DNA from: an uncultured Bacilli bacterium
Lineage (GTDB): Bacteria > Bacillota_I > Bacilli_A > RF39 > UBA660
Direction: 5' to 3'
Assembly (NCBI GenBank): GCA_947624085.1
Contig: CANQIK010000001.1
Location: 1,781 to 65,780, forward strand
DNA length: 64,000 nucleotides
Part shown: positions 1 to 64,000 of the stretch, one piece after another
Position numbering within the stretch: the first letter of the stretch is position 1
Layout of the letters: each line of letters opens with the position of its first letter
Position numbers and translations under genes: made by a program
Notes under the pieces: generated by a model
The model's database searches: none
What the model was told of the DNA's origin: nothing
What the model saw: the letters and a program-made list of their open reading frames with translations, nothing else

Positions 1-160
1 TCGTCGAGCAGATGCTTGTGGAACACCATTTTGCTTAACTATTGATGATGATACTTTAAATAACAATACAGTAACTATTAGACATCGTGATAGTATGAAA
101 CAAGAAACACTTAATATTGATGAAGTAAAAAATTATATTGAAGATAGAATTAAATTCTAG
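1..160 (+). CDS. glyQS: Glycine--tRNA ligase (dimeric GlyQS type), C-terminal end; 5' partial at window edge
   Basis: Frame 2 reads RRADACGTPFCLTIDDDTLNNNTVTIRHRDSMKQETLNIDEVKNYIEDRIKF, with stop TAG at 158-160. The GxPFCxTxD..TL..NTVTxRxRDSMxQ pattern is typical of the class IIa GlyRS anticodon-binding C-terminus. It is absent from the ORF track because it is truncated. Confidence 0.6.
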   Translation, partial: RRADACGTPFCLTIDDDTLNNNTVTIRHRDSMKQETLNIDEVKNYIEDRIKF

Positions 161-216
161 TATTTAAAGCCTTTTTGTAATATAATGTTATACGTGCTAT
201 TGCAAGGAGGCTTTTT

Positions 217-618
217 ATGTTTTTAGATAAACTTAGTGAAGAGGAAATAGTAGAATTAGTTAATTTATGTAATATGGAGGAAAATAGAATACTTGGTTTT
301 GACCTTAATGAGGAAATTGATTTTGCATTAGTTTCCAATGAAGAAGGTAGAAGACTTGTAAGCGGGGAAAGGTATTACTTTTTAAGAGGTATAAAACGGG
401 GCGCCATTCCTAAATTTATAGGCGATTATAAAGCTACTGATTTTTGGATGGCATCCTGTTTGCCACTTCATAAAGAAAATGATTATTCGCATATTTTAAG
501 GGAGTTTTTAGCAAGAAAATTTGGTACAGAATACTTAGATGCCTTATATGAACATCATATTGCTGAAGCTCAAGAAGAGCGCAAAGATTTAGAAACTAAA
601 ATTGGCATCACGCGCTAA
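217..618 (+). CDS. Hypothetical cytoplasmic protein (133 aa)
   Basis: Intact ORF preceded by AAGGAGG at about 205-211. I recognise no motif. Confidence 0.5.
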   Translation: MFLDKLSEEEIVELVNLCNMEENRILGFDLNEEIDFALVSNEEGRRLVSGERYYFLRGIKRGAIPKFIGDYKATDFWMASCLPLHKENDYSHILREFLARKFGTEYLDALYEHHIAEAQEERKDLETKIGITR

Positions 619-696
619 TTTTTTGTCAATTATTTTAGTTTTTTGTGTCATGCATATTTCATTTACTAGTTATATAATGATATAATTGAATAGAGC

Positions 697-730
697 CTAT
701 CAGTTCTCATACGCTGATAGTTTTTCTTTT
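697..730 (+). promoter_or_regulatory. Candidate leader hairpin / intrinsic attenuator upstream of pyrG
   Basis: CTATCAG (697-703) pairs with CTGATAG (714-720), followed by TTTTTCTTTT (721-730). It lies between TATAAT-like boxes (673-686) and the pyrG RBS GGAGG. pyrG is attenuator-controlled in Bacillus subtilis. Confidence 0.4.
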
Positions 731-742
731 ATATGGAGGTAG

Positions 743-2871
<2,129 letters not shown>

Positions 2872-2965
2872 TTACCTCATTTAAATTAAATTAATAGTAT
2901 GATTGCTTATTGCATAATAAGCAATTTTTTGTTAGAATTATTAATAGATACTAGGAGGATTTATT

Positions 2966-3379
2966 ATGGGCTTTTTGAAAAAATTTATGGAAGATTCTGA
3001 TGAATCAAATACTGATATTAGTAATAATGAAGATGGGTTTTATACTGTTAGCAAAGAAGAAGCATTAAAAGAAGCTGATAAAACTGGCAATAAAATGATT
3101 TTACTAGAACCAAGAGCTTATTCTGAATCTCAACAAATTGCTGATCACTTAAAAGCTCGTAATAGTGTAGTTGTAAATCTTAAGAGGGTGACATCAGATC
3201 AAGCTAAAAGAATAATTGACTTTTTAAGTGGCTGTATTTATGCCATAGGAGGAAATATTGAAACTTTAGGTGTCGGTATATATCTTTGCACTCCTAAAAA
3301 TGTTAATGTTCAAGGCAAGATAACTGATGATAGTGATAAAAATAAGGATAATAAAGATTCTGATGAAATAGACTGGTAG
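2966..3379 (+). CDS. sepF: Cell division protein SepF
   Basis: LLEPRAYSESQQIADHLKARNSVVVNL..DQAKRIIDFLSGCIYAIGG matches the SepF/DUF552 core. A DivIVA-domain gene lies immediately downstream. Confidence 0.85.
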   Translation: MGFLKKFMEDSDESNTDISNNEDGFYTVSKEEALKEADKTGNKMILLEPRAYSESQQIADHLKARNSVVVNLKRVTSDQAKRIIDFLSGCIYAIGGNIETLGVGIYLCTPKNVNVQGKITDDSDKNKDNKDSDEIDW

Positions 3380-3391
3380 GGAGGTTATACC

Positions 3392-3817
3392 ATGAAGAAG
3401 TTTAGAACAAGTTTTTCAGGGTATAATAAAACCGATGTAAATGCTTTCGTATCAGAGGTTATCGATGAGTACGAAAATATTTTACGCAAACTGCGGGAAA
3501 GTACCAAAGAAATCGAACATTTAAGAAAAGAGCTGGAGCATTACAAATCAATTGAAAAGTCTTTGCATGATACTCTACTTGTTGCTCAAGAAGCCTCTGC
3601 AAATGCACAAAAGGCCGCTATTAATGAGGGCAAAGTTATTATTGAAGAAGCTAAAACTAATGCCTCTAAAATTGTTAATAATTCCTTAATAAAGGCTCAA
3701 AACATTGAAAGAGAAGCTGAAGAACTAAAAAGAAAGGTTGTTTCATATAAACGGCGATTTATGTCTTTGGTTGAATCACATATGGATGATATCGATAAAT
3801 TTGATGAAAGAATGTAG
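3392..3817 (+). CDS. divIVA: DivIVA-domain cell division/polarity protein
   Basis: The N-terminus FRTSFSGYNKTDVNAFVSEVIDEYE is the DivIVA lipid-binding motif region, followed by coiled coil. It sits downstream of sepF, as in the Bacillus ylm cluster. Confidence 0.75.
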   Translation: MKKFRTSFSGYNKTDVNAFVSEVIDEYENILRKLRESTKEIEHLRKELEHYKSIEKSLHDTLLVAQEASANAQKAAINEGKVIIEEAKTNASKIVNNSLIKAQNIEREAEELKRKVVSYKRRFMSLVESHMDDIDKFDERM

Positions 3818-3828
3818 AGGTAGTATAT

Positions 3829-4638
3829 ATGAAGACAAGAATAATCAGTGCTATAGTTTTAATTTTAATTGTAGCTCTTCCCGTTTACTTTGGGAATCAA
3901 ATTTATGCTCTTTTAATAGGTATTACAGCTTTATTAGGCTTTAAAGAGTTACTTGATTTAAAGAAAACTCATCGTAAGATACCTTTTGGAATGTGTTTAT
4001 TGGCTGTGTTAGCCTTAATGTTAATTATATTCTCTAATTTTAATGGGCGCTCGTTGAACCAAGGCATAACTTATAAAGCATTAATATTTACGGTATTTGG
4101 CTTAATCTTACCAATTATTTTATATAAAAATAATAAGTATACAGCTGAAGATGCTTTCTTTCTAATTGGATCGGTTCTCTTTCTGGGCTTAGGCTTTAGT
4201 TCGTTTATTTTAGTTAGAGCAAGATCAGGAGGAATAGGTCACTTAGGTTTATTCATATACTTAATATTGATACCAATTATTACCGATACTTTTGCTTATA
4301 TAATGGGAACTTTAATAGGAAGACATAAAATGGCTCCTGCTATAAGTCCTAATAAAACTTGGGAAGGTTTTGGTTTTGGCTTAGTAGCAGGTACTATTAT
4401 TCCTACAATTTATTATTTAATTGTTTTAGACAATTTTACTTGGAAAATTATTATATTAACTGCTATACTATCTTGTGCAGGTCAAATTGGTGATTTAATA
4501 TTTAGTAAAATAAAAAGAGAAAATTCTATCAAAGATTATTCTAAATTAATCCCAGGCCATGGTGGTGTCCTTGATCGTTTTGATAGTATGATTATTATTT
4601 TTATGACATTTATTTTCTTATCATCAATATTATATTAA
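3829..4638 (+). CDS. cdsA: Phosphatidate cytidylyltransferase
   Basis: Signature FSKIKRENSIKDYSKLIPGHGGVLDRFDS in a polytopic membrane protein. Confidence 0.92.
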   Translation: MKTRIISAIVLILIVALPVYFGNQIYALLIGITALLGFKELLDLKKTHRKIPFGMCLLAVLALMLIIFSNFNGRSLNQGITYKALIFTVFGLILPIILYKNNKYTAEDAFFLIGSVLFLGLGFSSFILVRARSGGIGHLGLFIYLILIPIITDTFAYIMGTLIGRHKMAPAISPNKTWEGFGFGLVAGTIIPTIYYLIVLDNFTWKIIILTAILSCAGQIGDLIFSKIKRENSIKDYSKLIPGHGGVLDRFDSMIIIFMTFIFLSSILY

Positions 4639-4654
4639 AAGGAGATTATTTTAA

Positions 4655-5761
4655 ATGACATTTATAACTTCTGCATTACTATTTATTCTTAAATTATTGT
4701 TGTTATTATTTATCTTAGGCTTGATAATTCTGGTTCATGAATTTGGTCATTTTATGTGGGCTAAAAAATTCAAAGTTTATATATATGAATTTTCAATAGG
4801 AATGGGCCCAGTTGCTTTTTCATGGAAAGGCAAGAAAGATAAAATAACTTATAATATCCGTTGGATACCAATAGGGGGCTTTGTATCAATGGCGGGAGAA
4901 GTTTACGATGATGATGACAAAATACCTAAAAAGCAATTATTATGCAATAAGCCATGGTATCAAAGATTAATTATTATGGTTGCCGGGGTAATGAATAATT
5001 TCCTTTTGGCCATATTTGGTTTAATTGTTATAGCGTTCATATGGGGTGGCGATCCAATTAAGCCGGTAATTGAAAAAGTACATAGTAATTCACCTGCTGC
5101 GGAAGTTGGCTTAAAAAGTGGCGATGTTTTGACTGAAATTAACGGCTACAAAGTATATAATTGGGATAAAGCTCGTGTTATTATGCTTTATAAAAATAAA
5201 GATGATTATACAACTTTTACAGTTAAACATGAAAATGGCAAAAGTGAAAAAATAAAAATAACTAAAGCAAATTATGTAGATGGCGAAACCGGTGAAAAAG
5301 TAAATGGTTATGGAATTTCTATGCTTAAAGAAGATACGAAAGGCTTTATTAAACCTATAGTTTATGGTTTTAAAAGATTTGCTACAGTCATTGATTCTTT
5401 TGTATATACAATATGGGGATTAATAACAGGTAAGATTGGATTTAGTAATTTATCTGGCCCTGTTGGTATGTATAGCATGGTTGGTTCAGCCTTTAATTAT
5501 TCTGCTTTATCCGAGGGTATTTGGTATGTAATGTTCTTAATTGCCTATTTATCAATTAATGTTGGTTTTATTAATATTTTGCCATTCCCTGCTTTTGATG
5601 GGGGCCATGTTTTATTCCTTTTAATCGAGGGAATATTCCGTAGGAAAGTGGATGCTAAAATTGAAAATATATGTCATATGATAGGCTTTGTTTTAATATT
5701 TATTTTAATGATAGCCGTTACTTATAATGATATTGCTAGAATAATAAGTAAACTATTTTAG
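4655..5761 (+). CDS. rseP: RIP zinc metalloprotease RseP/RasP (peptidase M50)
   Basis: HEFGH zinc motif, a central PDZ-like segment, and NILPFPAFDGGH. It follows cdsA, as in many Bacillota. Confidence 0.9.
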   Translation: MTFITSALLFILKLLLLLFILGLIILVHEFGHFMWAKKFKVYIYEFSIGMGPVAFSWKGKKDKITYNIRWIPIGGFVSMAGEVYDDDDKIPKKQLLCNKPWYQRLIIMVAGVMNNFLLAIFGLIVIAFIWGGDPIKPVIEKVHSNSPAAEVGLKSGDVLTEINGYKVYNWDKARVIMLYKNKDDYTTFTVKHENGKSEKIKITKANYVDGETGEKVNGYGISMLKEDTKGFIKPIVYGFKRFATVIDSFVYTIWGLITGKIGFSNLSGPVGMYSMVGSAFNYSALSEGIWYVMFLIAYLSINVGFINILPFPAFDGGHVLFLLIEGIFRRKVDAKIENICHMIGFVLIFILMIAVTYNDIARIISKLF

Positions 5762-5774
5762 TTTACTTGGATTT

Positions 5775-5851
5775 GTCCTCGTAGCTCAGTTGGATAGAGT
5801 GAATGCCTCCGACGCATTAGGTCAAGGGTTCGACTCCCTTCGAGGACACCA
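5775..5851 (+). tRNA. tRNA-Arg (anticodon CCG), CCA encoded
   Basis: Manual cloverleaf. Acceptor stem GTCCTCG/CGAGGAC, D arm GCTC..GAGT, anticodon stem AATGC/GCATT with loop CTCCGAC, T arm AAGGG-TTCGACT-CCCTT, then ACCA. Confidence 0.9.
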
Positions 5852-5866
5852 TAGAGGTGTGAAACT

Positions 5867-6385
5867 TTGAAAGAAGTTATATATAATTATGATTATTTAA
5901 CGGAAGAAGATATTACTGAAAACGTTATTAGAATGAAAGCTTTAATTATAAATTCTAATAATATTTATATTGGAAATGAAAAGGGAATTTTTCAATTCCC
6001 TGGAGGACATTTGGAAGTGGGAGAGACTTTCAATGAATGTTTAAAAAGAGAAATTTTAGAAGAAACAGGAATTATATTAGACGATAGAGAAATTGAACGT
6101 CCTTTTATGAAAGTTACATTTCTTAATAAAGATTGGCCTGAAATAGGCAAAAATAGAAAAGCAGAAACATATTATTATGTTATCAAGACAGATAAAAAAC
6201 CCGATTTATCAAGAGTGAAATATACTGAACATGAAAAAGCGGGTAATTTTAAAATTGAAGAAATTCCATTAAAATTTGCTATTGATAAGATAAAAGAAAA
6301 TATTCCCAATAATGAAAAAAATAAAGTGATTTCACCCGATATGATTTCTGCAATAGAAGAATATTTAAAACAGTATGAAGAGTAA
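5867..6385 (+). CDS. NUDIX hydrolase
   Basis: Nudix box [27 protein letters not shown] start 6 nt after GAGGTG. Confidence 0.85.
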
Positions 6386-6478
6386 AATATAATTTATAGT
6401 TATATTCTTTCTAACAATTTAGCAGAATATGTTAAAAATCCATAAGAATTATCTACATATTATATTAAATTACGTTTT

Positions 6479-6507
6479 TTGACAACGATATATTTATTTG
6501 ATATAGT
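6479..6507 (+). promoter_or_regulatory. Sigma-A type promoter for the 600-aa membrane protein gene
   Basis: TTGACA (6479-6484), a 17-nt spacer, then TATAGT (6502-6507). Confidence 0.5.
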
Positions 6508-6548
6508 GTATTTCGTAAACAAAAAGGATAGTAAGATAAGAAATATTT

Positions 6549-8351
6549 ATGAAAATGATTAAAAGAATAATAATTAGTTTATTAAGTAGTATAGCTCTTA
6601 CTACTAGTATATATAATATTTATAATGGTGGTCTTGAGCAAATTAATAAAGCTTTGCCTTTATATTTTCTAGTTCCGATTTTTCTTTTAACTTATATGCT
6701 TTTATTCTTTTTTTATAAGCGGAAAAGAGTTGCTAATAATTATATTAAAATTTTAGCAAGTATTTTTACATTATTTTTAATAATTGGTAATGGCTTTGAA
6801 CTTTATGGTTCTTTTTTACAACTTTTTAAGAGCTATCACATCATATTAACAATTATTAATGCTTTAGGCTACTATTTCTTTATTAGTAATGTTATCCCTT
6901 TTATTAAAGATTTTCTAACTAAGTTTAATAAGAAAGATATTAAAGAAAATAAGATTATTAAACTATTTAATAAAAGACCATTTTGGTTTTGTTTTTTAAC
7001 TCTTGCTTTAGCATGGGCTATTTACTATGTTGCTTTTTATCCAATTATTTTATCGCCTGACCCTTCATTTCAAATAAAGCAATTTTTAGGCGAAAGAACT
7101 AAATATATGGACTATTCAATTTTAATTAATAACAATGTGACTATTACTAATCATCATCCTGTTGTCCATACTGTTTTATTGGGCTCATGCTTAAAACTAG
7201 GCAGGTATTTATTAAATGATAATTTTGGCTTATTTATCTATACTTTTATGCAAGGTATATGTTTAGCCTTAACTTTAGTAAGAACGATATTATTTTTAAA
7301 GAAAAGAAAGATTAAAAATAAGTATTTAATATTAATGCTAATATGTTATGCCTTAGTTCCTATATTCCCTTTATATGCTCTTAATGGCAATAAAGATGTT
7401 TATTATACTATTATTTTTATTAATCTAATAATGATTATCTATGAATTTATAGAAAATTATAAAAAAGCTAGTTTACCTTGGTATAAATTATTAGAAATAT
7501 TTGTCTTTTCCCTTTTACTATGCTTATTTAGAAATAATGGGGTATTTATTATTATTCCTCTTTGTATCGCGCTTACATTTTATAGTAAGAAAAATCTTTT
7601 AAAAATGTTAAGTATAAGTATAGCTTCTTTAGGAATATATTTTTCTTTTACTAATGTATTATTACCATATTTGGGTATCACGGGAACAAGTATTAGAGAA
7701 TCTATGAGTATCTTTTTCCAACAAACATCTCGAGAGATTAAATATTACGAGCAAGACATTTCTTCTCAAGATAAAAAAGCCATTAGTAAGGTTATTGATT
7801 ATGATAAAGCGAAGTATATGTATAATCCTACTATTGCTGATCCTGTTAAAAATAGTTTTAATAAATATGCTACTAAAGAAGATCTTAAAAATTATTTTAC
7901 AGCATGGGGAAGAGGCCTTATTAAACATCCATTAGTGTATGTCGATGCTACTTTAAATAATACTTATGGCTATATTGATCCAGAAGATATATCGTGGTAC
8001 ATTTATGCTAACTTTGATAGTCGCATAACGCAAAATAATTTAGTGGATTATCACTACAATTCCTTAAGTGGTTTACGTAATGTCCTTAAAACTTATGGAG
8101 CAGGTTTTGCTTATTTGCCCCTTATAGGTCTTATTTGTAATATTGGCCTTAGCACTTGGCTAGTTATAGCTATGGCTTTCTATTTATGGTCTAAAAAAAA
8201 GAAATACTTAATTTTGCTTATTCCATATTTAATGTCTATTTTGATATGCTTTGCTTCACCGGTTAATACTTACTTTAGATATGCTATGCCTATTATCTTT
8301 AGTGAACTACTTTTAATAGGAATTTGGCAAATTATACATAAAAAGAGTTAG
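6549..8351 (+). CDS. Large polytopic membrane protein (600 aa), possibly a glycosyltransferase-like / DUF6020-like family
   Basis: Many hydrophobic segments with a large loop. I see no catalytic motif with certainty. The family guess rests only on size and topology. Confidence 0.45.
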   Translation: MKMIKRIIISLLSSIALTTSIYNIYNGGLEQINKALPLYFLVPIFLLTYMLLFFFYKRKRVANNYIKILASIFTLFLIIGNGFELYGSFLQLFKSYHIILTIINALGYYFFISNVIPFIKDFLTKFNKKDIKENKIIKLFNKRPFWFCFLTLALAWAIYYVAFYPIILSPDPSFQIKQFLGERTKYMDYSILINNNVTITNHHPVVHTVLLGSCLKLGRYLLNDNFGLFIYTFMQGICLALTLVRTILFLKKRKIKNKYLILMLICYALVPIFPLYALNGNKDVYYTIIFINLIMIIYEFIENYKKASLPWYKLLEIFVFSLLLCLFRNNGVFIIIPLCIALTFYSKKNLLKMLSISIASLGIYFSFTNVLLPYLGITGTSIRESMSIFFQQTSREIKYYEQDISSQDKKAISKVIDYDKAKYMYNPTIADPVKNSFNKYATKEDLKNYFTAWGRGLIKHPLVYVDATLNNTYGYIDPEDISWYIYANFDSRITQNNLVDYHYNSLSGLRNVLKTYGAGFAYLPLIGLICNIGLSTWLVIAMAFYLWSKKKKYLILLIPYLMSILICFASPVNTYFRYAMPIIFSELLLIGIWQIIHKKS

Positions 8352-9445
8352 ATAATTATTGGTTTGTTTTCTAACTCTTTTTCATATGTATTAGTATTTA
8401 AAATTAAATCATATATAAACGAAGCTCTTTTTTCATAATAACGAATTTTAGAATTTTTATTATTAAGAGGTAGTTCTTTTTTAATTTCTTTTAGATATAG
8501 TTGACCTTTTTTATTAAAACCTAAAATATTTAAATAGTCATTAGGTATTTTGGCATCTTCCTTTGTTATCCCAAGAAGAATATGTACTAACATTCGATTT
8601 AGTTTATTAAAAGTATATCTTTTAGTTTTTAAATTATTAAGAAGCATTTCAAGTGATGATGATTTATCTAAAGCTCGCAATAAACGATATTCAATTCCCT
8701 CATCTACATCTAAATATTTATCTAAAGATGTCTCTCTTTTTATAACTAGGCTTAATAACTTAAAAAACATATCTTCATTCATTGCTACAATTACCGCAGG
8801 TACCTTTTCCGGTACATATTTACTTATATCATGCTTTTCTTTAATTTTATTACGAATATTGGAAGCACTTATAACTGAGTCATTACTTTCTAAATCTAAA
8901 TAATTATTAGTCCTTTGAATGGTAATGGGCTCCATATGAGTATTTATTTGATTAATAGCTTTAATATATGATATTGCTAGTAAATCATTAGGATTTAAAG
9001 TAAAACAAATATTTAAGGCTTTAGTTAAAGCTGTAGGGTAGTTGTAACCTTTAGCAAGAAACTCTTTAACTTTTTCATCATTTTCTTTAGTTAAAGAAGT
9101 TTTAGCAATATTTTTAAGCGTTTTGAGATTATTTGTTTCAGACCCAAAGACGATTTTATCTACTTGCAGTTTGTTAAGTGATTCAATAGCTCGGTAAGCA
9201 AAAGTATCCGCACTCTGCGTACCATATAAAACCGGAAGTTCGATAACAATATCAACCCCGTATTCTAAAGACAATCTTACCTTATCTTCTTTAGTCAAAA
9301 TAGAAATTTCGCCTCGTTGTAAAAAATAATTATTTAAAGCAAGAATAATTAAGCTATCAGGATATAGCTCTTTAATTTTCTTTAAATGATAAAGATGTCC
9401 ATTATGAAAAGGATTATATTCACAAATAATACCGACTTTTTCCAT
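8348..9445 (-). CDS. tmcAL: tRNA(Met) cytidine acetate ligase (YlbM/UPF0348 nucleotidyltransferase)
   Basis: The N-terminus GIICEYNPFHNGHLYHLKKIKE is the TmcAL HxGH-type signature. Length is 365 aa. Confidence 0.85.
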   Translation of the reverse strand: MEKVGIICEYNPFHNGHLYHLKKIKELYPDSLIILALNNYFLQRGEISILTKEDKVRLSLEYGVDIVIELPVLYGTQSADTFAYRAIESLNKLQVDKIVFGSETNNLKTLKNIAKTSLTKENDEKVKEFLAKGYNYPTALTKALNICFTLNPNDLLAISYIKAINQINTHMEPITIQRTNNYLDLESNDSVISASNIRNKIKEKHDISKYVPEKVPAVIVAMNEDMFFKLLSLVIKRETSLDKYLDVDEGIEYRLLRALDKSSSLEMLLNNLKTKRYTFNKLNRMLVHILLGITKEDAKIPNDYLNILGFNKKGQLYLKEIKKELPLNNKNSKIRYYEKRASFIYDLILNTNTYEKELENKPIII

Positions 9446-9518
9446 GCCTTTAATATATTAAATATTGTTGTAATTGTCAAATAAAGTAGATTATAATAAA
9501 GATGAAAGGAAAAGAAGT

Positions 9519-10373
9519 ATGATAATATGCCTTGTCGGACCAAGCGGTATTGGTAAAACTAAACTTTCTATTGACTTAGCTAAAAGATATAATGCTGATA
9601 TTATAAATTGTGATGCTACCCAAATATATAGAGAACTTAATATAGGTAGTGCTAAAGTTACTAAAGAAGAAATGGGTAATATTAAACACTATCTTCTTGA
9701 TATCAAAAATCCTGATGAAGAGTATAGTGTTAGTGATTATCAAAAGGATGCTCGAAAAATAATAGATAGCCATCCTGATAAAAATTATATTGTCTGTGGA
9801 GGCACAGGACTTTATGTAAGTGCTTTATTTTATGATTATAATTTCCCTAAGAAAAGTAATAATACCTATACTGATTTAACTAATGAACAGTTATATGCTA
9901 AAGCATTAGAAAAAGAACCTAATCTATTGATTCATCCAAATAACCGAATAAGACTTATTAATTTTTTGAATAATGATAAAGTTACAAATAATAAAGATAA
10001 ATGTTTATATGATAATGTTATTTTTATTGGCCTTACCACTGATCGTAAAGATATCTATGACCGAGTAAATAAGCGAGTTGATATGATGTTTGCCAAAGGA
10101 CTAGTTAATGAAGTAGAAAGCCTTTATCATAAATATCCAGCAAGTAAAATTTTAAAAAGAGCAATTGGTTATAAAGAATTGATAGCTTATTTAAATAAAG
10201 AAATATCTTTAGAAGAAGCGAAAGAATTAATTAAAAAAAATACCAGGCATTATGTTAAAAGACAATATACTTGGTTTAATCATCAATTACCAGTGGTTTG
10301 GTTTGAAATGAATGACTATGCTGTGGCTTTATCCGGAATTATTTCTTTTATTGAATCATTAAATTCTAAATAA
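9519..10373 (+). CDS. miaA: tRNA dimethylallyltransferase
   Basis: P-loop VGPSGIGKT plus GGTGLY. I prefer the ATG at 9519 (after GAAAGGAAAAG) over the TTG at 9474 given in the track. Confidence 0.9.
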   Translation: MIICLVGPSGIGKTKLSIDLAKRYNADIINCDATQIYRELNIGSAKVTKEEMGNIKHYLLDIKNPDEEYSVSDYQKDARKIIDSHPDKNYIVCGGTGLYVSALFYDYNFPKKSNNTYTDLTNEQLYAKALEKEPNLLIHPNNRIRLINFLNNDKVTNNKDKCLYDNVIFIGLTTDRKDIYDRVNKRVDMMFAKGLVNEVESLYHKYPASKILKRAIGYKELIAYLNKEISLEEAKELIKKNTRHYVKRQYTWFNHQLPVVWFEMNDYAVALSGIISFIESLNSK

Positions 10374-11320
10374 ATTTTAGGATCAAAGTTATGTTCTTCA
10401 ATCTTTGTTTCCCCTTCGCTATCTACTTTTTTAATGCCTTCATTATCGACAAGGAAGTATTTATCATAAAGATAATCTTTACCACTTTTGGCTACGGGAT
10501 CATCCCATGTTAAATCAATATGAAGCCATTTAGGACCAGTTCCATCTTTATCAAAAAGAACAGCATTCCATACATGACCAGTGGATTCATAGTTTATTTG
10601 CTCAGGAGTTGTAGCTATTTTATAATTTTTATATCCTAATTTAGTAAGGATAATTGCCATAGTATCTGTGTATCCATTACAAGTAGCATAACCTTCGAAA
10701 AGAAGCCCCCATGCAATATTAGATTTATATTTACTTTCTCCATCTTTAGTAACAGTTTGATCATATTTGGTATTATTAATAATATAATCATGAAGTGCTT
10801 TTAAGTTATCATAAGCGCTTTTATCATCAGAGGTAACATTTTTAATAATTTCATCTATTTTATTATCAATTTGTTCAATTTGTTCGTCACTATATACGTG
10901 CTCAATATGAATAGTTATTTCGCCTGATTTATAGATATCGGTTGCAAGTTTAGTAAAGGTATTATAAGGATGAACATAATTATTGATATGCGTTAATGTT
11001 AAATCATCATCACTTATTTTGCTTATATCATCAATACACGCTTCATACTCATTAGGACAGTAAAATGTAAAGGTTTCCCAGCCATTATCAATCGCACTAT
11101 ATAAAATATTTAATAAATCTTGATAAGAATAGGGAACAAAATCTTCCGTTTTACTAACAAACATAAAGCTATCATTTTTAGCATAAGAATTACTTTCGGG
11201 AACATAAACATACTCATTAGTAATAAATTTATCAGTTAAAAAGTCACTTATTTTATCGGCAAAGACAATTGTTTCGCCAATAAGAACTGCACATAGGATA
11301 ATTATAATAATTTTTTTCAT
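10316..11320 (-). CDS. Secreted transglutaminase-like (Cys-His-Asp) domain protein
   Basis: N-terminal signal MKKIIIIILCAVLIGETIVFA. Core motifs CNGYTDTMAIILTKLGY ... GHVWNAV ... HIDLTWDD. Its 3' end overlaps the miaA 3' end by 58 nt. Confidence 0.75.
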   Translation of the reverse strand: MKKIIIIILCAVLIGETIVFADKISDFLTDKFITNEYVYVPESNSYAKNDSFMFVSKTEDFVPYSYQDLLNILYSAIDNGWETFTFYCPNEYEACIDDISKISDDDLTLTHINNYVHPYNTFTKLATDIYKSGEITIHIEHVYSDEQIEQIDNKIDEIIKNVTSDDKSAYDNLKALHDYIINNTKYDQTVTKDGESKYKSNIAWGLLFEGYATCNGYTDTMAIILTKLGYKNYKIATTPEQINYESTGHVWNAVLFDKDGTGPKWLHIDLTWDDPVAKSGKDYLYDKYFLVDNEGIKKVDSEGETKIEEHNFDPKIYLEFNDSIKEIIPDKATA

Positions 11321-11362
11321 ATTGCTTTAATCTCCTCATTTAATTTTATCATGTTTTAAGGC

Positions 11363-11389
11363 AATAAAAAAGTAGTCTTAAACTACTTC
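11363..11389 (-). terminator. Intrinsic terminator of rpsT
   Basis: On the minus strand, AAGTAGT-TTAAG-ACTACTT is followed by TTTTTATT. The 5' arm includes the rpsT stop codon. Confidence 0.5.
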
Positions 11390-11646
11390 GCATTTTTAAT
11401 TTTTTGAGCTAATCTTGATTTTTCTCTGTCAGCAGTATTCTTTTTAATCAAGCCTTTGCTAACAGCGTTATCGCAAGCCTTTTGAAAATCTTTATATAAA
11501 GTATTTGCTGCTTCAATATTATTTTCACTTAGTTCTTTTTCAATATTTTTAATTAAGTTTTTAACTTTAGCTTTAGGTTCGTGATTATTTAAAGTTTTCT
11601 TAGCAATTACTTTAACTGCTTTCTTGGAACTTTTAATATTAGGCAT
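11383..11646 (-). CDS. rpsT: 30S ribosomal protein S20
   Basis: MPNIKSSKKAVKV... is the canonical S20 N-terminus. The ATG at 11646 follows GGGAGA. The track ORF extends upstream spuriously to 11757. Confidence 0.9.
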   Translation of the reverse strand: MPNIKSSKKAVKVIAKKTLNNHEPKAKVKNLIKNIEKELSENNIEAANTLYKDFQKACDNAVSKGLIKKNTADREKSRLAQKIKNAK

Positions 11647-11798
11647 GTCTAAATCTCCCTTCTTTTTTTGATACGATATCATTTTACCAAAAAGTCCTAA
11701 AATAAGCAAGAAAAACTCAACTTTTGTATTTTTGGCTAACGACTTACATTTTGACATTTTTTTTAAGAACCATTTTATATACTAATATTGGTGATTTT

Positions 11799-12638
11799 AT
11801 GGAAAAGGTTAAATTTAAAAGAAAACGTTTTAAATTACTTAAGAAAATATTTCTTCTTATTATCTTTTTCACTTTTATTTATTTTATTGGCAGTAGAATA
11901 AAACTAAGCCATAAGTACATTAAATTTTTAACTAATACATATCTTGATATAAAACTAACGGAAAATCCTGTTAAAGAAAATACTATTCCCGTGGTTAAAG
12001 ATGAAAATATACCGCAACAATATCAAGTATATATCTATAATACTCATCCCAAAGAAATTTATTCCTATCAAAAACTTAATAATTATAATTTAGATTATAA
12101 TGTAAATTACGCAGCCCATATGTTTTCTTTTTATCTTGAAGATGAAGGTATTGGCACTTTAGTAGAGGATAATGACATAACAGCTTATATGAATAGTAAT
12201 AATATGAATTATTATGAAAGCTATCTTGCAAGTAGGCATTTTTTAGAACAAAGTTATGCTCAGTATCCTGACTTAGAAATTTTTATAGATTTACATCGGG
12301 ACGCAGCTCCTTATGAAGCCACGACAACAACTATTGATGGTAAAAAATATGCTAGAGTATTATTTATTCTTGGCTTAGAAAATCCTAATTATGTTGAAAA
12401 TAGTAAATTAATAAATTACCTAAATGATAAACTTAAAAGTTTTGAACCTTCTTTGACAAGAGGAATAATGGAAAAAGAAGGCGATGGGGTAGATGGTGTT
12501 TATAACCAAGATTTTAATTCTCATGTTATTTTAATCGAAGTTGGGGGCTCATACAATTATATTGATGAAGTAGATAATACCTTAAAAGTTCTAGCTAAAA
12601 TTATTAAAGAATATATAAAAACAGGAGAAGAAGTATGA
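11799..12638 (+). CDS. spoIIP: Stage II sporulation protein P (SpoIIP amidase/endopeptidase)
   Basis: N-terminal TM segment, then IFIDLHRDA ... ILIEVGG motifs. The rpsT/spoIIP/lepA neighbourhood matches Bacillus. Start taken at ATG 11799 (MEKVKFKRK). Confidence 0.85.
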   Translation: MEKVKFKRKRFKLLKKIFLLIIFFTFIYFIGSRIKLSHKYIKFLTNTYLDIKLTENPVKENTIPVVKDENIPQQYQVYIYNTHPKEIYSYQKLNNYNLDYNVNYAAHMFSFYLEDEGIGTLVEDNDITAYMNSNNMNYYESYLASRHFLEQSYAQYPDLEIFIDLHRDAAPYEATTTTIDGKKYARVLFILGLENPNYVENSKLINYLNDKLKSFEPSLTRGIMEKEGDGVDGVYNQDFNSHVILIEVGGSYNYIDEVDNTLKVLAKIIKEYIKTGEEV

Positions 12639-12961
12639 AAAAGAAAAAATTACATCCTATCCTAAAGATTTTAATTGTGCTCTTTGTTTTTTACGTTATT
12701 TTATATTCTTTAGCAAAAACGGGTTATTATGATAAACGTATTCGGGATAAAACTACTTTTACAGAGCAACAAATTGCTCAGTTTGAAGCTGATATTGCTG
12801 CGGGTAATAATGTTGATACCCAAAAATATTTGCCTGAGGTACATGATTACTCAAATGTTTTGACGCGAAGTGCTAATGCTATTACCCATAAATTATCGCT
12901 TTTACTTACTAATAATTCGCAAAATATTATTGATTTTATTAAAGCCTTATTCATCGGTTAA
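12635..12961 (+). CDS. Small membrane protein, YqxA-like (DUF3679) by position
   Basis: 108 aa with one N-terminal TM segment. Its ATGA overlaps the spoIIP stop, and it lies between spoIIP and lepA exactly as yqxA does in Bacillus subtilis. Confidence 0.45.
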   Translation: MKKKKLHPILKILIVLFVFYVILYSLAKTGYYDKRIRDKTTFTEQQIAQFEADIAAGNNVDTQKYLPEVHDYSNVLTRSANAITHKLSLLLTNNSQNIIDFIKALFIG

Positions 12962-13010
12962 CCCTTTATTTATCTTTTATCTTTAGGTATAATATTAAGT
13001 GGTGATAGAA

Positions 13011-14807
13011 ATGGCAAATTCTCATATTCGTAATTTTTCAATTATAGCCCATATTGATCATGGTAAGAGTACTTTAGCAGACCGAATTTTGGAAATTTGT
13101 CATTTAGTAGATAAAAGACAAATGCAAGATCAAATGCTTGATAATATGGAACTGGAAAGAGAAAGAGGCATAACAATTAAGCTTAATACTGTTAAACTTA
13201 ATTGTAATTATGAAGGCGAAAATTATACTTTAAATTTAATTGATACTCCTGGCCATGTTGATTTTTCTTATGAAGTATCCCGTTCTTTAGCGGCTTGTGA
13301 AGGCGCTATTTTGGTCGTTGACGCTTCGCAAGGAATTGAAGCTCAAACCTTAGCTAATTTATATTTAGCAATGGAAGATGATTTAACAATTATTCCTGTT
13401 CTTAATAAAATTGATTTACCTAATGCCAATGTACCTAAAGTAAAAAAAGAATTAATGGATGTTTTAGGCTTTAAAGAAGATGAAATTTTACTAGTAAGTG
13501 GTAAGACCGGCGAGGGGGTTAAAGAATTACTTGATGAAGTTGTTAAAAAGATTAAACCGCCGATAATAGATAAACAGTCACCTTTAAAAGCTTTAATATT
13601 TGATAGTTATTTTGATCCTTATAAAGGGGTTGTTTTATTAGTTAAAATTGTTGATGGCATAGTTAAAGTAAAAGATCAAATTAAGATGATGGCTATGGAT
13701 TCCGTTTTTGAAGTAACGGAGGTAGGAGTTCATACCTTAAATTATGAAAGCCTTGATGTTTTAGAAAGTGGTATGGTTGGCTATATTTGTGCTTCTATTA
13801 AAGATATTGCTAAAGTTGCGGTTGGTGATACCATTACTTTAGCTAATAAACCTGCCTTGGAGCCCTTAAAAGGGTATAAAAAAATGAAACCGATGGTTTT
13901 CTCAGGTATCTTTCCAACGGAGTCAAGTCGCTATGATGAACTTAAAGATGCTTTAGAAAAATTAAAACTCAATGATGCTTCCCTTACTATTGAACCCGAA
14001 ACTTCTGCGGCCTTAGGCTTTGGTTTTCGAACTGGGTTCTTAGGACTTTTACATATGGATATTATTTTAACCCGTTTAGAAAGAGAATTTAACTTAGATA
14101 CTATAGCTACATCGCCATCAGTTATTTATCGTGTTACTTTAACTGGGGGCGAAACTTTAGAGATTGACTCGCCTAATAAAATGCCGGATAAAACCAAGAT
14201 TGTAAAAATTGAAGAACCATATATCTATACAAATATAATCGCTCCCTCTGAATTTATTGGACCTATTATGACGCTATGCCAAAACAAAAGAGGAATATTT
14301 AAAACCACAGATTATATTAATGAAAATAGAGTTAATATTCATTATGAAATTCCTTTAGGGGAAATAGTTTATGATTTTTATGATAAATTAAAAAGTATGA
14401 CAAAAGGTTATGCTTCATTTGACTATGAGTTATGCGGATATAAAGATAGTAAGTTAGTTAAAATGGATATTTTATTAAATGGGGATGCTGTAGATGCCTT
14501 ATCAATTATTGTTCATGAATCAATGGCGTATAATAAAGGACGTAGTATTGTCCAAAAGTTACGTAAATTAATTCCAAGACAAAACTTTGAAGTTCCTATT
14601 CAAGCTAGTATTGGGTCCAAAATTATAGCTAGAGAAAATATTGCTGCGCTACGAAAAAATGTCCTTGCTAAATGTTATGGGGGCGATGTTTCGCGGAAAA
14701 GAAAGTTATTAGAAAAGCAAAAAGAAGGTAAAAAACGGATGAAAATGATAGGTTCGGTTGAAGTGCCTCAGGAAGCCTTTTTAGCCGTATTAAGTGAGGA
14801 TGAATAA
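13011..14807 (+). CDS. lepA: Elongation factor 4 (LepA)
   Basis: [20 protein letters not shown] and DTPGHVDF G-domain motifs, with the conserved LepA C-terminus. Start ATG 13011 follows GGTGAT. Confidence 0.97.
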
Positions 14808-15277
14808 TGAAAGAAAAATTAATTAATGAAATAGTAACTTATATTGTTGAAGAACCTTGTCATGATATAACCCAAACTGCCAAACATTTTGGCTACTCAC
14901 GGGCAAATATTAATAAATATCTTGCTTTGCTTTCTAATCCCTCTAGCGAATATTATAATCAATATAAAGCTATGCGTGTTAAACTATGTTTAGAAAAGTT
15001 ATTAATAGAATCTCGTTCGCGAGCAGGTAGTAAAAGTCGCAGAAAAAGTTGCTTAACGCAAGCTGAAACTTTAGAAGCGCGATTTAAAAATTTGTATTTA
15101 AGAATTCCGTTACGGACTCTTGGTAAGTATTATCATTGTTCACATATGACGGTCTACAAGGCTATAAATAATTTGCCGGAAAGAGTTATTCGAGCTCAAG
15201 ATGAAGAATTAGCTACACTGAAAGAGGCTCCTGATTTTTCATCATTTGAAGAAAGCGATATAACATGGAAAAGATAA
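14807..15277 (+). CDS. Hypothetical protein with two HTH-like segments
   Basis: TQTAKHFGYSRANINKYL and LGKYYHCSHMTVYKAINNL resemble helix-turn-helix units. The start overlaps the lepA stop (TAATG) and the 3' end overlaps the hemW start by 13 nt. Confidence 0.55.
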   Translation: MKEKLINEIVTYIVEEPCHDITQTAKHFGYSRANINKYLALLSNPSSEYYNQYKAMRVKLCLEKLLIESRSRAGSKSRRKSCLTQAETLEARFKNLYLRIPLRTLGKYYHCSHMTVYKAINNLPERVIRAQDEELATLKEAPDFSSFEESDITWKR

Positions 15278-16356
15278 GAGCTGTATATATTCATATCCCT
15301 TTTTGTAAACAAATATGTTCATATTGTGATTTTTGTAAATTTTATTATGATAAAAAATGGGCTGATGAATATTTACAAGCTTTAGAAAAAGAAATTAGAG
15401 ACCGTTATATGGACGAAACGATTAGTAAAATCTATATAGGGGGTGGCACGCCAAGTTGTTTAAATAACGAGGAACTAGATTATTTATTTTCTACTATTAA
15501 GCTTATTAATTTAGCTGAAAATATTGAATTTACTTTTGAATGTAATCTAAATGATATAACGGAAGAACTTATCGATAAACTTTTGGCTAATCGCGTAAAT
15601 CGTTTAAGCATTGGAATTCAGTCTTTCGATGAAGATAATTTGAAATTTTTAGAGCGTGAAGCTTATTTTGCCGACGCCGAAAGTAAAATTGCCATGTGTA
15701 AAAGCAAGGGCCTTACCAATATTAATATTGATTTGATGTATGCTTTAGAGGGGCAAAGTATAAGAACATTAAAAAAAGATTTGAAATTATTTTTAAAACT
15801 TGATGTACCCCATATAAGTACCTATAGTTTAATGATTGAGCCTAATACTAAACTTGCTGTTAAAAAGGTCCAAGCTATTAGTGAAGACTTAGACGCTAAA
15901 ATGTATGATATAATTCGTAAAACTTTAAAAAATGCGGGATATGACCATTATGAAGTAAGTAATTTTGCGAAGCCAGGATATGAAAGCAAACATAATTTAA
16001 CTTATTGGAATAATGAAGAATATTATGGCTTTGGTTTAGGAGCAAGTGGTTATACTTTTCAAATTAGATATACAAATACGCGGAGTCTTACTAAGTATAT
16101 AGGAGGCAACTATGTTATGGAAAAAGAAATTCTTGGTGAAAAAGAAATGATGGATTATGAGTTAATACTTGGTCTTAGAAAAACTAAAGGTATTAATTTA
16201 AAACATTTCTATGATAAATTTAATGTTAATTTGCAAAACCAATATCCAGTTGATGAGTTAGTCAAAGCGGGCGATTTAATATATGAAGATGGTAATATTT
16301 TTATAAATCCGGACAAACTATATATAATGAATGAAATATTAATTAAATTAGTTTGA
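15265..16356 (+). CDS. hemW: Radical SAM heme chaperone HemW (HemN-like, oxygen-independent coproporphyrinogen oxidase family)
   Basis: YIHIPFCKQICSYCDF (CxxxCxxC). It lies downstream of lepA, as in Bacillus. Confidence 0.9.
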   Translation: MEKIRAVYIHIPFCKQICSYCDFCKFYYDKKWADEYLQALEKEIRDRYMDETISKIYIGGGTPSCLNNEELDYLFSTIKLINLAENIEFTFECNLNDITEELIDKLLANRVNRLSIGIQSFDEDNLKFLEREAYFADAESKIAMCKSKGLTNINIDLMYALEGQSIRTLKKDLKLFLKLDVPHISTYSLMIEPNTKLAVKKVQAISEDLDAKMYDIIRKTLKNAGYDHYEVSNFAKPGYESKHNLTYWNNEEYYGFGLGASGYTFQIRYTNTRSLTKYIGGNYVMEKEILGEKEMMDYELILGLRKTKGINLKHFYDKFNVNLQNQYPVDELVKAGDLIYEDGNIFINPDKLYIMNEILIKLV

Positions 16357-16368
16357 AGGATTGATAGT

Positions 16369-16752
16369 ATGTTAAATGATTTCACTGTTAAAAATGGCTA
16401 TATGACTTCAGAATTTAATCCTGAAGTCTTTTCTTATGAAATAGAGCTTGAGGAAGATGAAGATACTTTAGACTTTACTTATAATGCGACAGGTAAAGTT
16501 TCTATTTATGGAAATGATAATCTTACTTATGGTGATAATCATATTATTATTGAAGTTTATGATGAAAAAGTAGTTACCTATACTTTTTTAGTTCATAAAG
16601 AAAAAATTAAGGAAGCAAGTGCTATTCCAATGGAAATCCAAAGTCCAAGTATTAAAGATAATATTATTAATGATATCAAAACGCCGGGAATAGCAGTTTT
16701 AACTTTTTTAATTATTGCGATTTTATATTGCATTATTTTTAGGAAAAAATAA
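16369..16752 (+). CDS. Small protein with a cadherin-like beta-sandwich segment and a C-terminal TM anchor
   Basis: LNDFTVKNGYMTSEFNPEVFSYEIEL resembles the L..L.VS.G.LSP.F.P....Y pattern of cadherin-like beta-sandwich domains. C-terminal TM segment GIAVLTFLIIAILYCIIF. Confidence 0.45.
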   Translation: MLNDFTVKNGYMTSEFNPEVFSYEIELEEDEDTLDFTYNATGKVSIYGNDNLTYGDNHIIIEVYDEKVVTYTFLVHKEKIKEASAIPMEIQSPSIKDNIINDIKTPGIAVLTFLIIAILYCIIFRKK

Positions 16753-16765
16753 TATCATTTAATAG

Positions 16766-17371
16766 GTGATATCTATGCTTTATAAACTAATTGCTCATCG
16801 AGGTATAACTTCTATTGCTAAAGAAAATAGTTTAGAAGCGTTAATAAAAGCTACGGAAAGTGATTGTGTAGGTTTTGAATGTGATGTAAGACCTAGTAAA
16901 GATAAAAAATTAGTTATTCATCATGATCCATTATACCATGGTAATTTAGTTATCAATACTAAATATAAAGATATGAAAAAAGATAATATTGCTCTTTTAG
17001 AGGATGTATTAAATATTAAAACAGATAAAATCATAGTTATTGATGTTAAGTATCCTTTTATAGATATTGATGCCTTACATGAAAAACTTGCTAAACATCA
17101 CGATAAAAAAATTTATGTTATATCTTTTTATGATAATGTTATTAAGAAATTATTTGCTAAAAAAAGAGAATATAAAGTAGGAATTTTGAATTATGTTTTA
17201 AATACTGCTGATCATCATTTTAGCTATGATTTTGTATGCCTTTTATTAAATCTTACAAGTGATAGTTTAATTGAACGTTTTAAAAAACTCAATAAAGAAG
17301 TTTTTATCTATGGCGTTGATGATAAAAATAAAATAACTAACTTTTATCCTTATTATATCCTTGATTTATAG
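16766..17371 (+). CDS. Glycerophosphodiester phosphodiesterase family protein
   Basis: IAHRG...ENSLEAL...ECDVRPSKDKKLVIHHD are GDPD motifs. Confidence 0.75.
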   Translation: MISMLYKLIAHRGITSIAKENSLEALIKATESDCVGFECDVRPSKDKKLVIHHDPLYHGNLVINTKYKDMKKDNIALLEDVLNIKTDKIIVIDVKYPFIDIDALHEKLAKHHDKKIYVISFYDNVIKKLFAKKREYKVGILNYVLNTADHHFSYDFVCLLLNLTSDSLIERFKKLNKEVFIYGVDDKNKITNFYPYYILDL

Positions 17372-17442
17372 TGTAAATAAAGCGCTATTAATTTGTAAAA
17401 TAAAGACCTAGATATTATAATTAAAGTAAGGTGAGATAAGCT

Positions 17443-18525
17443 ATGAATATCGTTATTAGTGCTGGGGGAACGGGAGGACATATTTATCCCGCGATAGCTA
17501 TTATTAATAAATTTAAAGAAAAAGATAAAAAGACAAATATTTTATATATAGGTACACATAATCGTATGGAAAAAGATCTTATTCCTCAACTGGGTATTAG
17601 ATATGAAGAGTTAGAAATATACGGTTTTAGTACTAAATTAATTGGCCGGGATATTAAAAATATTTTTTTAATTAAAAAAGCTCAAAAGAAATGTCAAAAA
17701 TTATTTCAAGATTTTAAACCTGATGTTGTAATTGGGGCAGGAGGCTATGTTACCATGCCGGTTTTATCGACGGCTTTTAAAATGAAAATTCCGGTTGTGA
17801 TTCATGAACAAAATAGTGTGCCAGGGAAAACAAATAGATATTTAGCAAGTAAAGCTAATTTAGTTTGTGTATCTTATGAAACTAGTAAGCAATATTTTAA
17901 AAAAGCGCCAAAGGTTGTTTATACAGGTAATCCTTGTGGTGAAAATGCTTTAAAAGGTCCGAAGCTTACAAAAGAAAGCTTAGGCTTAGCAAAAGATAAA
18001 AAACTAGTTTTAATTGTTTCTGGTTCCCTTGGTAGTAATACAATAAATTCCTTTTTTAAAAAAGTATTATCAAGAGTAGATGATAGTGCTAATTATGAAG
18101 TTTTATATATTACGGGTAAAGCTTATTATGAAGAATTTAGCAAAGATACAACTTTTAGTAAGAATGTAAAAATAATCCCTTACTTAGATAATATGGCGGG
18201 TTTACTTCATTGTGTTGATTTAATTATATCGCGAGCCGGAGCAGGTACTTTAGCCGAGATTTTAGCTACCCAAATTCCTAGTATAATTATCCCTTCACCA
18301 TATGTTGCTAATAATCATCAATATTATAATGCGTTAGATTTAAAAAATAAAAAGGTAAGTATTATGATTGAAGAAAAAGATTTAGATGATAAAAAAATGT
18401 ATGAGTTAATTACCGCTTTACTAAAGGAAAATGAAACATATAAACAAATGCAAGAAAATCTTAGAGATATAAATATGAAAAATTCATCAGATATAATTTA
18501 TAATGAAATAAAGAAGGTGATATAA
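17443..18525 (+). CDS. murG: UDP-N-acetylglucosamine--N-acetylmuramyl-(pentapeptide) pyrophosphoryl-undecaprenol GlcNAc transferase
   Basis: GGTGGHIYPA N-terminal motif, 360 aa, followed by murB and divIB. Confidence 0.93.
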   Translation: MNIVISAGGTGGHIYPAIAIINKFKEKDKKTNILYIGTHNRMEKDLIPQLGIRYEELEIYGFSTKLIGRDIKNIFLIKKAQKKCQKLFQDFKPDVVIGAGGYVTMPVLSTAFKMKIPVVIHEQNSVPGKTNRYLASKANLVCVSYETSKQYFKKAPKVVYTGNPCGENALKGPKLTKESLGLAKDKKLVLIVSGSLGSNTINSFFKKVLSRVDDSANYEVLYITGKAYYEEFSKDTTFSKNVKIIPYLDNMAGLLHCVDLIISRAGAGTLAEILATQIPSIIIPSPYVANNHQYYNALDLKNKKVSIMIEEKDLDDKKMYELITALLKENETYKQMQENLRDINMKNSSDIIYNEIKKVI

Positions 18526-19398
18526 GTGGATAACTATGGTATTGTTTTAGAAAATGTAAATTTAAAAGAACTATCAACTATTAATATTGGTGGTAAAGCT
18601 AAATATTTAGTAAGACCTTTTTCCTATGTTGATTTAGGTAAATTACTTGATTTCTTAGACGACAATAATATGCAATATTATGTTTTGGGTAATGCTTCAA
18701 ATGTTATTTTAGATGATGGTTATTTTGACGGCGTAATTATTAAGTTAGATGAGTTTAATGATATTGAAATTGAAGGAACAAAGGTAACTGCAGGGGCTGG
18801 GGTTATGCTACCAAAACTTGTTAATGTATGTTTACAAAAAGAACTTGTTTCATTAGCTTTCTTTTCGATGATTCCCGGCACTGTGGGAGGTTCAGTAGTA
18901 GGTAATGCCGGAGCTTATGGCCATGAAATAATGGAATATGTAAAAGAAGTTAAGGTAATTGATAAGAATCATAAAATTAAAACAATCTCCAAAGAAGATA
19001 TTTCTTTTGGCTACCGCTATACATCACTTAAAGATAATTATATCGTTTTAAGCGTAACGTTTATTTGTGAAAAAGGTAATCCTCTTGAAGTTTTAAGTGA
19101 AATTCAAACCAGAAATGAAAAACGGAAAAATACCCAACCATTAGATAAGCCAAGTGTTGGTAGTATTTTCCGAAATCCAGAAGATATTCCCGCGGGTAGA
19201 CTTATAGAAGAATTAGGGTTAAAAGGCACTTCGGTAGGAGGAGCGATGGTTAGTGAAAAACACGCTAATTTCATTGTTAATGAAAATAATGCGACCTTTG
19301 ATGATATAATTAAATTAATAGATAAAATAAAAAAAGAATGTAAAGAAAAAAGAAATATTGATTTAGTATTAGAACCTACTATTGTAAGATGGAAGTAA
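18526..19398 (+). CDS. murB: UDP-N-acetylenolpyruvoylglucosamine reductase
   Basis: FAD-binding domain with GGKAKYLV...GNASNV, and the C-terminal GSIFRNP...AGRLIE motif. Confidence 0.9.
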   Translation: MDNYGIVLENVNLKELSTINIGGKAKYLVRPFSYVDLGKLLDFLDDNNMQYYVLGNASNVILDDGYFDGVIIKLDEFNDIEIEGTKVTAGAGVMLPKLVNVCLQKELVSLAFFSMIPGTVGGSVVGNAGAYGHEIMEYVKEVKVIDKNHKIKTISKEDISFGYRYTSLKDNYIVLSVTFICEKGNPLEVLSEIQTRNEKRKNTQPLDKPSVGSIFRNPEDIPAGRLIEELGLKGTSVGGAMVSEKHANFIVNENNATFDDIIKLIDKIKKECKEKRNIDLVLEPTIVRWK

Positions 19399-19402
19399 TA
19401 TT

Positions 19403-20155
19403 ATGAAAAAAAACGGTAAAAAGGTAAGAAGAAAGATACGTATAAGTGGCATTATATTAATTATTTTAGTAATTTATTTAGTAGCTATGTGTGGTTACTA
19501 CCTTTTTACAGTGAAAATAAAAAGTATTAATGTTAAAGGACTTAATTATTTGACAGAAAATGAAGTTTTAACCTCGGCCGATATTGATTTAGATACTTCA
19601 ATATTTAAAGTTTTAACATCATCGGCGAAAAAGAAAATAGAAAAGTTACCTTTAGTTAAAAATGCTAAAGTTCATATTAACTTTGATGGGGAAGTAGTAA
19701 TTGAAATTGAAGAAAATAAAATATTATTTTTGAATGCTTTAGATAATAAGATTGTTCTTGAAAAAGGTAAAACAATTGCTAATAAAGATTATAAGGGTGT
19801 CCCTATTTTAGTTAATTATGTTAAATCCGAAGCTTATGATAATTTAGTTGAAGCCTTAGGTAAAATTGATCGTGATATCTTATATATGATTAGTGAAATA
19901 GAGTATAAGCCAGATGAATATAATGGACTAATATTAGATGAAGAAAGATTTCTTTTACGAATGAATGATGGCAATTTAGTATTTATAAATAATGTTAATA
20001 TTGAAAAATTAAATAAGTATCAATCCATTTATGCTTCTGTAGGAAGTGGAGGTGTGTTATACTTAGACAGTAACAGCGACAATTATATCTTTAATATTTA
20101 TACTGAAGATGGTAATGTAACTGAACAATCAGGGGAAATTAATGATGAAAACTAA
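19403..20155 (+). CDS. divIB: Cell division protein DivIB/FtsQ
   Basis: Basic N-terminus, one TM segment, and a POTRA-like segment (IKSINVKGLNYLTENEV). It lies after murG-murB. Confidence 0.75.
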   Translation: MKKNGKKVRRKIRISGIILIILVIYLVAMCGYYLFTVKIKSINVKGLNYLTENEVLTSADIDLDTSIFKVLTSSAKKKIEKLPLVKNAKVHINFDGEVVIEIEENKILFLNALDNKIVLEKGKTIANKDYKGVPILVNYVKSEAYDNLVEALGKIDRDILYMISEIEYKPDEYNGLILDEERFLLRMNDGNLVFINNVNIEKLNKYQSIYASVGSGGVLYLDSNSDNYIFNIYTEDGNVTEQSGEINDEN

Positions 20156-20756
20156 TTATAATGAACAAATGAATAATATTATCGCTTCTTTAAACTATCA
20201 ACCCAAAATATTACTTCATTCTTGCTGTGGGCCATGTTCAACTCAGTGTATAGCTAGACTCACGCCTTATTTTAATATTACTATTTTATATTATAATCCT
20301 AATATAGAACCTCAAGAAGAGTATTTAAAAAGGAAAAAAGAACAAATACGATTATTAAATGAGATAGACCATCAAAATAATTTAGATATTATGGATTGTG
20401 ATTATGCTAATGAAGACTTTCGGGATATTGTCCCTGGACTTGAACAAGAACCGGAGGGTGGAGCACGTTGTCATCACTGCTATGAATTAAGGCTTCGAAA
20501 AACGGCGCTTTTAGCTAAAGAAAATGGTTATGAGTATTTTGGAACAACCTTAACAGTAAGCCCTTATAAAAATGCGGAAGTTATTAATAAGTTGGGTGCT
20601 AAAATAGCGGATGAGTTAAATATTAAATTTTTATTTAGTGATTTTAAAAAAGAAGATGGGTATAAAAAATCTATCGAGTATTCTAAAAAGTATCAATTAT
20701 ATCGACAAAATTATTGTGGGTGTTTATTTAGTAAGCAAATAAATGCTCAAGAGTAA
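20142..20756 (+). CDS. queH: Epoxyqueuosine reductase QueH (DUF208)
   Basis: LLHSCCGPCS, CHHCYELRL and YCGC cysteine motifs. Confidence 0.85.
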   Translation: MMKTNYNEQMNNIIASLNYQPKILLHSCCGPCSTQCIARLTPYFNITILYYNPNIEPQEEYLKRKKEQIRLLNEIDHQNNLDIMDCDYANEDFRDIVPGLEQEPEGGARCHHCYELRLRKTALLAKENGYEYFGTTLTVSPYKNAEVINKLGAKIADELNIKFLFSDFKKEDGYKKSIEYSKKYQLYRQNYCGCLFSKQINAQE

Positions 20757-20856
20757 TAAAAAAATTGCCAAGGTTAAACTTTCAGAGTAAATCTTTTATT
20801 TGCTTTTATGAAGCTTTTGAGCTATTATATAGGCTAGTTCAAAAGGGGTGCTTTGG

Positions 20857-21561
20857 ATGGTCAAAAACTTACAAAAAATAAAATGGGATTTATATAAGTA
20901 TAAATCCAAAAAACTATTATTATGGGGCTTAAAACATCGATATATTGCTCCTTATAATGATAAATTAATAGAAAAATTAAGAACTATATATGATGGTGGA
21001 ATACCCGCATCAATACTTTTGCTGTCAGATGGAATGTCTAATGGGCATTGTTATGATAGAGCCCTTTTGATGGCTAGAGCTTTTTTAGATGAAAAATATG
21101 ATGTAAAGCTTTTATATGGCTCAATAGATGGTATAAGATTAAATCCCAAATATATAGCTGATACTGATTCTTCATATGCAGATCATTGTTTTGTTGAGGT
21201 GACTTTGGAAAGTGGCAGATCTATTATTATTGATACATCATCAGGTCTTGTATTTGATAAAAGTCTGTATTGGCTAATAGAACATCCTAAAATAAGAAAA
21301 ATTAATAAAAGAGATTCAATCATTAAATTTGTTGAATCAGATGAATATTACCATCCTGAAGATATCGAAAGAGATAAGTATGCTATGCCTTTAATATTGC
21401 CAATGATTGAAATGACTTATGGTAGACCTAACGAAACATATTCCCTGTTAGGTATAGAATTATTACAAAGAGAAATCGAACATTTCAAAGGAGTTATTAA
21501 TTATGAAGGCGTTTGTCAAGAAATAGATGAAGATATGAGAAGATTGGGACTAAGAAAGTAA
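20857..21561 (+). CDS. Hypothetical cytoplasmic protein; a Cys-His-Asp order hints at a transglutaminase/papain-like fold
   Basis: NGHCYDRALLMARAF ... ADHCFVEV ... IIDTS. ATG 20857 lies 8 nt after AAAGGGG. The fold idea is inference only. Confidence 0.4.
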   Translation: MVKNLQKIKWDLYKYKSKKLLLWGLKHRYIAPYNDKLIEKLRTIYDGGIPASILLLSDGMSNGHCYDRALLMARAFLDEKYDVKLLYGSIDGIRLNPKYIADTDSSYADHCFVEVTLESGRSIIIDTSSGLVFDKSLYWLIEHPKIRKINKRDSIIKFVESDEYYHPEDIERDKYAMPLILPMIEMTYGRPNETYSLLGIELLQREIEHFKGVINYEGVCQEIDEDMRRLGLRK

Positions 21562-21602
21562 TATCTTTAAAGAAATAAATTTTTTGGCTATTCATAAAAT
21601 AC

Positions 21603-21631
21603 TTGTATATGAGTATTTTTTTTGATACAAT
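21603..21631 (+). promoter_or_regulatory. Strong sigma-A promoter of the rpsB-tsf operon
   Basis: TTGTAT (21603-21608), a 17-nt spacer ending in TGa, then TACAAT (21626-21631), giving an extended -10. It is followed by a leader of about 115 nt. Confidence 0.6.
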
Positions 21632-21748
21632 ACTCGTGGCTCATAAAAGTCAAATAAACATTGGTATGGACTAAATTTGCGAGTGCACGAAGAGTGTGTA
21701 GATTTAGGTTGAAGTATCAAGGTGAAATAACGAAGGAGGGATATTTTT

Positions 21749-22771
21749 ATGGCTATAGTTTCTATGAATTATTTATTAGAAGCTGGAGTTCATTTTGGCC
21801 ATCAAACTAAAAGATGGAATCCCAAGATGAAAGAGTATATTTTTAACTCAAGAGATGATATTTATATTATCGACCTTGAAAAAACTCAAGCTTTACTTGA
21901 GGAAGCTTACACAGCAATCAAAGCTATTGCTGAAAATGGAGGCAAATTCTTATTTGTAGGTACTAAAAAACAATCTGGTGAGGTATGTGTTGAGGAAGCT
22001 TTAAGAAGCAACTCATACTATGTAACTGAAAGATGGCTTGGTGGTATTCTTACTAACTTTAGAACAATAAGAAGAAGAGTAAAGAGATTAGAAGAAATTG
22101 AAGAAATGGAAGCAAGTGGTACTTTTGAAGTTCTTCCTAAAAAAGAAGTAATCGGTATTAAGAAAGAATATGAAAAATTAAATCGTTTACTTTGTGGTAT
22201 TAGAGAAATGACTAAATTACCTCAAGCTTTAATTATAGTTGATCCTAAAAAAGAATATAATGCTATTAAAGAAGCTAGAAAATTAAAAATACCAGTATTT
22301 GGTGTTGTTGATACTAATGGCGATCCTGATGATGTTGATTATGTAATCCCAGGTAACGATGATGCTGTTAGAAGTATTAAAGTTTTACTTGGCGTACTTA
22401 CTAATGCCATTTGTGAAGCTAACGGCCTAGAAATGGTTGATTATGTATCTGAAGATGACAAGAATAAAGGTAAAGAATCAATGGCTGACTTAATGAAAGA
22501 AGAAAATGTTGATAAAAAAGCATTAAAAGCCGAAAAAGAAAATGATGTTTATACCATTGAAGATGTAGTACCTGAAGAGAAAAAAGAAACTGAAAATATT
22601 AAAGAAAAGAAGAGTACTAAAGATACTAAGAAAGTAAAAGAAGAAAAAAAGACCGAAAAAGTTGACTATGAAACAATGACTTTAGCCAATCTTAAAACAT
22701 TAGCTAAAGAGAAGGGAATTAAGGGCTATTCTTCAATGAAAAAAGAAGATTTAATTAAGGCTCTAAAATAG
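21749..22771 (+). CDS. rpsB: 30S ribosomal protein S2 with a long K/E-rich C-terminal extension
   Basis: [19 protein letters not shown] is the canonical S2 motif. The protein is 340 aa because of an extra tail of about 100 aa ending in [30 protein letters not shown]. Confidence 0.95.
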
Positions 22772-22778
22772 GTGTGAT

Positions 22779-23657
22779 ATGGAAATAACCGCGAGTTTAG
22801 TAAAAGAACTTAGAGAAGTAACTGGTGCTGGTATGATGGATTGCAAAAAGGCACTAAGTGAAACAAATGGTAATATGGATGAAGCTATTAATTGGTTAAG
22901 AGAAAAAGGTATAGCTAAATCTGCTAAAAAAGAAAGCCGTATTGCGGCTGAAGGTCTTGCTAATATTTATATTGATGGCAATAAGGCCGTTATCATTGAA
23001 GTTAATAGTGAAACAGACTTTGTAAGTAAAAATGAAGAGTTTGTTAATATGATTGATACAATCGGTAATGCGATTTTAAAATCTGATGCTACTACTATGG
23101 AAGAAGCTAATGCTCTTGCTACCGATGACGGTACAATAGCTGATTTGATTATAGCTAAGACTGCTAAAATTGGCGAAAAATTATCTTTTAGAAGATTTGT
23201 TAAAGTTGAAAAAAAGGATAATGAAAGCTTTGGGGCATATATTCACATGGGTGGTAAAATTGCAACTTTAACAGTTGTTGCCGATGCCTCTGAAGACGTA
23301 GCAAAAGAAGTTGCCATGCAAGCGGCTGCTATGCGACCACTTTATACTTTTATTGATGAAGTACCTGCTGATGTTTTAGACGCTGAAAAAGATGTTCAAA
23401 GAGAATTAGCTATTAACGAAGGAAAGCCTGCGGATATTGCTGAAAAAATGGTTGAAGGACGTATCAAAAAATACTATAAAGAAATATGTTTAAATGAACA
23501 ACCATATATTAAAGATGGCGATATTTCTGTAGGAACTTATGTTAAAAATAATGGTGGTTCTATTGTTAGCATGATAAGATACGAAGTAGGCGAAGGTATG
23601 GAAAAAAGAAATGAAAACTTTGCTGAAGAAGTAATGAACCAAGTAAATGGTAATTAA
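22779..23657 (+). CDS. tsf: Elongation factor Ts
   Basis: ITASLVKELREVTGAGMMDCKKAL is the UBA-like N-terminus. It follows rpsB. Confidence 0.95.
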   Translation: MEITASLVKELREVTGAGMMDCKKALSETNGNMDEAINWLREKGIAKSAKKESRIAAEGLANIYIDGNKAVIIEVNSETDFVSKNEEFVNMIDTIGNAILKSDATTMEEANALATDDGTIADLIIAKTAKIGEKLSFRRFVKVEKKDNESFGAYIHMGGKIATLTVVADASEDVAKEVAMQAAAMRPLYTFIDEVPADVLDAEKDVQRELAINEGKPADIAEKMVEGRIKKYYKEICLNEQPYIKDGDISVGTYVKNNGGSIVSMIRYEVGEGMEKRNENFAEEVMNQVNGN

Positions 23658-23668
23658 TAAAATATGTA

Positions 23669-23694
23669 CCCGCCTATAAGGCGGGTTTTTATTT
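23669..23694 (+). terminator. Intrinsic terminator after tsf
   Basis: CCCGCC-TATAA-GGCGGG followed by TTTTTATTT. Confidence 0.8.
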
Positions 23695-23746
23695 GACTAT
23701 CATAGATAATTATGCTAAAGTAAAGTAGCTAGTTAGGGGGATAACA

Positions 23747-25357
23747 ATGCAATTGTATATGACTGATAAAGCTATTGAATTTAAGTCTGAATATGAGAAA
23801 CTTGAAAGAGTTTTTGATGCTTTAAAGGACGCTCATATTGATGCTTCTACCGAAAGAAAACAAGCAGCAGAATTAAAGACTAAAATTGAATATAATGTTT
23901 TAAATATGATTGATCCTATTGAAATAGAAAGCACATATGCTGAAGGAGTAAAAGGCTTAGCTAAAATTAATGAAAGCTTAAAAAAATATGAAGTTTATTA
24001 TATTGCTTATAATTCCGCATGCTATGTTGAAAGACAAATGGGCGGTAAAGAAGTTAATGATGTTGAACTTAAAACTTATGCTAAAGTTACAATTGGTCTT
24101 TTAAAACAAATAAATAGTTCCAATACTATGTCATTGCAAAGTGAAGAACAAATTGTTAACAAATTATACGATCTTGCTTACAACATTATTAAAGTTGAAT
24201 TATTAACCCTTGGCAAAAGTGAAGTTTTAGATTGGGCTAAGACAGATAGAATAGCAGGAAATCTTATAGAAACCCGTATTTTTAAAGATATAGCAAGCGT
24301 ACCGCAAGATTCAACATTATATTCCGAAATTAGGAACATACTTGCAAGTATCAATGCTCAAAATACGGACAATGCTAATGCTATATCCTCTGGTATTAAA
24401 TATACAGCATTAGATGAGGGACTTATTTTATTTTTAAGTCTTCAAGATAGTCAAAATATTGAAAAGATTGAAGCTTCTCTTTATAAAATGATAAATGAAT
24501 TATTGCAATCCGAAAAAGATATGCAAAAACAAAAAACTGATAATAATGAACATGAACTTGGCATTGAAGAATCCAAAGAAAGAAGCAAAGAAATTAAAAT
24601 ACGTAAAAATATAATAGGGATTATTGTAATGCTTTCTAGTTATGTAGCTAGTTTCTTTATGTTGAAACAGGTTGCTAAAGACATTGGAAATGACGAGTAC
24701 AAAACGAAAGTAGAATATTATTCCTCACAGGAGATGGCTATGCCTGAATATCCTGAATATATGGAAAAAATTAAAAATGGTTCCCAAACAACTCTTAAAG
24801 CTTATGATACTTGGCATAGGGAAAATATTTTTTACGGCGACTATGAAAGACAAGTAGTAGTTTTTAATTTGGATGATTTAAACCTAACAAACTTAGAAGA
24901 TTATGCTTCAATAGATTTTAGTAAATTAGAGCCTGAGTCTGGAGAAACCGAAACAGCTTCTGAACTTGATCCAAGCATGATATATGATGAAGCTATCGTA
25001 GAAATAACAAGACTTATTCAAGATCCTAATGATACTGTTTTCGTACCAAATGAAGAAAGTCAAAAAGCATTTATAACTATATGTTCAATTATAAATAGTG
25101 TTGTGGCTGGCGTTTTTGTGACATCAAGCATCATTACTCTAATTCAAAAGATTAAACAAAAACTTACAGAGGGCTCTTTAAGGAAATCAGAACTGATTTC
25201 CTTGGCAGATGGTTTAATAAGATATAAGCAATTATGTGCCGAAAATGAAGAGTTTAAAAGTCGTTTTATAAAAGCTTATGAAAAATATGCTCGGATTATT
25301 AAAGATGAAGATTTAAAAAAAGAATGTGAAAGAATCCTTAAAAAAATAGAAGCTTAA
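23747..25357 (+). CDS. Hypothetical two-TM membrane protein (536 aa)
   Basis: Helical cytoplasmic N-terminal half, TM segments IIGIIVMLSSYVASFFML and AFITICSIINSVVAGVFVTSSIITLI. RBS GGGGGA. No known motif. Confidence 0.6.
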   Translation: MQLYMTDKAIEFKSEYEKLERVFDALKDAHIDASTERKQAAELKTKIEYNVLNMIDPIEIESTYAEGVKGLAKINESLKKYEVYYIAYNSACYVERQMGGKEVNDVELKTYAKVTIGLLKQINSSNTMSLQSEEQIVNKLYDLAYNIIKVELLTLGKSEVLDWAKTDRIAGNLIETRIFKDIASVPQDSTLYSEIRNILASINAQNTDNANAISSGIKYTALDEGLILFLSLQDSQNIEKIEASLYKMINELLQSEKDMQKQKTDNNEHELGIEESKERSKEIKIRKNIIGIIVMLSSYVASFFMLKQVAKDIGNDEYKTKVEYYSSQEMAMPEYPEYMEKIKNGSQTTLKAYDTWHRENIFYGDYERQVVVFNLDDLNLTNLEDYASIDFSKLEPESGETETASELDPSMIYDEAIVEITRLIQDPNDTVFVPNEESQKAFITICSIINSVVAGVFVTSSIITLIQKIKQKLTEGSLRKSELISLADGLIRYKQLCAENEEFKSRFIKAYEKYARIIKDEDLKKECERILKKIEA

Positions 25358-25368
25358 GTAGTTTACAT

Positions 25369-25391
25369 AACCCTTTACAAAGGGTTTTTTT
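25369..25391 (+). terminator. Intrinsic terminator
   Basis: AACCCTT-TACA-AAGGGTT followed by a T run. Confidence 0.7.
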
Positions 25392-25417
25392 ATATCGTAA
25401 AATATGCTAAAATTAAG

Positions 25418-26053
25418 ATGGTGAAAATAATGAAAAAGAATGAAGCACACCCTTTAACAATCCATTTTTTTAAAAATAAAAAACAAATGATTTTGTATAT
25501 CTTTTTATTTATAATTTTACTTTGTGGGTTTATTTATTTTGGTAGTAAAGAATATCCGGTTAATAATACAGATAATGAAAAGTTTACTAGTGAACACACG
25601 GGAGCTAATCAAGATAATGTTTTTAAATACATTAATGTTAAAGAAGCTTATAATTTAATAAGAAGTGATGATTGTATATTATTTTTAGGTATCCCTAATA
25701 ATGAAAATGTTACCTATTATGCTAATGTTTTAGATGATGTAGCAAAAGATATGGGTATAAATAATATTAATTATTATGATATAGCAGATGATCGGAAAAA
25801 TCGTAATGCTACGTATGAAAGCATTGTTAATTATTTTGCAAGTTATATAACTTATACTGATAGCGATATGATTGATTTACATGCTCCCACTTTGATAATA
25901 AAAAAGGGGGGAGAAGTAATTTTCTTTGATGATGAGGAAGCTTTTAGAAAAGGAAATATTTCTAATCAAGATTATTGGGCTACTAATACGGCAGATAAGA
26001 AATTTTTGATTAATAATGCTTTAAATGTTTATTTAGAAAAGGAGAATGAATAA
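25418..26053 (+). CDS. Membrane-anchored thioredoxin-fold-like protein lacking the CxxC motif
   Basis: N-terminal TM segment. ILFLGIPNNENVTYYANVL...HAPTLIIKKGGEVIFF aligns by eye with the CxxC protein at 27337-27876 (YVVLMGRENCDVCARLI...MAPTVIIIKNGKQTGGF). Confidence 0.5.
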   Translation: MVKIMKKNEAHPLTIHFFKNKKQMILYIFLFIILLCGFIYFGSKEYPVNNTDNEKFTSEHTGANQDNVFKYINVKEAYNLIRSDDCILFLGIPNNENVTYYANVLDDVAKDMGINNINYYDIADDRKNRNATYESIVNYFASYITYTDSDMIDLHAPTLIIKKGGEVIFFDDEEAFRKGNISNQDYWATNTADKKFLINNALNVYLEKENE

Positions 26054-26799
26054 TGGAAGAACATAACGGTTTTAAATTTGGTTTATTTGTTTTTATTGTC
26101 TTAGTTATCATAGTCGGAGGCTTTGTCTTAATGCAAAAAAGTACTCATTTTGGGGAAAAAGATAATACAGAAAAAGTAACTGAAGAAGAGCCAGAAAGAA
26201 AAGATATTAGAATTGACAAAGACCGAGATTATATTTATTTTACTGATTATGAAGTATATGAAGAAAAACTTGATATTGATTTTGAAAAAGTAAATATTAA
26301 TTTTAAAGATAGTAGCAATATTGCTAAAACATTAAATGATGAAAATGATTCTTTTAAAGCGAATATTAAAAAAGAAAATGATGAAGAAGATGCTCCTTAT
26401 GATAAACTAAGTTATGCTGATTATTCTAAATATGAATTATATACATATAAAGATTATATAACTTTATTAGTTAAATATTATAACTATACAACAGAAGATT
26501 TTATTTCATTTAAACACTCTAAAGCATATGTTTTTGACTTAAATGATGGTTCGTTAGTTACTAATGATGAACTTATGAAAGCCTATAATATTGATGAGGA
26601 GACAATAACAAGTAAAATTACAGAATTTGTTAAAGGTCAAGACTTAATTAAAGAGGGAGAAGAACTTGATCCTGAGGCTACAGTTAAAGCTAATAAAGAT
26701 AATCTGGTTTTATATGTTGATAAACTAGGGAAGCTTAATGCGTCAATTCTTGTCAAAAGTGATAAAAAAGATTATAATGATAGTGTAATATTGAGTTAA
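26053..26799 (+). CDS. Membrane-anchored extracytoplasmic protein, unknown function
   Basis: TAATG overlap with the upstream gene, an N-terminal TM segment (FGLFVFIVLVIIVGGFVLM), and an acidic ectodomain. Confidence 0.5.
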   Translation: MEEHNGFKFGLFVFIVLVIIVGGFVLMQKSTHFGEKDNTEKVTEEEPERKDIRIDKDRDYIYFTDYEVYEEKLDIDFEKVNINFKDSSNIAKTLNDENDSFKANIKKENDEEDAPYDKLSYADYSKYELYTYKDYITLLVKYYNYTTEDFISFKHSKAYVFDLNDGSLVTNDELMKAYNIDEETITSKITEFVKGQDLIKEGEELDPEATVKANKDNLVLYVDKLGKLNASILVKSDKKDYNDSVILS

Positions 26800-26807
26800 G
26801 GAGAATA

Positions 26808-27335
26808 ATGAACACAGAAACAAAAATGAGTAAGACACTAGAAAGTGTCAAAGAAAGATTAACAACAATAAGAGCAGGAAGAGCTAATCCTGCAATGCTT
26901 AATGGTATAATGGTAAGTTATTATGGCACGCCAACCCCTATCCAAGGGTTAGCTAATATAACCGTTCCTGAAGCTAGACAACTACTTATTAAGCCTTTTG
27001 ATAAATCTTGTATCAAAGATATAGAAAAAGCCATAATTGAGGCTAATTTGGGGGTAAATCCTACTAACAATGGCGAAATGGTTATTATAACTATTCCTGA
27101 ATTAACTGAAGATAGAAGAAGAGAATATGTTAAATTAGCTAAAAATATTGGTGAAGAAGGAAAAGTTGCTCTTCGTAATATTAGACAAGAAGATAAAGAT
27201 GAAATATTAAGTGCTAAATATCCTGAAGATGAAGAAAAATTAATGCTTGAGGATTTACAAGAAACTATTAATAAATATGCAAAATTAATTGATGATGAAA
27301 TTAAATTAAAAGAAGAAGAATTAATGAAGGTATAA
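26808..27335 (+). CDS. frr: Ribosome recycling factor
   Basis: RAGRANPAMLNGIMVSYYGTPTPI and the C-terminal coiled-coil motifs. Confidence 0.95.
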   Translation: MNTETKMSKTLESVKERLTTIRAGRANPAMLNGIMVSYYGTPTPIQGLANITVPEARQLLIKPFDKSCIKDIEKAIIEANLGVNPTNNGEMVIITIPELTEDRRREYVKLAKNIGEEGKVALRNIRQEDKDEILSAKYPEDEEKLMLEDLQETINKYAKLIDDEIKLKEEELMKV

Positions 27336-27336
27336 T

Positions 27337-27876
27337 ATGGATAAATTTACTAAAGTAGTTTTATCTATTTTAGGTTTGTTAGTGGCAACTACTATAGCCG
27401 TAGTAATTATTGTTAATCTTACAAAAAAAGACGATGATTATGATGTATCAATGATGCATGAAGTTACAGCTGAAGATGTTTTAAAAATGTTTGAAGATGG
27501 TGGTACATATGTCGTCCTTATGGGTAGAGAAAACTGTGATGTATGTGCAAGACTAATACCTAAAATGGCAGAAGCTCAAAAACAATTAAATTACATAACC
27601 CAATATGTTGATTTATTATCTATTGATTTTGATTCTGAAACTTGGCAAGCTTTATCTAGTAAGTTAGATATGCAATCAACGCAAGCTATATCTGAAAATC
27701 AAACAGGTAAGAAAGAAACTAATACATATGGCTATTTTGTTGAAACCTATCTAATGGCTCCTACCGTCATTATAATTAAAAACGGCAAACAAACGGGAGG
27801 TTTTATCGGAGGCGTTGATGCCACGAATTTAATAGGCTGGTTACAAGTTAAAATATCTAATGATTTAGAAGATTAG
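27337..27876 (+). CDS. Membrane-anchored thioredoxin-like protein (CxxC)
   Basis: N-terminal TM segment, active-site-like CDVC, and the cis-Pro region MAPTVIII. It starts 1 nt after the frr stop. Confidence 0.65.
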   Translation: MDKFTKVVLSILGLLVATTIAVVIIVNLTKKDDDYDVSMMHEVTAEDVLKMFEDGGTYVVLMGRENCDVCARLIPKMAEAQKQLNYITQYVDLLSIDFDSETWQALSSKLDMQSTQAISENQTGKKETNTYGYFVETYLMAPTVIIIKNGKQTGGFIGGVDATNLIGWLQVKISNDLED

Positions 27877-27949
27877 TATCAAGTATTAACTTGATATTAA
27901 CTTGATATTTTTTTATTTATGATATATATTGTTAATAAGGGTGATAGCT

Positions 27950-28690
27950 ATGAAAAAATTCATACTTATCTTAATGACACTTTTTTTAATATCGGGGTGT
28001 GGTTTTAGCAAAGACACTAAAGAAGAGTCTTATACATTAAGTGCTGAACAAGAAATAAAAGTTAATAATATTGTTGATTTATTAGAGCTTCAATATGATG
28101 ATTTTAATTTTAATAGTCTAACAGATCAAAATAAAATTCAGTTATTATATAATATTGCTAGAAGATTAAATATTAATGAAAGTGGCTATGACATAATCAC
28201 TACTGATGAAGGATATTTAAATAAAAAGAATTTTGAAATGATTGCGAGAGAATATTTTGGCGAAGATGCTTCTTTCAAATTAGTAGATATTGATTGTTCA
28301 ATATGTGGTAAAACGGATTATTACTATGATGAAAATGAAGAAGTATATCATTTTAATGAAGATCATTTAGGTCATGGTTATAGTGCTCCTATTGTAGAGA
28401 AAAAACTAGAAGAAGTAGTTAAAAAGGATGATATAGTTAGTGTAAAATATAAAGTATTATTTTCTAACTATTATGACATTGGAACTCCATCCGATTTCTT
28501 TAAATCGCTATATGATTCTTTAGATTATAAAAATGCCGTAGCAAGTTTTGAAGATTACTGCTGGGGTGATGATGTAAGCTTTGATTGTGATTATAATAAA
28601 ATGTTCGCGGAAATAGACTTTAATACATATAGTTATAATTTTAAACTTGATGGGGATAATTTCTATTTTGTTAACTATACTATAGAATGA
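27950..28690 (+). CDS. Lipoprotein, unknown function
   Basis: MKKFILILMTLFLISGCG lipobox. ATG 27950 follows AAGGGTGA. The track start at 27929 is probably too early. Confidence 0.7.
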   Translation: MKKFILILMTLFLISGCGFSKDTKEESYTLSAEQEIKVNNIVDLLELQYDDFNFNSLTDQNKIQLLYNIARRLNINESGYDIITTDEGYLNKKNFEMIAREYFGEDASFKLVDIDCSICGKTDYYYDENEEVYHFNEDHLGHGYSAPIVEKKLEEVVKKDDIVSVKYKVLFSNYYDIGTPSDFFKSLYDSLDYKNAVASFEDYCWGDDVSFDCDYNKMFAEIDFNTYSYNFKLDGDNFYFVNYTIE

Positions 28691-28697
28691 GGGTAAT

Positions 28698-28844
28698 ATG
28701 AAAAAAATATTGGAATATAAAAATTTAATAATGTCAATAATCGTACTTCTTTTATTTGCGGCTTGTTTTATGCCTACTAATGAAACAACAGAAGAAGTTA
28801 AGAACACTTCAAGCTATAGTGAAACTATAGAAACTACCGAGTAG
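28698..28844 (+). CDS. Possible small lipoprotein (48 aa), below the ORF-track cutoff
   Basis: MKKILEYKNLIMSIIVLLLFAAC-FMPTNETTEE...; GAGGGTAAT precedes the ATG, and LFAAC is a lipobox-like motif. Confidence 0.35.
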   Translation: MKKILEYKNLIMSIIVLLLFAACFMPTNETTEEVKNTSSYSETIETTE

Positions 28845-28872
28845 TTATTAAATACTTCACGTCAATTGACAC

Positions 28873-28913
28873 ACAAGATTAGGAATAATCTTGTTTTTTT
28901 TTTTTTTTTTTTT
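28873..28913 (+). terminator. Hairpin plus 20-nt T tract (terminator-like)
   Basis: ACAAGATT (28873-28880) pairs with AATCTTGT (28887-28894), followed by an uninterrupted T run at 28894-28913. Confidence 0.5.
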
Positions 28914-28967
28914 GAGACAATGATAAAAATAAAGGGTATAAAAAGTGTCAATTTACATGGAGGAAAG

Positions 28968-30224
28968 ATGAAAAAGAAAGTAGGAATAATAAGTGCATTA
29001 TTGGTAATAGTTTTAGTAGTAATTTTGGCAATATTATTAACAAATAAAAAGGAAAAGAAATCATTATATAATGCAACAAATGATAATGATATAGCATATT
29101 ATTATCAAAATGGTAGTAGTTATACACAAGGGACATCAAGCACTTGGACAACAGGTTATGTATTAAATGTAGGTAAAAGTAGTTGTAATGGAACTACTAA
29201 CCCCAAGGATATATTAGACTGGGACTCAGTAAATAAAACGGTATTAATGTCAGCAAATGAAAATAATAATTGTAAATTATATTTTGATAAAGCATATACA
29301 GCAACAGAGTTTTTTACAACGTTTGCTAAAAATGTAAGTAATGGTGAATTAATACAACATACACCATCTTTATCAAATAGTGCTGGAGATAATGGTTATA
29401 GATATTCAGGAAATAATCCAAATAATTTTATATGCTTTGGACCAGGAAGCAGTGATTATAATAATGGAATAGATGGTGCAAAGTGTGACGATGGTAACTT
29501 ATATCGGATAATAGGGTATGTGCCAGTAACTTTAGCAAATGGTACAAATACAAATTTAATCAAAGTAATCAAATCAGAATATGCTACATCAAATGATTTA
29601 GGAATATCATCAAATGGTACACCATCAACTAGCTCACCATATACAGGATTAAAAAGGGTAAAAAAATTACCCGAAAATGGTTTTTGTTGGGACAATAATA
29701 AAAACAATATATGGGGCAGTAGTACATTATATCAAGCATTAAATACAAATAGTAATAGCTTTTTAAACAAACTAGGAAACTGGGCAAATAAAATAGAAGA
29801 AGTTCAATGGAATGTTGCTGGACATAATAGTCATAGTATAACGGCAAAAGCAATGTATGATATAGAAAATGATAAAAATAAAGGAGCGTCAACACAAGTC
29901 CCAGCAAAAATAGGCTTAATGTATCCCTCAGATTATGGCTTTGCAAGTAGTAAAGATAATTGGACATTGAATTTAGAAAATTATGGTAATGCTAATAATC
30001 GAGAAAACAATTGGCTATTTAATGCCGTTTATGAATGGACTGTTTCGCGCTATTCGAACTACACTGACTATGCGTTCTATGTCTACGACTATGGGTTTGT
30101 GGGCCACAACAACGTTGACGACGCGTCTGGTGTGCGCCCGGTCTTTTATCTAAACTCTAGTGTAACCTTAAGTGGTGACAATAGTATAAATGGTAGTGAT
30201 AATCATCCATATAGAGTAAATTAA
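28968..30224 (+). CDS. N-terminally anchored surface protein, unknown function
   Basis: ATG 28968 follows GGAGGAAAG. Signal anchor MKKKVGIISALLVIVLVVILAILL, an Asn/Ser/Thr/Gly-rich ectodomain, and a C-terminal GVRPVFYLNSSV motif seen in uncharacterised Bacillota surface domains. Confidence 0.7.
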   Translation: MKKKVGIISALLVIVLVVILAILLTNKKEKKSLYNATNDNDIAYYYQNGSSYTQGTSSTWTTGYVLNVGKSSCNGTTNPKDILDWDSVNKTVLMSANENNNCKLYFDKAYTATEFFTTFAKNVSNGELIQHTPSLSNSAGDNGYRYSGNNPNNFICFGPGSSDYNNGIDGAKCDDGNLYRIIGYVPVTLANGTNTNLIKVIKSEYATSNDLGISSNGTPSTSSPYTGLKRVKKLPENGFCWDNNKNNIWGSSTLYQALNTNSNSFLNKLGNWANKIEEVQWNVAGHNSHSITAKAMYDIENDKNKGASTQVPAKIGLMYPSDYGFASSKDNWTLNLENYGNANNRENNWLFNAVYEWTVSRYSNYTDYAFYVYDYGFVGHNNVDDASGVRPVFYLNSSVTLSGDNSINGSDNHPYRVN

Positions 30225-30231
30225 TAACTTA

Positions 30232-30259
30232 AAAGCAGGTAAATTGTTATCTGCTTTTT
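30232..30259 (+). terminator. Intrinsic terminator
   Basis: AAAGCAG ... CTGCTTT followed by TTTG. Confidence 0.55.
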
Positions 30260-30306
30260 GAATTTATTAATAAATGTGAGATAATATAGAGACAAAGGAA
30301 AAAGAT

Positions 30307-30618
30307 ATGGAAGAAAAAAGATTTAAAATGATTGATGAAAAATTTATTTGTGAAGTATGTGGCAAACAAGTTTCTCCGTTAGGTTACACGGCTCGTGACC
30401 ATTGTCCATATTGTTTATGTAGCAAACATGTTGATATTAATCCCGGCGATAGGGCGTGTCCTTGTCAAGGCATCTTAAAACCTATTGGAATTGACAAATA
30501 TAAAGATACCTATAAAATAGTTTATAAATGTGCCAAATGTGGACAAATTAAAAGAAATATCATGGCTATAGATGATGACTATGATCAAATTATTCAAATA
30601 AGTAAAAATGGTATTTAA
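30307..30618 (+). CDS. RNHCP-domain zinc-ribbon protein
   Basis: CEVCGK...ARDHCPYCLCSKHVD...CAKCG matches the RNHCP motif arrangement. Confidence 0.65.
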   Translation: MEEKRFKMIDEKFICEVCGKQVSPLGYTARDHCPYCLCSKHVDINPGDRACPCQGILKPIGIDKYKDTYKIVYKCAKCGQIKRNIMAIDDDYDQIIQISKNGI

Positions 30619-30626
30619 TAAAATTT

Positions 30627-31583
30627 TTAATTTTTATAATAAGTTAAATATTCTTCTAAAGTTAAATTATTTTCATAAATAAAAGTTGCTACATCTTTGC
30701 CAACATAGCGATAGTGCCATTGTTCAGCACTTTGTCCTGTAATATATTCTTTTCCTGCTATATATCTTTCAATAAAGCCATATTTATGAGCGTTTTCATG
30801 AATCCACGCATAAGCATCACTTTCAGGAAAAGTAGCTCTTGTTAAAGCCCCTTTAGCAAAGATATCTAAAGCAAGACCTGTTGTATGTTCATTAGAGCCA
30901 GGTCTTAAAACATTAGTATCGGCATATACTAAACCGTTTTCATCTTTGGCCTTATTATAAGCTTTTTCATGTTCACTATAAGGATAATAAGCAAAATTAA
31001 CAATAAGATAATATCCTGCATCATTAGCATCATTCCACATATTTAAGTAGTTATCCCATACTTCTTTCTTTATTTCAAAACCATCCCCATAGAAATATTT
31101 TTTATTAGTAACACTAATTAAATCTTCAGGGACAAAAGTGCTATCTAAAAGGTAATATTTATTAACTAAGATTTCATTATCTAAATCATAATCAACTTTA
31201 ACAGGAGCTTCATATTCTTCATAATCAAGATTTAAATTAACATACTCAATAGCGGTCTTTTCATCCGTCCGGTTTTTTTCCATAAAAGATAGATAGCGCT
31301 CATGATTTTCATGAATATAATGTTCATTATTTAGTAGTTTTAGCAAGTCTTCATCTTTCTTTTCATTAAGAAAGTTATTTAATTCTTTTTCTTGATAATA
31401 TTTTTTTAAAAGATCTATTTCTTTTTTAGTATAACCAACTTTTTCTAGTTTATATTCAATAGTATTTTCTAATTCATATTTATCATGAACTTTATTAAAA
31501 GCTATAATACCTATGGTTCCAAAGATGATTAAAACAAGAATAATCCATACTTGTTTTTTAAGTTTTAATCTTTTCTTTTTCAT
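30627..31583 (-). CDS. D-alanyl-D-alanine carboxypeptidase family protein (VanY / peptidase M15B)
   Basis: N-terminal TM anchor, with SNEHTTGLALDI and EQWHYRYVG zinc-peptidase motifs. Confidence 0.85.
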   Translation of the reverse strand: MKKKRLKLKKQVWIILVLIIFGTIGIIAFNKVHDKYELENTIEYKLEKVGYTKKEIDLLKKYYQEKELNNFLNEKKDEDLLKLLNNEHYIHENHERYLSFMEKNRTDEKTAIEYVNLNLDYEEYEAPVKVDYDLDNEILVNKYYLLDSTFVPEDLISVTNKKYFYGDGFEIKKEVWDNYLNMWNDANDAGYYLIVNFAYYPYSEHEKAYNKAKDENGLVYADTNVLRPGSNEHTTGLALDIFAKGALTRATFPESDAYAWIHENAHKYGFIERYIAGKEYITGQSAEQWHYRYVGKDVATFIYENNLTLEEYLTYYKN

Positions 31584-31687
31584 GTTAGACTCCTCAATTT
31601 AATTATATCTTTTTTTAAGTGATTTTCAACTTTTTCTTTACAAATTAATGGTAGTATTGTATTATTTAGTTAAGGTAGTGATAATAA

Positions 31688-32047
31688 ATGAGCGAGAACA
31701 AGCAAATATTAAAGTACTGTCCTAATTTTTATAATATTATTAATTTTAATCCTTTACAAGAGGATCAATTATCCGATAAGATTATTAAGATTTATCAAGA
31801 ATATATCTTTAAAATAAATCTTAATAATGCGGAAGAAGTAGCTAAAGTAAAAGAGCTTGATGAAGCTGTAGCTAAATACATTAACGATTATTCTTTTCGT
31901 AGCGAAGTTCAAAAACAAATTGTTAATGTTAGAGTTAAAAGTACTTGCAAAGATGTTCTTAGATTCTTTATTGATGTTATCATTAAAATATTTACTAATT
32001 ATCAAGATTATACGACTAGAGTTATTTATGTCTCTCGCTGGATATAA
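31688..32047 (+). CDS. Hypothetical protein (119 aa)
   Basis: ORF with a weak RBS (AAGGTAGTGA). Its 3' end overlaps the gerAB-like 3' end by 26 nt. No motif. Confidence 0.3.
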   Translation: MSENKQILKYCPNFYNIINFNPLQEDQLSDKIIKIYQEYIFKINLNNAEEVAKVKELDEAVAKYINDYSFRSEVQKQIVNVRVKSTCKDVLRFFIDVIIKIFTNYQDYTTRVIYVSRWI

Positions 32048-32999
32048 ATAACTTTTTTATTAGACTAAAACTAAAGATTACAATAAAGATTAAAGCTATT
32101 AAACCAAGATGTTTATGAAGTATTAAGATAGGATAATATTTATTAACAAGTAAAAGGTTAGTAAGAGTCGGAGTTAATATAATAATACTATAAAAGATAG
32201 GTTTATTATTAACTTCTTTTTTTAGTCTTTTAAAAGTGAGCGTTAGAAAAACAAAATAGTCTAAATACCATATTGTACTTAAAATATTTTCAAAGTTTTC
32301 TATAAAGTTAAACAAACGAATTCTTTTTAATAGAATATATTCTGGGAAACGATATATTTTAGCTACTTCGGGTGTTAAAACCGTTAGAACAAGGAAACAA
32401 ATCATAGAACATATTAAACTGGAAAATAAATAACATTTAATATGTTTTTTAACTGGTAAATTATCTTCATTAACTAAAATATGGGGAATAGTAGAAAGCG
32501 TAGCATATATAAAAGTTCCTTTAATAATTGAAGTTAGTTTACTAGTGAAAAAAGGAGTAAGACTTGCTAATTTAACATAACTAAATAATGATATAAAAGA
32601 TATTCCTAAAGTAAAAAGACTTAGAATAAATAGAATTACGGATGTATATTTAATTACTTTATAATCTTTATAAGAGGCATATAAACAAAGAATTATACTA
32701 GTTGCAATAATAATCCATTTAGGAGTTTCTAAAAGGAAGAAATCATTAATAAATACCTCTATAGTATAAGTACTTATAATAATAAAGAGAATATATAATA
32801 ATATTTTAATAATCCGGTAGAATTTATTATTTAATTTAGCCTTGTTTAAAAGAAAAATGAAAAAGACACCGACAATATTCCCTAAGATGAGACATATTAA
32901 AGCATCTGAGCCCGTCATACCGATGATAGGAGCTAAGATATTACCTAGAAAGATAGGTCTTGTTAAAAAATAGACTAGAGAAAAATCTTCTTTATTCAT
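32022..32999 (-). CDS. Spore germination protein, GerAB-type transporter-like subunit
   Basis: Polytopic membrane protein that is last in the A-C-B operon. ATG 32999 overlaps the gerAC-like stop (ATGAATAA). Confidence 0.7.
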   Translation of the reverse strand: MNKEDFSLVYFLTRPIFLGNILAPIIGMTGSDALICLILGNIVGVFFIFLLNKAKLNNKFYRIIKILLYILFIIISTYTIEVFINDFFLLETPKWIIIATSIILCLYASYKDYKVIKYTSVILFILSLFTLGISFISLFSYVKLASLTPFFTSKLTSIIKGTFIYATLSTIPHILVNEDNLPVKKHIKCYLFSSLICSMICFLVLTVLTPEVAKIYRFPEYILLKRIRLFNFIENFENILSTIWYLDYFVFLTLTFKRLKKEVNNKPIFYSIIILTPTLTNLLLVNKYYPILILHKHLGLIALIFIVIFSFSLIKKLFISSERHK

Positions 33000-34071
33000 A
33001 TTTAGCCTCATATGTAAAGCCATTACGATTAATATTAAGCTTTACTTCAATATCGACATCATGATTAAAGAAATAATCACGATCTTTTTTCTTGGTTTTC
33101 TTATAGTACTTATTAGCTATACCTAAAGGATCGGTATGGGTAGCTTTTAAATCACTTATTAAAGATGAATATTTATCATGCGCAATTTTAATAAAATCAT
33201 CATTTAATTTAGGATATATATCTTCATTTTTTAAATTAAAATTAGGTTCATTAAGTTTTATTTCAGCATTAAGATTTATTACTAATTTAACTTTATTATC
33301 TTCATATTCATAGTTTACTTTAGTTTTATATATATTTATGGCAAAATTTTTATCATCATATTCTTTCGTAAGTAAATAATTACTTTCTTTATTTATTAAG
33401 GAAGCTAGAAGATAGGAATTTTCTTTATCTAAACTAGTTATATATTTACCATCTTTAAAAAGACTAATGCCATCGACTGTTAAAGTTTTATCATCTTTTT
33501 TCTTGATTGTGGTTATCGTTGTATCAATGCCATAGGTTGAGTATGTTTCAAGATTATCAGTAAATGTATTAGTAAAGATAATATTTTGACTCTTATAAGA
33601 ATATTCAATTAAATCAGTAAGGGTATTTGCAACACTTTCTCCAGACTCTGGTTTAATTTTTAGAATATCTTTTGCTTCAGTATCTTTGGCTAAAAGAAGA
33701 TAAAAATTGTTACTTATCTGGGGATTTCTTGTTATGTAATCTAGTAAATCTTTAGTACCATTATAGCCAGCATTTTCACTTATAACAACAACTCGTAAAT
33801 GAAAATAATTAGGCATTGTATTAATGCTCAAGGGTGCATTAGCAAAAGCCTCGGCAATGGTCTTTCCTGAAGCGGTAACCGTATATGGTTTAATTTTTCC
33901 TGATTCGGTATCATAGTTTTGCCCTGCTAAAATTTCAAAAGTTAATTCATATTTCTCATCATAATCAATTCCTATTGCGGTTATAAAGGCAAGTTTATCA
34001 ACTTCTTTATAATCCGAACAGCCACATATAAAAAAGGGTAGTAATAATATTAAGAAAATTATTTTTTTCAT
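32992..34071 (-). CDS. Spore germination lipoprotein, Ger(x)C family
   Basis: Lipobox LLLPFFICGC, about 360 aa. ATGA overlap with the upstream GerAA-like gene. Confidence 0.8.
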   Translation of the reverse strand: MKKIIFLILLLPFFICGCSDYKEVDKLAFITAIGIDYDEKYELTFEILAGQNYDTESGKIKPYTVTASGKTIAEAFANAPLSINTMPNYFHLRVVVISENAGYNGTKDLLDYITRNPQISNNFYLLLAKDTEAKDILKIKPESGESVANTLTDLIEYSYKSQNIIFTNTFTDNLETYSTYGIDTTITTIKKKDDKTLTVDGISLFKDGKYITSLDKENSYLLASLINKESNYLLTKEYDDKNFAINIYKTKVNYEYEDNKVKLVINLNAEIKLNEPNFNLKNEDIYPKLNDDFIKIAHDKYSSLISDLKATHTDPLGIANKYYKKTKKKDRDYFFNHDVDIEVKLNINRNGFTYEAKYE

Positions 34072-35462
34072 TTGCGCTCCTTTACGGTATTGCTTGATAG
34101 TTTTTTACTACGATATTTATTATATTTAGCTAGAATAAATTCGGAAAAATAAGGTTTATCAAAAGGAGCTAAAGGGAAAGTATAGGGATATCCTATTGAT
34201 TTAGTATCACATAGATTAATAAAGAAAAAGATAACGCCTAAGACAAGACCATATAGTCCTAAAAAGCTTGCTAGAAAGATTAAAAAGAACCGATAATAGC
34301 GCATCATATTACTTATTTCGGGGTCAGAAAATATTAAAGAAGATACATAGGTAAAAGAGCAAATGATAATCATAATTGGCGATACTAATCCCGCACTAAC
34401 GGCTGCGTCTCCTAAAACAAGAGCGCCTAAAAGGGAGGCTGCCGAACCATATTTTGACGGGAAACGTAAATCACTTTCTCTTAAAATTTCACAAATAATA
34501 AGCATAACAATACACTCAACTAAAGCTGGGAAGGGTATTTTACTGCGCTGTGAGGCAAAGTTGATAATAAGACTGGTTGGAATGGCTTCTTGATTATAGT
34601 TAATAACCGCAATATAAAAGGCCGGAACGACAATTGAGCATATGAAGCAAATCATTCTAATCAATTTAGTAAAATTAATATTGTAATTATTATTATATTT
34701 ATCGGTAAAAGGATTAATAAAGTCAATTAGAAAGGCCGGAACAATTAATGCTGTCGGAGAATTATCACAAATAATAACAATCTTACCTTCGGCTAAAGCT
34801 TCGGCACAGCGGTCTGGTCTTTCGGTGCTTATTACTGTAGGAAATAAATCTTTACTAGCACTTAAATATTTAATTAAACTTTCCGAAGAATTTAAAATAT
34901 CAATATCTATTTTACTGAGAATATCGTAAACTTTAGTAACATTTTCCGCTTTAGCAACATTATCAAGATATAAAATACCTACATTATTACTTGATAGTCT
35001 ACCAAGGGAAATATTCTTCGTTTTAAAATGTTTAGTTTTAAGTCTTCTTTTAATAAGGCCTAGGTTAGTTTGATAGTTTTCGACAAAGGCATTCTTTGGC
35101 CCATTTATCGCCGGTTCATTTTCATTAGTTGAAAGTCCCCGGTTAATATCAGCTTTTGTTTCAATTGCATAAATATTTTTATTAGCAATGATAACGCTAT
35201 AGCCATCATAGAGATATTTTTCAGCCTCGGGTAAATCTTGTAATTTTTTTATTTTACTGCCGGGAATAGCCGATTCAAAATCTATAAGACTTTTAACACT
35301 CGTTAATTTCTTTAAAATATATTCATTTATCTTATCTTGACTGCATAAAGACTCAAGATAAAAAATATAAACCTTATGAAGAGGATTTACATTAATATGC
35401 TTGATGACTAAATCAGGATCATTTTGAAATTCCTTTTGAATATATTCTAATGCTTTTTTCAT
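34068..35462 (-). CDS. Spore germination protein, GerAA-type subunit
   Basis: 464 aa, with a soluble N-terminal domain followed by a C-terminal cluster of 4-5 TM segments. It is first in the operon with the C and B subunits. Confidence 0.85.
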   Translation of the reverse strand: MKKALEYIQKEFQNDPDLVIKHINVNPLHKVYIFYLESLCSQDKINEYILKKLTSVKSLIDFESAIPGSKIKKLQDLPEAEKYLYDGYSVIIANKNIYAIETKADINRGLSTNENEPAINGPKNAFVENYQTNLGLIKRRLKTKHFKTKNISLGRLSSNNVGILYLDNVAKAENVTKVYDILSKIDIDILNSSESLIKYLSASKDLFPTVISTERPDRCAEALAEGKIVIICDNSPTALIVPAFLIDFINPFTDKYNNNYNINFTKLIRMICFICSIVVPAFYIAVINYNQEAIPTSLIINFASQRSKIPFPALVECIVMLIICEILRESDLRFPSKYGSAASLLGALVLGDAAVSAGLVSPIMIIICSFTYVSSLIFSDPEISNMMRYYRFFLIFLASFLGLYGLVLGVIFFFINLCDTKSIGYPYTFPLAPFDKPYFSEFILAKYNKYRSKKLSSNTVKERK

Positions 35463-35548
35463 GTTATTATTATGGAATAATTAGTAAAAGTTATAATATT
35501 ATTTGAGAATAAATTAAAAATATATTATAGTAGTATCTAGGTGGATTT

Positions 35549-36745
35549 ATGAAAGCAGTAATTGAAAAACTAGATCATTTAGGAAATGGCATTTGTTATG
35601 TTAATGATAAGATTTGCTTTGTGCCTAAATGTATTCCTGGTGATGAGGTTGACATAAAAATAATAAAAAAAAATAAAAATTATGCCCATGCTAAATTGGT
35701 TAAACTTATTAATCCTGCTAAAAATCATGTTTTACCTTTTTGTCCATATTTTTATGATTGTGGCGGTTGTCAAATCCAAAACTTAAGTTATGAAAAAAGC
35801 CTTGAATATAAAGAAAAAAGAGTTAACGAAATCTTGCAAAGAGAAGTGTCCCTTCCTCCTATAGAGGTTATAGCTAATAAAAATCCTAAAAATTATCGTA
35901 ATAAAATTGAACTTAAAGTTGAAAATGGCGAAATAGGCTTTTATGAAAACCAAAGTCATAAAATGATACCTATAACATCCTGTCCTATAACTAAAGAAGC
36001 TATTAATCGGTTTATTAAAGAATTAAAACTTATGAACATAACTAATGGGAGTGTTACAATTAGGTGTAATTATAATGATGAACTGCTTATTAATATTATA
36101 AGTAGTGATGAGCTAAAGCTAAATGAAGAAAACTATCCGGCTTTAAAAGTAGTAGGTATTATTTTAAATGATAAAACTATTTATGGCGAAAATCATTTTA
36201 TTGATATAATTAATAATTATTATTTTGATATATCTTATGACGCTTTCTTTCAAGTAAATAGTTATATTAATAACAAACTTTTTGCTTTGGTTGAAGAAAA
36301 TGTAACAGGCGATGTTGTTTTAGATTTATATTCGGGCGTTGGAACTCTCAGTATCATTGCTAGTAAAACATCACAAAAGGTATATTCAATAGAATGTGTG
36401 CCTAATGCTGTTTTAAATGCTATTAAAAATGCTAAAATCAATAACTGCCAAAATATTCAATTTATGCTTGGTAATGTTGAAGATAAAATAAAATATATTA
36501 ATGAACATATCGATACGGTTATCGTTGACCCACCTCGTAAGGGACTTGATGATATGACAATCCAAAAAATTCTTGAATTAAAACCCCATAAAATTATATA
36601 TATTTCATGTGATACAGATAGTTTGGCAAATAATTTAAAGAAACTTAAAAAAGATTATAATTTAGAAAAATTATATATTTTGGATATGTTTAGCTATAGC
36701 TATCATGTGGAATGTTTCTGTGTTTTAACCTTAAATAATAATTAA
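35549..36745 (+). CDS. 23S rRNA (uracil-C5)-methyltransferase, RlmD/RumA family
   Basis: TRAM-like N-terminus, a Cys cluster (CPYFYDCGGCQ ... C), FFQVN, and the SAM-binding motifs LDLYSGVGT and DPPRKG. Confidence 0.85.
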   Translation: MKAVIEKLDHLGNGICYVNDKICFVPKCIPGDEVDIKIIKKNKNYAHAKLVKLINPAKNHVLPFCPYFYDCGGCQIQNLSYEKSLEYKEKRVNEILQREVSLPPIEVIANKNPKNYRNKIELKVENGEIGFYENQSHKMIPITSCPITKEAINRFIKELKLMNITNGSVTIRCNYNDELLINIISSDELKLNEENYPALKVVGIILNDKTIYGENHFIDIINNYYFDISYDAFFQVNSYINNKLFALVEENVTGDVVLDLYSGVGTLSIIASKTSQKVYSIECVPNAVLNAIKNAKINNCQNIQFMLGNVEDKIKYINEHIDTVIVDPPRKGLDDMTIQKILELKPHKIIYISCDTDSLANNLKKLKKDYNLEKLYILDMFSYSYHVECFCVLTLNNN

Positions 36746-36788
36746 AACAGAGATTTCAAACATAAAGGTTCACTTTTATTTTATATAT

Positions 36789-37910
36789 TTATTTAGGATA
36801 TACACTAGTAATACCGAGATATTCTTCTAAAGTAAGCCAATTACCATTATTATAAAGTTTTTCGGCCAGGTCTTTACCAACATATCTTATATGCCAAGGC
36901 TCATACATATATCCTGTAATATCTTCTTTGCCTTTAGGGTAACGAATAATAAACCCATATTTATAACAATTAGCACTTAACCATTTACCCTCGGGAGTAT
37001 TTTCCCAATTTTGGTCTAAACTATTAACGTCAATAGCTAATCCTGATTGATGTTCTGAATACCCTGGTCTTGCCGAATAAGTATCAGCCATTAATTGCCC
37101 ATCTCTAGCAACATAATCATTATAAATAATCTTTTGGTCAATATAAGAACGATATGAATTTAAAGTATAAATATTAAAATCTTCTTTTAAAGCGCCTTGC
37201 CGTAATAAATCATAGGCTTTATTGGCTTCTTGATTAAACCCTGGCGCATAGTCACTAGGTAAAGGATAGGTCTTGTTAGCAATTAAAATACCATCGACAT
37301 AAGTAACACCATTTATAACTTCAATAGTATATCCTTTAGGGGATTTACCAAGAACATAGTTATCATTTGATGATGGTAGATTCCCTGAGGCAAAAGGAAT
37401 AGTTGTCGTTATATTTGCAACAACCTCTAAAGTAAATTCTTCTTTTGTAGTATTACCACTTTCATCAGTTGCTTCATAATAAAGATTATATTTGCCTGTT
37501 TTACTAAGGTCATAATCACCTTTAACGACAGGCGTAATATCTTTTTGAGAATTATCAATTACTTTAATATCTTTTAATAAATCTATTTTCTCATTAACGC
37601 CTATTTGTAAATCTTTAACTCCTATTATAGTAGGAGCTTCTAAATCATCGATAATAAGTTTAATTTTATATACTTTGTTATGAACTTTAAAACTACCTTC
37701 ATAAGAACCTTTTTTACTTGAATCAATATTATCCCATGTAATAGAAGATTCTTTATTATCATTGTAAGTAATTTTACTAGGTAGTTTATCATTTAAGTTA
37801 ATTACTAAAGTATCTTGATAAGTTATTTTGTTATTAAAGATAAAATAATAAACTACAATAATAGCTATTACTAAAATAATTATTAAAAAGATTAAAAAAG
37901 ACTTCTTCAT
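36789..37910 (-). CDS. VanY/M15B D-Ala-D-Ala carboxypeptidase family protein with an Ig-like (DUF5011-type) domain
   Basis: TM anchor, EAPTIIGVKDLQIGVNEKIDLL...YNLYYEATDESGN, then SEHQSGLAIDV and EPWHIRYVG. ATG 37910 follows GAGG. Confidence 0.8.
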   Translation of the reverse strand: MKKSFLIFLIIILVIAIIVVYYFIFNNKITYQDTLVINLNDKLPSKITYNDNKESSITWDNIDSSKKGSYEGSFKVHNKVYKIKLIIDDLEAPTIIGVKDLQIGVNEKIDLLKDIKVIDNSQKDITPVVKGDYDLSKTGKYNLYYEATDESGNTTKEEFTLEVVANITTTIPFASGNLPSSNDNYVLGKSPKGYTIEVINGVTYVDGILIANKTYPLPSDYAPGFNQEANKAYDLLRQGALKEDFNIYTLNSYRSYIDQKIIYNDYVARDGQLMADTYSARPGYSEHQSGLAIDVNSLDQNWENTPEGKWLSANCYKYGFIIRYPKGKEDITGYMYEPWHIRYVGKDLAEKLYNNGNWLTLEEYLGITSVYPK

Positions 37911-38025
37911 ATACAACCTCAATTGTTAATTTAATTATAGTATAATTTTTGTCACTTATATAAACTAATCTTTTTTCTTATGTAAAGTTTTGTTATAATT
38001 AATTTGTTATGAAAAGGGAGGACAT

Positions 38026-38913
38026 ATGAATTATATAGTCAATTTCTTAAGGGGATTTCTTATGGCTTTAGCTGATAGTGTACCCGGCGTTTCCGGAGGT
38101 ACGATTGCCTTTGTTTTAGGCTTTTATGATAATTTTATTACGGCTTTAGATGATTTATTTCGGGGCAATTTCAAAAAGAAAAAAGACGCGTTTTGCTATC
38201 TTTTCAAAATTGGCATAGGTTGGGTAGTAGGTTTTATTATTGCTGCCTCTTTCTTAACATCTTTATTTGAAAATCATATTTATGGCTTATCATCTTTATT
38301 TTTAGGTTTTATTATCATATCTTTACCTTACATTATTAAAGAAGAATATAAAACTTTAAAAGGCAAATATTATAATATTATTTGGTTTTTTGTTGGTCTT
38401 TTATTTGTTGTAGGGATTACTTTACTTAATGGGACTGATATTTTAAATATTAATTTAGCTGAGCCCAATTTCATGAGTTATGTTTATACTTTCTTGGTAG
38501 CAGCGCTTGCTATTTGTGCAATGGTTTTACCAGGTATTTCTGGCTCAACGATATTACTAATCTTTGGCATATATGTACCAATTATGGCTAAGGTTAAACT
38601 TTTATTTAGTTTCGATTTTTCGGTTTTACCGATTTTGATTATTTTTGGCTTAGGCGTTATTTTTGGCATATTTTCTTTTGCTAAAGTCGTTCGTAAAAGT
38701 TTAGATAAAAATCGGGGAGCGGTTGTTTACGGTATTATTGGTATGATGGTTGGTTCCTTATATGCTATTGTAATGGGACCTACTACTTTAGAAAATGCTT
38801 TACCAATGCTTACATCAAATAGCTTTAATTTACCAATGTTTATTTTAGGAGTTGTTATTATTGTTGCTCTTGAAGAAGGTAAAGCTTTACTTGCCAAAAA
38901 AAGGATTAAATAA
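38026..38913 (+). CDS. DUF368 membrane protein (PopT-type candidate undecaprenyl-phosphate translocase family)
   Basis: Duplicated signature ADSVPGVSGGTIAF / VLPGISGSTILL in a polytopic protein. Confidence 0.85.
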   Translation: MNYIVNFLRGFLMALADSVPGVSGGTIAFVLGFYDNFITALDDLFRGNFKKKKDAFCYLFKIGIGWVVGFIIAASFLTSLFENHIYGLSSLFLGFIIISLPYIIKEEYKTLKGKYYNIIWFFVGLLFVVGITLLNGTDILNINLAEPNFMSYVYTFLVAALAICAMVLPGISGSTILLIFGIYVPIMAKVKLLFSFDFSVLPILIIFGLGVIFGIFSFAKVVRKSLDKNRGAVVYGIIGMMVGSLYAIVMGPTTLENALPMLTSNSFNLPMFILGVVIIVALEEGKALLAKKRIK

Positions 38914-40109
38914 TGAAAACTGTTGTCATAGGTGGGGGAGCTTCCGGCATAATAGGAGCTTTAAAAGCAAGTGAACATGATGAAGTAATTATTCTCGAAA
39001 AAAACGATAAACTAGGTAAAAAGCTTTTATTAACAGGTAATGGGCATTGTAATTATTGGCACCAAAATATTGATGTTAGTGCCTATGAAACTGATAGCAA
39101 AGAGGTATTAACAAATATTTTAACTCCAGTTAATATTAATAAAGTATTTAATTATTTATTATCAATAGGGATTTATCCTAAAGAAAAAGAGGGCTTATTA
39201 TATCCTTATTCAAATCAAGCATATAGTTTTAGGGAAGTGCTTGAGCAAAATATTCAAAAAAACCATATTAAGGTTATCTATAATGCTTATGTAAAAGATA
39301 TAAAAAAAGAAGATAATAAGTTTATAATTAGCTTTAATGAAGAAACATTAACTTGTGATAAAGTGATAATTAGTACAGGTTCTAAAGCCTATCCTAAAAC
39401 AGGTAGTACGGGCGACTTTTATCCAATACTGGCAAACCTTGGCCATAAATTAAATCCTGTATATCCGGCTTTAACAAGTCTTAAATGCCAAGGTGATTTT
39501 ATGAATATTTGGTCAGGTATTAGGACTGAGGCTCGGGTTAGTATTTATGTTCAAGATAAATTAAAAAAAGAAGAAGTAGGTGAGGTTCAATTAACTGATT
39601 ATGGCATAAGTGGCGTTTGTGTTTTTAACTTAAGTAGTATTGCTTCCGCACATTTATCAGAAAATGTTAAGATAAAGCTTAATTTTTTGCCTTATGTAAA
39701 AGATTTTTCATCATGGCTTTTACAAAGAAGTAATTTACTGCCAAATTATACTTTAGAAGAAATATTTGAAAGTGTCTTCAGTTATAAATTAAATAGTATT
39801 TTCTTTCATCAAGCCAAAATTAATCCCAAAGCATATTATAAAAGCCTTACTACTAGTGAAATAAAAGCTCTTGAAAATGCCATTACTAACTTTACCCTTG
39901 ATATAATTGATACGGGGGATTTTGCTAAGGCTCAAGTATGTAAAGGAGGCATTTCTTTAATGGATATTAATCCTTTAACTATGGAGTCTAAAGTAATAAG
40001 TAATTTGTATATTACGGGGGAACTTCTTGATGTAAACGGTATATGTGGAGGCTATAATTTAGCTTTTGCCTTTATTTCAGGCTTTATCGCAGGGGATTAT
40101 CATGCTTAA
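38913..40109 (+). CDS. HI0933/BaiN-like NAD(P)/FAD-dependent oxidoreductase
   Basis: VVIGGGASGIIGA dinucleotide motif and GKKLLLTGNGHCN. TAATG overlap with the DUF368 gene. Confidence 0.85.
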   Translation: MKTVVIGGGASGIIGALKASEHDEVIILEKNDKLGKKLLLTGNGHCNYWHQNIDVSAYETDSKEVLTNILTPVNINKVFNYLLSIGIYPKEKEGLLYPYSNQAYSFREVLEQNIQKNHIKVIYNAYVKDIKKEDNKFIISFNEETLTCDKVIISTGSKAYPKTGSTGDFYPILANLGHKLNPVYPALTSLKCQGDFMNIWSGIRTEARVSIYVQDKLKKEEVGEVQLTDYGISGVCVFNLSSIASAHLSENVKIKLNFLPYVKDFSSWLLQRSNLLPNYTLEEIFESVFSYKLNSIFFHQAKINPKAYYKSLTTSEIKALENAITNFTLDIIDTGDFAKAQVCKGGISLMDINPLTMESKVISNLYITGELLDVNGICGGYNLAFAFISGFIAGDYHA

Positions 40110-41676
40110 AGTAAGGCAAATTAAAGTAGACATTTTAACTGATAATGACAAGGCTTTAAAAGAAAGTATCTTAAAAAAATTAAAAATTAGGCAAGATGAA
40201 TTACAGGAATATACCATTTTAAAAAAATCTCTTGACGCTAGAGATAAAAATAATATTAATTATATATATGAAGTTAAAGTAAAAGCCTTAAATGAAGATA
40301 AACTTTTAAATAGAAAATCTAATGATATTGTTTTATTTGAACCTAAAGAATATAAAGCCCCTTTATCAGGCAATATTTTATTAAAACATCGACCTGTTAT
40401 TATCGGTAGTGGACCTGCCGGACTTTTTTGTGCTCTTGTTTTAGCCGAGAATAACTATAAACCAATTATTATTGAGCGGGGTAAAAAAGTCGAGAATAGA
40501 GTTGAAGATGTCTCACTGTTTTGGCAAAAAGGTATTTTAAATCCTAATAGTAATGTTCAATTTGGCGAGGGTGGGGCTGGTACTTTTTCCGATGGCAAGC
40601 TAAATACTTTAATTAAAGATAATGAGGGCTTGGGCCAAAAAGTATTAGAAACATTTGTAAAATATGGAGCACCTAAAGAAATTTTATATGTTAATAAACC
40701 TCACATTGGCACAGACCTTTTACAAAATATTATTAAAAATATGCGGGAAGCTATCATTTTTATGGGTGGTACTTTCTTTTTTGAAGAGACTTTTGAGGAT
40801 TTAGTTATCGAAAATGATACCTTAAAACAAATTAAAACTAATAAACAAAATCTTGCCACTGATGTTCTTGTATTAGCTATTGGGCATAGTGCTAGAGATA
40901 CTTTTTATGTGTTAAATAATTATCTTGATATTAAATCTAAACCATTTGCTATAGGGGTTAGAATATCCCATCCCCAAAAGCAAATTAATGAAAATCAATA
41001 TGGAAAAATGGCTAAATATTTACCACCCGCGGATTATAAACTTACTTATCAAGCTCAAAGTGGGCGCGGAGTATACTCTTTTTGTATGTGCCCAGGAGGC
41101 TATGTTGTAAATTCGTCTAGCGAGAATAAGGCTTTATGCATAAATGGCATGAGTAACTATAAAAGAGATGAAGAAAATGCTAATAGTGCTATTGTTGTTA
41201 CTATTGATAGTAAAGATTATGGCGAAAGTCCTTTAAGTGGTATTGAATTTCAAAGAAAACTTGAACATCTTGCTTATGAAAAAGGTAAAGGTAATATTCC
41301 TACCCAAAGATGGGAAGATTTTAAAAACAATATTGCTTCCCAATCTTTAGGAAATATTAAACCAATATATAAAGGTAATTATTATTTAACAAATTTACAT
41401 GAAATACTTCCTGATTATATTTGCCATGATTTAATTGAAGCGATAGAAAACTTTGGCCATAAGATAAAGGGCTTTAATGATAATGACGCTTTAGTAAGTG
41501 CTGTTGAAAGCCGAACTTCATCACCCGTTAGGATAAAGCGTGATGAAACTTTAATGGCAAATATCAAAGGTGTATATCCTTGTGGCGAAGGAGCAGGGTA
41601 CGCCGGAGGTATAACAAGTAGTGCTATTGATGGCATTAAAGTAGCTCATTCTATTATAGCTAGATATCGTATGTAA
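40102..41676 (+). CDS. FAD-dependent protein (COG2509-type NAD(FAD)-utilising dehydrogenase)
   Basis: VIIGSGPAGLFCAL and GEGGAGTFSDGKL. ATG 40102 overlaps the upstream stop by 8 nt. Confidence 0.85.
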   Translation: MLKVRQIKVDILTDNDKALKESILKKLKIRQDELQEYTILKKSLDARDKNNINYIYEVKVKALNEDKLLNRKSNDIVLFEPKEYKAPLSGNILLKHRPVIIGSGPAGLFCALVLAENNYKPIIIERGKKVENRVEDVSLFWQKGILNPNSNVQFGEGGAGTFSDGKLNTLIKDNEGLGQKVLETFVKYGAPKEILYVNKPHIGTDLLQNIIKNMREAIIFMGGTFFFEETFEDLVIENDTLKQIKTNKQNLATDVLVLAIGHSARDTFYVLNNYLDIKSKPFAIGVRISHPQKQINENQYGKMAKYLPPADYKLTYQAQSGRGVYSFCMCPGGYVVNSSSENKALCINGMSNYKRDEENANSAIVVTIDSKDYGESPLSGIEFQRKLEHLAYEKGKGNIPTQRWEDFKNNIASQSLGNIKPIYKGNYYLTNLHEILPDYICHDLIEAIENFGHKIKGFNDNDALVSAVESRTSSPVRIKRDETLMANIKGVYPCGEGAGYAGGITSSAIDGIKVAHSIIARYRM

Positions 41677-41708
41677 AAAGGATTGGTAATTGAGTGTGCC
41701 AATCCTTT
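41677..41708. terminator. Bidirectional hairpin between convergent genes
   Basis: AAAGGATTGG (41677-41686) pairs with CCAATCCTTT (41699-41708) around a 12-nt loop. Short T/A runs lie on both sides. Confidence 0.55.
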
Positions 41709-42031
41709 TAACTTGCTAATTCTTCAGCTATGTTTTCTACAGTGTCTTTATCAACATCAGTCATCTCTACAATTTTATCTATGGAACAGCCTTTTTTTAG
41801 CATTTCTTCAATAATCGGCTTAATAACTTCGACTTTGCCACTTTCAAATCCTTTTTTAAATTCTTCAGCAAATCCTTGAGCAAATCCTTCAGCAAATGCT
41901 TGAGCAAAGCCAATTTTATATCCTTCTTGATAATTCACTTCTTTTACACTCCTTAACAATTTTTCAGTGTCAGGTTCAACTACATATCCTTCATCCCTTA
42001 ATCTTTGTAATTCTCTATCAATTTCATCCAT
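41708..42031 (-). CDS. Free-standing Rpn-tail module protein (107 aa), divergent copy
   Basis: MDEIDRELQRLRDEG...LLRSVKEVNYQEG, then a GFAQAFAEGFAQGFAEEFKKGFESGK spacer, then MLKKGCSIDKIVEMTDVDKDTV. It has its own RBS AAAGGAAAGGATGA. Confidence 0.6.
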   Translation of the reverse strand: MDEIDRELQRLRDEGYVVEPDTEKLLRSVKEVNYQEGYKIGFAQAFAEGFAQGFAEEFKKGFESGKVEVIKPIIEEMLKKGCSIDKIVEMTDVDKDTVENIAEELAS

Positions 42032-42061
42032 AAATTTATCATCCTTTCCTTTTTGTTATAG

Positions 42062-42364
42062 TTAGTTATTTGCTAATTCTTTAGCAACTTTTTCTACAAT
42101 AACTTTATCAACATCTGTAATATTAATTATATTTTTAGCTGTCATTCCTTTTTTTAGCATATTTTTAATAATGGATTCAATCCCGTCGGTTTTGCCTTTG
42201 ACCTCACCAATTTTAATCCCTTTGGTTATGCCTTTAGCTTCGCCAATTTCAATCCCTTCTTGAAAATTTACTTCTTTTACACTCCTTAACAACTTTTCGG
42301 TATCATCTCTAATTACACAACCGTTAGCTTTTAATCTTTCAAGTTCTCTATCAATTTCATCCAT
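42062..42364 (-). CDS. Free-standing Rpn-tail module protein (100 aa)
   Basis: The DNA is near-identical to the 3' 231 nt of the 267-aa Rpn gene, apart from a 72-bp in-frame insertion. It has its own RBS GGAAAGGA. Confidence 0.65.
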   Translation of the reverse strand: MDEIDRELERLKANGCVIRDDTEKLLRSVKEVNFQEGIEIGEAKGITKGIKIGEVKGKTDGIESIIKNMLKKGMTAKNIINITDVDKVIVEKVAKELANN

Positions 42365-42392
42365 AAATTATCATCCTTTCCTTTTGTTATAG

Positions 42393-42623
42393 TTAGTTAT
42401 TTGCTAATTCTTTAGCAACTTTTTCTACAATAACTTTATCAACATCTGTAATATTAATTATATTTTTAATTGTCATTCCTTTTTTTAGCATATTTTTAAT
42501 AATTGATTCAATCCCTTCTTGATAATTCACTTCTTTTACACTCCTTAACAACTTTTCGGTATCATCTCTAACAACACAACCGTTAGCTTTTAATCTTTGC
42601 AATTCTCTATCAATTTCATCCAT
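42393..42623 (-). CDS. Candidate internally initiated small protein (76 aa, RpnS-like) nested in frame in the Rpn gene
   Basis: In-frame ATG at 42623 lies 7 nt after a perfect AAGGAGGATGA (+ strand 42631-42641). The same ATG begins the two free-standing copies. Confidence 0.4.
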   Translation of the reverse strand: MDEIDRELQRLKANGCVVRDDTEKLLRSVKEVNYQEGIESIIKNMLKKGMTIKNIINITDVDKVIVEKVAKELANN

Positions 42624-43196
42624 AAATTCATCATCCTCCTTAAATTTTTTTAACTCATTTGTTTCCATAGACAGCGCACCTATGTGCCTTACAAAGTCTC
42701 GATTATCGCCTTCATAACACAGCTTTAACGCCTTATCCAAATTTACTTCATATATTTGAACATTTTTACAATATTCCTTTTCTCCTAGGGTTAAATTCAC
42801 TTCATTTATGACATCAAATGTCTGACTTAGACCTCGAGTTAGACTAATTAACACATAGTTTTTATTAGTTTTATATGTTTTTCCTTCTTCTTGGTCTTGA
42901 TTAATAATATTAAAAAAATATAATAAATTACGAAAAATTACTACTGTGTCAAAACAACTATTTACTTCAATATCAATTCTTTCTTCTTTATTATCAATTA
43001 ATAAATCTAGTGTTTCAGCTTTTTGCGATATTTTATTAACGGGTATTTCTTTACTAATAAAAGTTATATTATTAATATTTCTTCCCAAAATATCTTTTAA
43101 TAGTTTTTTTAGTAATATTTTTCCTTTTTCAGTACTAAATATAGCTTTAAAAACTTTATCATTGTATCCTCTTATATCTTTGGTGCTATTATTCAT
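42393..43196 (-). CDS. Rpn family recombination-promoting nuclease / putative transposase (PD-(D/E)XK, PDDEXK_2-like)
   Basis: N-terminus YNDKVFKAIFSTEKGKILLKKLLKDILG and LDLLIDNKEERIDIEVN (D...ExE/Q-type core). The C-terminal tail ends in an HTH-like IIKNMLKKGMTIKNIINITDVDKVIVEKV. Confidence 0.75.
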   Translation of the reverse strand: MNNSTKDIRGYNDKVFKAIFSTEKGKILLKKLLKDILGRNINNITFISKEIPVNKISQKAETLDLLIDNKEERIDIEVNSCFDTVVIFRNLLYFFNIINQDQEEGKTYKTNKNYVLISLTRGLSQTFDVINEVNLTLGEKEYCKNVQIYEVNLDKALKLCYEGDNRDFVRHIGALSMETNELKKFKEDDEFMDEIDRELQRLKANGCVVRDDTEKLLRSVKEVNYQEGIESIIKNMLKKGMTIKNIINITDVDKVIVEKVAKELANN

Positions 43197-43460
43197 GTTA
43201 TATTTTTAGGGTTCTAATTATCTTTTGATGTTTAGAGCTTCTTCTCCTTTCCTTTTAAGTTTTAGTTAATGGTTTTATAAAAATATTTATACCATGCAAT
43301 ATTCCTCCCTTTACATTTATATATTACGGAAAAAATTCTCATTTCCTTTTTTATTTAGTAAATTTTTTAAAAATATTTAAAATTCGTTATGTAAAGCAAA
43401 AATTAGACTAATATAAAATATTATTATTTTTTGTTATACTAAAAACTGGAGATGATAAAA

Positions 43461-44198
43461 ATGTTTATAGGAAAAAATCCTATTCATATTATTGCTCAAG
43501 CCAAAGATGATATAGCTCCTTTAGTTTTATTACCGGGCGACCCCTTAAGAGCAAAATATATTGCCGAAACCTATTTTGATGAACCTAAACTTGTTAATAC
43601 AGTTCGCGGTATGTATGCTTATACGGGCTATTATAAAGGCCAAAGGGTAACGGTAATGGGTAGTGGTATGGGAATGCCATCCGCTAGTATATATGTTTTT
43701 GAGTTAATTCATTATTATGGTGTTAAGAAAATAATAAGAATAGGTACGTGTGGGGCAGTAGAACCTACCGTTAATATCGGAGATGTTGTTGTTGCCGATA
43801 AAGTATATTCTGAAAGTAATTTTGCTTATACTTATAATAATTATGAGGGCCATGTTGTTGTAGCAGATAAAGAGCTTAACGAAGATGTTTTAAAAACTGC
43901 CGAAGAAGATAAAATACCTGTTATAAAAGGTATGATTACGACAATGGACGCTTTTGGTCCTTATATTGGTGCTGATAGAGTATTAAAGAGAATACCTAAA
44001 AAGTATCATGTTTTAGCAGAAGAAATGGAAGCTTTTGGAGTTATTCATGTAGCTAATTCTTTAGGTTGTAAAGCAACTTGTCTTATTACGGTTGTAGACT
44101 CAAAATATTCTAAAGTTGTATTATCAAGTGAAGATAGAGAACAAAAGCTTAATACGATGATTACCTTAGCACTAGATACAATTATAAAAAATAATTAA
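43461..44198 (+). CDS. deoD: Purine nucleoside phosphorylase, DeoD type
   Basis: LLPGDPLRAKYIAETYF...VRGMYAYTGYYKGQRVTVMGSGMGMPS...EMEAF. ATG 43461 lies 9 nt after GGAG. Confidence 0.9.
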   Translation: MFIGKNPIHIIAQAKDDIAPLVLLPGDPLRAKYIAETYFDEPKLVNTVRGMYAYTGYYKGQRVTVMGSGMGMPSASIYVFELIHYYGVKKIIRIGTCGAVEPTVNIGDVVVADKVYSESNFAYTYNNYEGHVVVADKELNEDVLKTAEEDKIPVIKGMITTMDAFGPYIGADRVLKRIPKKYHVLAEEMEAFGVIHVANSLGCKATCLITVVDSKYSKVVLSSEDREQKLNTMITLALDTIIKNN

Positions 44199-44307
44199 TT
44201 GTTAAATAGTGCCAAATTAATGAAATTTTAATTTAATAATCTTGACACAAATATTTTGTTTTGATAACATTTAAGTATAATAGAAAAGAGGAGAGAAAAG
44301 AAAAAAT

Positions 44308-45150
44308 ATGGAAAAAAGAAACACGTTATTATTAACAATTATAGCAATAGCAACATTGCTAGTAGCAGTAGTAGGTGCCACATTTGCATACTTTGCTTCA
44401 ACAACTGATACAAATAGTGGAAAGGTCAATTTGAATGTAGAAACAGCAAACAAAACAGCAACATTTACAGCTGTAGGTGGTGGCGATATGAATATAAATG
44501 TTACAGCTGATTTAATGCAAGAGTCTAATGCAGGAGATGGTGGAGCGCAACAAACAGCTAATGGTACTTTAGACGCAAATTTAACTGCCAATTCAAATAT
44601 CAATGTATCATTAAATTCACCAACAGAGGGACAACTTGTAACATGCTCATATGATTTAGTATTTGAATGGGCCAATGATAGTAAAAGTAATTATAAAAAT
44701 GGAGAGGGCTCAGATGGTAATAGTTATAAAAACTTAAATACAGACTCTCAAAATGGCGTTCAAATTGGTGACGATGGTGATAAAAAATATTATCCAAGCA
44801 CTTATTATGTAAGAACTGGATATAAAGCTTCTGGTACAGACCATGATAATATTCAAGGCTTTAAAGAGCTTACTATCGATGTTGCTTCTACAACTTATAC
44901 TGGCGATGATGATGGCCGTGGGTCAAGCGGTTCAAGTTTAGAAGAAATTAATATTGATGAGTTAAAACTTGGTAGTGATAATAAAACTTTAACTTTATTA
45001 AAAGGCGAAGAGATTTCAACTGATAAGGAAACTGGCGCTCACATAGACTATGAAATTACTGTTAGATTTTATAATTTAGATAAAGACCAATCACATTTGA
45101 TGGGCAAAACATTTAAAGGTACTGTTTCTGTAGCAAATTATCATTGTTAA
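44308..45150 (+). CDS. Secreted protein with a SipW-dependent (TasA/camelysin-type) signal peptide
   Basis: The N-terminus LLLTIIAIATLLVAVVGATFAYFASTTDT matches the GATFAYF(S/T)D class of signal peptides. The mature part is Asn/Gly/Asp-rich. Confidence 0.6.
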   Translation: MEKRNTLLLTIIAIATLLVAVVGATFAYFASTTDTNSGKVNLNVETANKTATFTAVGGGDMNINVTADLMQESNAGDGGAQQTANGTLDANLTANSNINVSLNSPTEGQLVTCSYDLVFEWANDSKSNYKNGEGSDGNSYKNLNTDSQNGVQIGDDGDKKYYPSTYYVRTGYKASGTDHDNIQGFKELTIDVASTTYTGDDDGRGSSGSSLEEINIDELKLGSDNKTLTLLKGEEISTDKETGAHIDYEITVRFYNLDKDQSHLMGKTFKGTVSVANYHC

Positions 45151-45178
45151 TAAATAGATGAGTTTATAAGATTAAAAT

Positions 45179-45202
45179 AGGAGTGAATAACCACTCCTTT
45201 TT
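45179..45202. terminator. Hairpin terminator between convergent genes
   Basis: AGGAGTG-AATAAC-CACTCCT followed by TTTTTA. Confidence 0.65.
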
Positions 45203-45203
45203 A

Positions 45204-45563
45204 TTATGCTAAATTAGTATTTTGAATTGCCATTTTACCACAGTTTAAATAAGCTCTTAAAAGATTACTTGCTCCTAGTTTAGTTCCACCAAAATAACGT
45301 ATTACTATTAAAAGATGATGATTTAAATTATTGATATTTAAAAGATTAAATAATTGCATACCGGCGGTATTATGAGGCTCTTTGTCATCCGTTTTTCTTG
45401 CCGTATTTCCTACGACATAAGCATAGGGCATATGTCTAGCTTTAGAATGCTCTTTTTTAAGTATTTCTAATATTTTTTTAACATCATTTTCCTCTTTAAT
45501 ATCATATAAAAGACCTATAAATTTTGATTTTTTAATAATTAATTCAGCTGAACCAATAAGCAT
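45204..45563 (-). CDS. IMPACT/YigZ family protein (UPF0029 N-terminal domain only)
   Basis: IIKKSKFIG...ARHMPYAYVVG...DDKEPHNTAG...VIRYFGGTKLGASNLLRAY. At 119 aa it lacks the usual C-terminal domain. Confidence 0.75.
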   Translation of the reverse strand: MLIGSAELIIKKSKFIGLLYDIKEENDVKKILEILKKEHSKARHMPYAYVVGNTARKTDDKEPHNTAGMQLFNLLNINNLNHHLLIVIRYFGGTKLGASNLLRAYLNCGKMAIQNTNLA

Positions 45564-45636
45564 ATAACCACCTATCGAAATTATAACTTATTTTTAACTA
45601 TAATTGTAGTATAATATTTACAGCAAGGGATTTAAT

Positions 45637-47406
45637 ATGGATAGGATAAAAGAAGATTTAAAATTAGTACCCCACTTACCAGGTTCTTATCAAATGATTA
45701 ATAAAGATGGGATAGTTATCTATGTAGGTAAAGCTAAAGACTTAAATAAACGCCTACATTCTTATTTTCGTGGTACTTGTACGGGTAAAACGGCCATAAT
45801 GGTAAGTGAAGTAGACCATTTTACTTATATAGTTACGAAAACGGAAACGGAAAGTTTTATTCTTGAACTTAATCTTATTAAGAAATATGACCCTAAATAT
45901 AATATTCTTCTTAAAGATGATAAATCATATCCCTATATAGAATATATTAATAAACCTTATCCTAAACTTAAAGTAGCAAGATATACATCTATTAGAAAAA
46001 GAGATAAAAAGACTTTATTTGGGCCATATCCTAATGCTTATGCAGCGCGGAGAATAGTTAATTTAATAAATAGATTATATCCTTTAAAGAAATGTGATGG
46101 TAAACCTAATAAATTATGTCTTTATTATCATATAGGAGAATGTTTAGGTTATTGTGTTAATACGATAAAGCAAGAAGATGTTGATAATATGGAAAAAGAA
46201 ATATTATCTTTTTTAAGAGGTAATAGTAAAGTATTAATAGATAAAATAACCTCTAAGATAGATTTTTATGCTAAAAATTTAAATTATGAGAAAGCTATTG
46301 AACTACGTAATGAATTAAATTATATTAAAGTTATATTAGATAGACAAGAAGTTGAATTACATGATTATATTAATCGTGATATTATTAGTTATTATTTTTT
46401 AAATGGTTATTTATCTATTCAAATCTTATTTATTAGAAATGGTAAATTATTAGGTTCTCATAATCATATTTTAAATGTTATAGGTCCTTATGAAGAAGAA
46501 TTAAATTTATATATATATGCTTTTTATCAAACTCATGAAAAACCTAAAGAGTTATTAGTTCAAGAAAATATTAATAAAGATACTTTAGCAAGTCTTTTAG
46601 GTATTAATATTATGACGCCTTTAAAAGGCCGTAAGAAAGAATTATTAAATATTGCTTATGAAAATGCTAAAGTTAATCTTGATAAAGAAATTGAAAGTTT
46701 TAAAAGAGATGAAAAAAGAACTTTTATGGCTAACCAAAGATTAAAAGAGTTATTAAATTTAAGTAATTTAACAACCATTGAATCTTTTGATAATTCTAAT
46801 TTATTTGGTAGTTATTCCGTAAGTGGAATGGTAGTTTTTAAAAATGGTTTACCCTCTAAAAAAGATTATCGTAAATTTAAAATAACAGTTGATAAAAATG
46901 ATGATTATCATATGATGTATGAAGCTATATATCGTAGGTATTTTCGAATTATAACCGAGCAAGATAAACTACCTGATTTAATAATCGTTGATGGGGGTAT
47001 CAACCAAATAAATGCTTGTAAAGAAGCATTAAAAACTTTAAATATCTTTATTAATATATGTGGGCTTAAAAAAGATGAACACCATCGAACTAAAACTTTA
47101 ATAAATGGTAATACCATGGAAGAGATTGATTTAATAGATGAAGCCGATGTATTTAATTATTTAACAAGAATCCAAGATGAAGTCCATCGCTTTACCATTA
47201 ATTACCATAAACAAATAAGAAGCAAAGGGGCTTTAAGTAGTGTTTTAGATAATGTTTCAGGCATTGGCGAAAAAAGAAGAAAATTATTACTAAAAAAATA
47301 TGGAAATTTAGCTAAAATAAAAGAAGCTGATATCACGGAGTTAAGTGAAATTATTCCTTTAGATGTTGCTAAAGAACTTAAAAATTATTTAGAACAAATG
47401 AATTAA
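45637..47406 (+). CDS. uvrC: Excinuclease ABC subunit C
   Basis: GIY-YIG N-terminus (PGSYQMINKDGIVIYVGKAKDLNKRLHSYF), a UVR domain, and C-terminal (HhH)2. Length 589 aa. Confidence 0.96.
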   Translation: MDRIKEDLKLVPHLPGSYQMINKDGIVIYVGKAKDLNKRLHSYFRGTCTGKTAIMVSEVDHFTYIVTKTETESFILELNLIKKYDPKYNILLKDDKSYPYIEYINKPYPKLKVARYTSIRKRDKKTLFGPYPNAYAARRIVNLINRLYPLKKCDGKPNKLCLYYHIGECLGYCVNTIKQEDVDNMEKEILSFLRGNSKVLIDKITSKIDFYAKNLNYEKAIELRNELNYIKVILDRQEVELHDYINRDIISYYFLNGYLSIQILFIRNGKLLGSHNHILNVIGPYEEELNLYIYAFYQTHEKPKELLVQENINKDTLASLLGINIMTPLKGRKKELLNIAYENAKVNLDKEIESFKRDEKRTFMANQRLKELLNLSNLTTIESFDNSNLFGSYSVSGMVVFKNGLPSKKDYRKFKITVDKNDDYHMMYEAIYRRYFRIITEQDKLPDLIIVDGGINQINACKEALKTLNIFINICGLKKDEHHRTKTLINGNTMEEIDLIDEADVFNYLTRIQDEVHRFTINYHKQIRSKGALSSVLDNVSGIGEKRRKLLLKKYGNLAKIKEADITELSEIIPLDVAKELKNYLEQMN

Positions 47407-47407
47407 T

Positions 47408-47486
47408 TGGAAAAATGTGATATAAAGGGGTAAAATGGCTGGAAAAATGTGATAAAAGGCCTTTAAAAAGCCGGAATTTTGTGATA
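47408..47486 (+). repeat. Three direct repeats phased at exactly 32 bp (core GGAAWWWTGTGATA)
   Basis: TGGAAAAATGTGATA occurs at 47408 and 47440, and CGGAATTTTGTGATA at 47472. TATAAT at 47491-47496 follows the third copy. Confidence 0.8.
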
Positions 47487-47510
47487 GACTTATAATTGAG
47501 GTGAACAATT

Positions 47511-48845
47511 ATGGCTAGATTGAAACGCAAAATTGATGAATTTTTACTAAAATGGCAAACTTCGGAAGATAAAATGCCCCTTATTGTCAAAGGCGCAAGA
47601 CAAATAGGCAAAACGGACGCTATTGAAAACTTTGCTAAAAATAATTATAAATATGTAGTGGAAATAAATTTTGCTTTACAAAAAGAATATAAAACGATAT
47701 TTGATGATGGTTTTGAGGTTGATACTATTATCAATAATATTTCTATCATAAATAATAATTTTAAATTTGTCCCTCGTGAAACTTTGATATTTTTTGATGA
47801 AATGCAAGATTGTATAAACTGTGCTACTTCATTAAAATCTTTTAATCTTGACAAAAGATATGATGTAATTTGTTCTGGTTCTATGATGGGTATTAATTAT
47901 AAAGAAATTGAGTCTAATAGTGTCGGTAATAAAATAGATTATACAATGCATTCCATGGATTTTGAAGAATTTTTATGGGCTAAAGGTTATAGTGAAGACC
48001 AGATAGAGGACTTATACTTATGTATGAAAAATCTTAAGCCCCTTACAACAACGCAATTTAATGTTATGATGCATAACTTTAGAGATTACATGATTTTAGG
48101 AGGTATGCCGGCCATTGTTGATAAATTTATTAAAAGTAAAAATTTCAGTGGTATATTACCTATGCAAGAACAAATTTTAAAAGATTATGAAGAAGATATT
48201 GCTAAATATGCCCAAGGCTTTGATAAAGCTAGAATTTTAAATGCTTATCGCAAAGTATCAACATTTTTAGGTAATGAAAATAAAAAATTTCAAATATCTA
48301 AAATAGCGGAGGGAGCTAGAAATAGGGAATATGTAAGGGCTTTAAACTGTTTATCGGACGCTGGAATCATAAATGTTTGTTATTGTATGGAAGATTGTGC
48401 TCTTCCCCTTAAAGGAAATTATAATCCGGATAATTATCGCTTATATTTTGCCGACACAGGTATTCTTATAGCTTCTCTTGATGATGAAGCCCAAGAAGAT
48501 TTACGTAAAAATCAAAATTTTAATACCTATAAAGGTGCTATCTATGAAAATATTGTTGCCGATATGTTAGTAAAAGAGGGTTATCAACTTTATTTTTATA
48601 AAAATGAAAAGGGTACAATTGAAATGGATTTCTTTATAAGAGATAGTAATTCTTTAATACCTGTTGAAGTAAAAGCTAATGATAATGCTACCGTATCATT
48701 AAATAAATTAATAGATAGTGAACAATTTAAAGATATAAAATATGGAATTAAATTGGGTAATAAAAATATTGGTTTTAATGGAAAATTTTATACATTCCCT
48801 TATTTTATGGCTATTTTTTTAAAAAGATTTCTTAATGACAAATAA
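47511..48845 (+). CDS. AAA+ ATPase with a DUF4143 C-terminal domain (COG1373 type)
   Basis: Walker A GARQIGKT and Walker B LIFFDEMQ. Length and layout are typical of AAA_14 + DUF4143 proteins. Confidence 0.85.
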   Translation: MARLKRKIDEFLLKWQTSEDKMPLIVKGARQIGKTDAIENFAKNNYKYVVEINFALQKEYKTIFDDGFEVDTIINNISIINNNFKFVPRETLIFFDEMQDCINCATSLKSFNLDKRYDVICSGSMMGINYKEIESNSVGNKIDYTMHSMDFEEFLWAKGYSEDQIEDLYLCMKNLKPLTTTQFNVMMHNFRDYMILGGMPAIVDKFIKSKNFSGILPMQEQILKDYEEDIAKYAQGFDKARILNAYRKVSTFLGNENKKFQISKIAEGARNREYVRALNCLSDAGIINVCYCMEDCALPLKGNYNPDNYRLYFADTGILIASLDDEAQEDLRKNQNFNTYKGAIYENIVADMLVKEGYQLYFYKNEKGTIEMDFFIRDSNSLIPVEVKANDNATVSLNKLIDSEQFKDIKYGIKLGNKNIGFNGKFYTFPYFMAIFLKRFLNDK

Positions 48846-48875
48846 TTGTGGTACAATTGTCATTGAGGTAGTATT

Positions 48876-50030
48876 ATGCGTGAACTAATTAAACTGAATA
48901 AGAATTATAAATATAATTTAGATAATAAACTTGTTATGCACCTAGACCCTGATTATGTTTATATCCCTATTAAGAAAAATTATAGTCTTTTAGTTAAAAA
49001 TAAAGATTTAGTTTTAAAAGAACAAATAATAATGGAAAATAATTTAAATAAAATTATTAGTCCTATTTCAGGGGTTGCTAAAGAAATAAAAATGCGTAAT
49101 ATTGCCGGTGCTTCCGTACCTTGTTTAGTAATTGAAAATGATTTCAAAGAAAAAACTAAATCAATGCGTAAAAAAAGTAAAATAGATAGTCGAGAAGCCT
49201 TAATAAGTAAGTTATATGAATATTATTTTAAATATATAGCTAGTGTATTAGAAACTCATAAAATAAATAATCTTGTTATAAATGGCATTGAAGATGAACC
49301 ATATATTTTTAATAATCCTTTTATTTTAAATAATTATTGTAAAGAAATCCTTGCCATGGCTGATATCATTGCCGATTTTTTTGCCATTGATAAAATTATC
49401 GTGGCTATAAAAGCTAGTGATACTTTAAATGTTAATAAGTGTTTATCTATTATTGGTACATATCCTAGTGTTAAACTTTCTTTAGTTGATGATAAATATT
49501 TATTAGGTAATAGTTATTTTCTTAAAGAATATTTACATTTAGAAGAATTAGATACTTTAGTATTAAGTGCTAAAGAGTTACTTGATATAAATAATGCGAT
49601 TAAAAATGAGCGCCATATAACGGAAAGTTTTATTACAATATCTGGACCATGTATTGAAAAAAGCAAAGTAATTAAAGTTAAAATTGGGACTTTATTTAAA
49701 GATATTATTGATAAAAATGTTAAATTAACTACCCCGAATGTTAAATATATTTTAAATGGCTTAATGACGGGGGAAGAGTGTGATATAGCTAATACAATTG
49801 TTGCTACATCTACCAAGGGAATTATTATTATCCCAGATGAAAAGCCTCAAAGTGAAGTTTGTAATAACTGTGGCTTATGCTATAAAATATGTCCAGTTAA
49901 AGTAAATCCTAAAAAAGTTATGGATACAGGTAAAATATCTAGTAACTGTTTAGATTGTGGTTTATGTAGTTATATGTGTCCTTGTCATATTAATTTAAGA
50001 AAATATTTAAGAGGTGAAAATGAAGAGTAA
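48876..50030 (+). CDS. RnfC-like protein with a 2x[4Fe-4S] C-terminus and a degenerate nucleotide/flavin-binding region
   Basis: ISPISGVAKEI (RnfC_N barrel-like), VINGIEDEPYIFNN (compare INGAECEPY in RnfC), an SLBB-like segment, then CNNCGLCYKICP and CLDCGLCSYMCPC. I found no GGxGFP-type motif. Confidence 0.55.
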   Translation: MRELIKLNKNYKYNLDNKLVMHLDPDYVYIPIKKNYSLLVKNKDLVLKEQIIMENNLNKIISPISGVAKEIKMRNIAGASVPCLVIENDFKEKTKSMRKKSKIDSREALISKLYEYYFKYIASVLETHKINNLVINGIEDEPYIFNNPFILNNYCKEILAMADIIADFFAIDKIIVAIKASDTLNVNKCLSIIGTYPSVKLSLVDDKYLLGNSYFLKEYLHLEELDTLVLSAKELLDINNAIKNERHITESFITISGPCIEKSKVIKVKIGTLFKDIIDKNVKLTTPNVKYILNGLMTGEECDIANTIVATSTKGIIIIPDEKPQSEVCNNCGLCYKICPVKVNPKKVMDTGKISSNCLDCGLCSYMCPCHINLRKYLRGENEE

Positions 50031-50871
50031 TGTCTATATTCATAAAACTAATATTACTAATTTTTTATTAAAACTTACTTTAGGTTTATTAGTTCCTTTT
50101 TTATTATTTGGTTTATATAAAAGTGGGTATCGCGTATATCATAATGGTTATGGGAATATTTTTACGCTTATTAAGCCTCTATTATATATGGTTAGTGCTA
50201 TTATCATAAGTTTTATATATGCTAAAGTTCATAAAACTAAATTTATTAGTTATAATTTACTTGCTAATATTTTAATAAGTTTAATTATTATCCCGGAAAC
50301 TAATTTCTTTTTAGCTATCTTTTTAATGCTTACTGTTAATGTTATAGGTTCTTTTGTTAAACTTAATATAACCGCTCTTTATATGGTTATCCTAATTATA
50401 ATTAGTATGCTTTGCCAAAACTATTCTTTTTTAAATATTTTTGAACAAGAAATTCATCATATATATGTTTTAATGGATTATCTTTTAGGCTTTGGTTATG
50501 GGGGAATATGTAATACTTTTCTTATTATGAGTATTATTTCTTTTATTGTTTTGCTATGTATTAGAGAATATAAAAAGGAAATACCATTATTAGCTTTTAT
50601 TACTTATTATGCTCTTTTATTAGTTAAACTTATTTTTGTTCGTGATTTTACTTCATCATTTTTTATTAATAATAATTTAATATTTGCTTATATCTTTATT
50701 GCTCCTTTGAGTACTGTGAGTCCCTATGCCAAGGGAAGCTGTTATATCTATGGTGTCTTATTAGGAGCTATAACTTTTGCTTTAAGTTTTATTAATCTTG
50801 ATTTAGGAGTTTACTTAAGTATTCTCTTATTATCGGTAATTTCTCCTAAAATAGATAAATTTCTTACTTAA
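50014..50871 (+). CDS. Polytopic membrane protein, possibly a degenerate RnfD/NqrB-like subunit
   Basis: It overlaps the RnfC-like gene by 17 nt. DYLLGFGYGGICNTFLIMSIISFIVLL resembles the RnfD D.FLG...GS.GE.S region, but the GATPL/FMN-attachment motifs are absent. Confidence 0.35.
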   Translation: MKMKSNVYIHKTNITNFLLKLTLGLLVPFLLFGLYKSGYRVYHNGYGNIFTLIKPLLYMVSAIIISFIYAKVHKTKFISYNLLANILISLIIIPETNFFLAIFLMLTVNVIGSFVKLNITALYMVILIIISMLCQNYSFLNIFEQEIHHIYVLMDYLLGFGYGGICNTFLIMSIISFIVLLCIREYKKEIPLLAFITYYALLLVKLIFVRDFTSSFFINNNLIFAYIFIAPLSTVSPYAKGSCYIYGVLLGAITFALSFINLDLGVYLSILLLSVISPKIDKFLT

Positions 50872-50945
50872 AAATGTAAAAAATAGTAAAATAAAAAAAG
50901 GAAATTGGGTACCTTTGCGTAATATATTATATATAGGGGATAAAT

Positions 50946-52688
50946 ATGGCATTTATTAATGAAGATAAAATTAATGAAATTAGAGAAAAAGCTAGTATTG
51001 TTGATATAATTGGTAGCTATATATCACTTGAAAAAAAGGGTAGTGACTATGTTGGCATTTGTCCTTTTCATGAAGACCATAGTCCTAGTATGCACGTATC
51101 AACAAAATTAAATATTTTTAAGTGTTTCGTTTGTGGCGCCGGCGGAAATGTTTTTTCTTTTGTAAAAAATTATTTAAATGTCCCTTATTTAGAGGCGGTT
51201 AAGCTAGTTGCTGATAAAGCTGGAGTTGATTTTAAATATACCCCTATTAAAAATGAAACAAGTAAGTTTAAAGCTGAATATGAGTTAATGGACCTTTCCT
51301 TAAAGTTTTATCAAAATAATATTGCCTCTACGCAGGGGCAAGAAGCCAAGAAATATCTAATGGGCCGAGGGATTGATGAAAATATTATTCGTGATTTTAA
51401 AATTGGTCTTTCCCTTAAAGAGATTAAGTTAAAAGAATTTCTAGAAAATAAAAAATGTTCACTAGAAAAAGCCTATGAGTTAGGGCTTGTTAATAAAAGT
51501 GGTATTGACTACTATGATATGTTTATTGACCGCATTATGATACCTATTTTCGATATGCAAAATAACTTAGTAGGGTATACAGCGCGAGCTTATCAAAAAG
51601 ATGAGCCCAATAAGTATATAAATACGAAAGAAACTATTATTTACCACAAAAGCAATATATTATTTAATTATTATAATGCTAAAGATATTGTGCGTTTAAA
51701 TAAAGAGATAATTGTTGTCGAGGGTAATATGGACGCCATATCGCTTTATGCTAGAGGTATTAAAAATGTAATAGCTTTAATGGGCGTTGCCTTATCCAAA
51801 GCCCAGCTTGAGGCTCTAAAACGCTTGAATGCTAAAATAATCTTAATGCTTGATAGTGATGAGGCTGGAAGTAATGCCACGCTTAAAGTAGGCGATGAAA
51901 TGCTTGAAGGTGGACTTGATGTTTATACCGTCCGTTTAAATGGAGCAAAGGACCCTGATGAATATATTCGCAAGTTTGGTACCGAGGCTTTACAAGATAA
52001 TATAAAATATGCCACTAAATATTTAGACTATAAAATTGAAGCATTAAAAAAGGGTAAAAATTTAGATAATCCCCAAGAATTAACTACTTATATAAAAGAT
52101 ATTCTAAATACTTTAAAAGATGCTGATGAATTACAAAAAGAGGTTACTATCGCTAAAATATGTAAAGAATATGGTCTTGACCCTAATATTATCAAAAAAA
52201 ATATGGAAATTGCCCCGGCTAAAACGCCTATAAAAAAAGCCGAAGTAGTTAAAACTAAACAAAGTCGTTATAATCTAGCGTGTAATCAAGTTATTTATGC
52301 TATGCTATTACATAAAGAATATTATCAAATTTTTATGAATAAACTTGGCTATTTAGGTAATAAAGTAGAAAGAGAGACTGTAGCCTTAATAGGTAGCTAT
52401 ATTAAACAAAATAATAACATAGATATTGCAGGTTTTATTGACTTTATCGTAAAATATGATAAGATAAGCGAGTATGTAAATGGGGTTATTTCTTCATTAA
52501 AAGTGGGGGATATGAGTGAAGAGGAATTTATTAGATTACTTGATATTATGGCTAAATGCATTGATGATAATGAAATAAAGAATTTAAAAGAACAAATAAA
52601 GATAGAGAATGATATGAATAAAAAGTTAGAGTTACTTTCTAAACTAACGGAATTAAAAAAGGATGTGGGAAAAAATGAAGGAAATTAA
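50946..52688 (+). CDS. dnaG: DNA primase
   Basis: Zinc ribbon [14 protein letters not shown]...[15 protein letters not shown] and a TOPRIM region (VVEGNMD...DSDEAG). Confidence 0.95.
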
Positions 52689-53760
52689 ATCATTTAAAGA
52701 AAGAGAAGAAGAATTAATTAAAGAAGGTAAGGAAAAAGGATTTATTACCTATGAAGGACTTGCCGAAAAGTTAAAAGGCCTTGAAATAGATAGTGATTTA
52801 TTAGATGAACTATATAATAAATTAATGGCTGAAAATGTTAGAGTTGTTTCTGAAAATGATGAAGCTGAAGATAATAACGGTGAAGAAGATATTGTTCTAT
52901 TAAAAGATGAAGAAATAACAAAAGATGTTAATATTAATGATCCTGTTCGGATGTATTTAAAGGAAATAGGTCGTATTCCGCTTCTTACAACCGAAGAAGA
53001 GACTGCTTTATCTGAAAGAATTAATCAAAATGATGAAGAGGCTAAAAGACTTTTAGCCGAAAGTAATTTACGGCTTGTTGTTTCAATTGCTAAAAGATAT
53101 GTTGGGCGGGGATTATTATTCCTTGACCTTATTCAAGAGGGTAATATAGGCTTAATGAAAGCTGTTGATAAGTTTGATTCTGGGCGGGGTTATAAATTTT
53201 CTACCTATGCTACTTGGTGGATTCGGCAAGCTATTACTAGAGCTTTAGCCGATCAAGCACGTACTATTAGAGTCCCAGTTCATATGGTTGAAACGATTAA
53301 CAAGATGGTTAGAGTGCAAAGACAAATGACGCTAGATTTAGATAGAGAACCTACTGATGAAGAACTAGCTAAAAAAATGGGTATTAGCGTTGATAAAGTT
53401 CGTGAAGTAATAAAAATATCTCAAGATCCCGTTTCGCTTGAAACACCAATTGGCGAAGAAGATGATTCTCATTTAGGTGATTTCCTTAAAGATGAAAGTT
53501 CGCTTTCCCCAGAAGAATATACGGAAAATGAAATCTTAAAAGAAGAAATTAAGCAAGTTCTAATGTCTTTACAACCTCGGGAACAAGAAGTTCTAGAACT
53601 TAGATTCGGCCTTATTGATGGTACTTGTCATACCCTTGAAGAAGTTGGTAAGAAATTTAATGTTACAAGAGAAAGAATTAGACAAATTGAAGCTAAGGCT
53701 TTACGTAAATTACGCCACCCATCAAGAGCTAAAAAGTTAAAGGACTTTTTGGAGGATTAA
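52663..53760 (+). CDS. sigA: RNA polymerase primary sigma factor (SigA/RpoD)
   Basis: Region 2 [18 protein letters not shown] and region 4 [30 protein letters not shown]. An alternative start is ATG 52675. Confidence 0.96.
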
Positions 53761-54392
53761 TGTTAAACAAAAGGCTAACAGCCATTGCGTCGTTAGTTAC
53801 TAAAGATAGCATTGTTCTAGATGTTGGAACTGATCATGCTTTATTACCTATTTATTTAATTAAAAATAAGATATGTCAAAAAGTATTAGCTAGTGACATT
53901 TCCCCTAAAGCATTAGAAAATGCTAAAGCTAATATTAAAAAATATAACATTACCAATATAACGTTATATGAAACGGACGGTCTTAAAGATATACCTAAAA
54001 AATATGATACTCTTATTATAAGTGGCATGGGAACTTCTACAATATTAAGTATTTTAGCTACTGATGATTTGCCAAATACCATAATTTTAAGCTCCAATAA
54101 TGACTTAGAATTATTAAGAGTAACCATGAATAAAAAGGGCTATAAAATTACGAAAGAACTAGTGGTTTACGAAAAAAATAAATATTATGATATTATTTTA
54201 TACGAAAAGGGTAAAGAAAGATTAACTAAATTTGTTAAAGAATTTGGTAAAAGTAATGATTTAGATTACTATAATCATCTTTATAAATTAGAAAAAAAGA
54301 TTTATGAAGTAGCTAACAAAGCCAAAAAAGGAAAATTAAAACATTCCCTAAAAAGACTTGGCAAAGCTATTGAAAAAAGGAAGGATTATTAG
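53760..54392 (+). CDS. trmK: tRNA (adenine22-N1)-methyltransferase TrmK
   Basis: RLTAIASLVTKDSIVLDVGTDHALLPIYL. It lies immediately after sigA, as yqfN/trmK does in Bacillus. Confidence 0.85.
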   Translation: MLNKRLTAIASLVTKDSIVLDVGTDHALLPIYLIKNKICQKVLASDISPKALENAKANIKKYNITNITLYETDGLKDIPKKYDTLIISGMGTSTILSILATDDLPNTIILSSNNDLELLRVTMNKKGYKITKELVVYEKNKYYDIILYEKGKERLTKFVKEFGKSNDLDYYNHLYKLEKKIYEVANKAKKGKLKHSLKRLGKAIEKRKDY

Positions 54393-54633
54393 AATTGTTC
54401 ATAATGGGCCTTTTTTTATTGATATTTTCGCTGTTATTTGGCGTATTCATAACACCCTTGTTAAGGGAAGCATTAGTCATTTCTTTTAAGGCTCCAAATG
54501 CTTTCCGGGCATTTTGCACCATGGGACTTAATTGTTGATAAATGGGTATTACTTGATTAGCTACATTTAATGATTTAGAAATTCCCCCGAGAAGTCTTGA
54601 AAAATTAAAGCCACTTGGTATATTTGGGAACAT
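54367..54633 (-). CDS. Small protein, possibly YqfQ-like
   Basis: ANQVIPIYQQLSPMVQNARKAF resembles the conserved QQYGPMVKN core of YqfQ-like proteins. It sits 54 nt downstream of giant paralog 1 on the same strand. Confidence 0.35.
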   Translation of the reverse strand: MFPNIPSGFNFSRLLGGISKSLNVANQVIPIYQQLSPMVQNARKAFGALKEMTNASLNKGVMNTPNNSENINKKRPIMNNSNNPSFFQ

Positions 54634-54687
54634 AACATCACCTATATAATTATATGATAAATAATTAATATTGTCTTAATCAGCGTA

Positions 54688-57600
54688 TTAATTTCTCGTT
54701 TTCTTTTTTAACCTTCTACTGTTAGAACCCTCTAATAATTTTATTTGTAAATCTAATTCTTTGTATAGAGCTTTCATTGGTTCTTCAGTTAAATCATAAT
54801 CCCCAAGAAGTTCAATGTCTTTTTGAATATCTATAATATGTTCATAACCTTCATATTCAAAAATGATTTCTTGCAGGTTAGTAGCATATATTGTTTTTCC
54901 TTCATGTTCTTGTTTAGAGAAAAAATAAGTAAGAATTTGGTTATAAATGTTATAATTTTCCGGATTATAATCTTTAAATTTTAAACTTGTAATAGCAGAA
55001 AAATTAAAGGCAGTTGGATCAATTTCCTTTATACTTGATGGTAAAGAAAGCTTTTCAAATGACTGATCAGCAAAAACTTTACCTTTTATTTGCGTAATAG
55101 TTCCATCACCTAAAAATTCAATACTTGCTATAGGGGTGTCTTTGAATAATGGCTCATCTCCTTCAATAACTTGGACATTAGGAAACATAACTTTCATATC
55201 TTTATTAATTTGCCGTAATTTATCAAGCATTATTTTTTCGCCTTTTAATGTTTCAGGATTATGATAAAAACTTGTATTAATTTTGGCTATGCACGCAGGA
55301 AAACGAGGAAGTCCTACAAATGAATTTCTAAAAGGAGGATAGATATGTTTTAAATAAAGATCACAGAAGTCATAAAATGACTTTCTAAATTTAAAGTAGC
55401 TATAAGGATGATCATGAGATGACTTTACGTTTGTAAAATTCAAATTTGAGTAATAGTATATTTCCATAATATCAAGTAAACTAACTTCGTTAGAAAATTT
55501 GAAAATTTTAGTATCTTTGAATAATTTATCATTTTCAATATTTACTGGTAGTTTTTTAAATATACTAGCAAAACCTCTAAATTCAAACATTGCTGAAAAT
55601 ATATTAAGTAAATAATAATCGGTTAATATTTTATAGGGATCTATTTCTTCTTCACCATTTTTTAAAATATCAATAAATACTTCCCTAAGTTTAGGCGTAT
55701 CTTCCCCAAAAATACTAACAGTAAAATAGGTTGTAAATAGTTCATGATCAATACCTTGTAAAGTTTCTAATATAAATCTTTGATAACAGGCAATTTCTTC
55801 ATGGGGACTTTGAACACTTATAAATGGCTCGATTACTTTCCCGCCCAATGTCAATATTTTAAATTTAAGAACATAAAAATTATATAAAGTATCATTATTA
55901 ATATATTTATTATTTCCATATCTAGCAAAAGCTAATAATTTAGTTTCGATTGCTTTCAAATCATCTAATGAAACATAATAAGATTGTTCATACATCGCCT
56001 GAAACTTTTCTAAAACTTGTTTTTCTTTTTCTTCATTATTTTGTAGATATTCTCTTAAATTTTCTTCAATTTCTATACAACTATGTAACATACAATCAAG
56101 ATCATTTTCGCTGTACACAGAAAAAGTGACGCGTTTTGCTAAAGGAAATAAGTCATTAAATGCATTATACGTTTGAAGCTTTTCATAAATTAAACTTTTA
56201 AAATAATCAACACAATGCTCATATATATAAAAAGAATATTTAAAAGTCCGTAATATAAACTTTGGATAATAACCTAATTGAACAAACATAGTATGTAACA
56301 TAGCTGAGTTAATTATGACATCTTCATCTAATTCATTTATATGAATAGTAATACTTTTACAGTTGTTTGATTCTAAGTATTCCTCCCAAGTCGGACACTT
56401 TTCACCGTAGTTGAAAATTTCAGATAATTTATAATTTAATATGGAGTTAACATCATCTTTTTTTTCATTGTCTATAATTGGAATACCATTGGTACTCATA
56501 TTGAAAATAATATTTTCAATACTAGAATTTACTTTAGCTATGTAAATAACTTGTTGAATGGTAGAAGGGAAGGTAATAGTTTTATAATGAAATAGATATT
56601 CTGCGTCGTCGATTTTTTGCAAGCCTTCATTAAATACAAACCCCTTAACTGAAGCGGTTTCAAAAATGTCTAAAGATATGTTTTTTAAAGTACTAGGGAA
56701 ATATACTATTTTATTTTTAGCATCTTCACGTATTTTTTTACAAAGTTTTAATAAAAAACCATCTTCATAAGGATGAAGATATAAATTTTCAATACCCTCG
56801 GGCAAATAATATTTGTCATCTTCTTTAATATTATTTTCACTACAAATTAGATATAATTTACCGAAATTGTATGCTTCACTTTTTAACTTATTTTCATCGG
56901 CAACACTATCTAAATAACAAGCAGTTTCAAACGGAATAATACTTTCGATTTGTATATAATGAGCTTCATGTATATATGTATCAATTGGTGCCCAGGAACA
57001 AGAAACTTTACATTTAAACAGCTTCTTTAAACCATCTTCTGTGTTGAAAGAAAGCAAGAAGCTTAATAAAACATCATCATATAATATATTTGTTAATTTA
57101 TTTTGGTAAATTTCTTTTACTAAATTAATAGCATAACCAATATTATTTTTAAATTGATTATTAAATATTTCGTTTTGACCTAAAATTATTCTTTGATATA
57201 TATCAATAACGATGCTTTCATAATATTCAAGTTCTATTTTATCTTCCATCTTTTTAAATATAACCGTATCTACTAAAATAGTATCGCATACCAAAGCATT
57301 AAATTTTAAACTATAAAGAGTTGCTAAATCGGTTTCATCAATAGGTATATCCTTATATTCATTAGTCGAAGCGTAATCATAAAACACGCGATATTTAATT
57401 TCTAGTTCATCTATTTTATGGAGTATTTCATCTTTATGTTTTTCATCAAAGGGAATTGCAAGTATTGCTTCTATTTCAGCTTGCTTAGTTTCCATTGTAA
57501 TCTCGTCTTTATGCATATAAACATATTTTTCAAGCAAGATAGTAGCTTTAGCTAAATCGGAATATATAGATTTACTGTTAATATCTAATTTGACTCTTTC

Positions 57601-58224
57601 TTCGGTTGGCAAAATATTTTGTAACCATGTTAAATAATCTATTTTTCTTATCCTTAAAATAACGACGTCTTTATATAAATTATTGTTTAGATAACTACGA
57701 ATGCTATTAATTATACTAATTTGATTAGTAATTAAAATGTTAAGAGAGATATATAATCTATTTAAGACATTATTGATTGCTTCTTTTTTTAATCTTGAAA
57801 GTATAAACTTTTCTTTTTTTACTTCATTAAGAGCAATAAGGCGCGCAATTACTTCATTTTGATAAGTTATAATGTCATTTAAATATAGTTTTAATTTAGC
57901 ACAATTTATTAGATAATTAATTTTACGTTTATAAATAGAAAGATTTTTATCTCTATCAGTAAGATAGGTATTTTCTAAAAGTTCTATTATCATTGTAATA
58001 TTATAGTTAAGTTCATCTGCTTCCAAAATGAGAGCATTACTATGTTTGATATTAGAAAGTGCAGTTTGATATTCAGCTTTATAAAAATCAACTAAAGCAT
58101 CATTTTGAAATTCTTGCCGGGTAGGTAGTTTAATATTACTTTCGGGGCATGACAAATCAGTAGCATATGACTTGCTATTTTTAAAGGCATTTTTAAGTTT
58201 AGCAAAAAGCTCTGAAAAAGGCAT
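54688..58224 (-). CDS. Giant hypothetical protein, tandem paralog 1 (1178 aa): helical head plus two repeated modules with BspA/LRR_5-like strands
   Basis: Uninterrupted 3.5-kb ORF. SD GGGGGG lies 8 nt upstream. There is no signal peptide (MPFSELFAKLKNAFKNSK). LRR_5-like VYFPSTLKNISLDIF..GFVFNEGLQKI..KTITFPSTIQ and KVFADQSFEKLSLPSSIKEIDPTAFNFSAITSLKF. Confidence 0.85.
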   Translation of the reverse strand: MPFSELFAKLKNAFKNSKSYATDLSCPESNIKLPTRQEFQNDALVDFYKAEYQTALSNIKHSNALILEADELNYNITMIIELLENTYLTDRDKNLSIYKRKINYLINCAKLKLYLNDIITYQNEVIARLIALNEVKKEKFILSRLKKEAINNVLNRLYISLNILITNQISIINSIRSYLNNNLYKDVVILRIRKIDYLTWLQNILPTEERVKLDINSKSIYSDLAKATILLEKYVYMHKDEITMETKQAEIEAILAIPFDEKHKDEILHKIDELEIKYRVFYDYASTNEYKDIPIDETDLATLYSLKFNALVCDTILVDTVIFKKMEDKIELEYYESIVIDIYQRIILGQNEIFNNQFKNNIGYAINLVKEIYQNKLTNILYDDVLLSFLLSFNTEDGLKKLFKCKVSCSWAPIDTYIHEAHYIQIESIIPFETACYLDSVADENKLKSEAYNFGKLYLICSENNIKEDDKYYLPEGIENLYLHPYEDGFLLKLCKKIREDAKNKIVYFPSTLKNISLDIFETASVKGFVFNEGLQKIDDAEYLFHYKTITFPSTIQQVIYIAKVNSSIENIIFNMSTNGIPIIDNEKKDDVNSILNYKLSEIFNYGEKCPTWEEYLESNNCKSITIHINELDEDVIINSAMLHTMFVQLGYYPKFILRTFKYSFYIYEHCVDYFKSLIYEKLQTYNAFNDLFPLAKRVTFSVYSENDLDCMLHSCIEIEENLREYLQNNEEKEKQVLEKFQAMYEQSYYVSLDDLKAIETKLLAFARYGNNKYINNDTLYNFYVLKFKILTLGGKVIEPFISVQSPHEEIACYQRFILETLQGIDHELFTTYFTVSIFGEDTPKLREVFIDILKNGEEEIDPYKILTDYYLLNIFSAMFEFRGFASIFKKLPVNIENDKLFKDTKIFKFSNEVSLLDIMEIYYYSNLNFTNVKSSHDHPYSYFKFRKSFYDFCDLYLKHIYPPFRNSFVGLPRFPACIAKINTSFYHNPETLKGEKIMLDKLRQINKDMKVMFPNVQVIEGDEPLFKDTPIASIEFLGDGTITQIKGKVFADQSFEKLSLPSSIKEIDPTAFNFSAITSLKFKDYNPENYNIYNQILTYFFSKQEHEGKTIYATNLQEIIFEYEGYEHIIDIQKDIELLGDYDLTEEPMKALYKELDLQIKLLEGSNSRRLKKKTRN

Positions 58225-58233
58225 GACTTTTTC

Positions 58234-58282
58234 CCCCCTTATATGGTGAGTATTATATCATGATTTGACATAAATAAATACA
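58234..58282 (-). promoter_or_regulatory. Conserved upstream block of paralog 1: SD plus extended -10 promoter
   Basis: The minus strand reads TGTATTTATTTATGTCAAATCATGATATAATACTCACCATATAAGGGGG. TGaTATAAT corresponds to + 58252-58260. An identical 49-nt block lies at 61906-61954. Confidence 0.55.
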
Positions 58283-58308
58283 AAAATATTTTTATTTTAT
58301 AGCCTTAT

Positions 58309-61300
58309 TTAATCCTCTTTCTTTTTCTTGATTCTGGCAAGTTGATAATGTAATGCTTTTGCTCTTTTCTCATCTTCTTTTTTTGAAACTCTATAAATAT
58401 AAGATGGTAATAATTTTTTATCTAAATGTAATTTTTCAATCATTGCCTTAATTGGTTCTTCAGTAAGATCATAATCTTGAAGAAGTTCTATATCTTTTTC
58501 AATATCTAGTACGTATTGATATTCAGTAATTTCTAATAACCGAAAATCATTAAAATCAAAAATAATTTTTTGTAAGTTAGTAGCATAAACTGTTTTTCCA
58601 TCACGTTCTTGTTGATAAAAGAAATTGCCAAAATAACTAGTATGGCTATGTAAATCGTCCGAGTAAAAATTTGTTAATCTCAGCACTTTAACAGATAAGA
58701 AATTAATTGCTTTTTTATCGATTACATAAACACTTTGCGGTAAAGAAAGTACTTCAAATGATTGATCAGCAAAAACTTTACCCATTATATGCGTAAAATG
58801 TCCACCACCAATACCTGCTACAGGAACACCTCCGAATAGTGGTACGCTACCTTCAATAACTTGGACATTAGGAAATACTACATATTTACCTCTATTAATT
58901 TCGCGCAATTTATCAAGCATTGCTATTTCTTTTTTAGGTGTCGTAGGATCATTATAAAAGTCAGTATGAATTTGGATAATAAAATCGGGAAAATGGCCAA
59001 AATTTTCATTTTCAATTTTAAAAGGAAGATAATACTTTAAATATAAATCATAAAAATCATAAAGTGACTTGCTAATTTTAAAATAACTATCAGAATAAAT
59101 AAAAGGTTCTTTTATATCTGTATAATCCATTTTTGAATAGTAGTATATTTCCATTGCCTCATGTAAATTAATTTCTGAACGAAACGTGTACATTTTTGAC
59201 TTCTTGTATAAATCTCTGCTAAAATACATATCACCAACTCGTAATTGAAACATCCGATGAAATGGGTTATCTTTACTAGAAAACATTGATAGAAATATAT
59301 TAAGTAAATAATAGTCAGTCAATATTTTATATGGGTCTATTTCTTCTTCACCATTTTTTAAAATATCTGTAAGTGTTTCCCTAAGTTTAGCGGTATCTTC
59401 CCCAAAAGTACCATCAGTAAAAATATTAGTTTCAAAAAGCTTATGATAAGTTCCTTGTAAACTATCCAATATAAATCTTTCATAGCACGCAATTTCTTCT
59501 TGGGAACTTTGGACACTTATAAATGGTTTAATCAATTCTTCACCACTTGTTAAAGCCCTAAATTTAAGAACATAGAAGTTATATACAGTGTCATTATCAA
59601 TGTACTTATTATTTCCATATCTAGCAAAAGCTAGTAAATTTGGTTCTATAAGATTTAAATCATCTAAAATATCTTCAAATTTATAAGTATCAAGAATTTC
59701 GTGTAATCTAACAATTTGCTTAAATTTCTCTAAGATTTGTTTTTCTTCCTCCTCACTATTTTGAACATATTCTTTTAAATTTGCACGAACTGTTTCACAA
59801 TCATTTATCATAGAAAGGGGATTATCACTAATGCTGATTTGCTTTTCTTGGGGAAGTAATTTATTAAATTCTTTATATATTTGAAGCTTTTTATAAATTA
59901 AATCTTTAAAGTAGTCGTTTGTATGCGTCTTATGCCATATAGCGAAATTGTAAAAAACTTCATAAATCATGAATGGATTAATTATGATATCTTCATCTAA
60001 TTCGTTTATATGGATAATAATATTTTTACAATAGTTTGACTCTAGATAATACTCCCAAGTAGGACCTTTTTCAAAAAACTTTAATAAAGGTGGAATTATT
60101 TGTGCATTAACTGGATTTTTATCATCTAAAATAGGGGCATTATTTTTGCTTATATTAACAATAACATTTTCAATAGGAGATATTTCACTTGCTGTTTTAG
60201 TAATTGCTTTTATTGTTGAAGGAAAATTGATTGTTTTACACTTGAATAGGCAATCTGCATTTTCAAGTGTTTCTAAGCCCTCATTTAATACAAAGCCTTT
60301 GACTGGCACGTTTGCAAAAATTTCTAAAGATATTTTTTTAAGAGAACTAGGGAAATATACTGTTCTATTTGTTGCGCTTTCTTGGATGCTTGTATATACG
60401 TTTAAAATAGAATTATTTTGGGCTTGTAATTGAAAAATTATACTTTCAATACCCTCGGGCATATAATATTTGTCATCATCTTCAAAATTATTTCTTCGAT
60501 AAAGGAAATATAATTTATATATATTTACTCTATCTTCATAAAAGGGTTCCCTTATATCGTTTTCATCTTGAAGACTTTCAAAATAGTACAATGTTGATAA
60601 TGGGACGTAATCCTTTGTTCTAATAGCATGACTATCATACATATAATATGGCAAAAAATAATCACTTGCGTTTTGGTCAAGAAGTTTATTTAAACCATCT
60701 TCGGAGTTTAGAGCAAGTAGTAAACTTAGCAATAAATCATTATTTAGTACAGTAATTAGTCTATTCTTATAAATTTCTTTTATTATATCAATCGCTAAAG
60801 TAAAATTATCTTTAAATAATTTATTAAATATTTCATTTTGACCTAAGATTATTCTTTGATACATATCAATAACGATGCTTTCATAATATTCTCGTTCTAT
60901 TTCATCTTTTATATTTTTTAAGATAATTATAGTATCAACAATAACAGCATTGCCTACTAATGCATTAAATTTTAAACTGTAAAGTGTTGCTAAATCAGTT
61001 TCATCAATAGGGATATCCTTATATTCGTTAATCGAAGTGTAATCGTAAAAAACGCGATATTTAATTTCTATTTCATCTATTTTATGGAGTATTTCATCTT
61101 TATGTTCTTCATCAAAGGGAATTGCAAGTATTGCTTCTATTTCAGTTTGCTTACTTTCTATTGTAATCTCGTCTTTATGCATATAAGCGTATTTTTCAAG
61201 TAAGATAGTAGCTTTAGCTATATCGGAATATATGGATTTACTATTAATATCTAATTTGACTCTTTCTTCGGTTGGCAAAATATTTTGTAACCATGTTAAA

Positions 61301-61899
61301 TAATCTATTTTTTTAATGACAGCTTGTTCTAAAATGCCGACGCTTTCATATAAATTATTGTTTAGATAACTACGAATACTATTAATTATACTAATTTGAT
61401 TAGTAATTAAAATGTTAAGAGAGATATATAATCTATTTAAGACATTATTGATTGCTTCTTTTTTTAATCTTGAAAGTATAAACTTTTCTTTTTTTACTTC
61501 ATTAAGAGCAATAAGGCGCGCAATTACTTCATTTTGATAAGTTATAATGTCATTTAAATATAGTTTTAATTTAGCACAATTTATTAGATAATTAATTTTC
61601 CGTTTATAAATAGAAAGATTTTTATCTCTATCAGTAAGATAGATATTTTCTAAAAGTTCTATTATCATTGTAATATTATAGTTAAGTTCATCTGCTTCCA
61701 AAACTAAGGCATTACTATGTTTGATATTAGAAAGTGCAGTTTGATATTCAGTTTTATAAAAATCAATTAAAGCATCATTTTGAAAATCTTGCCGAGTAGG
61801 GAGTTTAATATTACTTTCAGGGCATGATAAAGCGCTAGCATATAATTTGCTATTTTTAAACACATTTTTAAGTTTAGCAAAAAGCTCTGAAAAAAGCAT
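58309..61899 (-). CDS. Giant hypothetical protein, tandem paralog 2 (1196 aa)
   Basis: The first 330 aa or so are nearly identical to paralog 1. The centre resembles paralog 3. Its C-terminus is distinct (…RVSKKEDEKRAKALHYQLARIKKKKED). Confidence 0.85.
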   Translation of the reverse strand: MLFSELFAKLKNVFKNSKLYASALSCPESNIKLPTRQDFQNDALIDFYKTEYQTALSNIKHSNALVLEADELNYNITMIIELLENIYLTDRDKNLSIYKRKINYLINCAKLKLYLNDIITYQNEVIARLIALNEVKKEKFILSRLKKEAINNVLNRLYISLNILITNQISIINSIRSYLNNNLYESVGILEQAVIKKIDYLTWLQNILPTEERVKLDINSKSIYSDIAKATILLEKYAYMHKDEITIESKQTEIEAILAIPFDEEHKDEILHKIDEIEIKYRVFYDYTSINEYKDIPIDETDLATLYSLKFNALVGNAVIVDTIIILKNIKDEIEREYYESIVIDMYQRIILGQNEIFNKLFKDNFTLAIDIIKEIYKNRLITVLNNDLLLSLLLALNSEDGLNKLLDQNASDYFLPYYMYDSHAIRTKDYVPLSTLYYFESLQDENDIREPFYEDRVNIYKLYFLYRRNNFEDDDKYYMPEGIESIIFQLQAQNNSILNVYTSIQESATNRTVYFPSSLKKISLEIFANVPVKGFVLNEGLETLENADCLFKCKTINFPSTIKAITKTASEISPIENVIVNISKNNAPILDDKNPVNAQIIPPLLKFFEKGPTWEYYLESNYCKNIIIHINELDEDIIINPFMIYEVFYNFAIWHKTHTNDYFKDLIYKKLQIYKEFNKLLPQEKQISISDNPLSMINDCETVRANLKEYVQNSEEEEKQILEKFKQIVRLHEILDTYKFEDILDDLNLIEPNLLAFARYGNNKYIDNDTVYNFYVLKFRALTSGEELIKPFISVQSSQEEIACYERFILDSLQGTYHKLFETNIFTDGTFGEDTAKLRETLTDILKNGEEEIDPYKILTDYYLLNIFLSMFSSKDNPFHRMFQLRVGDMYFSRDLYKKSKMYTFRSEINLHEAMEIYYYSKMDYTDIKEPFIYSDSYFKISKSLYDFYDLYLKYYLPFKIENENFGHFPDFIIQIHTDFYNDPTTPKKEIAMLDKLREINRGKYVVFPNVQVIEGSVPLFGGVPVAGIGGGHFTHIMGKVFADQSFEVLSLPQSVYVIDKKAINFLSVKVLRLTNFYSDDLHSHTSYFGNFFYQQERDGKTVYATNLQKIIFDFNDFRLLEITEYQYVLDIEKDIELLQDYDLTEEPIKAMIEKLHLDKKLLPSYIYRVSKKEDEKRAKALHYQLARIKKKKED

Positions 61900-61905
61900 A
61901 ACTCT

Positions 61906-61954
61906 CCCCCTTATATGGTGAGTATTATATCATGATTTGACATAAATAAATACA
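61906..61954 (-). promoter_or_regulatory. Conserved upstream block of paralog 2: SD plus extended -10 promoter
   Basis: Same 49-nt block as 58234-58282. TGaTATAAT corresponds to + 61924-61932. Confidence 0.55.
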
Positions 61955-61971
61955 TCTTTTTATCGTTTGGT

Positions 61972-64000
61972 TTACTCGTTTTGCTTTTTTAAACTTCTAC
62001 TAGCAGAAGGCTCTAATTTTTCAGAGCCTAAATCTAATTTTGGAGTTATTGCTTTCATTGGTTCTTCAGTTAAATCATACCCCTGAAGAAGTTCAATATC
62101 TTTTTGAATATCTATAATATGCTCATAACCCTCAAATTCAAAAACAATTTCTTGTAGGGTAGTAGTATATATTGTTTTTCCTTTACTTTCTTGTTTAGAG
62201 AAAAAATAAGTAAGAATTTTGTTATAAATGTTGTAATTTTCTGGATTATAATCTTTAAATTTTAATCTTTTAATAGCAGAAAAATTAAAGGCCGTTGGGT
62301 CAATTTTTCTAATACTTGATGGCAAGGAAAGTTCTTCAAAAGATTGATTGGCAAAAACTTGGCCTTTTATCATACTCGTATTATCCTTAAATATAATATG
62401 TATTTTACGAATGCTTTCAAATAAGGGTACATCTCCTTCAATAACTTCGGCATAAGAACAAAAAACGTATGCATCTTTAACAATTTTACGAAATTTATCA
62501 AGCATTGCTTTTTCTTTTTTTAAGGTCTTAGGATTATTATAAAAACTTGTATTAATTTTGGCAATGCATTCAGAAAAATCATTAAGGTATGCATATGGTT
62601 GTTGAAAAAAAGTTCGTATCTTTAAATAAAGATTGCAGAAGTTATAAAATGAGCTTCTAACTTTAAAGTAGCTACGATGATGAGGATAAGATGGTTCCAT
62701 ATCCGGGAAGTCCATATTTGAATAGTAGTATATTACCATAATATCATGTAAAGAAAGTTGATCAGCAAAACTGAAAATTTTTGTATCTAGGAATAATTGA
62801 CTATTTTCAATATTTACTTTTAGTTTAAACATCCTTTGAAAAGGAATATAGTTTTTAGAAAACATTGATAGAAATATATTCAGTAAATAATAATCTGTTA
62901 ATATTTTATAGGGATCTATTTCTTCTTCACCATTTTTTAAAATGTCAATAAAGGCTTCTTTTAGTTTAGAATTATCTTCGCCAAAAGTTCCCAAAGTATC
63001 ATGCATAATATCGGTAAAAATATTTTTTTTAAATAATTCATGATTAACACCTTGTAAAGTTTCTGATATAAATTTTTTATAACTAGCAATTTCTTCATTG
63101 GAGCTTTGCACACTTATAAATGGATCAATCAGCTCATCGCCGTGTGTTATAACTTTAAATTTAAGAACATAAAAGTTATATATGGTATCACTATTAATAT
63201 ACTTATTATTTCCATATCTAGCAAAAGCTAATAATTTAATTTCAATTGCTTTCAAAATATCTAATGGTACATCATAAGGTATGCTATACATTTTTTGAAA
63301 CTTTTCTAAAATTTGTTTTTCTTCTTCTTCATTATTTTGCAGATATTCTCTTAAGTTTGCCTGAATTATTTCACAATCATTTATCATAGAAAGAGAATCA
63401 TCGCTAATACTAATTTGTCTTTCGCGGGGAAGTAATTCATTAAATGCTTTATATATTTGAAGTTTTTCATAAATCAAACTCTTAAAATAATCAGTATAAT
63501 TGGGCTCGTTCTTAGAAATTAAAAATGGCTGAACAAAATAAGTATTATATGAAAGAAAAGCCTGATAAATCATGAATGAATCAATTATAATATCTTCATC
63601 TAATTCATTTATATGGATAAAAATATTTTTACAATGGTCTGAGTTTAGATATTCTTTCCATGTCAAATATGTTGTAGAAAAGTTTAATTTATGTTTAAGT
63701 ATCTCTTTATTAATTGCGCTTTCATAATCTAAAATGGGAGCATTATCTTTACTGATATTGGCAATAATATTTTCAATATAATTATATGCATAAGAAGTTA
63801 TATTAATTGCTTTTATCGTTGACGGGAAATTAATTGTTTTACAGCTTAATAGCCAAGCAGCACTTTGAAGAGTTTCTAAGCCTTCATTCAATACAAACCC
63901 TTTAACGGTAGTATTTGCCAAAAAATTCCCTAATAATTTTTTTAGAGTACTAGGAAAATATACTGTTCTATTTGTTGCGCTTTCTAGCATATTTACATGA
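61972..64000 (-). CDS. Giant hypothetical protein, tandem paralog 3; 5' partial (runs off the window)
   Basis: The frame stays open upstream of the track's first Met (…HVN-MLESATNRTVYFPSTLKK). This aligns with paralog 2 residues …SIQESATNRTVYFPSSLKK at about position 520, so roughly 500 N-terminal codons lie beyond 64000. Confidence 0.85.
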   Translation of the reverse strand, partial: HVNMLESATNRTVYFPSTLKKLLGNFLANTTVKGFVLNEGLETLQSAAWLLSCKTINFPSTIKAINITSYAYNYIENIIANISKDNAPILDYESAINKEILKHKLNFSTTYLTWKEYLNSDHCKNIFIHINELDEDIIIDSFMIYQAFLSYNTYFVQPFLISKNEPNYTDYFKSLIYEKLQIYKAFNELLPRERQISISDDSLSMINDCEIIQANLREYLQNNEEEEKQILEKFQKMYSIPYDVPLDILKAIEIKLLAFARYGNNKYINSDTIYNFYVLKFKVITHGDELIDPFISVQSSNEEIASYKKFISETLQGVNHELFKKNIFTDIMHDTLGTFGEDNSKLKEAFIDILKNGEEEIDPYKILTDYYLLNIFLSMFSKNYIPFQRMFKLKVNIENSQLFLDTKIFSFADQLSLHDIMVIYYYSNMDFPDMEPSYPHHRSYFKVRSSFYNFCNLYLKIRTFFQQPYAYLNDFSECIAKINTSFYNNPKTLKKEKAMLDKFRKIVKDAYVFCSYAEVIEGDVPLFESIRKIHIIFKDNTSMIKGQVFANQSFEELSLPSSIRKIDPTAFNFSAIKRLKFKDYNPENYNIYNKILTYFFSKQESKGKTIYTTTLQEIVFEFEGYEHIIDIQKDIELLQGYDLTEEPMKAITPKLDLGSEKLEPSASRSLKKQNE

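Follow-up and report, generated by a model that had tools for sequence, protein, structure and literature searches.

A probable Rpn-type gene-within-gene locus with two tandem stand-alone tail genes in an uncultured gut Bacilli bacterium

Layout of the locus

The locus lies on the minus strand of a 64-kb window (the whole stretch of DNA that was analysed) and reads, in order, as a 267-aa nuclease gene with a nested tail, tail gene 2, tail gene 3 and one terminator-like hairpin; its neighbours are housekeeping genes, with no defence island. The rpnL-like gene (42393..43196, minus strand like all features below) was recognised as an open reading frame with a match to Pfam PF12784, and it encloses in its own frame a 76-aa rpnS-like frame (42393..42623) that begins at an in-frame ATG (42623-42621, M192) and holds none of the four-residue repeats found further downstream. 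Tail gene 2 (42062..42364, stand-alone and rpnSs-like, 100 aa) carries six such repeats and was identified from its ORF, its homology to the nested tail and TIGR01784, while tail gene 3 (41708..42031, stand-alone, 107 aa) is diverged, carries about eight GFAx-type repeats and was identified from its ORF, amino acid identity and TIGR01784. Both start MDEIDREL behind GGAAAGGA, which for tail 2 is the ribosome-binding site at 42374..42381 within the inter-unit junction TAACTAACTATAACAAAAGGAAAGGATGATAATTT; the ribosome-binding site of tail 3, AAGGAAAGGA (42042..42051), lies within the second inter-unit junction. A tblastn search of the full protein against the 64 kb returned the two tails as the only extra matches (E=3e-37 and 3e-23), and TRF gave a tandem period of 331 nt. 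The 267+100+107 arrangement was assembled independently in sample ERZ27249368 (L013/L025), and part of the three-gene arrangement also in ERZ27249360 (L024); it is therefore not an artefact of the 64-kb window.

Comparison of the tails revealed that the nested tail and tail 2 differ by 10 substitutions and one 72-nt (24-aa) indel, with about 96% nucleotide identity outside the indel; the substitutions (4 synonymous, 6 non-synonymous) are too few to prove selection. The 72-nt block that tail 2 has and the nested tail lacks (42185..42256, encoding GIEIGEAKGITKGIKIGEVKGKTD, from alignments and TRF) is flanked by the direct repeat GGGATTGAA, its placement being ambiguous by 9 nt, and is overlapped by a period-36 array at 42176-42259 (TRF). 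Tail 3 shares about 53% amino acid identity with tail 2 (dN/dS 0.49), with the greatest divergence in the repeat block, whose core is a 12-nt (four-codon) tandem at 41858..41908 (TRF period 12, 4.2 copies, 87% matches). It stands at a dS of about 0.6 from the other tails, with its frame intact.

At the upstream end, the full-length ATG has no adjoining Shine-Dalgarno sequence (SD), and an in-frame TAA stands 12 nt before it. The 5' leader adjoining this ATG (AGCTCTAAACATCAAAAGATAATTAG..., 43197..43232), likewise without SD, is almost unchanged in the related species L003/L004, unlike the remainder of the intergenic region; the analysis gave no support for a conserved RNA structure in this leader. 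Further upstream, AAGGAAAGGA recurs at 43254-43245, which together with the copies at both unit junctions makes three in the window against 0.3 expected, and here too, as at the unit junctions, a TAACTAA precedes it by a few bases. Motif count and sequence suggest that this stretch (43245..43268, TAACTAA...AAAAGGAAAGGA), SD-like with no start codon behind it, is a junction-like relic. At the downstream end, directly 3' of tail 3 and between convergent genes, an inverted repeat with an 11-bp stem (AAAAGGAUUGG...CCAAUCCUUUU, 41676..41709) folds as RNA into the terminator-like hairpin (-14.9 kcal/mol, z=-4.0). The three-gene block has no other structure of this kind, and the hairpin is conserved in L003 and L022; a consensus terminator scan found none and was uninformative.

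Most of these features had been picked out in a first-pass annotation of the same DNA, made from its letters, and its coordinates and sequences all check out. Borne out were the Rpn/PDDEXK_2 N-terminal domain (PF12784, 55.9 bits), the in-frame ATG at 42623 with an SD ending 7 nt before it, the two stand-alone MDEIDREL genes with ribosome-binding sites of their own, the near-identity of the closer copy to the nested tail bar one indel, the divergence of the distal copy, the missing SD of the full-length gene and the junction-like motif upstream of it.

Nuclease domain, tails and predicted internal start

The 267-aa protein matched Pfam PDDEXK_2 (PF12784) with 55.9 bits against a cutoff of 27.4 (E=6.6e-15), the PD-(D/E)XK domain covering approximately residues 12-190 with the C-terminal tail after it, and it matched TIGR01784 with E=2.8e-10 and 40.5 bits, under the 52.1 cutoff. 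Aligning the family with E. coli RpnE (hhalign, probability 77.5% over both domains) paired D..FK, D64, and IEVNS with IEHQS, such that D64 and E77 are present and aligned with their RpnE counterparts. The third catalytic position is N79 (IEVNS), where characterised Rpn/PD-(D/E)XK enzymes have Q or K. Because N79 is kept in all 10 homologues, nuclease activity of the predicted PDDEXK_2 protein is plausible; E. coli RpnE is itself annotated as inactive. Placement of the gene in the Rpn/PDDEXK_2 lineage is supported by these profile and alignment comparisons. Searches for known structures and systems gave no match at E<=0.001 for the full-length AlphaFold2 model (pLDDT 71) against the PDB by Foldseek, nothing relevant for the full protein against PDB sequences by phmmer, and no match for the nuclease in PADLOC. 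Scattered low-probability Foldseek matches (PD-(D/E)XK enzymes; resolvase and TrpR helix-plus-HTH folds) were not counted as evidence. We rejected the idea that the 'putative transposase' annotation marks a transposon or IS, as the position is shared between species and terminal repeats are lacking, and the Rpn literature speaks against a transposase function (PMC10400941).

The stand-alone tails aligned with the C-terminal part of TIGR01784 (positions 196-273; tail 2 E=1.5e-5, tail 3 E=1.7e-7) and the tails with E. coli YpaA/RpnE-Ss (hhalign, probability 81%), and the tail profile gave a marginal match to the RpnA-S crystal structure 7TH0 (E=0.068). An AlphaFold2 tail model (pLDDT 62; its confidence, like that of the full-length model, is modest) places the repeats within a long helix (20-71) followed by two short helices, a layout that agrees with the published description of RpnS; a Foldseek search of the PDB with this model returned nothing at E<=0.001. 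The C-terminal part resembles a helix-turn-helix (HTH), with a match to the E-helix plus HTH of gamma-delta resolvase (E=2e-4) and, for the tail of one relative, to Pfam HTH_38 (6.5e-5). Of the 147 top matches of the tail profile, 89 were stand-alone repeat+HTH proteins of 70-160 aa. PADLOC gave the tails just a weak match to a candidate 'putative invertase' model, a profile search of metagenome contigs with the tail alignment found no relatives, and DUF4351 (PF14261) had no match at E<=1 to the three tails or to 7 related tails.

We then come to the start of the nested tail, where AAGGAGGATGA (42631..42641), a Shine-Dalgarno-like sequence judged from its letters and the window's background rate, ends 7 nt upstream of the ATG. 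M192 is nearly invariant in the family alignment, and an SD with an ATG occurs at the domain boundary in 10/10 related loci, with homologues down to 25% protein identity, against a background of 1.8-3.2% of internal in-frame ATGs within the window that carry an SD-like motif. The homologous sequence, GGATGAT(G)AATTT-ATG, is also the sole start of the stand-alone copies. At the level of sequence, the tail thus begins at a predicted internal start with its own ribosome-binding site, and it is very improbable that this ATG is an ordinary methionine codon within a single protein, the free tail coming from the downstream ORFs alone. That explanation draws on the spacing, as the GGAGG core of the SD ends 11 nt before the ATG, at the long end of the usual range, and on a consensus promoter scan, weak in 28% GC DNA, that found fewer sites than in shuffled DNA, with none shortly before the internal start; against it stand the retention of motif and ATG at the same boundary in the 10 loci, compared with a background of about 3%, and the use of the homologous sequence by genes that have no other start. 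In E. coli, an internal promoter yields a short RpnS transcript.

Related loci and chimeric contigs

Two more MAGs from the same rabbit-gut study (L003 and L022), whose locus DNA is about 74-80% identical, keep the position PNP - rpn - tail - FAD protein and an intact stand-alone tail with SD, and across related uncultured gut Bacilli the stand-alone tail is always intact at the same genomic position. The exact tail 2 protein recurs in an independent sample, and an identical tail 3 protein is encoded on 5 other contigs. Frameshifts or stops in the stand-alone tails were found in 0 of 9 contigs, and their dN/dS ranges from 0.31 to 0.51. Repeat number is the variable part, differing among close homologues of the nuclease (267 vs 291 aa, 274 vs 278, 323 vs 349) and in stand-alone copies too (76 vs 95 aa).

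These observations make it quite unlikely that a repeat prone to recombination produced the stand-alone ORFs as neutral by-products, that is, as functionless recent duplicates yet to decay. Such duplicates would fit tail 2, which is only about 4% off the nested tail with substitutions too few to reveal selection, a unit number that may vary between near-identical contigs, and the RefSeq label of pseudogene on the E. coli equivalent ypaA. They fit poorly with tail 3, which is old yet intact with dN/dS of 0.3-0.5, with an intact tail and SD at the same position in two MAGs at 74-80% identity, or with the clean reading frames of all nine contigs, and YpaA protein has been detected in E. coli (PMC10400941). 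The first-pass annotation had named decay of the small ORFs into pseudogenes, with frameshifts in relatives, as evidence that would count against it; they are intact in every relative, so this refutation fails.

A chimeric nuclease gene is seen on the near-identical contigs L001/L002. At every 5' diagnostic site its tail agrees with the nested tail of the window, and at every 3' site with tail 2, the 72-nt block included; the switch falls inside a 43-nt identical stretch. This 291-aa allele sits on contigs whose flanks are the same as those in the window. Coverage of the two-unit 'recombinant' contigs is 3x, and an assembly with k=31 (L017) showed a different mosaic. As the flanks are identical, no linked SNP haplotype parts two-unit from three-unit strains, which leaves a claim of polymorphism open to explanation by assembly collapse; the chimera is either a natural recombinant or an assembly collapse of 96%-identical units. 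L003 has a nested and a stand-alone tail that match exactly over the 5' half and have diverged over the 3' half, which we take as a sign of gene conversion, and in L022 the nested and stand-alone tails are equal in repeat number.

Comparison with known systems and reading of the extra tails

A layout of nuclease, nested tail and downstream copy has been known from E. coli since 2023. Zhong et al. reported that rpnE and rpnC are each followed directly by a stand-alone rpnS copy (ypaA and rpnCSs), that these copies come from duplication of the tail of the gene itself and that they are lost through deletion or fusion, and noted that DUF4351 annotates separate rpnS genes in some species (PMC10400941); second RpnS copies are also mentioned in the commentary by Koonin (PMC10400984). 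The first-pass suggestion that such extra tail genes were undescribed therefore does not hold. Our comparison with the E. coli rpnE-ypaA sequence revealed a like anatomy with one unit fewer, in which ypaA comes after the rpnE stop codon, has the internal-start SD and carries one extra repeat (KLEG) relative to the nested tail. Both rpnE-ypaA and rpnC-rpnCSs share with our locus a PD-(D/E)XK Rpn nuclease gene with an in-frame internal SD and ATG for its tail; a copy that derives from that tail, follows right after the stop, keeps the copied internal SD and differs from the nested tail in repeat number, as ypaA shows; and tails in which a long helix bears the repeats and a small helical or HTH-like part comes after it.

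The differences are that two tandem stand-alone copies are found here and one in E. coli; that the nuclease is of the PDDEXK_2 (PF12784) rather than the YhgA type, with N in place of Q in E-x-Q; that about 36 residues precede the repeats, with an extra short N-terminal helix, compared with 8-20 in the published Rpn set; and that the host is a low-GC uncultured Bacilli bacterium, with the locus set among housekeeping genes. Relative to the article text of Zhong et al., the sole step beyond is the presence of two copies instead of one. New here are two stand-alone copies, in a set whose repeat counts are 0 in the nested, 6 in the proximal and about 8 in the distal tail; same-position conservation in related gut Bacilli; retention of the predicted internal SD and ATG in homologues down to 25% identity; and the chimeric nuclease tail on near-identical contigs, be it recombinant or collapse. 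Stand-alone DUF4351 (PF14261) proteins resemble the extra tails in being small and made solely of the Rpn C-terminal module, whereas the tails here, with no match to that family, form by sequence a separate subfamily of this type of module. Type II toxin-antitoxin (TA) operons offer a broader parallel, in which a toxic enzyme is checked by a small helical, HTH-like protein in excess and extra antitoxin-like genes are possible; here, in contrast, the antitoxin would be a nested piece of the toxin, a dominant-negative oligomerisation domain, and the extra copies would duplicate that piece.

We consider the whole locus to be probably an Rpn-type gene-within-gene TA system to which two stand-alone copies of the tail have been added in tandem, and the sequence gives good support to the first-pass reading of a nuclease with a nested antitoxin and further tail paralogs. 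Anatomy, homology, conservation and repeat variation are observed; from the likeness to E. coli Rpn we would expect, in addition, that the internal start is translated, that the ORFs are co-transcribed and that the products act in toxicity, neutralisation and defence. The RpnL-like full-length product would be a PD-(D/E)XK DNA nuclease whose C-terminal helical tail drives oligomerisation, and the internal SD and ATG would make a 76-aa RpnS-like tail that binds the tail of the long protein and holds the nuclease inactive until a trigger, possibly phage infection. Since the long protein lacks an SD and each tail has a strong one, the tails should be in excess. The downstream genes would have arisen by tandem duplication of a unit [SD - ATG - tail - stop - spacer], and the three ORFs probably share one transcript ending at the hairpin after tail 3.

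What the extra tails do within such a system is where repeat number becomes informative. In E. coli, a one-repeat mismatch abolished neutralisation and repeat number sets partner specificity (PMC10400941), and as counts here differ (0/6/~8) the extra tails are more likely to be spare or alternative specificity modules than plain extra doses of the cognate antitoxin. The first-pass description of 'spare or cross-reacting antitoxins' stands with a caveat: if what holds in E. coli applies here, the unequal counts speak against neutralisation of the resident nuclease by tails 2 and 3. Taken further, the same mismatch would agree with extra tails that are not antitoxins of the adjacent nuclease at all, and serve instead as a specificity reservoir swapped in by recombination, as HTH-type regulators of the operon, or as both, a possibility that we regard as doubtful. 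The chimeric L001/L002 tail (nested 5' part plus tail 2 3' part with 6 repeats) and the gene-conversion-like L003 pattern suit a reservoir, although the recombinant contigs could be products of the assembly, a fusion by deletion runs in one direction and consumes the cassette rather than switching reversibly, and the equal repeat numbers in L022 fit a plain antitoxin role. The regulator version, with its putative DNA-binding role, draws on the HTH resemblance (resolvase E=2e-4; HTH_38 6.5e-5 in a relative).

A narrower form, in which the downstream tails, differing in repeat number from the tail of the resident nuclease, are a cassette store inert to it and not its antitoxins, seems to us unlikely. 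Recombination or gene conversion would then re-equip the nuclease and its nested antitoxin with a new module for oligomerisation and specificity in one step, near-clonal populations would hold mixed Rpn specificities, and the 291-aa chimeric allele would be a switch caught in nature. In the preferred reading of a TA system extended by copies of its own tail, homologous recombination between units could delete one unit and re-tail the nuclease at once, and the chimera on the near-identical contigs has exactly this form.

The locus opens no new category of system. With it, the Rpn arrangement of a putatively toxic nuclease, its nested tail and free duplicates of that tail reaches PDDEXK_2-type genes in uncultured gut bacteria of low GC. 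Its three tails (0, 6 and about 8 repeats) beside one nuclease form a small natural test case, which could show whether RpnL-RpnS specificity is set by repeat number alone and also what purpose free tail copies serve. Conservation of the putative internal start in very distant homologues aids annotation as well, since small genes of this kind regularly go unannotated or are labelled pseudogenes.

Layout of the three-gene locus

The first-pass annotation had placed an Rpn-like nuclease gene, a tail gene nested within it and two stand-alone tail genes on the minus strand, from 43196 down to 41708, and every element proved to be present there. The rpnL-like ORF (267 aa, 43196-42393, by ORF and sequence check) contains the in-frame ATG of the nested tail at 42623, with AAGGAGGATGA ending 7 nt before it, and is followed by tail 2 (100 aa, 42364-42062) and tail 3 (107 aa, 42031-41708), both of which begin MDEIDREL behind GGAAAGGA. 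Searching with the full protein (tblastn) recovered the extra tails (with E=3e-37 and 3e-23) but no further copies in the 64 kb, while TRF gave a tandem period of 331 nt across the locus. The description of the copies also held, as 10 substitutions and a single 72-nt indel, bordered by a GGGATTGAA direct repeat, separate tail 2 from the nested tail, and the distal tail 3 has diverged to ~53% protein identity (tblastn). This arrangement was also assembled independently in sample ERZ27249368 and partly in ERZ27249360. No terminator-like structure was seen between the three genes, and one strong hairpin (z=-4.0), kept in relatives, lies 3' of tail 3. As first described, the full-length ATG has no SD, and the same is true in the related species represented by contig L003. 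An internal SD and ATG at the domain boundary occur in 10/10 related loci, down to 25% identity, against a background in which just 3.2% of the window's internal in-frame ATGs come with an SD-like motif.

Evaluating the encoded proteins, we found that the N-terminal 190 residues of the nuclease match Pfam PDDEXK_2 (55.9 bits vs cutoff 27.4), with a match to the NCBIfam Rpn family model TIGR01784 that falls below its cutoff (40.5 vs 52.1). The alignment of the family profile to E. coli RpnE (hhalign, probability 77.5%) spans the two domains and pairs the N-terminal D..FK motif, D64 and IEVNS with their RpnE counterparts (IEHQS). Because the third catalytic position is N instead of Q/K in 10/10 homologues, we rate nuclease activity, as read from sequence, as plausible only. 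Tails 2 and 3 correspond to the last 75 positions of the TIGR01784 model (E=1.5e-5 and 1.7e-7), and the tail profile aligned with E. coli YpaA (hhalign, probability 81%) and marginally with the RpnA-S crystal structure 7TH0 (E=0.068). The AlphaFold2 model of tail 2, of low confidence in the repeat region, predicts a short helix, a long helix (20-71) with the repeats and two short helices, a layout consistent with RpnS as described (PMC10400941); Foldseek structure searches returned no significant match. The glycine-rich "spacer" consists of consecutive four-residue repeats, seen in the DNA as a 12-nt period (TRF); the nested tail has 0 of them, tail 2 has six and tail 3 ~eight.

The nuclease lineage is rare, with 10 protein homologues in 5.8 billion clusters, all from uncultured Bacilli or Clostridia and the close ones from MAGs labelled 'Lapin', apparently rabbit. 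In two other MAGs (contigs L003/L004 and L022/L023), which align to the window at ~74-80% nucleotide identity, the order PNP - rpn - tail - FAD-dependent protein is kept, and in each the rpn stop codon is followed by a single stand-alone tail gene that is intact and has an SD of its own. Decay of the small ORFs into pseudogenes had been raised as a concern; no frameshift or stop occurred in the tail genes of any contig examined and dN/dS among tail copies was 0.31-0.51, which argues against it. Repeat number varies, with full-length proteins of 267 vs 291, 274 vs 278 and 323 vs 349 aa, and with a stand-alone tail of 95 aa and five repeats in L003 and of 76 aa and one repeat, the same count as its nested tail, in L022. 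The tail profile reached 1437 clusters at E<=0.001 (1.84 billion representatives), and since 89 of the 147 best matches were proteins of <=160 aa with repeats and an HTH-like end, free-standing tails are common in nature.

Comparison with E. coli Rpn and possible roles of the extra tails

An expanded tail array had been put forward as possibly undescribed, but separate rpnS genes are already known downstream of rpnE (ypaA) and rpnC (Zhong et al. 2023, PMC10400941), each derived from its own upstream tail, varying in repeats and lost via deletion or fusion; YpaA protein has been detected (PMC10400941), and a commentary by Koonin mentions second RpnS copies (PMC10400984). In MG1655, ypaA comes after the rpnE stop codon, shares the AAAGGAGAGATTA-ATG of the internal start and carries one KLEG repeat more than the nested tail, which is the anatomy of our locus with one unit fewer. 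Our locus differs in having two stand-alone copies rather than one, a nuclease domain of PDDEXK_2 type with E-x-N, a tail with more residues ahead of the repeats, proteins that do not match DUF4351, and a setting among housekeeping genes rather than in a defence island. Among the papers searched, none later than Zhong et al. 2023 describes larger tail arrays.

The best-supported reading is an Rpn-type toxin-antitoxin locus, whose functional steps we infer throughout: free tail copies would inhibit the PD-(D/E)XK nuclease by binding its oligomerising C-terminal tail, these copies being translated at the internal start as well as, in excess, from the SD-bearing genes. The two extra tails arose by tandem duplication of the SD-ATG-tail-stop unit. 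In E. coli, a one-repeat mismatch abolishes neutralisation (PMC10400941), and under that rule neither tail 2 nor tail 3 should act against the resident nuclease, whose own tail has 0 repeats; their role may rather be that of regulators, decoys or specificity modules kept in reserve. In some strains the extra tails could still be simple antitoxins, as the nested and stand-alone tails of L022 have equal repeat counts.

Two-unit contigs and a possible older unit boundary

In two contigs with flanks identical to those of the window (L001 and L002), the nuclease has 291 aa and tail 3 is the very next gene. The tail of this nuclease is a perfect chimera, with 5' diagnostic sites as in the window's nested tail, 3' sites, including the 72-nt repeat block, as in tail 2, and a switch point within a 43-nt identical stretch. 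A single homologous crossover between nested tail and tail 2 would yield this chimera, removing one unit and handing the nuclease six repeats. Assembly collapse of the 96%-identical units is possible, given coverage of ~3x, the lack of any difference from the three-unit strain outside the repeat units and a Logan contig (L017, k=31) with a different mosaic; against this, three independent assemblies agree on a two-unit form, and three units are resolved in another two with similar coverage, so that we lean, with fair though incomplete confidence, to a real polymorphism. Cassette-like switching of the nuclease tail is compatible with the evidence but unlikely.

An older unit boundary upstream of rpnL had also been suggested. 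The window holds three copies of AAGGAAAGGA, one in each junction and one in the rpnL leader (43254-43245), where TAACTAA again precedes it. Each junction is leader-like on its left (TAACTAA...AAAAGGAAAGGA), and its right side resembles the sequence of the internal start (GGATGAT(G)AATTT-ATG). This is suggestive of units that were once whole-gene tandem duplicates, from which the nuclease part between two SD-like elements was later lost; the motif is missing from L003, however, and other histories of the junction sequence also fit.

Around the leader, ~36 nt before the rpnL start (43197-43232, minus strand, AGCTCTAAACATCAAAAGATAATTAG...) are almost identical in L003 (4965-5000), with the rest of the intergenic region diverged, and may be an operator or translational control element; RNAalifold gave no convincing RNA structure in the leader. 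TGgTATAAA at 43286-43294 (minus strand) is a possible extended -10 element, with GGTATATATAA(T) at the corresponding place in L003 and the paralogous locus L005, and was missed by a consensus promoter scan because no -35 element is present.

Other tail-like proteins and neighbouring genes

For the C-terminal portion of the tail (IIKNMLKKGMsxeeIaxiTxvdxxxVexi), the profile gave a match at E=3e-14 to PDB 8vd6 ('CAP repeat') that takes in five tandem repeats of that entry and is far stronger than the match to 7TH0. Tails 2 and 3 weakly match PDLC01084 (E=5e-4), a 90-position PADLOC candidate-system model named 'putative invertase', a name reminiscent of the older 'invertase' label given to Rpn proteins; a candidate defence system may already include a free tail-like protein that has gone unrecognised. 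P0014, an 87-aa tail homologue encoded at 116-379 of L021 (ERZ27249440, 631 nt), shares the window's start context (GGAGATGATATTTT-ATG), and with stops crowding all frames in the 115 nt upstream it may be an orphan tail gene with no adjacent nuclease. A distinct group of 79-105 aa from soil and other metagenomes (P0013, P0019, P0022, P0034, P0042), joined by L018 1173-1436, which comes after a 207-aa ORF with no Pfam match, has a MFQLHDLR(K/E)S(K/R)VWQEA start, GFAxGF-type repeats and an HTH-like end, and may represent stand-alone RpnS-like proteins of another lineage.

On the plus strand, two adjacent FAD-dependent/HI0933-like genes (ORF list, 38913-40109 and 40066-41676) overlap by 44 nt, the second with a TTG start and 536 aa vs 524 aa in relatives' gene calls, its true start probably lying 12 codons downstream. 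An AAA_14 + DUF4143 ATPase gene (47511-48845, plus strand), otherwise unremarkable, lies beside uvrC ~4 kb from the rpn locus. Adjoining the PNP gene, 44308-45150 (plus strand) encodes a protein of 280 aa that has no Pfam match and whose N-terminus carries a hydrophobic, signal-like stretch (…TFAYFAST); in the related MAG the same place holds three tandem genes (L003 1430-3953, 251-268 aa), at least two of them similar in DNA to the start of the 44308-45150 gene, and together these look like a variable, locally expanding secreted-protein family.

Follow-up and report, generated by a model that had tools for sequence, protein, structure and literature searches.

The 64-kb stretch of DNA analysed here (the window) ends in three head-to-tail minus-strand paralogues that owe their origin to a segmental duplication comprising gene, promoter and Shine-Dalgarno (SD) sequence, and that belong to a small, lineage-restricted, recombining multigene family. 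Their product is a ~138-kDa protein with a basic N-terminal region, two ~450-aa modules and a basic C-terminal helix, in which no enzyme domain can be recognised. We consider it quite probable that the family is a recombining one made up of LRR binding proteins that are not enzymes. That they form a Sec-independent repertoire, probably membrane-proximal inside the cell, is a proposal we make tentatively, and the intracellular or membrane-proximal site of action, taken as a separate point, is more tentative still. As it stands, the array is a variant of BspA-like multigene families, a well-delimited family and not a new mechanism.

Duplicated genes and their expression signals

The list of open reading frames and their translations place the three genes exactly where the initial annotation had put them. 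Copy 1 (54688..58224, minus strand) is complete and encodes 1178 aa (138.6 kDa, pI 5.2); copy 2 (58309..61899, minus strand) is also complete and encodes 1196 aa; of copy 3 (61972..64000, minus strand) the window includes the 3' part of the CDS, a frame read from 61972 to at least 63990 that stays open to the window end, codes for at least 675 aa and has its start beyond the window. In an independent ENA assembly, contig L001 has all three genes at 99.3% identity; with it copy 3 grows to at least 838 aa, its start still not reached, and its coverage of the family profile from positions 518-1177 to 352-1177. The copy 1 product is identical to a database protein (P0001) on an 85.9-kb NCBI contig, and L001 encodes a protein identical to the copy 2 product.

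These data bear on whether the array could consist of decaying duplicates or a mis-assembled repeat, which we regard as very unlikely. The assembly is of the MAG type, the 51 differences from L001 are all clustered in the head of copy 1, beside a contig end, and in one relative (L018) the gene is split into three ORFs. However, the three ORFs of ~1,180 codons are intact at 26-27% G+C with dN/dS of 0.28-0.44, 6 kb of the window is reproduced exactly by L001, the promoter and SD are kept across species, and three other species have an intact syntenic orthologue in single copy.

The gaps between copies measure only 84 and 72 nt and hold nothing but the promoter block. Ahead of copies 1 and 2 stands a 49-nt block (repeat D19), at 58234-58282 and 61906-61954 respectively, with 100% identity between the two. 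On the minus strand, the copy 1 block contains the extended -10 element TGATATAAT (58260-58252) and the SD AAGGGGGG (58240-58233), followed by the ATG at 58224, while the copy 2 block contains TGATATAAT (61932-61924) and the SD AAGGGGG (61912-61906), followed by the ATG at 61899. Both the block, with its extended -10 and G-run SD, and the earlier reading of the duplicated unit as gene plus expression signals are thereby upheld. The proposed period of 3,675 bp is approximately right, since the blocks are spaced by 3672 nt and other repeat families by 3654-3708 nt.

The same architecture of extended -10 and SD precedes 14 of 14 family genes. The pattern TGnTA[TC]AAT occurs upstream of all 14 full-length genes from 9 genomes, against a chance expectation of 0.012 per 70 nt, with 24-30 nt between its end and the ATG in 13 of them. 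The element is thus suitably placed upstream of the SD and start and is kept among homologues, as in sigma-A extended -10 promoters. Each gene has its own predicted sigma-A-type extended -10 promoter and strong SD, which gives comparative support to the suggestion of one promoter per copy.

Divergence and recombination among the copies

Copies 1 and 2 share 84-100% amino acid identity per 50-aa window up to ~aa 300, as the almost identical heads reported for them would require, and 30-72% thereafter. DNA repeats in the homogenised heads (aa 1-330; 57235..58224, minus strand, in copy 1 and 60910-61899 in copy 2) reach identities of 98% (D5) and 91% (D6). The head has a dN of 0.05 and a dS of 0.18, whereas the dS of the body is 0.76, and this four-fold lower synonymous divergence in the head points to gene conversion. 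The head called constant in the initial annotation is indeed conserved family-wide; its constancy within the array, however, is largely the product of recent homogenisation.

The mosaic body proposed earlier is borne out by the distribution of 850 informative sites. Copies 2 and 3 agree over aa 343-724, copies 1 and 3 over aa 727-1028 and 1062-1178, and copies 1 and 2 over aa 1029-1061. The heterogeneity of this pattern (chi2 213.8, versus 40 +/- 9 in permuted data) was reached in 0 of 2000 permutations, so that the excess of the mosaic over chance is statistically solid. The copies have diverged in modules, swapped segments by recombination or gene conversion, and homogenised their heads.

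Values of dN/dS are 0.28 in the head and ~0.44 in the body, rising to 0.5-0.8 in aa 640-760 and 870-1010. No value above 1 is found anywhere in the copies; these ratios indicate net purifying selection, and diversifying selection is not demonstrated. Identical alleles recur in two to three samples, and the genes are therefore not hypervariable on short timescales. Scans for phase-variation repeats returned no dinucleotide repeat of five or more units in or upstream of the genes, and homopolymers are limited to two T8 runs and a run of G6 in the copy 1 SD.

Protein anatomy and LRR type

The initial annotation had split the proteins into a head and a body, the latter built only of short LRR repeats. 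While the conserved head and mosaic body are real, hhalign comparisons resolve an N-terminal region followed by two duplicated modules, and the description of the body proved wrong: it contains helical subdomains and two short BspA-type LRR blocks, within a ~450-aa module that has been duplicated internally. The N-terminal region of copy 1 (aa 1-192; 57649..58224, minus strand; pI 9.2), defined from AF2 models, hydrophobic moment and invariant columns, opens with a cationic amphipathic helix (aa 2-15), after which come a disordered linker, the conserved motif IKLPTRQEF, marked by invariant columns, and long helices at aa 97-138 and 144-180. Its first helix, a strictly conserved 14 aa, has a net charge of +3 and a median hydrophobic moment of 0.65, in the top ~4% of windows. 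Module A (aa 193-644; 56293..57648, minus strand) joins a helical subdomain (~193-404) to an LRR block (~406-640) and is modelled by AF2 with pLDDT 81 and pTM 0.76. Module B (aa 681-1141; 54802..56184, minus strand), with a helical subdomain at ~681-890 and an LRR block at ~893-1135, is a duplicate of module A (hhalign probability 100%, E=3.3e-48, 417 columns), and a basic C-terminal helix follows the two modules. Invariant residues of the family are mostly L, Y, E, K, P and G.

Solved structures of BspA-type LRRs are matched by the family profile, foremost 4fdw (8e-23) but also 4fd0, 4fs7, 4h09, PcpA (4cp6) and TpLRR (6mlx), and the separate profiles A1 and A2 match 4fdw at 2.7e-16 and 8.3e-23. 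Matches to PDB LRR_5 structures fall at family profile positions 462-605, in module A, and at 1011-1077 in module B, where Pfam places LRR_5 at aa 1026-1085. LRR_5 (PF13306) is found in 32 of 43 family members; on the array proteins alone it scores 23.2 and 24.0 bits, below the Pfam cut-off of 27.7, with no match in copy 2. On these profile comparisons, both LRR blocks are homologous to the LRR_5/TpLRR repeat type. They resemble those of Tannerella BspA, Treponema TpLRR, pneumococcal PcpA and the structural-genomics 'cell surface' proteins 4fdw, 4fd0, 4gt6, 4h09 and 4fs7 at the profile level, but the array proteins have few repeats per block, and more than half of each is a helical architecture lacking a Pfam, PDB or BFVD relative.

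Outside the LRRs, searches of Pfam, NCBIfam, PADLOC, PHROGs and PDB sequences, and Foldseek searches of PDB and BFVD, returned nothing. PADLOC gave no match at E<=0.1, PHROGs nothing better than E=0.01 and BFVD a best E of 0.36; tblastn against INPHARED found no match, and IMG/VR held no locus with P0010. The proteins thus show no affinity to phage structural or other known phage families in PHROGs, phage genomes or viral structures. A motif scan of the copies for Walker A, HExxH, PD-(D/E)xK and LPXTG was negative, and AAA, NACHT and NB-ARC are absent among the Pfam matches of the copies and their relatives. The earlier statements that the proteins carry no catalytic motif and that the family fits no characterised system therefore both stand.

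The combination of a conserved N-terminal part, a variable remainder and tandem paralogues recalls polymorphic toxins (LXG/T7SS, Rhs, CDI; PMC3482391), and the proteins could be imagined as such toxins or as T7SS-type substrates in which a constant helical trafficking head carries variable C-terminal cargo. This reading is largely refuted. No LXG, WXG or toxin domain is matched in Pfam at E<=1, and the array has no toxin/immunity pair, the short inter-copy gaps leaving no small immunity genes. The variable part is instead a predicted binding module, an LRR module duplicated internally, and the C-termini are the parts in which copies 1 and 3 are most alike.

Export, hosts and site of action

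Enzyme motif, signal peptide, TM segment and anchor are absent from all 60 family members, and none of the 60 has a hydrophobic (signal-peptide-like) N-terminus, compared with 60 of 78 giant LRR_5 control proteins, as scored by simple hydropathy tests and not by SignalP. The lack of an export signal noted in the array thus holds across the family and sets it apart from BspA-like surface proteins, which have a signal peptide or anchor. GerA and VanY in the window, and CotJB/CotJC in a syntenic relative, mark the host as a walled spore-former. With 0 of 60 members bearing a Sec signal, lipobox, TM segment or wall anchor in such a host, the proteins would most likely act inside the cell. We propose that the N-terminal amphipathic helix may hold them at the cytoplasmic face of the membrane, where the LRR modules would be the ligand-binding parts and the array would supply several specificities for binding, all built on one shared N-terminal platform. 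The proteins would then be receptors or scaffolds of a non-enzymatic kind, and the variable ligands they serve may come from phages or mobile elements; the presence of relatives on a phage-like element, described below, is in favour of this reading. Against it stand the lack of an effector or NTPase domain able to make a sensor signal, and genomic contexts that are of housekeeping character and not defence islands.

In gut and mucosal microbes, few protein families are as expanded and as poorly understood as LRR_5 (BspA-like) proteins, which are usually taken to be surface adhesins. Since BspA-type LRRs are as a rule found outside the cell, an unrecognised export route is a serious alternative, in which the conserved N-terminal helix could direct secretion instead of tethering the protein to the membrane. 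The genes would then form a BspA-like repertoire of variable surface or secreted adhesins or antigens, whose variant LRR faces would contact host mucosa or other microbes and which would leave the cell non-classically, by means of an N-terminal signal that escapes recognition, when cells lyse, or by being placed on the spore surface by the mother cell. Although unlikely in itself, this explanation is nearly as likely as the intracellular one. The host forms spores, spore-coat proteins need no signal peptide, and the strictly conserved N-terminal helix could serve in targeting; the LRR type is typical of surface proteins, as the control set with its signal-peptide-like N-termini illustrates, and its relatives in the PDB comprise PcpA and 'cell surface proteins'. 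Surface repertoires, further, usually bear the signature seen here, with genes that are multi-copy, mosaic and recombining and have relaxed segments (cf. PMC5476646, PMC2843621). The absence of Sec or lipoprotein signals, TM segments and LPXTG from all 60 members argues against it, as do the lack of an LXG/WXG domain, the absence of adjacent secretion genes in most contexts, and a promoter of the sigma-A extended -10 type, not sigma-E or sigma-K, for which a generally known consensus was used. Absent phase-variation repeats and alleles identical across samples also speak against it.

Comparable repertoires are known from Ca. Mycoplasma girerdii, with at least 28 phase-variable BspA-like copies (PMC5476646), and Trichomonas vaginalis, with 911 TvBspA genes of which only 193 encode a TM domain (PMC2843621). 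As there, divergent clustered LRR_5 paralogues in a host-associated microbe suggest a repertoire, and many TvBspA proteins likewise have neither signal peptide nor TM domain. The present family differs in having only 1-4 (or more) copies per genome, in its family-specific N-terminal region and helical subdomains, and in varying by duplication and gene conversion between full-length copies, and it does not have the dinucleotide or homopolymer switches of a phase-variable repertoire such as that of Ca. M. girerdii.

An improbable alternative is that the proteins are NTPase-less intracellular immune or conflict proteins, or phage-derived counter-defence proteins domesticated by the host. LRR modules would sense phage components, and the N-terminal helix and bundle would be a membrane-disrupting executioner, with a logic like that of the CC-NLR coiled-coil. 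The cationic amphipathic N-terminus lacking an export signal, paralogues diversified behind a conserved N-terminal part, and a Fic gene between two family copies in one relative are consistent with this, as are relatives on a phage-like element of 148-168 kb. That putative phage element carries two family members and a fragment among co-oriented, mostly Pfam-less genes, along with a DNA polymerase of phage type; neither a capsid nor a terminase was noted on it, and INPHARED and IMG/VR gave no matches. The top Foldseek matches are the plant CC-NLRs NRC2 and NRC3 (E=7.7e-3 and 0.11, not significant), but their TM scores of 0.08-0.12 are noise and give no evidence of homology. The likeness to these resistosomes is one of logic only (N-terminal amphipathic helix, helical bundle, LRR sensor part), the array proteins having no NB-ARC, other NTPase or Walker A. 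Nor do they share the P-loop NTPase or any defence-model match of STAND/NLR-type and known anti-phage proteins, and an apparently constitutive strong predicted promoter would be risky for a pore-former. The receptor, defence or antigen role first suggested is thus unsupported, with no PADLOC match, no phase-variation repeats and no defence-island setting in the window or in relatives' contexts.

The branch combines uniform absence of export signals and a conserved amphipathic N-terminus with a confidently modelled orphan helical architecture that has no PDB or BFVD match, and it shows clear duplication, module doubling and gene conversion. Should the proteins be intracellular, the supposed roles of bacterial BspA-type LRRs would be broadened; should they be exported, the conserved N-terminus would indicate an unrecognised export route in Gram-positive spore-formers. 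It is conceivable, at long odds, that they constitute a new kind of bacterial LRR protein with an undescribed ~400-aa helical N-terminal architecture. They would be either NTPase-less intracellular receptors, whose conserved cationic amphipathic helix and helical bundle would act on the membrane once the LRR modules bind a phage or mobile-element ligand, or the cargo of an unrecognised Sec-independent export signal in Gram-positive spore-formers, in both cases a germline-encoded specificity repertoire.

The family is so far known only from a few gut spore-forming bacteria. No conserved partner gene was found across the genomic contexts compared, those of two-module genes being varied and housekeeping in character. 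Relatives are not uniformly single-copy and invariant; they hold 1-4 divergent copies. The two-module form is confined to 'uncultured Bacilli' MAGs labelled Lapin, and among the top 150 representatives one-module relatives (~700 aa; range ~615-965) number 48 versus 13 two-module proteins.

Array organisation and per-copy promoters

The array includes three minus-strand genes at the positions initially annotated, as the ORF list and translation bear out: copy 1 (54688-58224) encodes 1178 aa, copy 2 (58309-61899) encodes 1196 aa, and copy 3 runs from 61972 to the window end, where its ORF is still open. The copies are joined by 20 families of direct repeats, spaced 3.58-3.71 kb apart, and no further family members are found elsewhere in the window. 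The same three genes occur at 99.3% identity on an independently assembled ENA contig of 7.2 kb (L001), which lengthens copy 3 by 163 codons (489 nt) to at least 838 aa, its start not being reached. Beyond position 64000, an exact-protein look-up with copy 1 finds nothing on record and one with copy 2 finds L001 alone, the 49-nt promoter block is not found in JGI metagenomes, and full-length copy 3 is not among the matches of the final homology search. The window and L001 differ at 51 positions, all lying between 57271 and 57968, within the copy 1 head, the remaining ~6 kb being identical, and the L001 copy 1 head is nearer to the copy 2 head (97.8%). This cluster could be either a very recent conversion tract or a repeat mis-threading or mis-join at the contig end. 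An artefactual origin of the array as a whole is largely excluded.

Three related species (loci L003, L007 and L028/L029) carry a single copy at the syntenic site, in the order T2SSF and prepilin peptidase, family gene, yqfQ-like ORF, trmK, rpoD and dnaG. The window array is thus a local amplification. We further note an unlisted 88-aa ORF (54367-54633, minus strand) that lies 54 nt downstream of copy 1, overlaps the trmK 3' end by 26 nt and is 74-88% identical to the ORF at the same place in L002, L003, L007, L028 and L029. Its similarity to Pfam YqfQ is weak (E=1.3e-4, below the cut-off). In B. subtilis, yqfQ is found close to trmK (yqfN) and sigA, and the ORF is therefore probably part of an ancestral gene order and not a partner of the array.

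The duplicated unit comprises the gene and its promoter. The 49-nt block preceding copies 1 and 2 (58234-58282 and 61906-61954) is 100% identical, as had been noted, and on the coding strand reads ...TGATATAAT-(11 nt)-AAGGGGG(G)-(6-8 nt)-ATG. While a generic promoter scan of the AT-rich window gives 80 sites against 73 expected, every one of the 14 full-length family genes (nine genomes) has the motif TGnTA[TC]AAT, expected 0.012 times per 70 nt, in the 70 nt ahead of its start codon; in 13 of the 14 the motif ends 24-30 nt before the ATG, with a G-run Shine-Dalgarno after it. Because this conservation extends over 14/14 genes whose proteins share a mere 30-40% identity, it is very likely that each copy is served by a sigma-A-type extended -10 promoter of its own and a short leader, and the promoter per copy proposed in the initial annotation is supported by comparison. 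A sporulation-type promoter was considered and rejected, the conserved element being closer, by inspection, to the sigma-A extended -10 than to the sigma-E or sigma-K consensus. No terminator-like site is seen between the copies, so that read-through between them is possible.

In several paralogues of other MAGs (L004, the first gene of L005, L008, L009 and L022), a perfect palindrome of 16 nt, AAATCTCTAGAGATTT, and then GGTAA precede the promoter, at ~60-80 nt from the gene start. L006 has a degenerate form of this palindrome and the window copies lack it; its role could be that of an operator, or it could terminate the preceding gene.

Module architecture and mosaic evolution

The copy 1 protein was modelled with AlphaFold at full length (pLDDT 74, pTM 0.42) and as aa 1-660 with a 43-sequence alignment (pLDDT 81, pTM 0.76). 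The models place a short helix at aa 3-14, then a disordered linker and long helices that reach aa ~180, before a helical subdomain at about aa 190-404 and a beta/alpha solenoid at aa 406-640. A second helical subdomain and solenoid span aa 661-1135, with a C-terminal helix next. Profile-profile alignment with hhalign shows that aa 193-644 are homologous to aa 681-1141 (probability 100%, E=3.3e-48, 417 columns), so that the body consists of a single ~450-aa module present twice, as A and B. This duplication is seen only with profiles and in tblastn cross-matches; BLASTP of module A against module B inside copy 1 gives no signal. The bodies had been described as containing only short BspA/LRR_5-like repeats, which holds for the solenoids and misses the doubled module with its helical subdomains. 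The solenoids are BspA-type LRRs, with family profiles matching 4fdw (8e-23), 4fd0, 4fs7, 4h09, PcpA and TpLRR at solenoid positions alone, and through these LRR blocks the family belongs to the BspA-like LRR_5 superfamily as one of its branches.

The helical parts match no Pfam family in any of 43 members and have no PDB sequence match. Pfam and NCBIfam searches of the three proteins yield sub-threshold LRR_5 only, PADLOC and PHROGs give no match, and Foldseek with both models returns nothing at E<=1e-3 in PDB or BFVD. The family thus still has no place in a characterised system, since none of these resources gives a match outside the LRRs. Foldseek matches to NRC2/NRC3, 14-3-3, cohesin SA2, JetA and tape-measure proteins are generic helical resemblances (TM from 0.1 or less to ~0.3), and a TPPII match (E=5e-4, below the cut-off) and other weak Pfam/NCBIfam matches are noise. 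Consistent with the earlier failure to recognise a catalytic motif, a scan for Walker A, HExxH, PD-(D/E)xK and LPXTG is empty, and no enzyme domain is recognisable. L, Y, E, K, P and G make up most of the invariant columns; both the N-terminal region and the C-terminal tail have a basic pI (9.2), that of the modules being acidic (about 5). A polymorphic toxin reading is largely excluded.

Copies 1 and 2 share 84-100% identity per 50-aa window to ~aa 300 and 30-72% thereafter. The constant head of the initial annotation is upheld in this respect, but it corresponds to the N-terminal region together with the beginning of module A. Synonymous divergence between these copies is 0.18 in the head (aa 1-330) and 0.76 in the rest, so the head has been homogenised recently, which indicates gene conversion. 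The head is also the most conserved part across species. The dN/dS ratio is 0.28 in the head and ~0.44 in the body, where it reaches 0.5-0.8 in aa 640-760 and 870-1010 and falls to ~0.2 in aa 760-870; the genes are under net purifying selection and not decaying. The mosaic body proves to be real: three-way informative sites fall in blocks in which copy 2 agrees with copy 3 (aa 343-724), copy 1 with copy 3 (727-1028 and 1062-1178) and copy 1 with copy 2 (1029-1061), with a block heterogeneity (chi2 213.8 against 40 +/- 9 permuted) reached in 0/2000 permutations.

Family distribution and genomic settings

A word-indexed search finds just 11 clusters in 5.8 billion, and a second such homology search with the family profile A2 adds no named or new head-bearing relatives. 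Among the best 150 matches of an exhaustive profile search, 13 are two-module proteins and 48 have the N-terminal region and one module (615-965 aa), the rest being giant LRR_5 proteins that match the repeats alone. The family is well delimited and testable. In a species-representative genome collection, all 22 loci belong to nine MAGs of 'uncultured Bacilli bacterium' that bear the label Lapin, which suggests a rabbit origin, with 1-4 family copies per MAG, and identical alleles recur in 2-3 samples. Fourteen of 24 family genes are cut by a contig end, 12 of them at profile positions 165-344, which points to assembler behaviour at the shared near-identical head. In L018 (2-3032, Lapin-011__bin94), a family gene is split in three ORFs (profile 221-772, 781-886 and 880-1166), either a pseudogene or the result of sequencing errors.

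Tandem pairs are found in L010 and in L005/L031. In the latter (Lapin-007__bin28, ENA contigs), a Fic/DOC-family gene of 331-333 aa lies between the copies (L005 4209-5207, L031 4193-5188), and a Fic-like_C fragment lies ahead of the family gene in L030 (279-539). Other paralogues adjoin PFOR, an RNA-modification/U32/Tex cluster, FtsH or an acyl-CoA ligase. No conserved partner gene recurs across contexts and none of the contexts examined is a defence island.

One-module relatives are also carried by an element of 148-168 kb from JGI metagenomes and ENA (Ga0247608_10000098, 168 kb; Ga0310691_10000127, 148.5 kb; k141_3581925, 108 kb; L024/L025/L033/L034), which has two such members and an 87-aa fragment. 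The element has 27% G+C, and its genes, which are co-oriented and mostly Pfam-less, include those for a phage-type DNA polymerase (phrog_1252) and an AAA ATPase, a NUDIX gene, two DUF7192 genes and an rve transposase. It resembles a large or even huge phage or a plasmid, and may be one. Also encoded on it are three further LRR_5 proteins of ~700 aa, whose heads (168-kb element) have no detectable relation to the family. Searches for a viral origin of the short relatives gave no INPHARED or IMG/VR match.

Cellular location and host

The absence of an N-terminal hydrophobic signal, noted initially, extends to 0/60 family members, as against 60/78 giant LRR_5 proteins of the same search with a hydrophobic N-terminus. 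The stop-to-stop frame opens just 11 codons upstream of the ATG, so no signal peptide is hidden upstream of the annotated start. In all members the N-terminus is instead formed by a helix that is cationic and amphipathic, M-x-[IL]-x-x-[ILF]-x-K-L-F-K-K (median hydrophobic moment 0.65, among the highest ~4% of windows in these proteins; net charge +3), followed by a conserved [IV]x[IL]PxR[KE][ED]F motif. Cys content, which does not discriminate with respect to export, is 0.75-0.96% in the family, 1.14% in other window ORFs and 2.1% in LRR_5 giants. We infer, tentatively, that the array may encode an intracellular, membrane-proximal repertoire of LRR receptors or scaffolds.

The genomic behaviour of the family is like that of the BspA-like repertoires of Ca. 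Mycoplasma girerdii (PMC5476646) and T. vaginalis (PMC2843621). Unlike these, the array family has neither an export signal nor simple-sequence switches, and it has an orphan helical architecture and an internally duplicated module. An adhesin repertoire that is exported non-classically or displayed on the spore comes only a little behind the intracellular reading in likelihood. The host lineage is a walled endospore-former, despite ~28% G+C and the 'uncultured Bacilli' label, because the window encodes a GerA-family germination protein (34068-35462, minus strand) and a VanY carboxypeptidase (36789-37922, minus strand), and the syntenic relative L028 encodes CotJB and a CotJC-like Mn-catalase (1373-2363). 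The defence role once thought conceivable finds no support, with no defence island and an empty PADLOC result; that the family comprises immune or conflict proteins devoid of an NTPase is improbable.

The rest of the window is ordinary chromosome, with pyrG, lepA, uvrC, rnfC/D-like genes, dnaG, rpoD and trmK. Two plus-strand ORFs, 23747-25357 (536 aa) and 28866-30224 (452 aa), match no Pfam family at E<=1e-5. An AAA_14/DUF4143 ATPase gene (47511-48845, plus strand) lies between uvrC and the rnfC-like gene, which in the syntenic relative L029 are immediate neighbours with a gap of 32 nt; the ATPase gene is therefore an insertion in the window genome.
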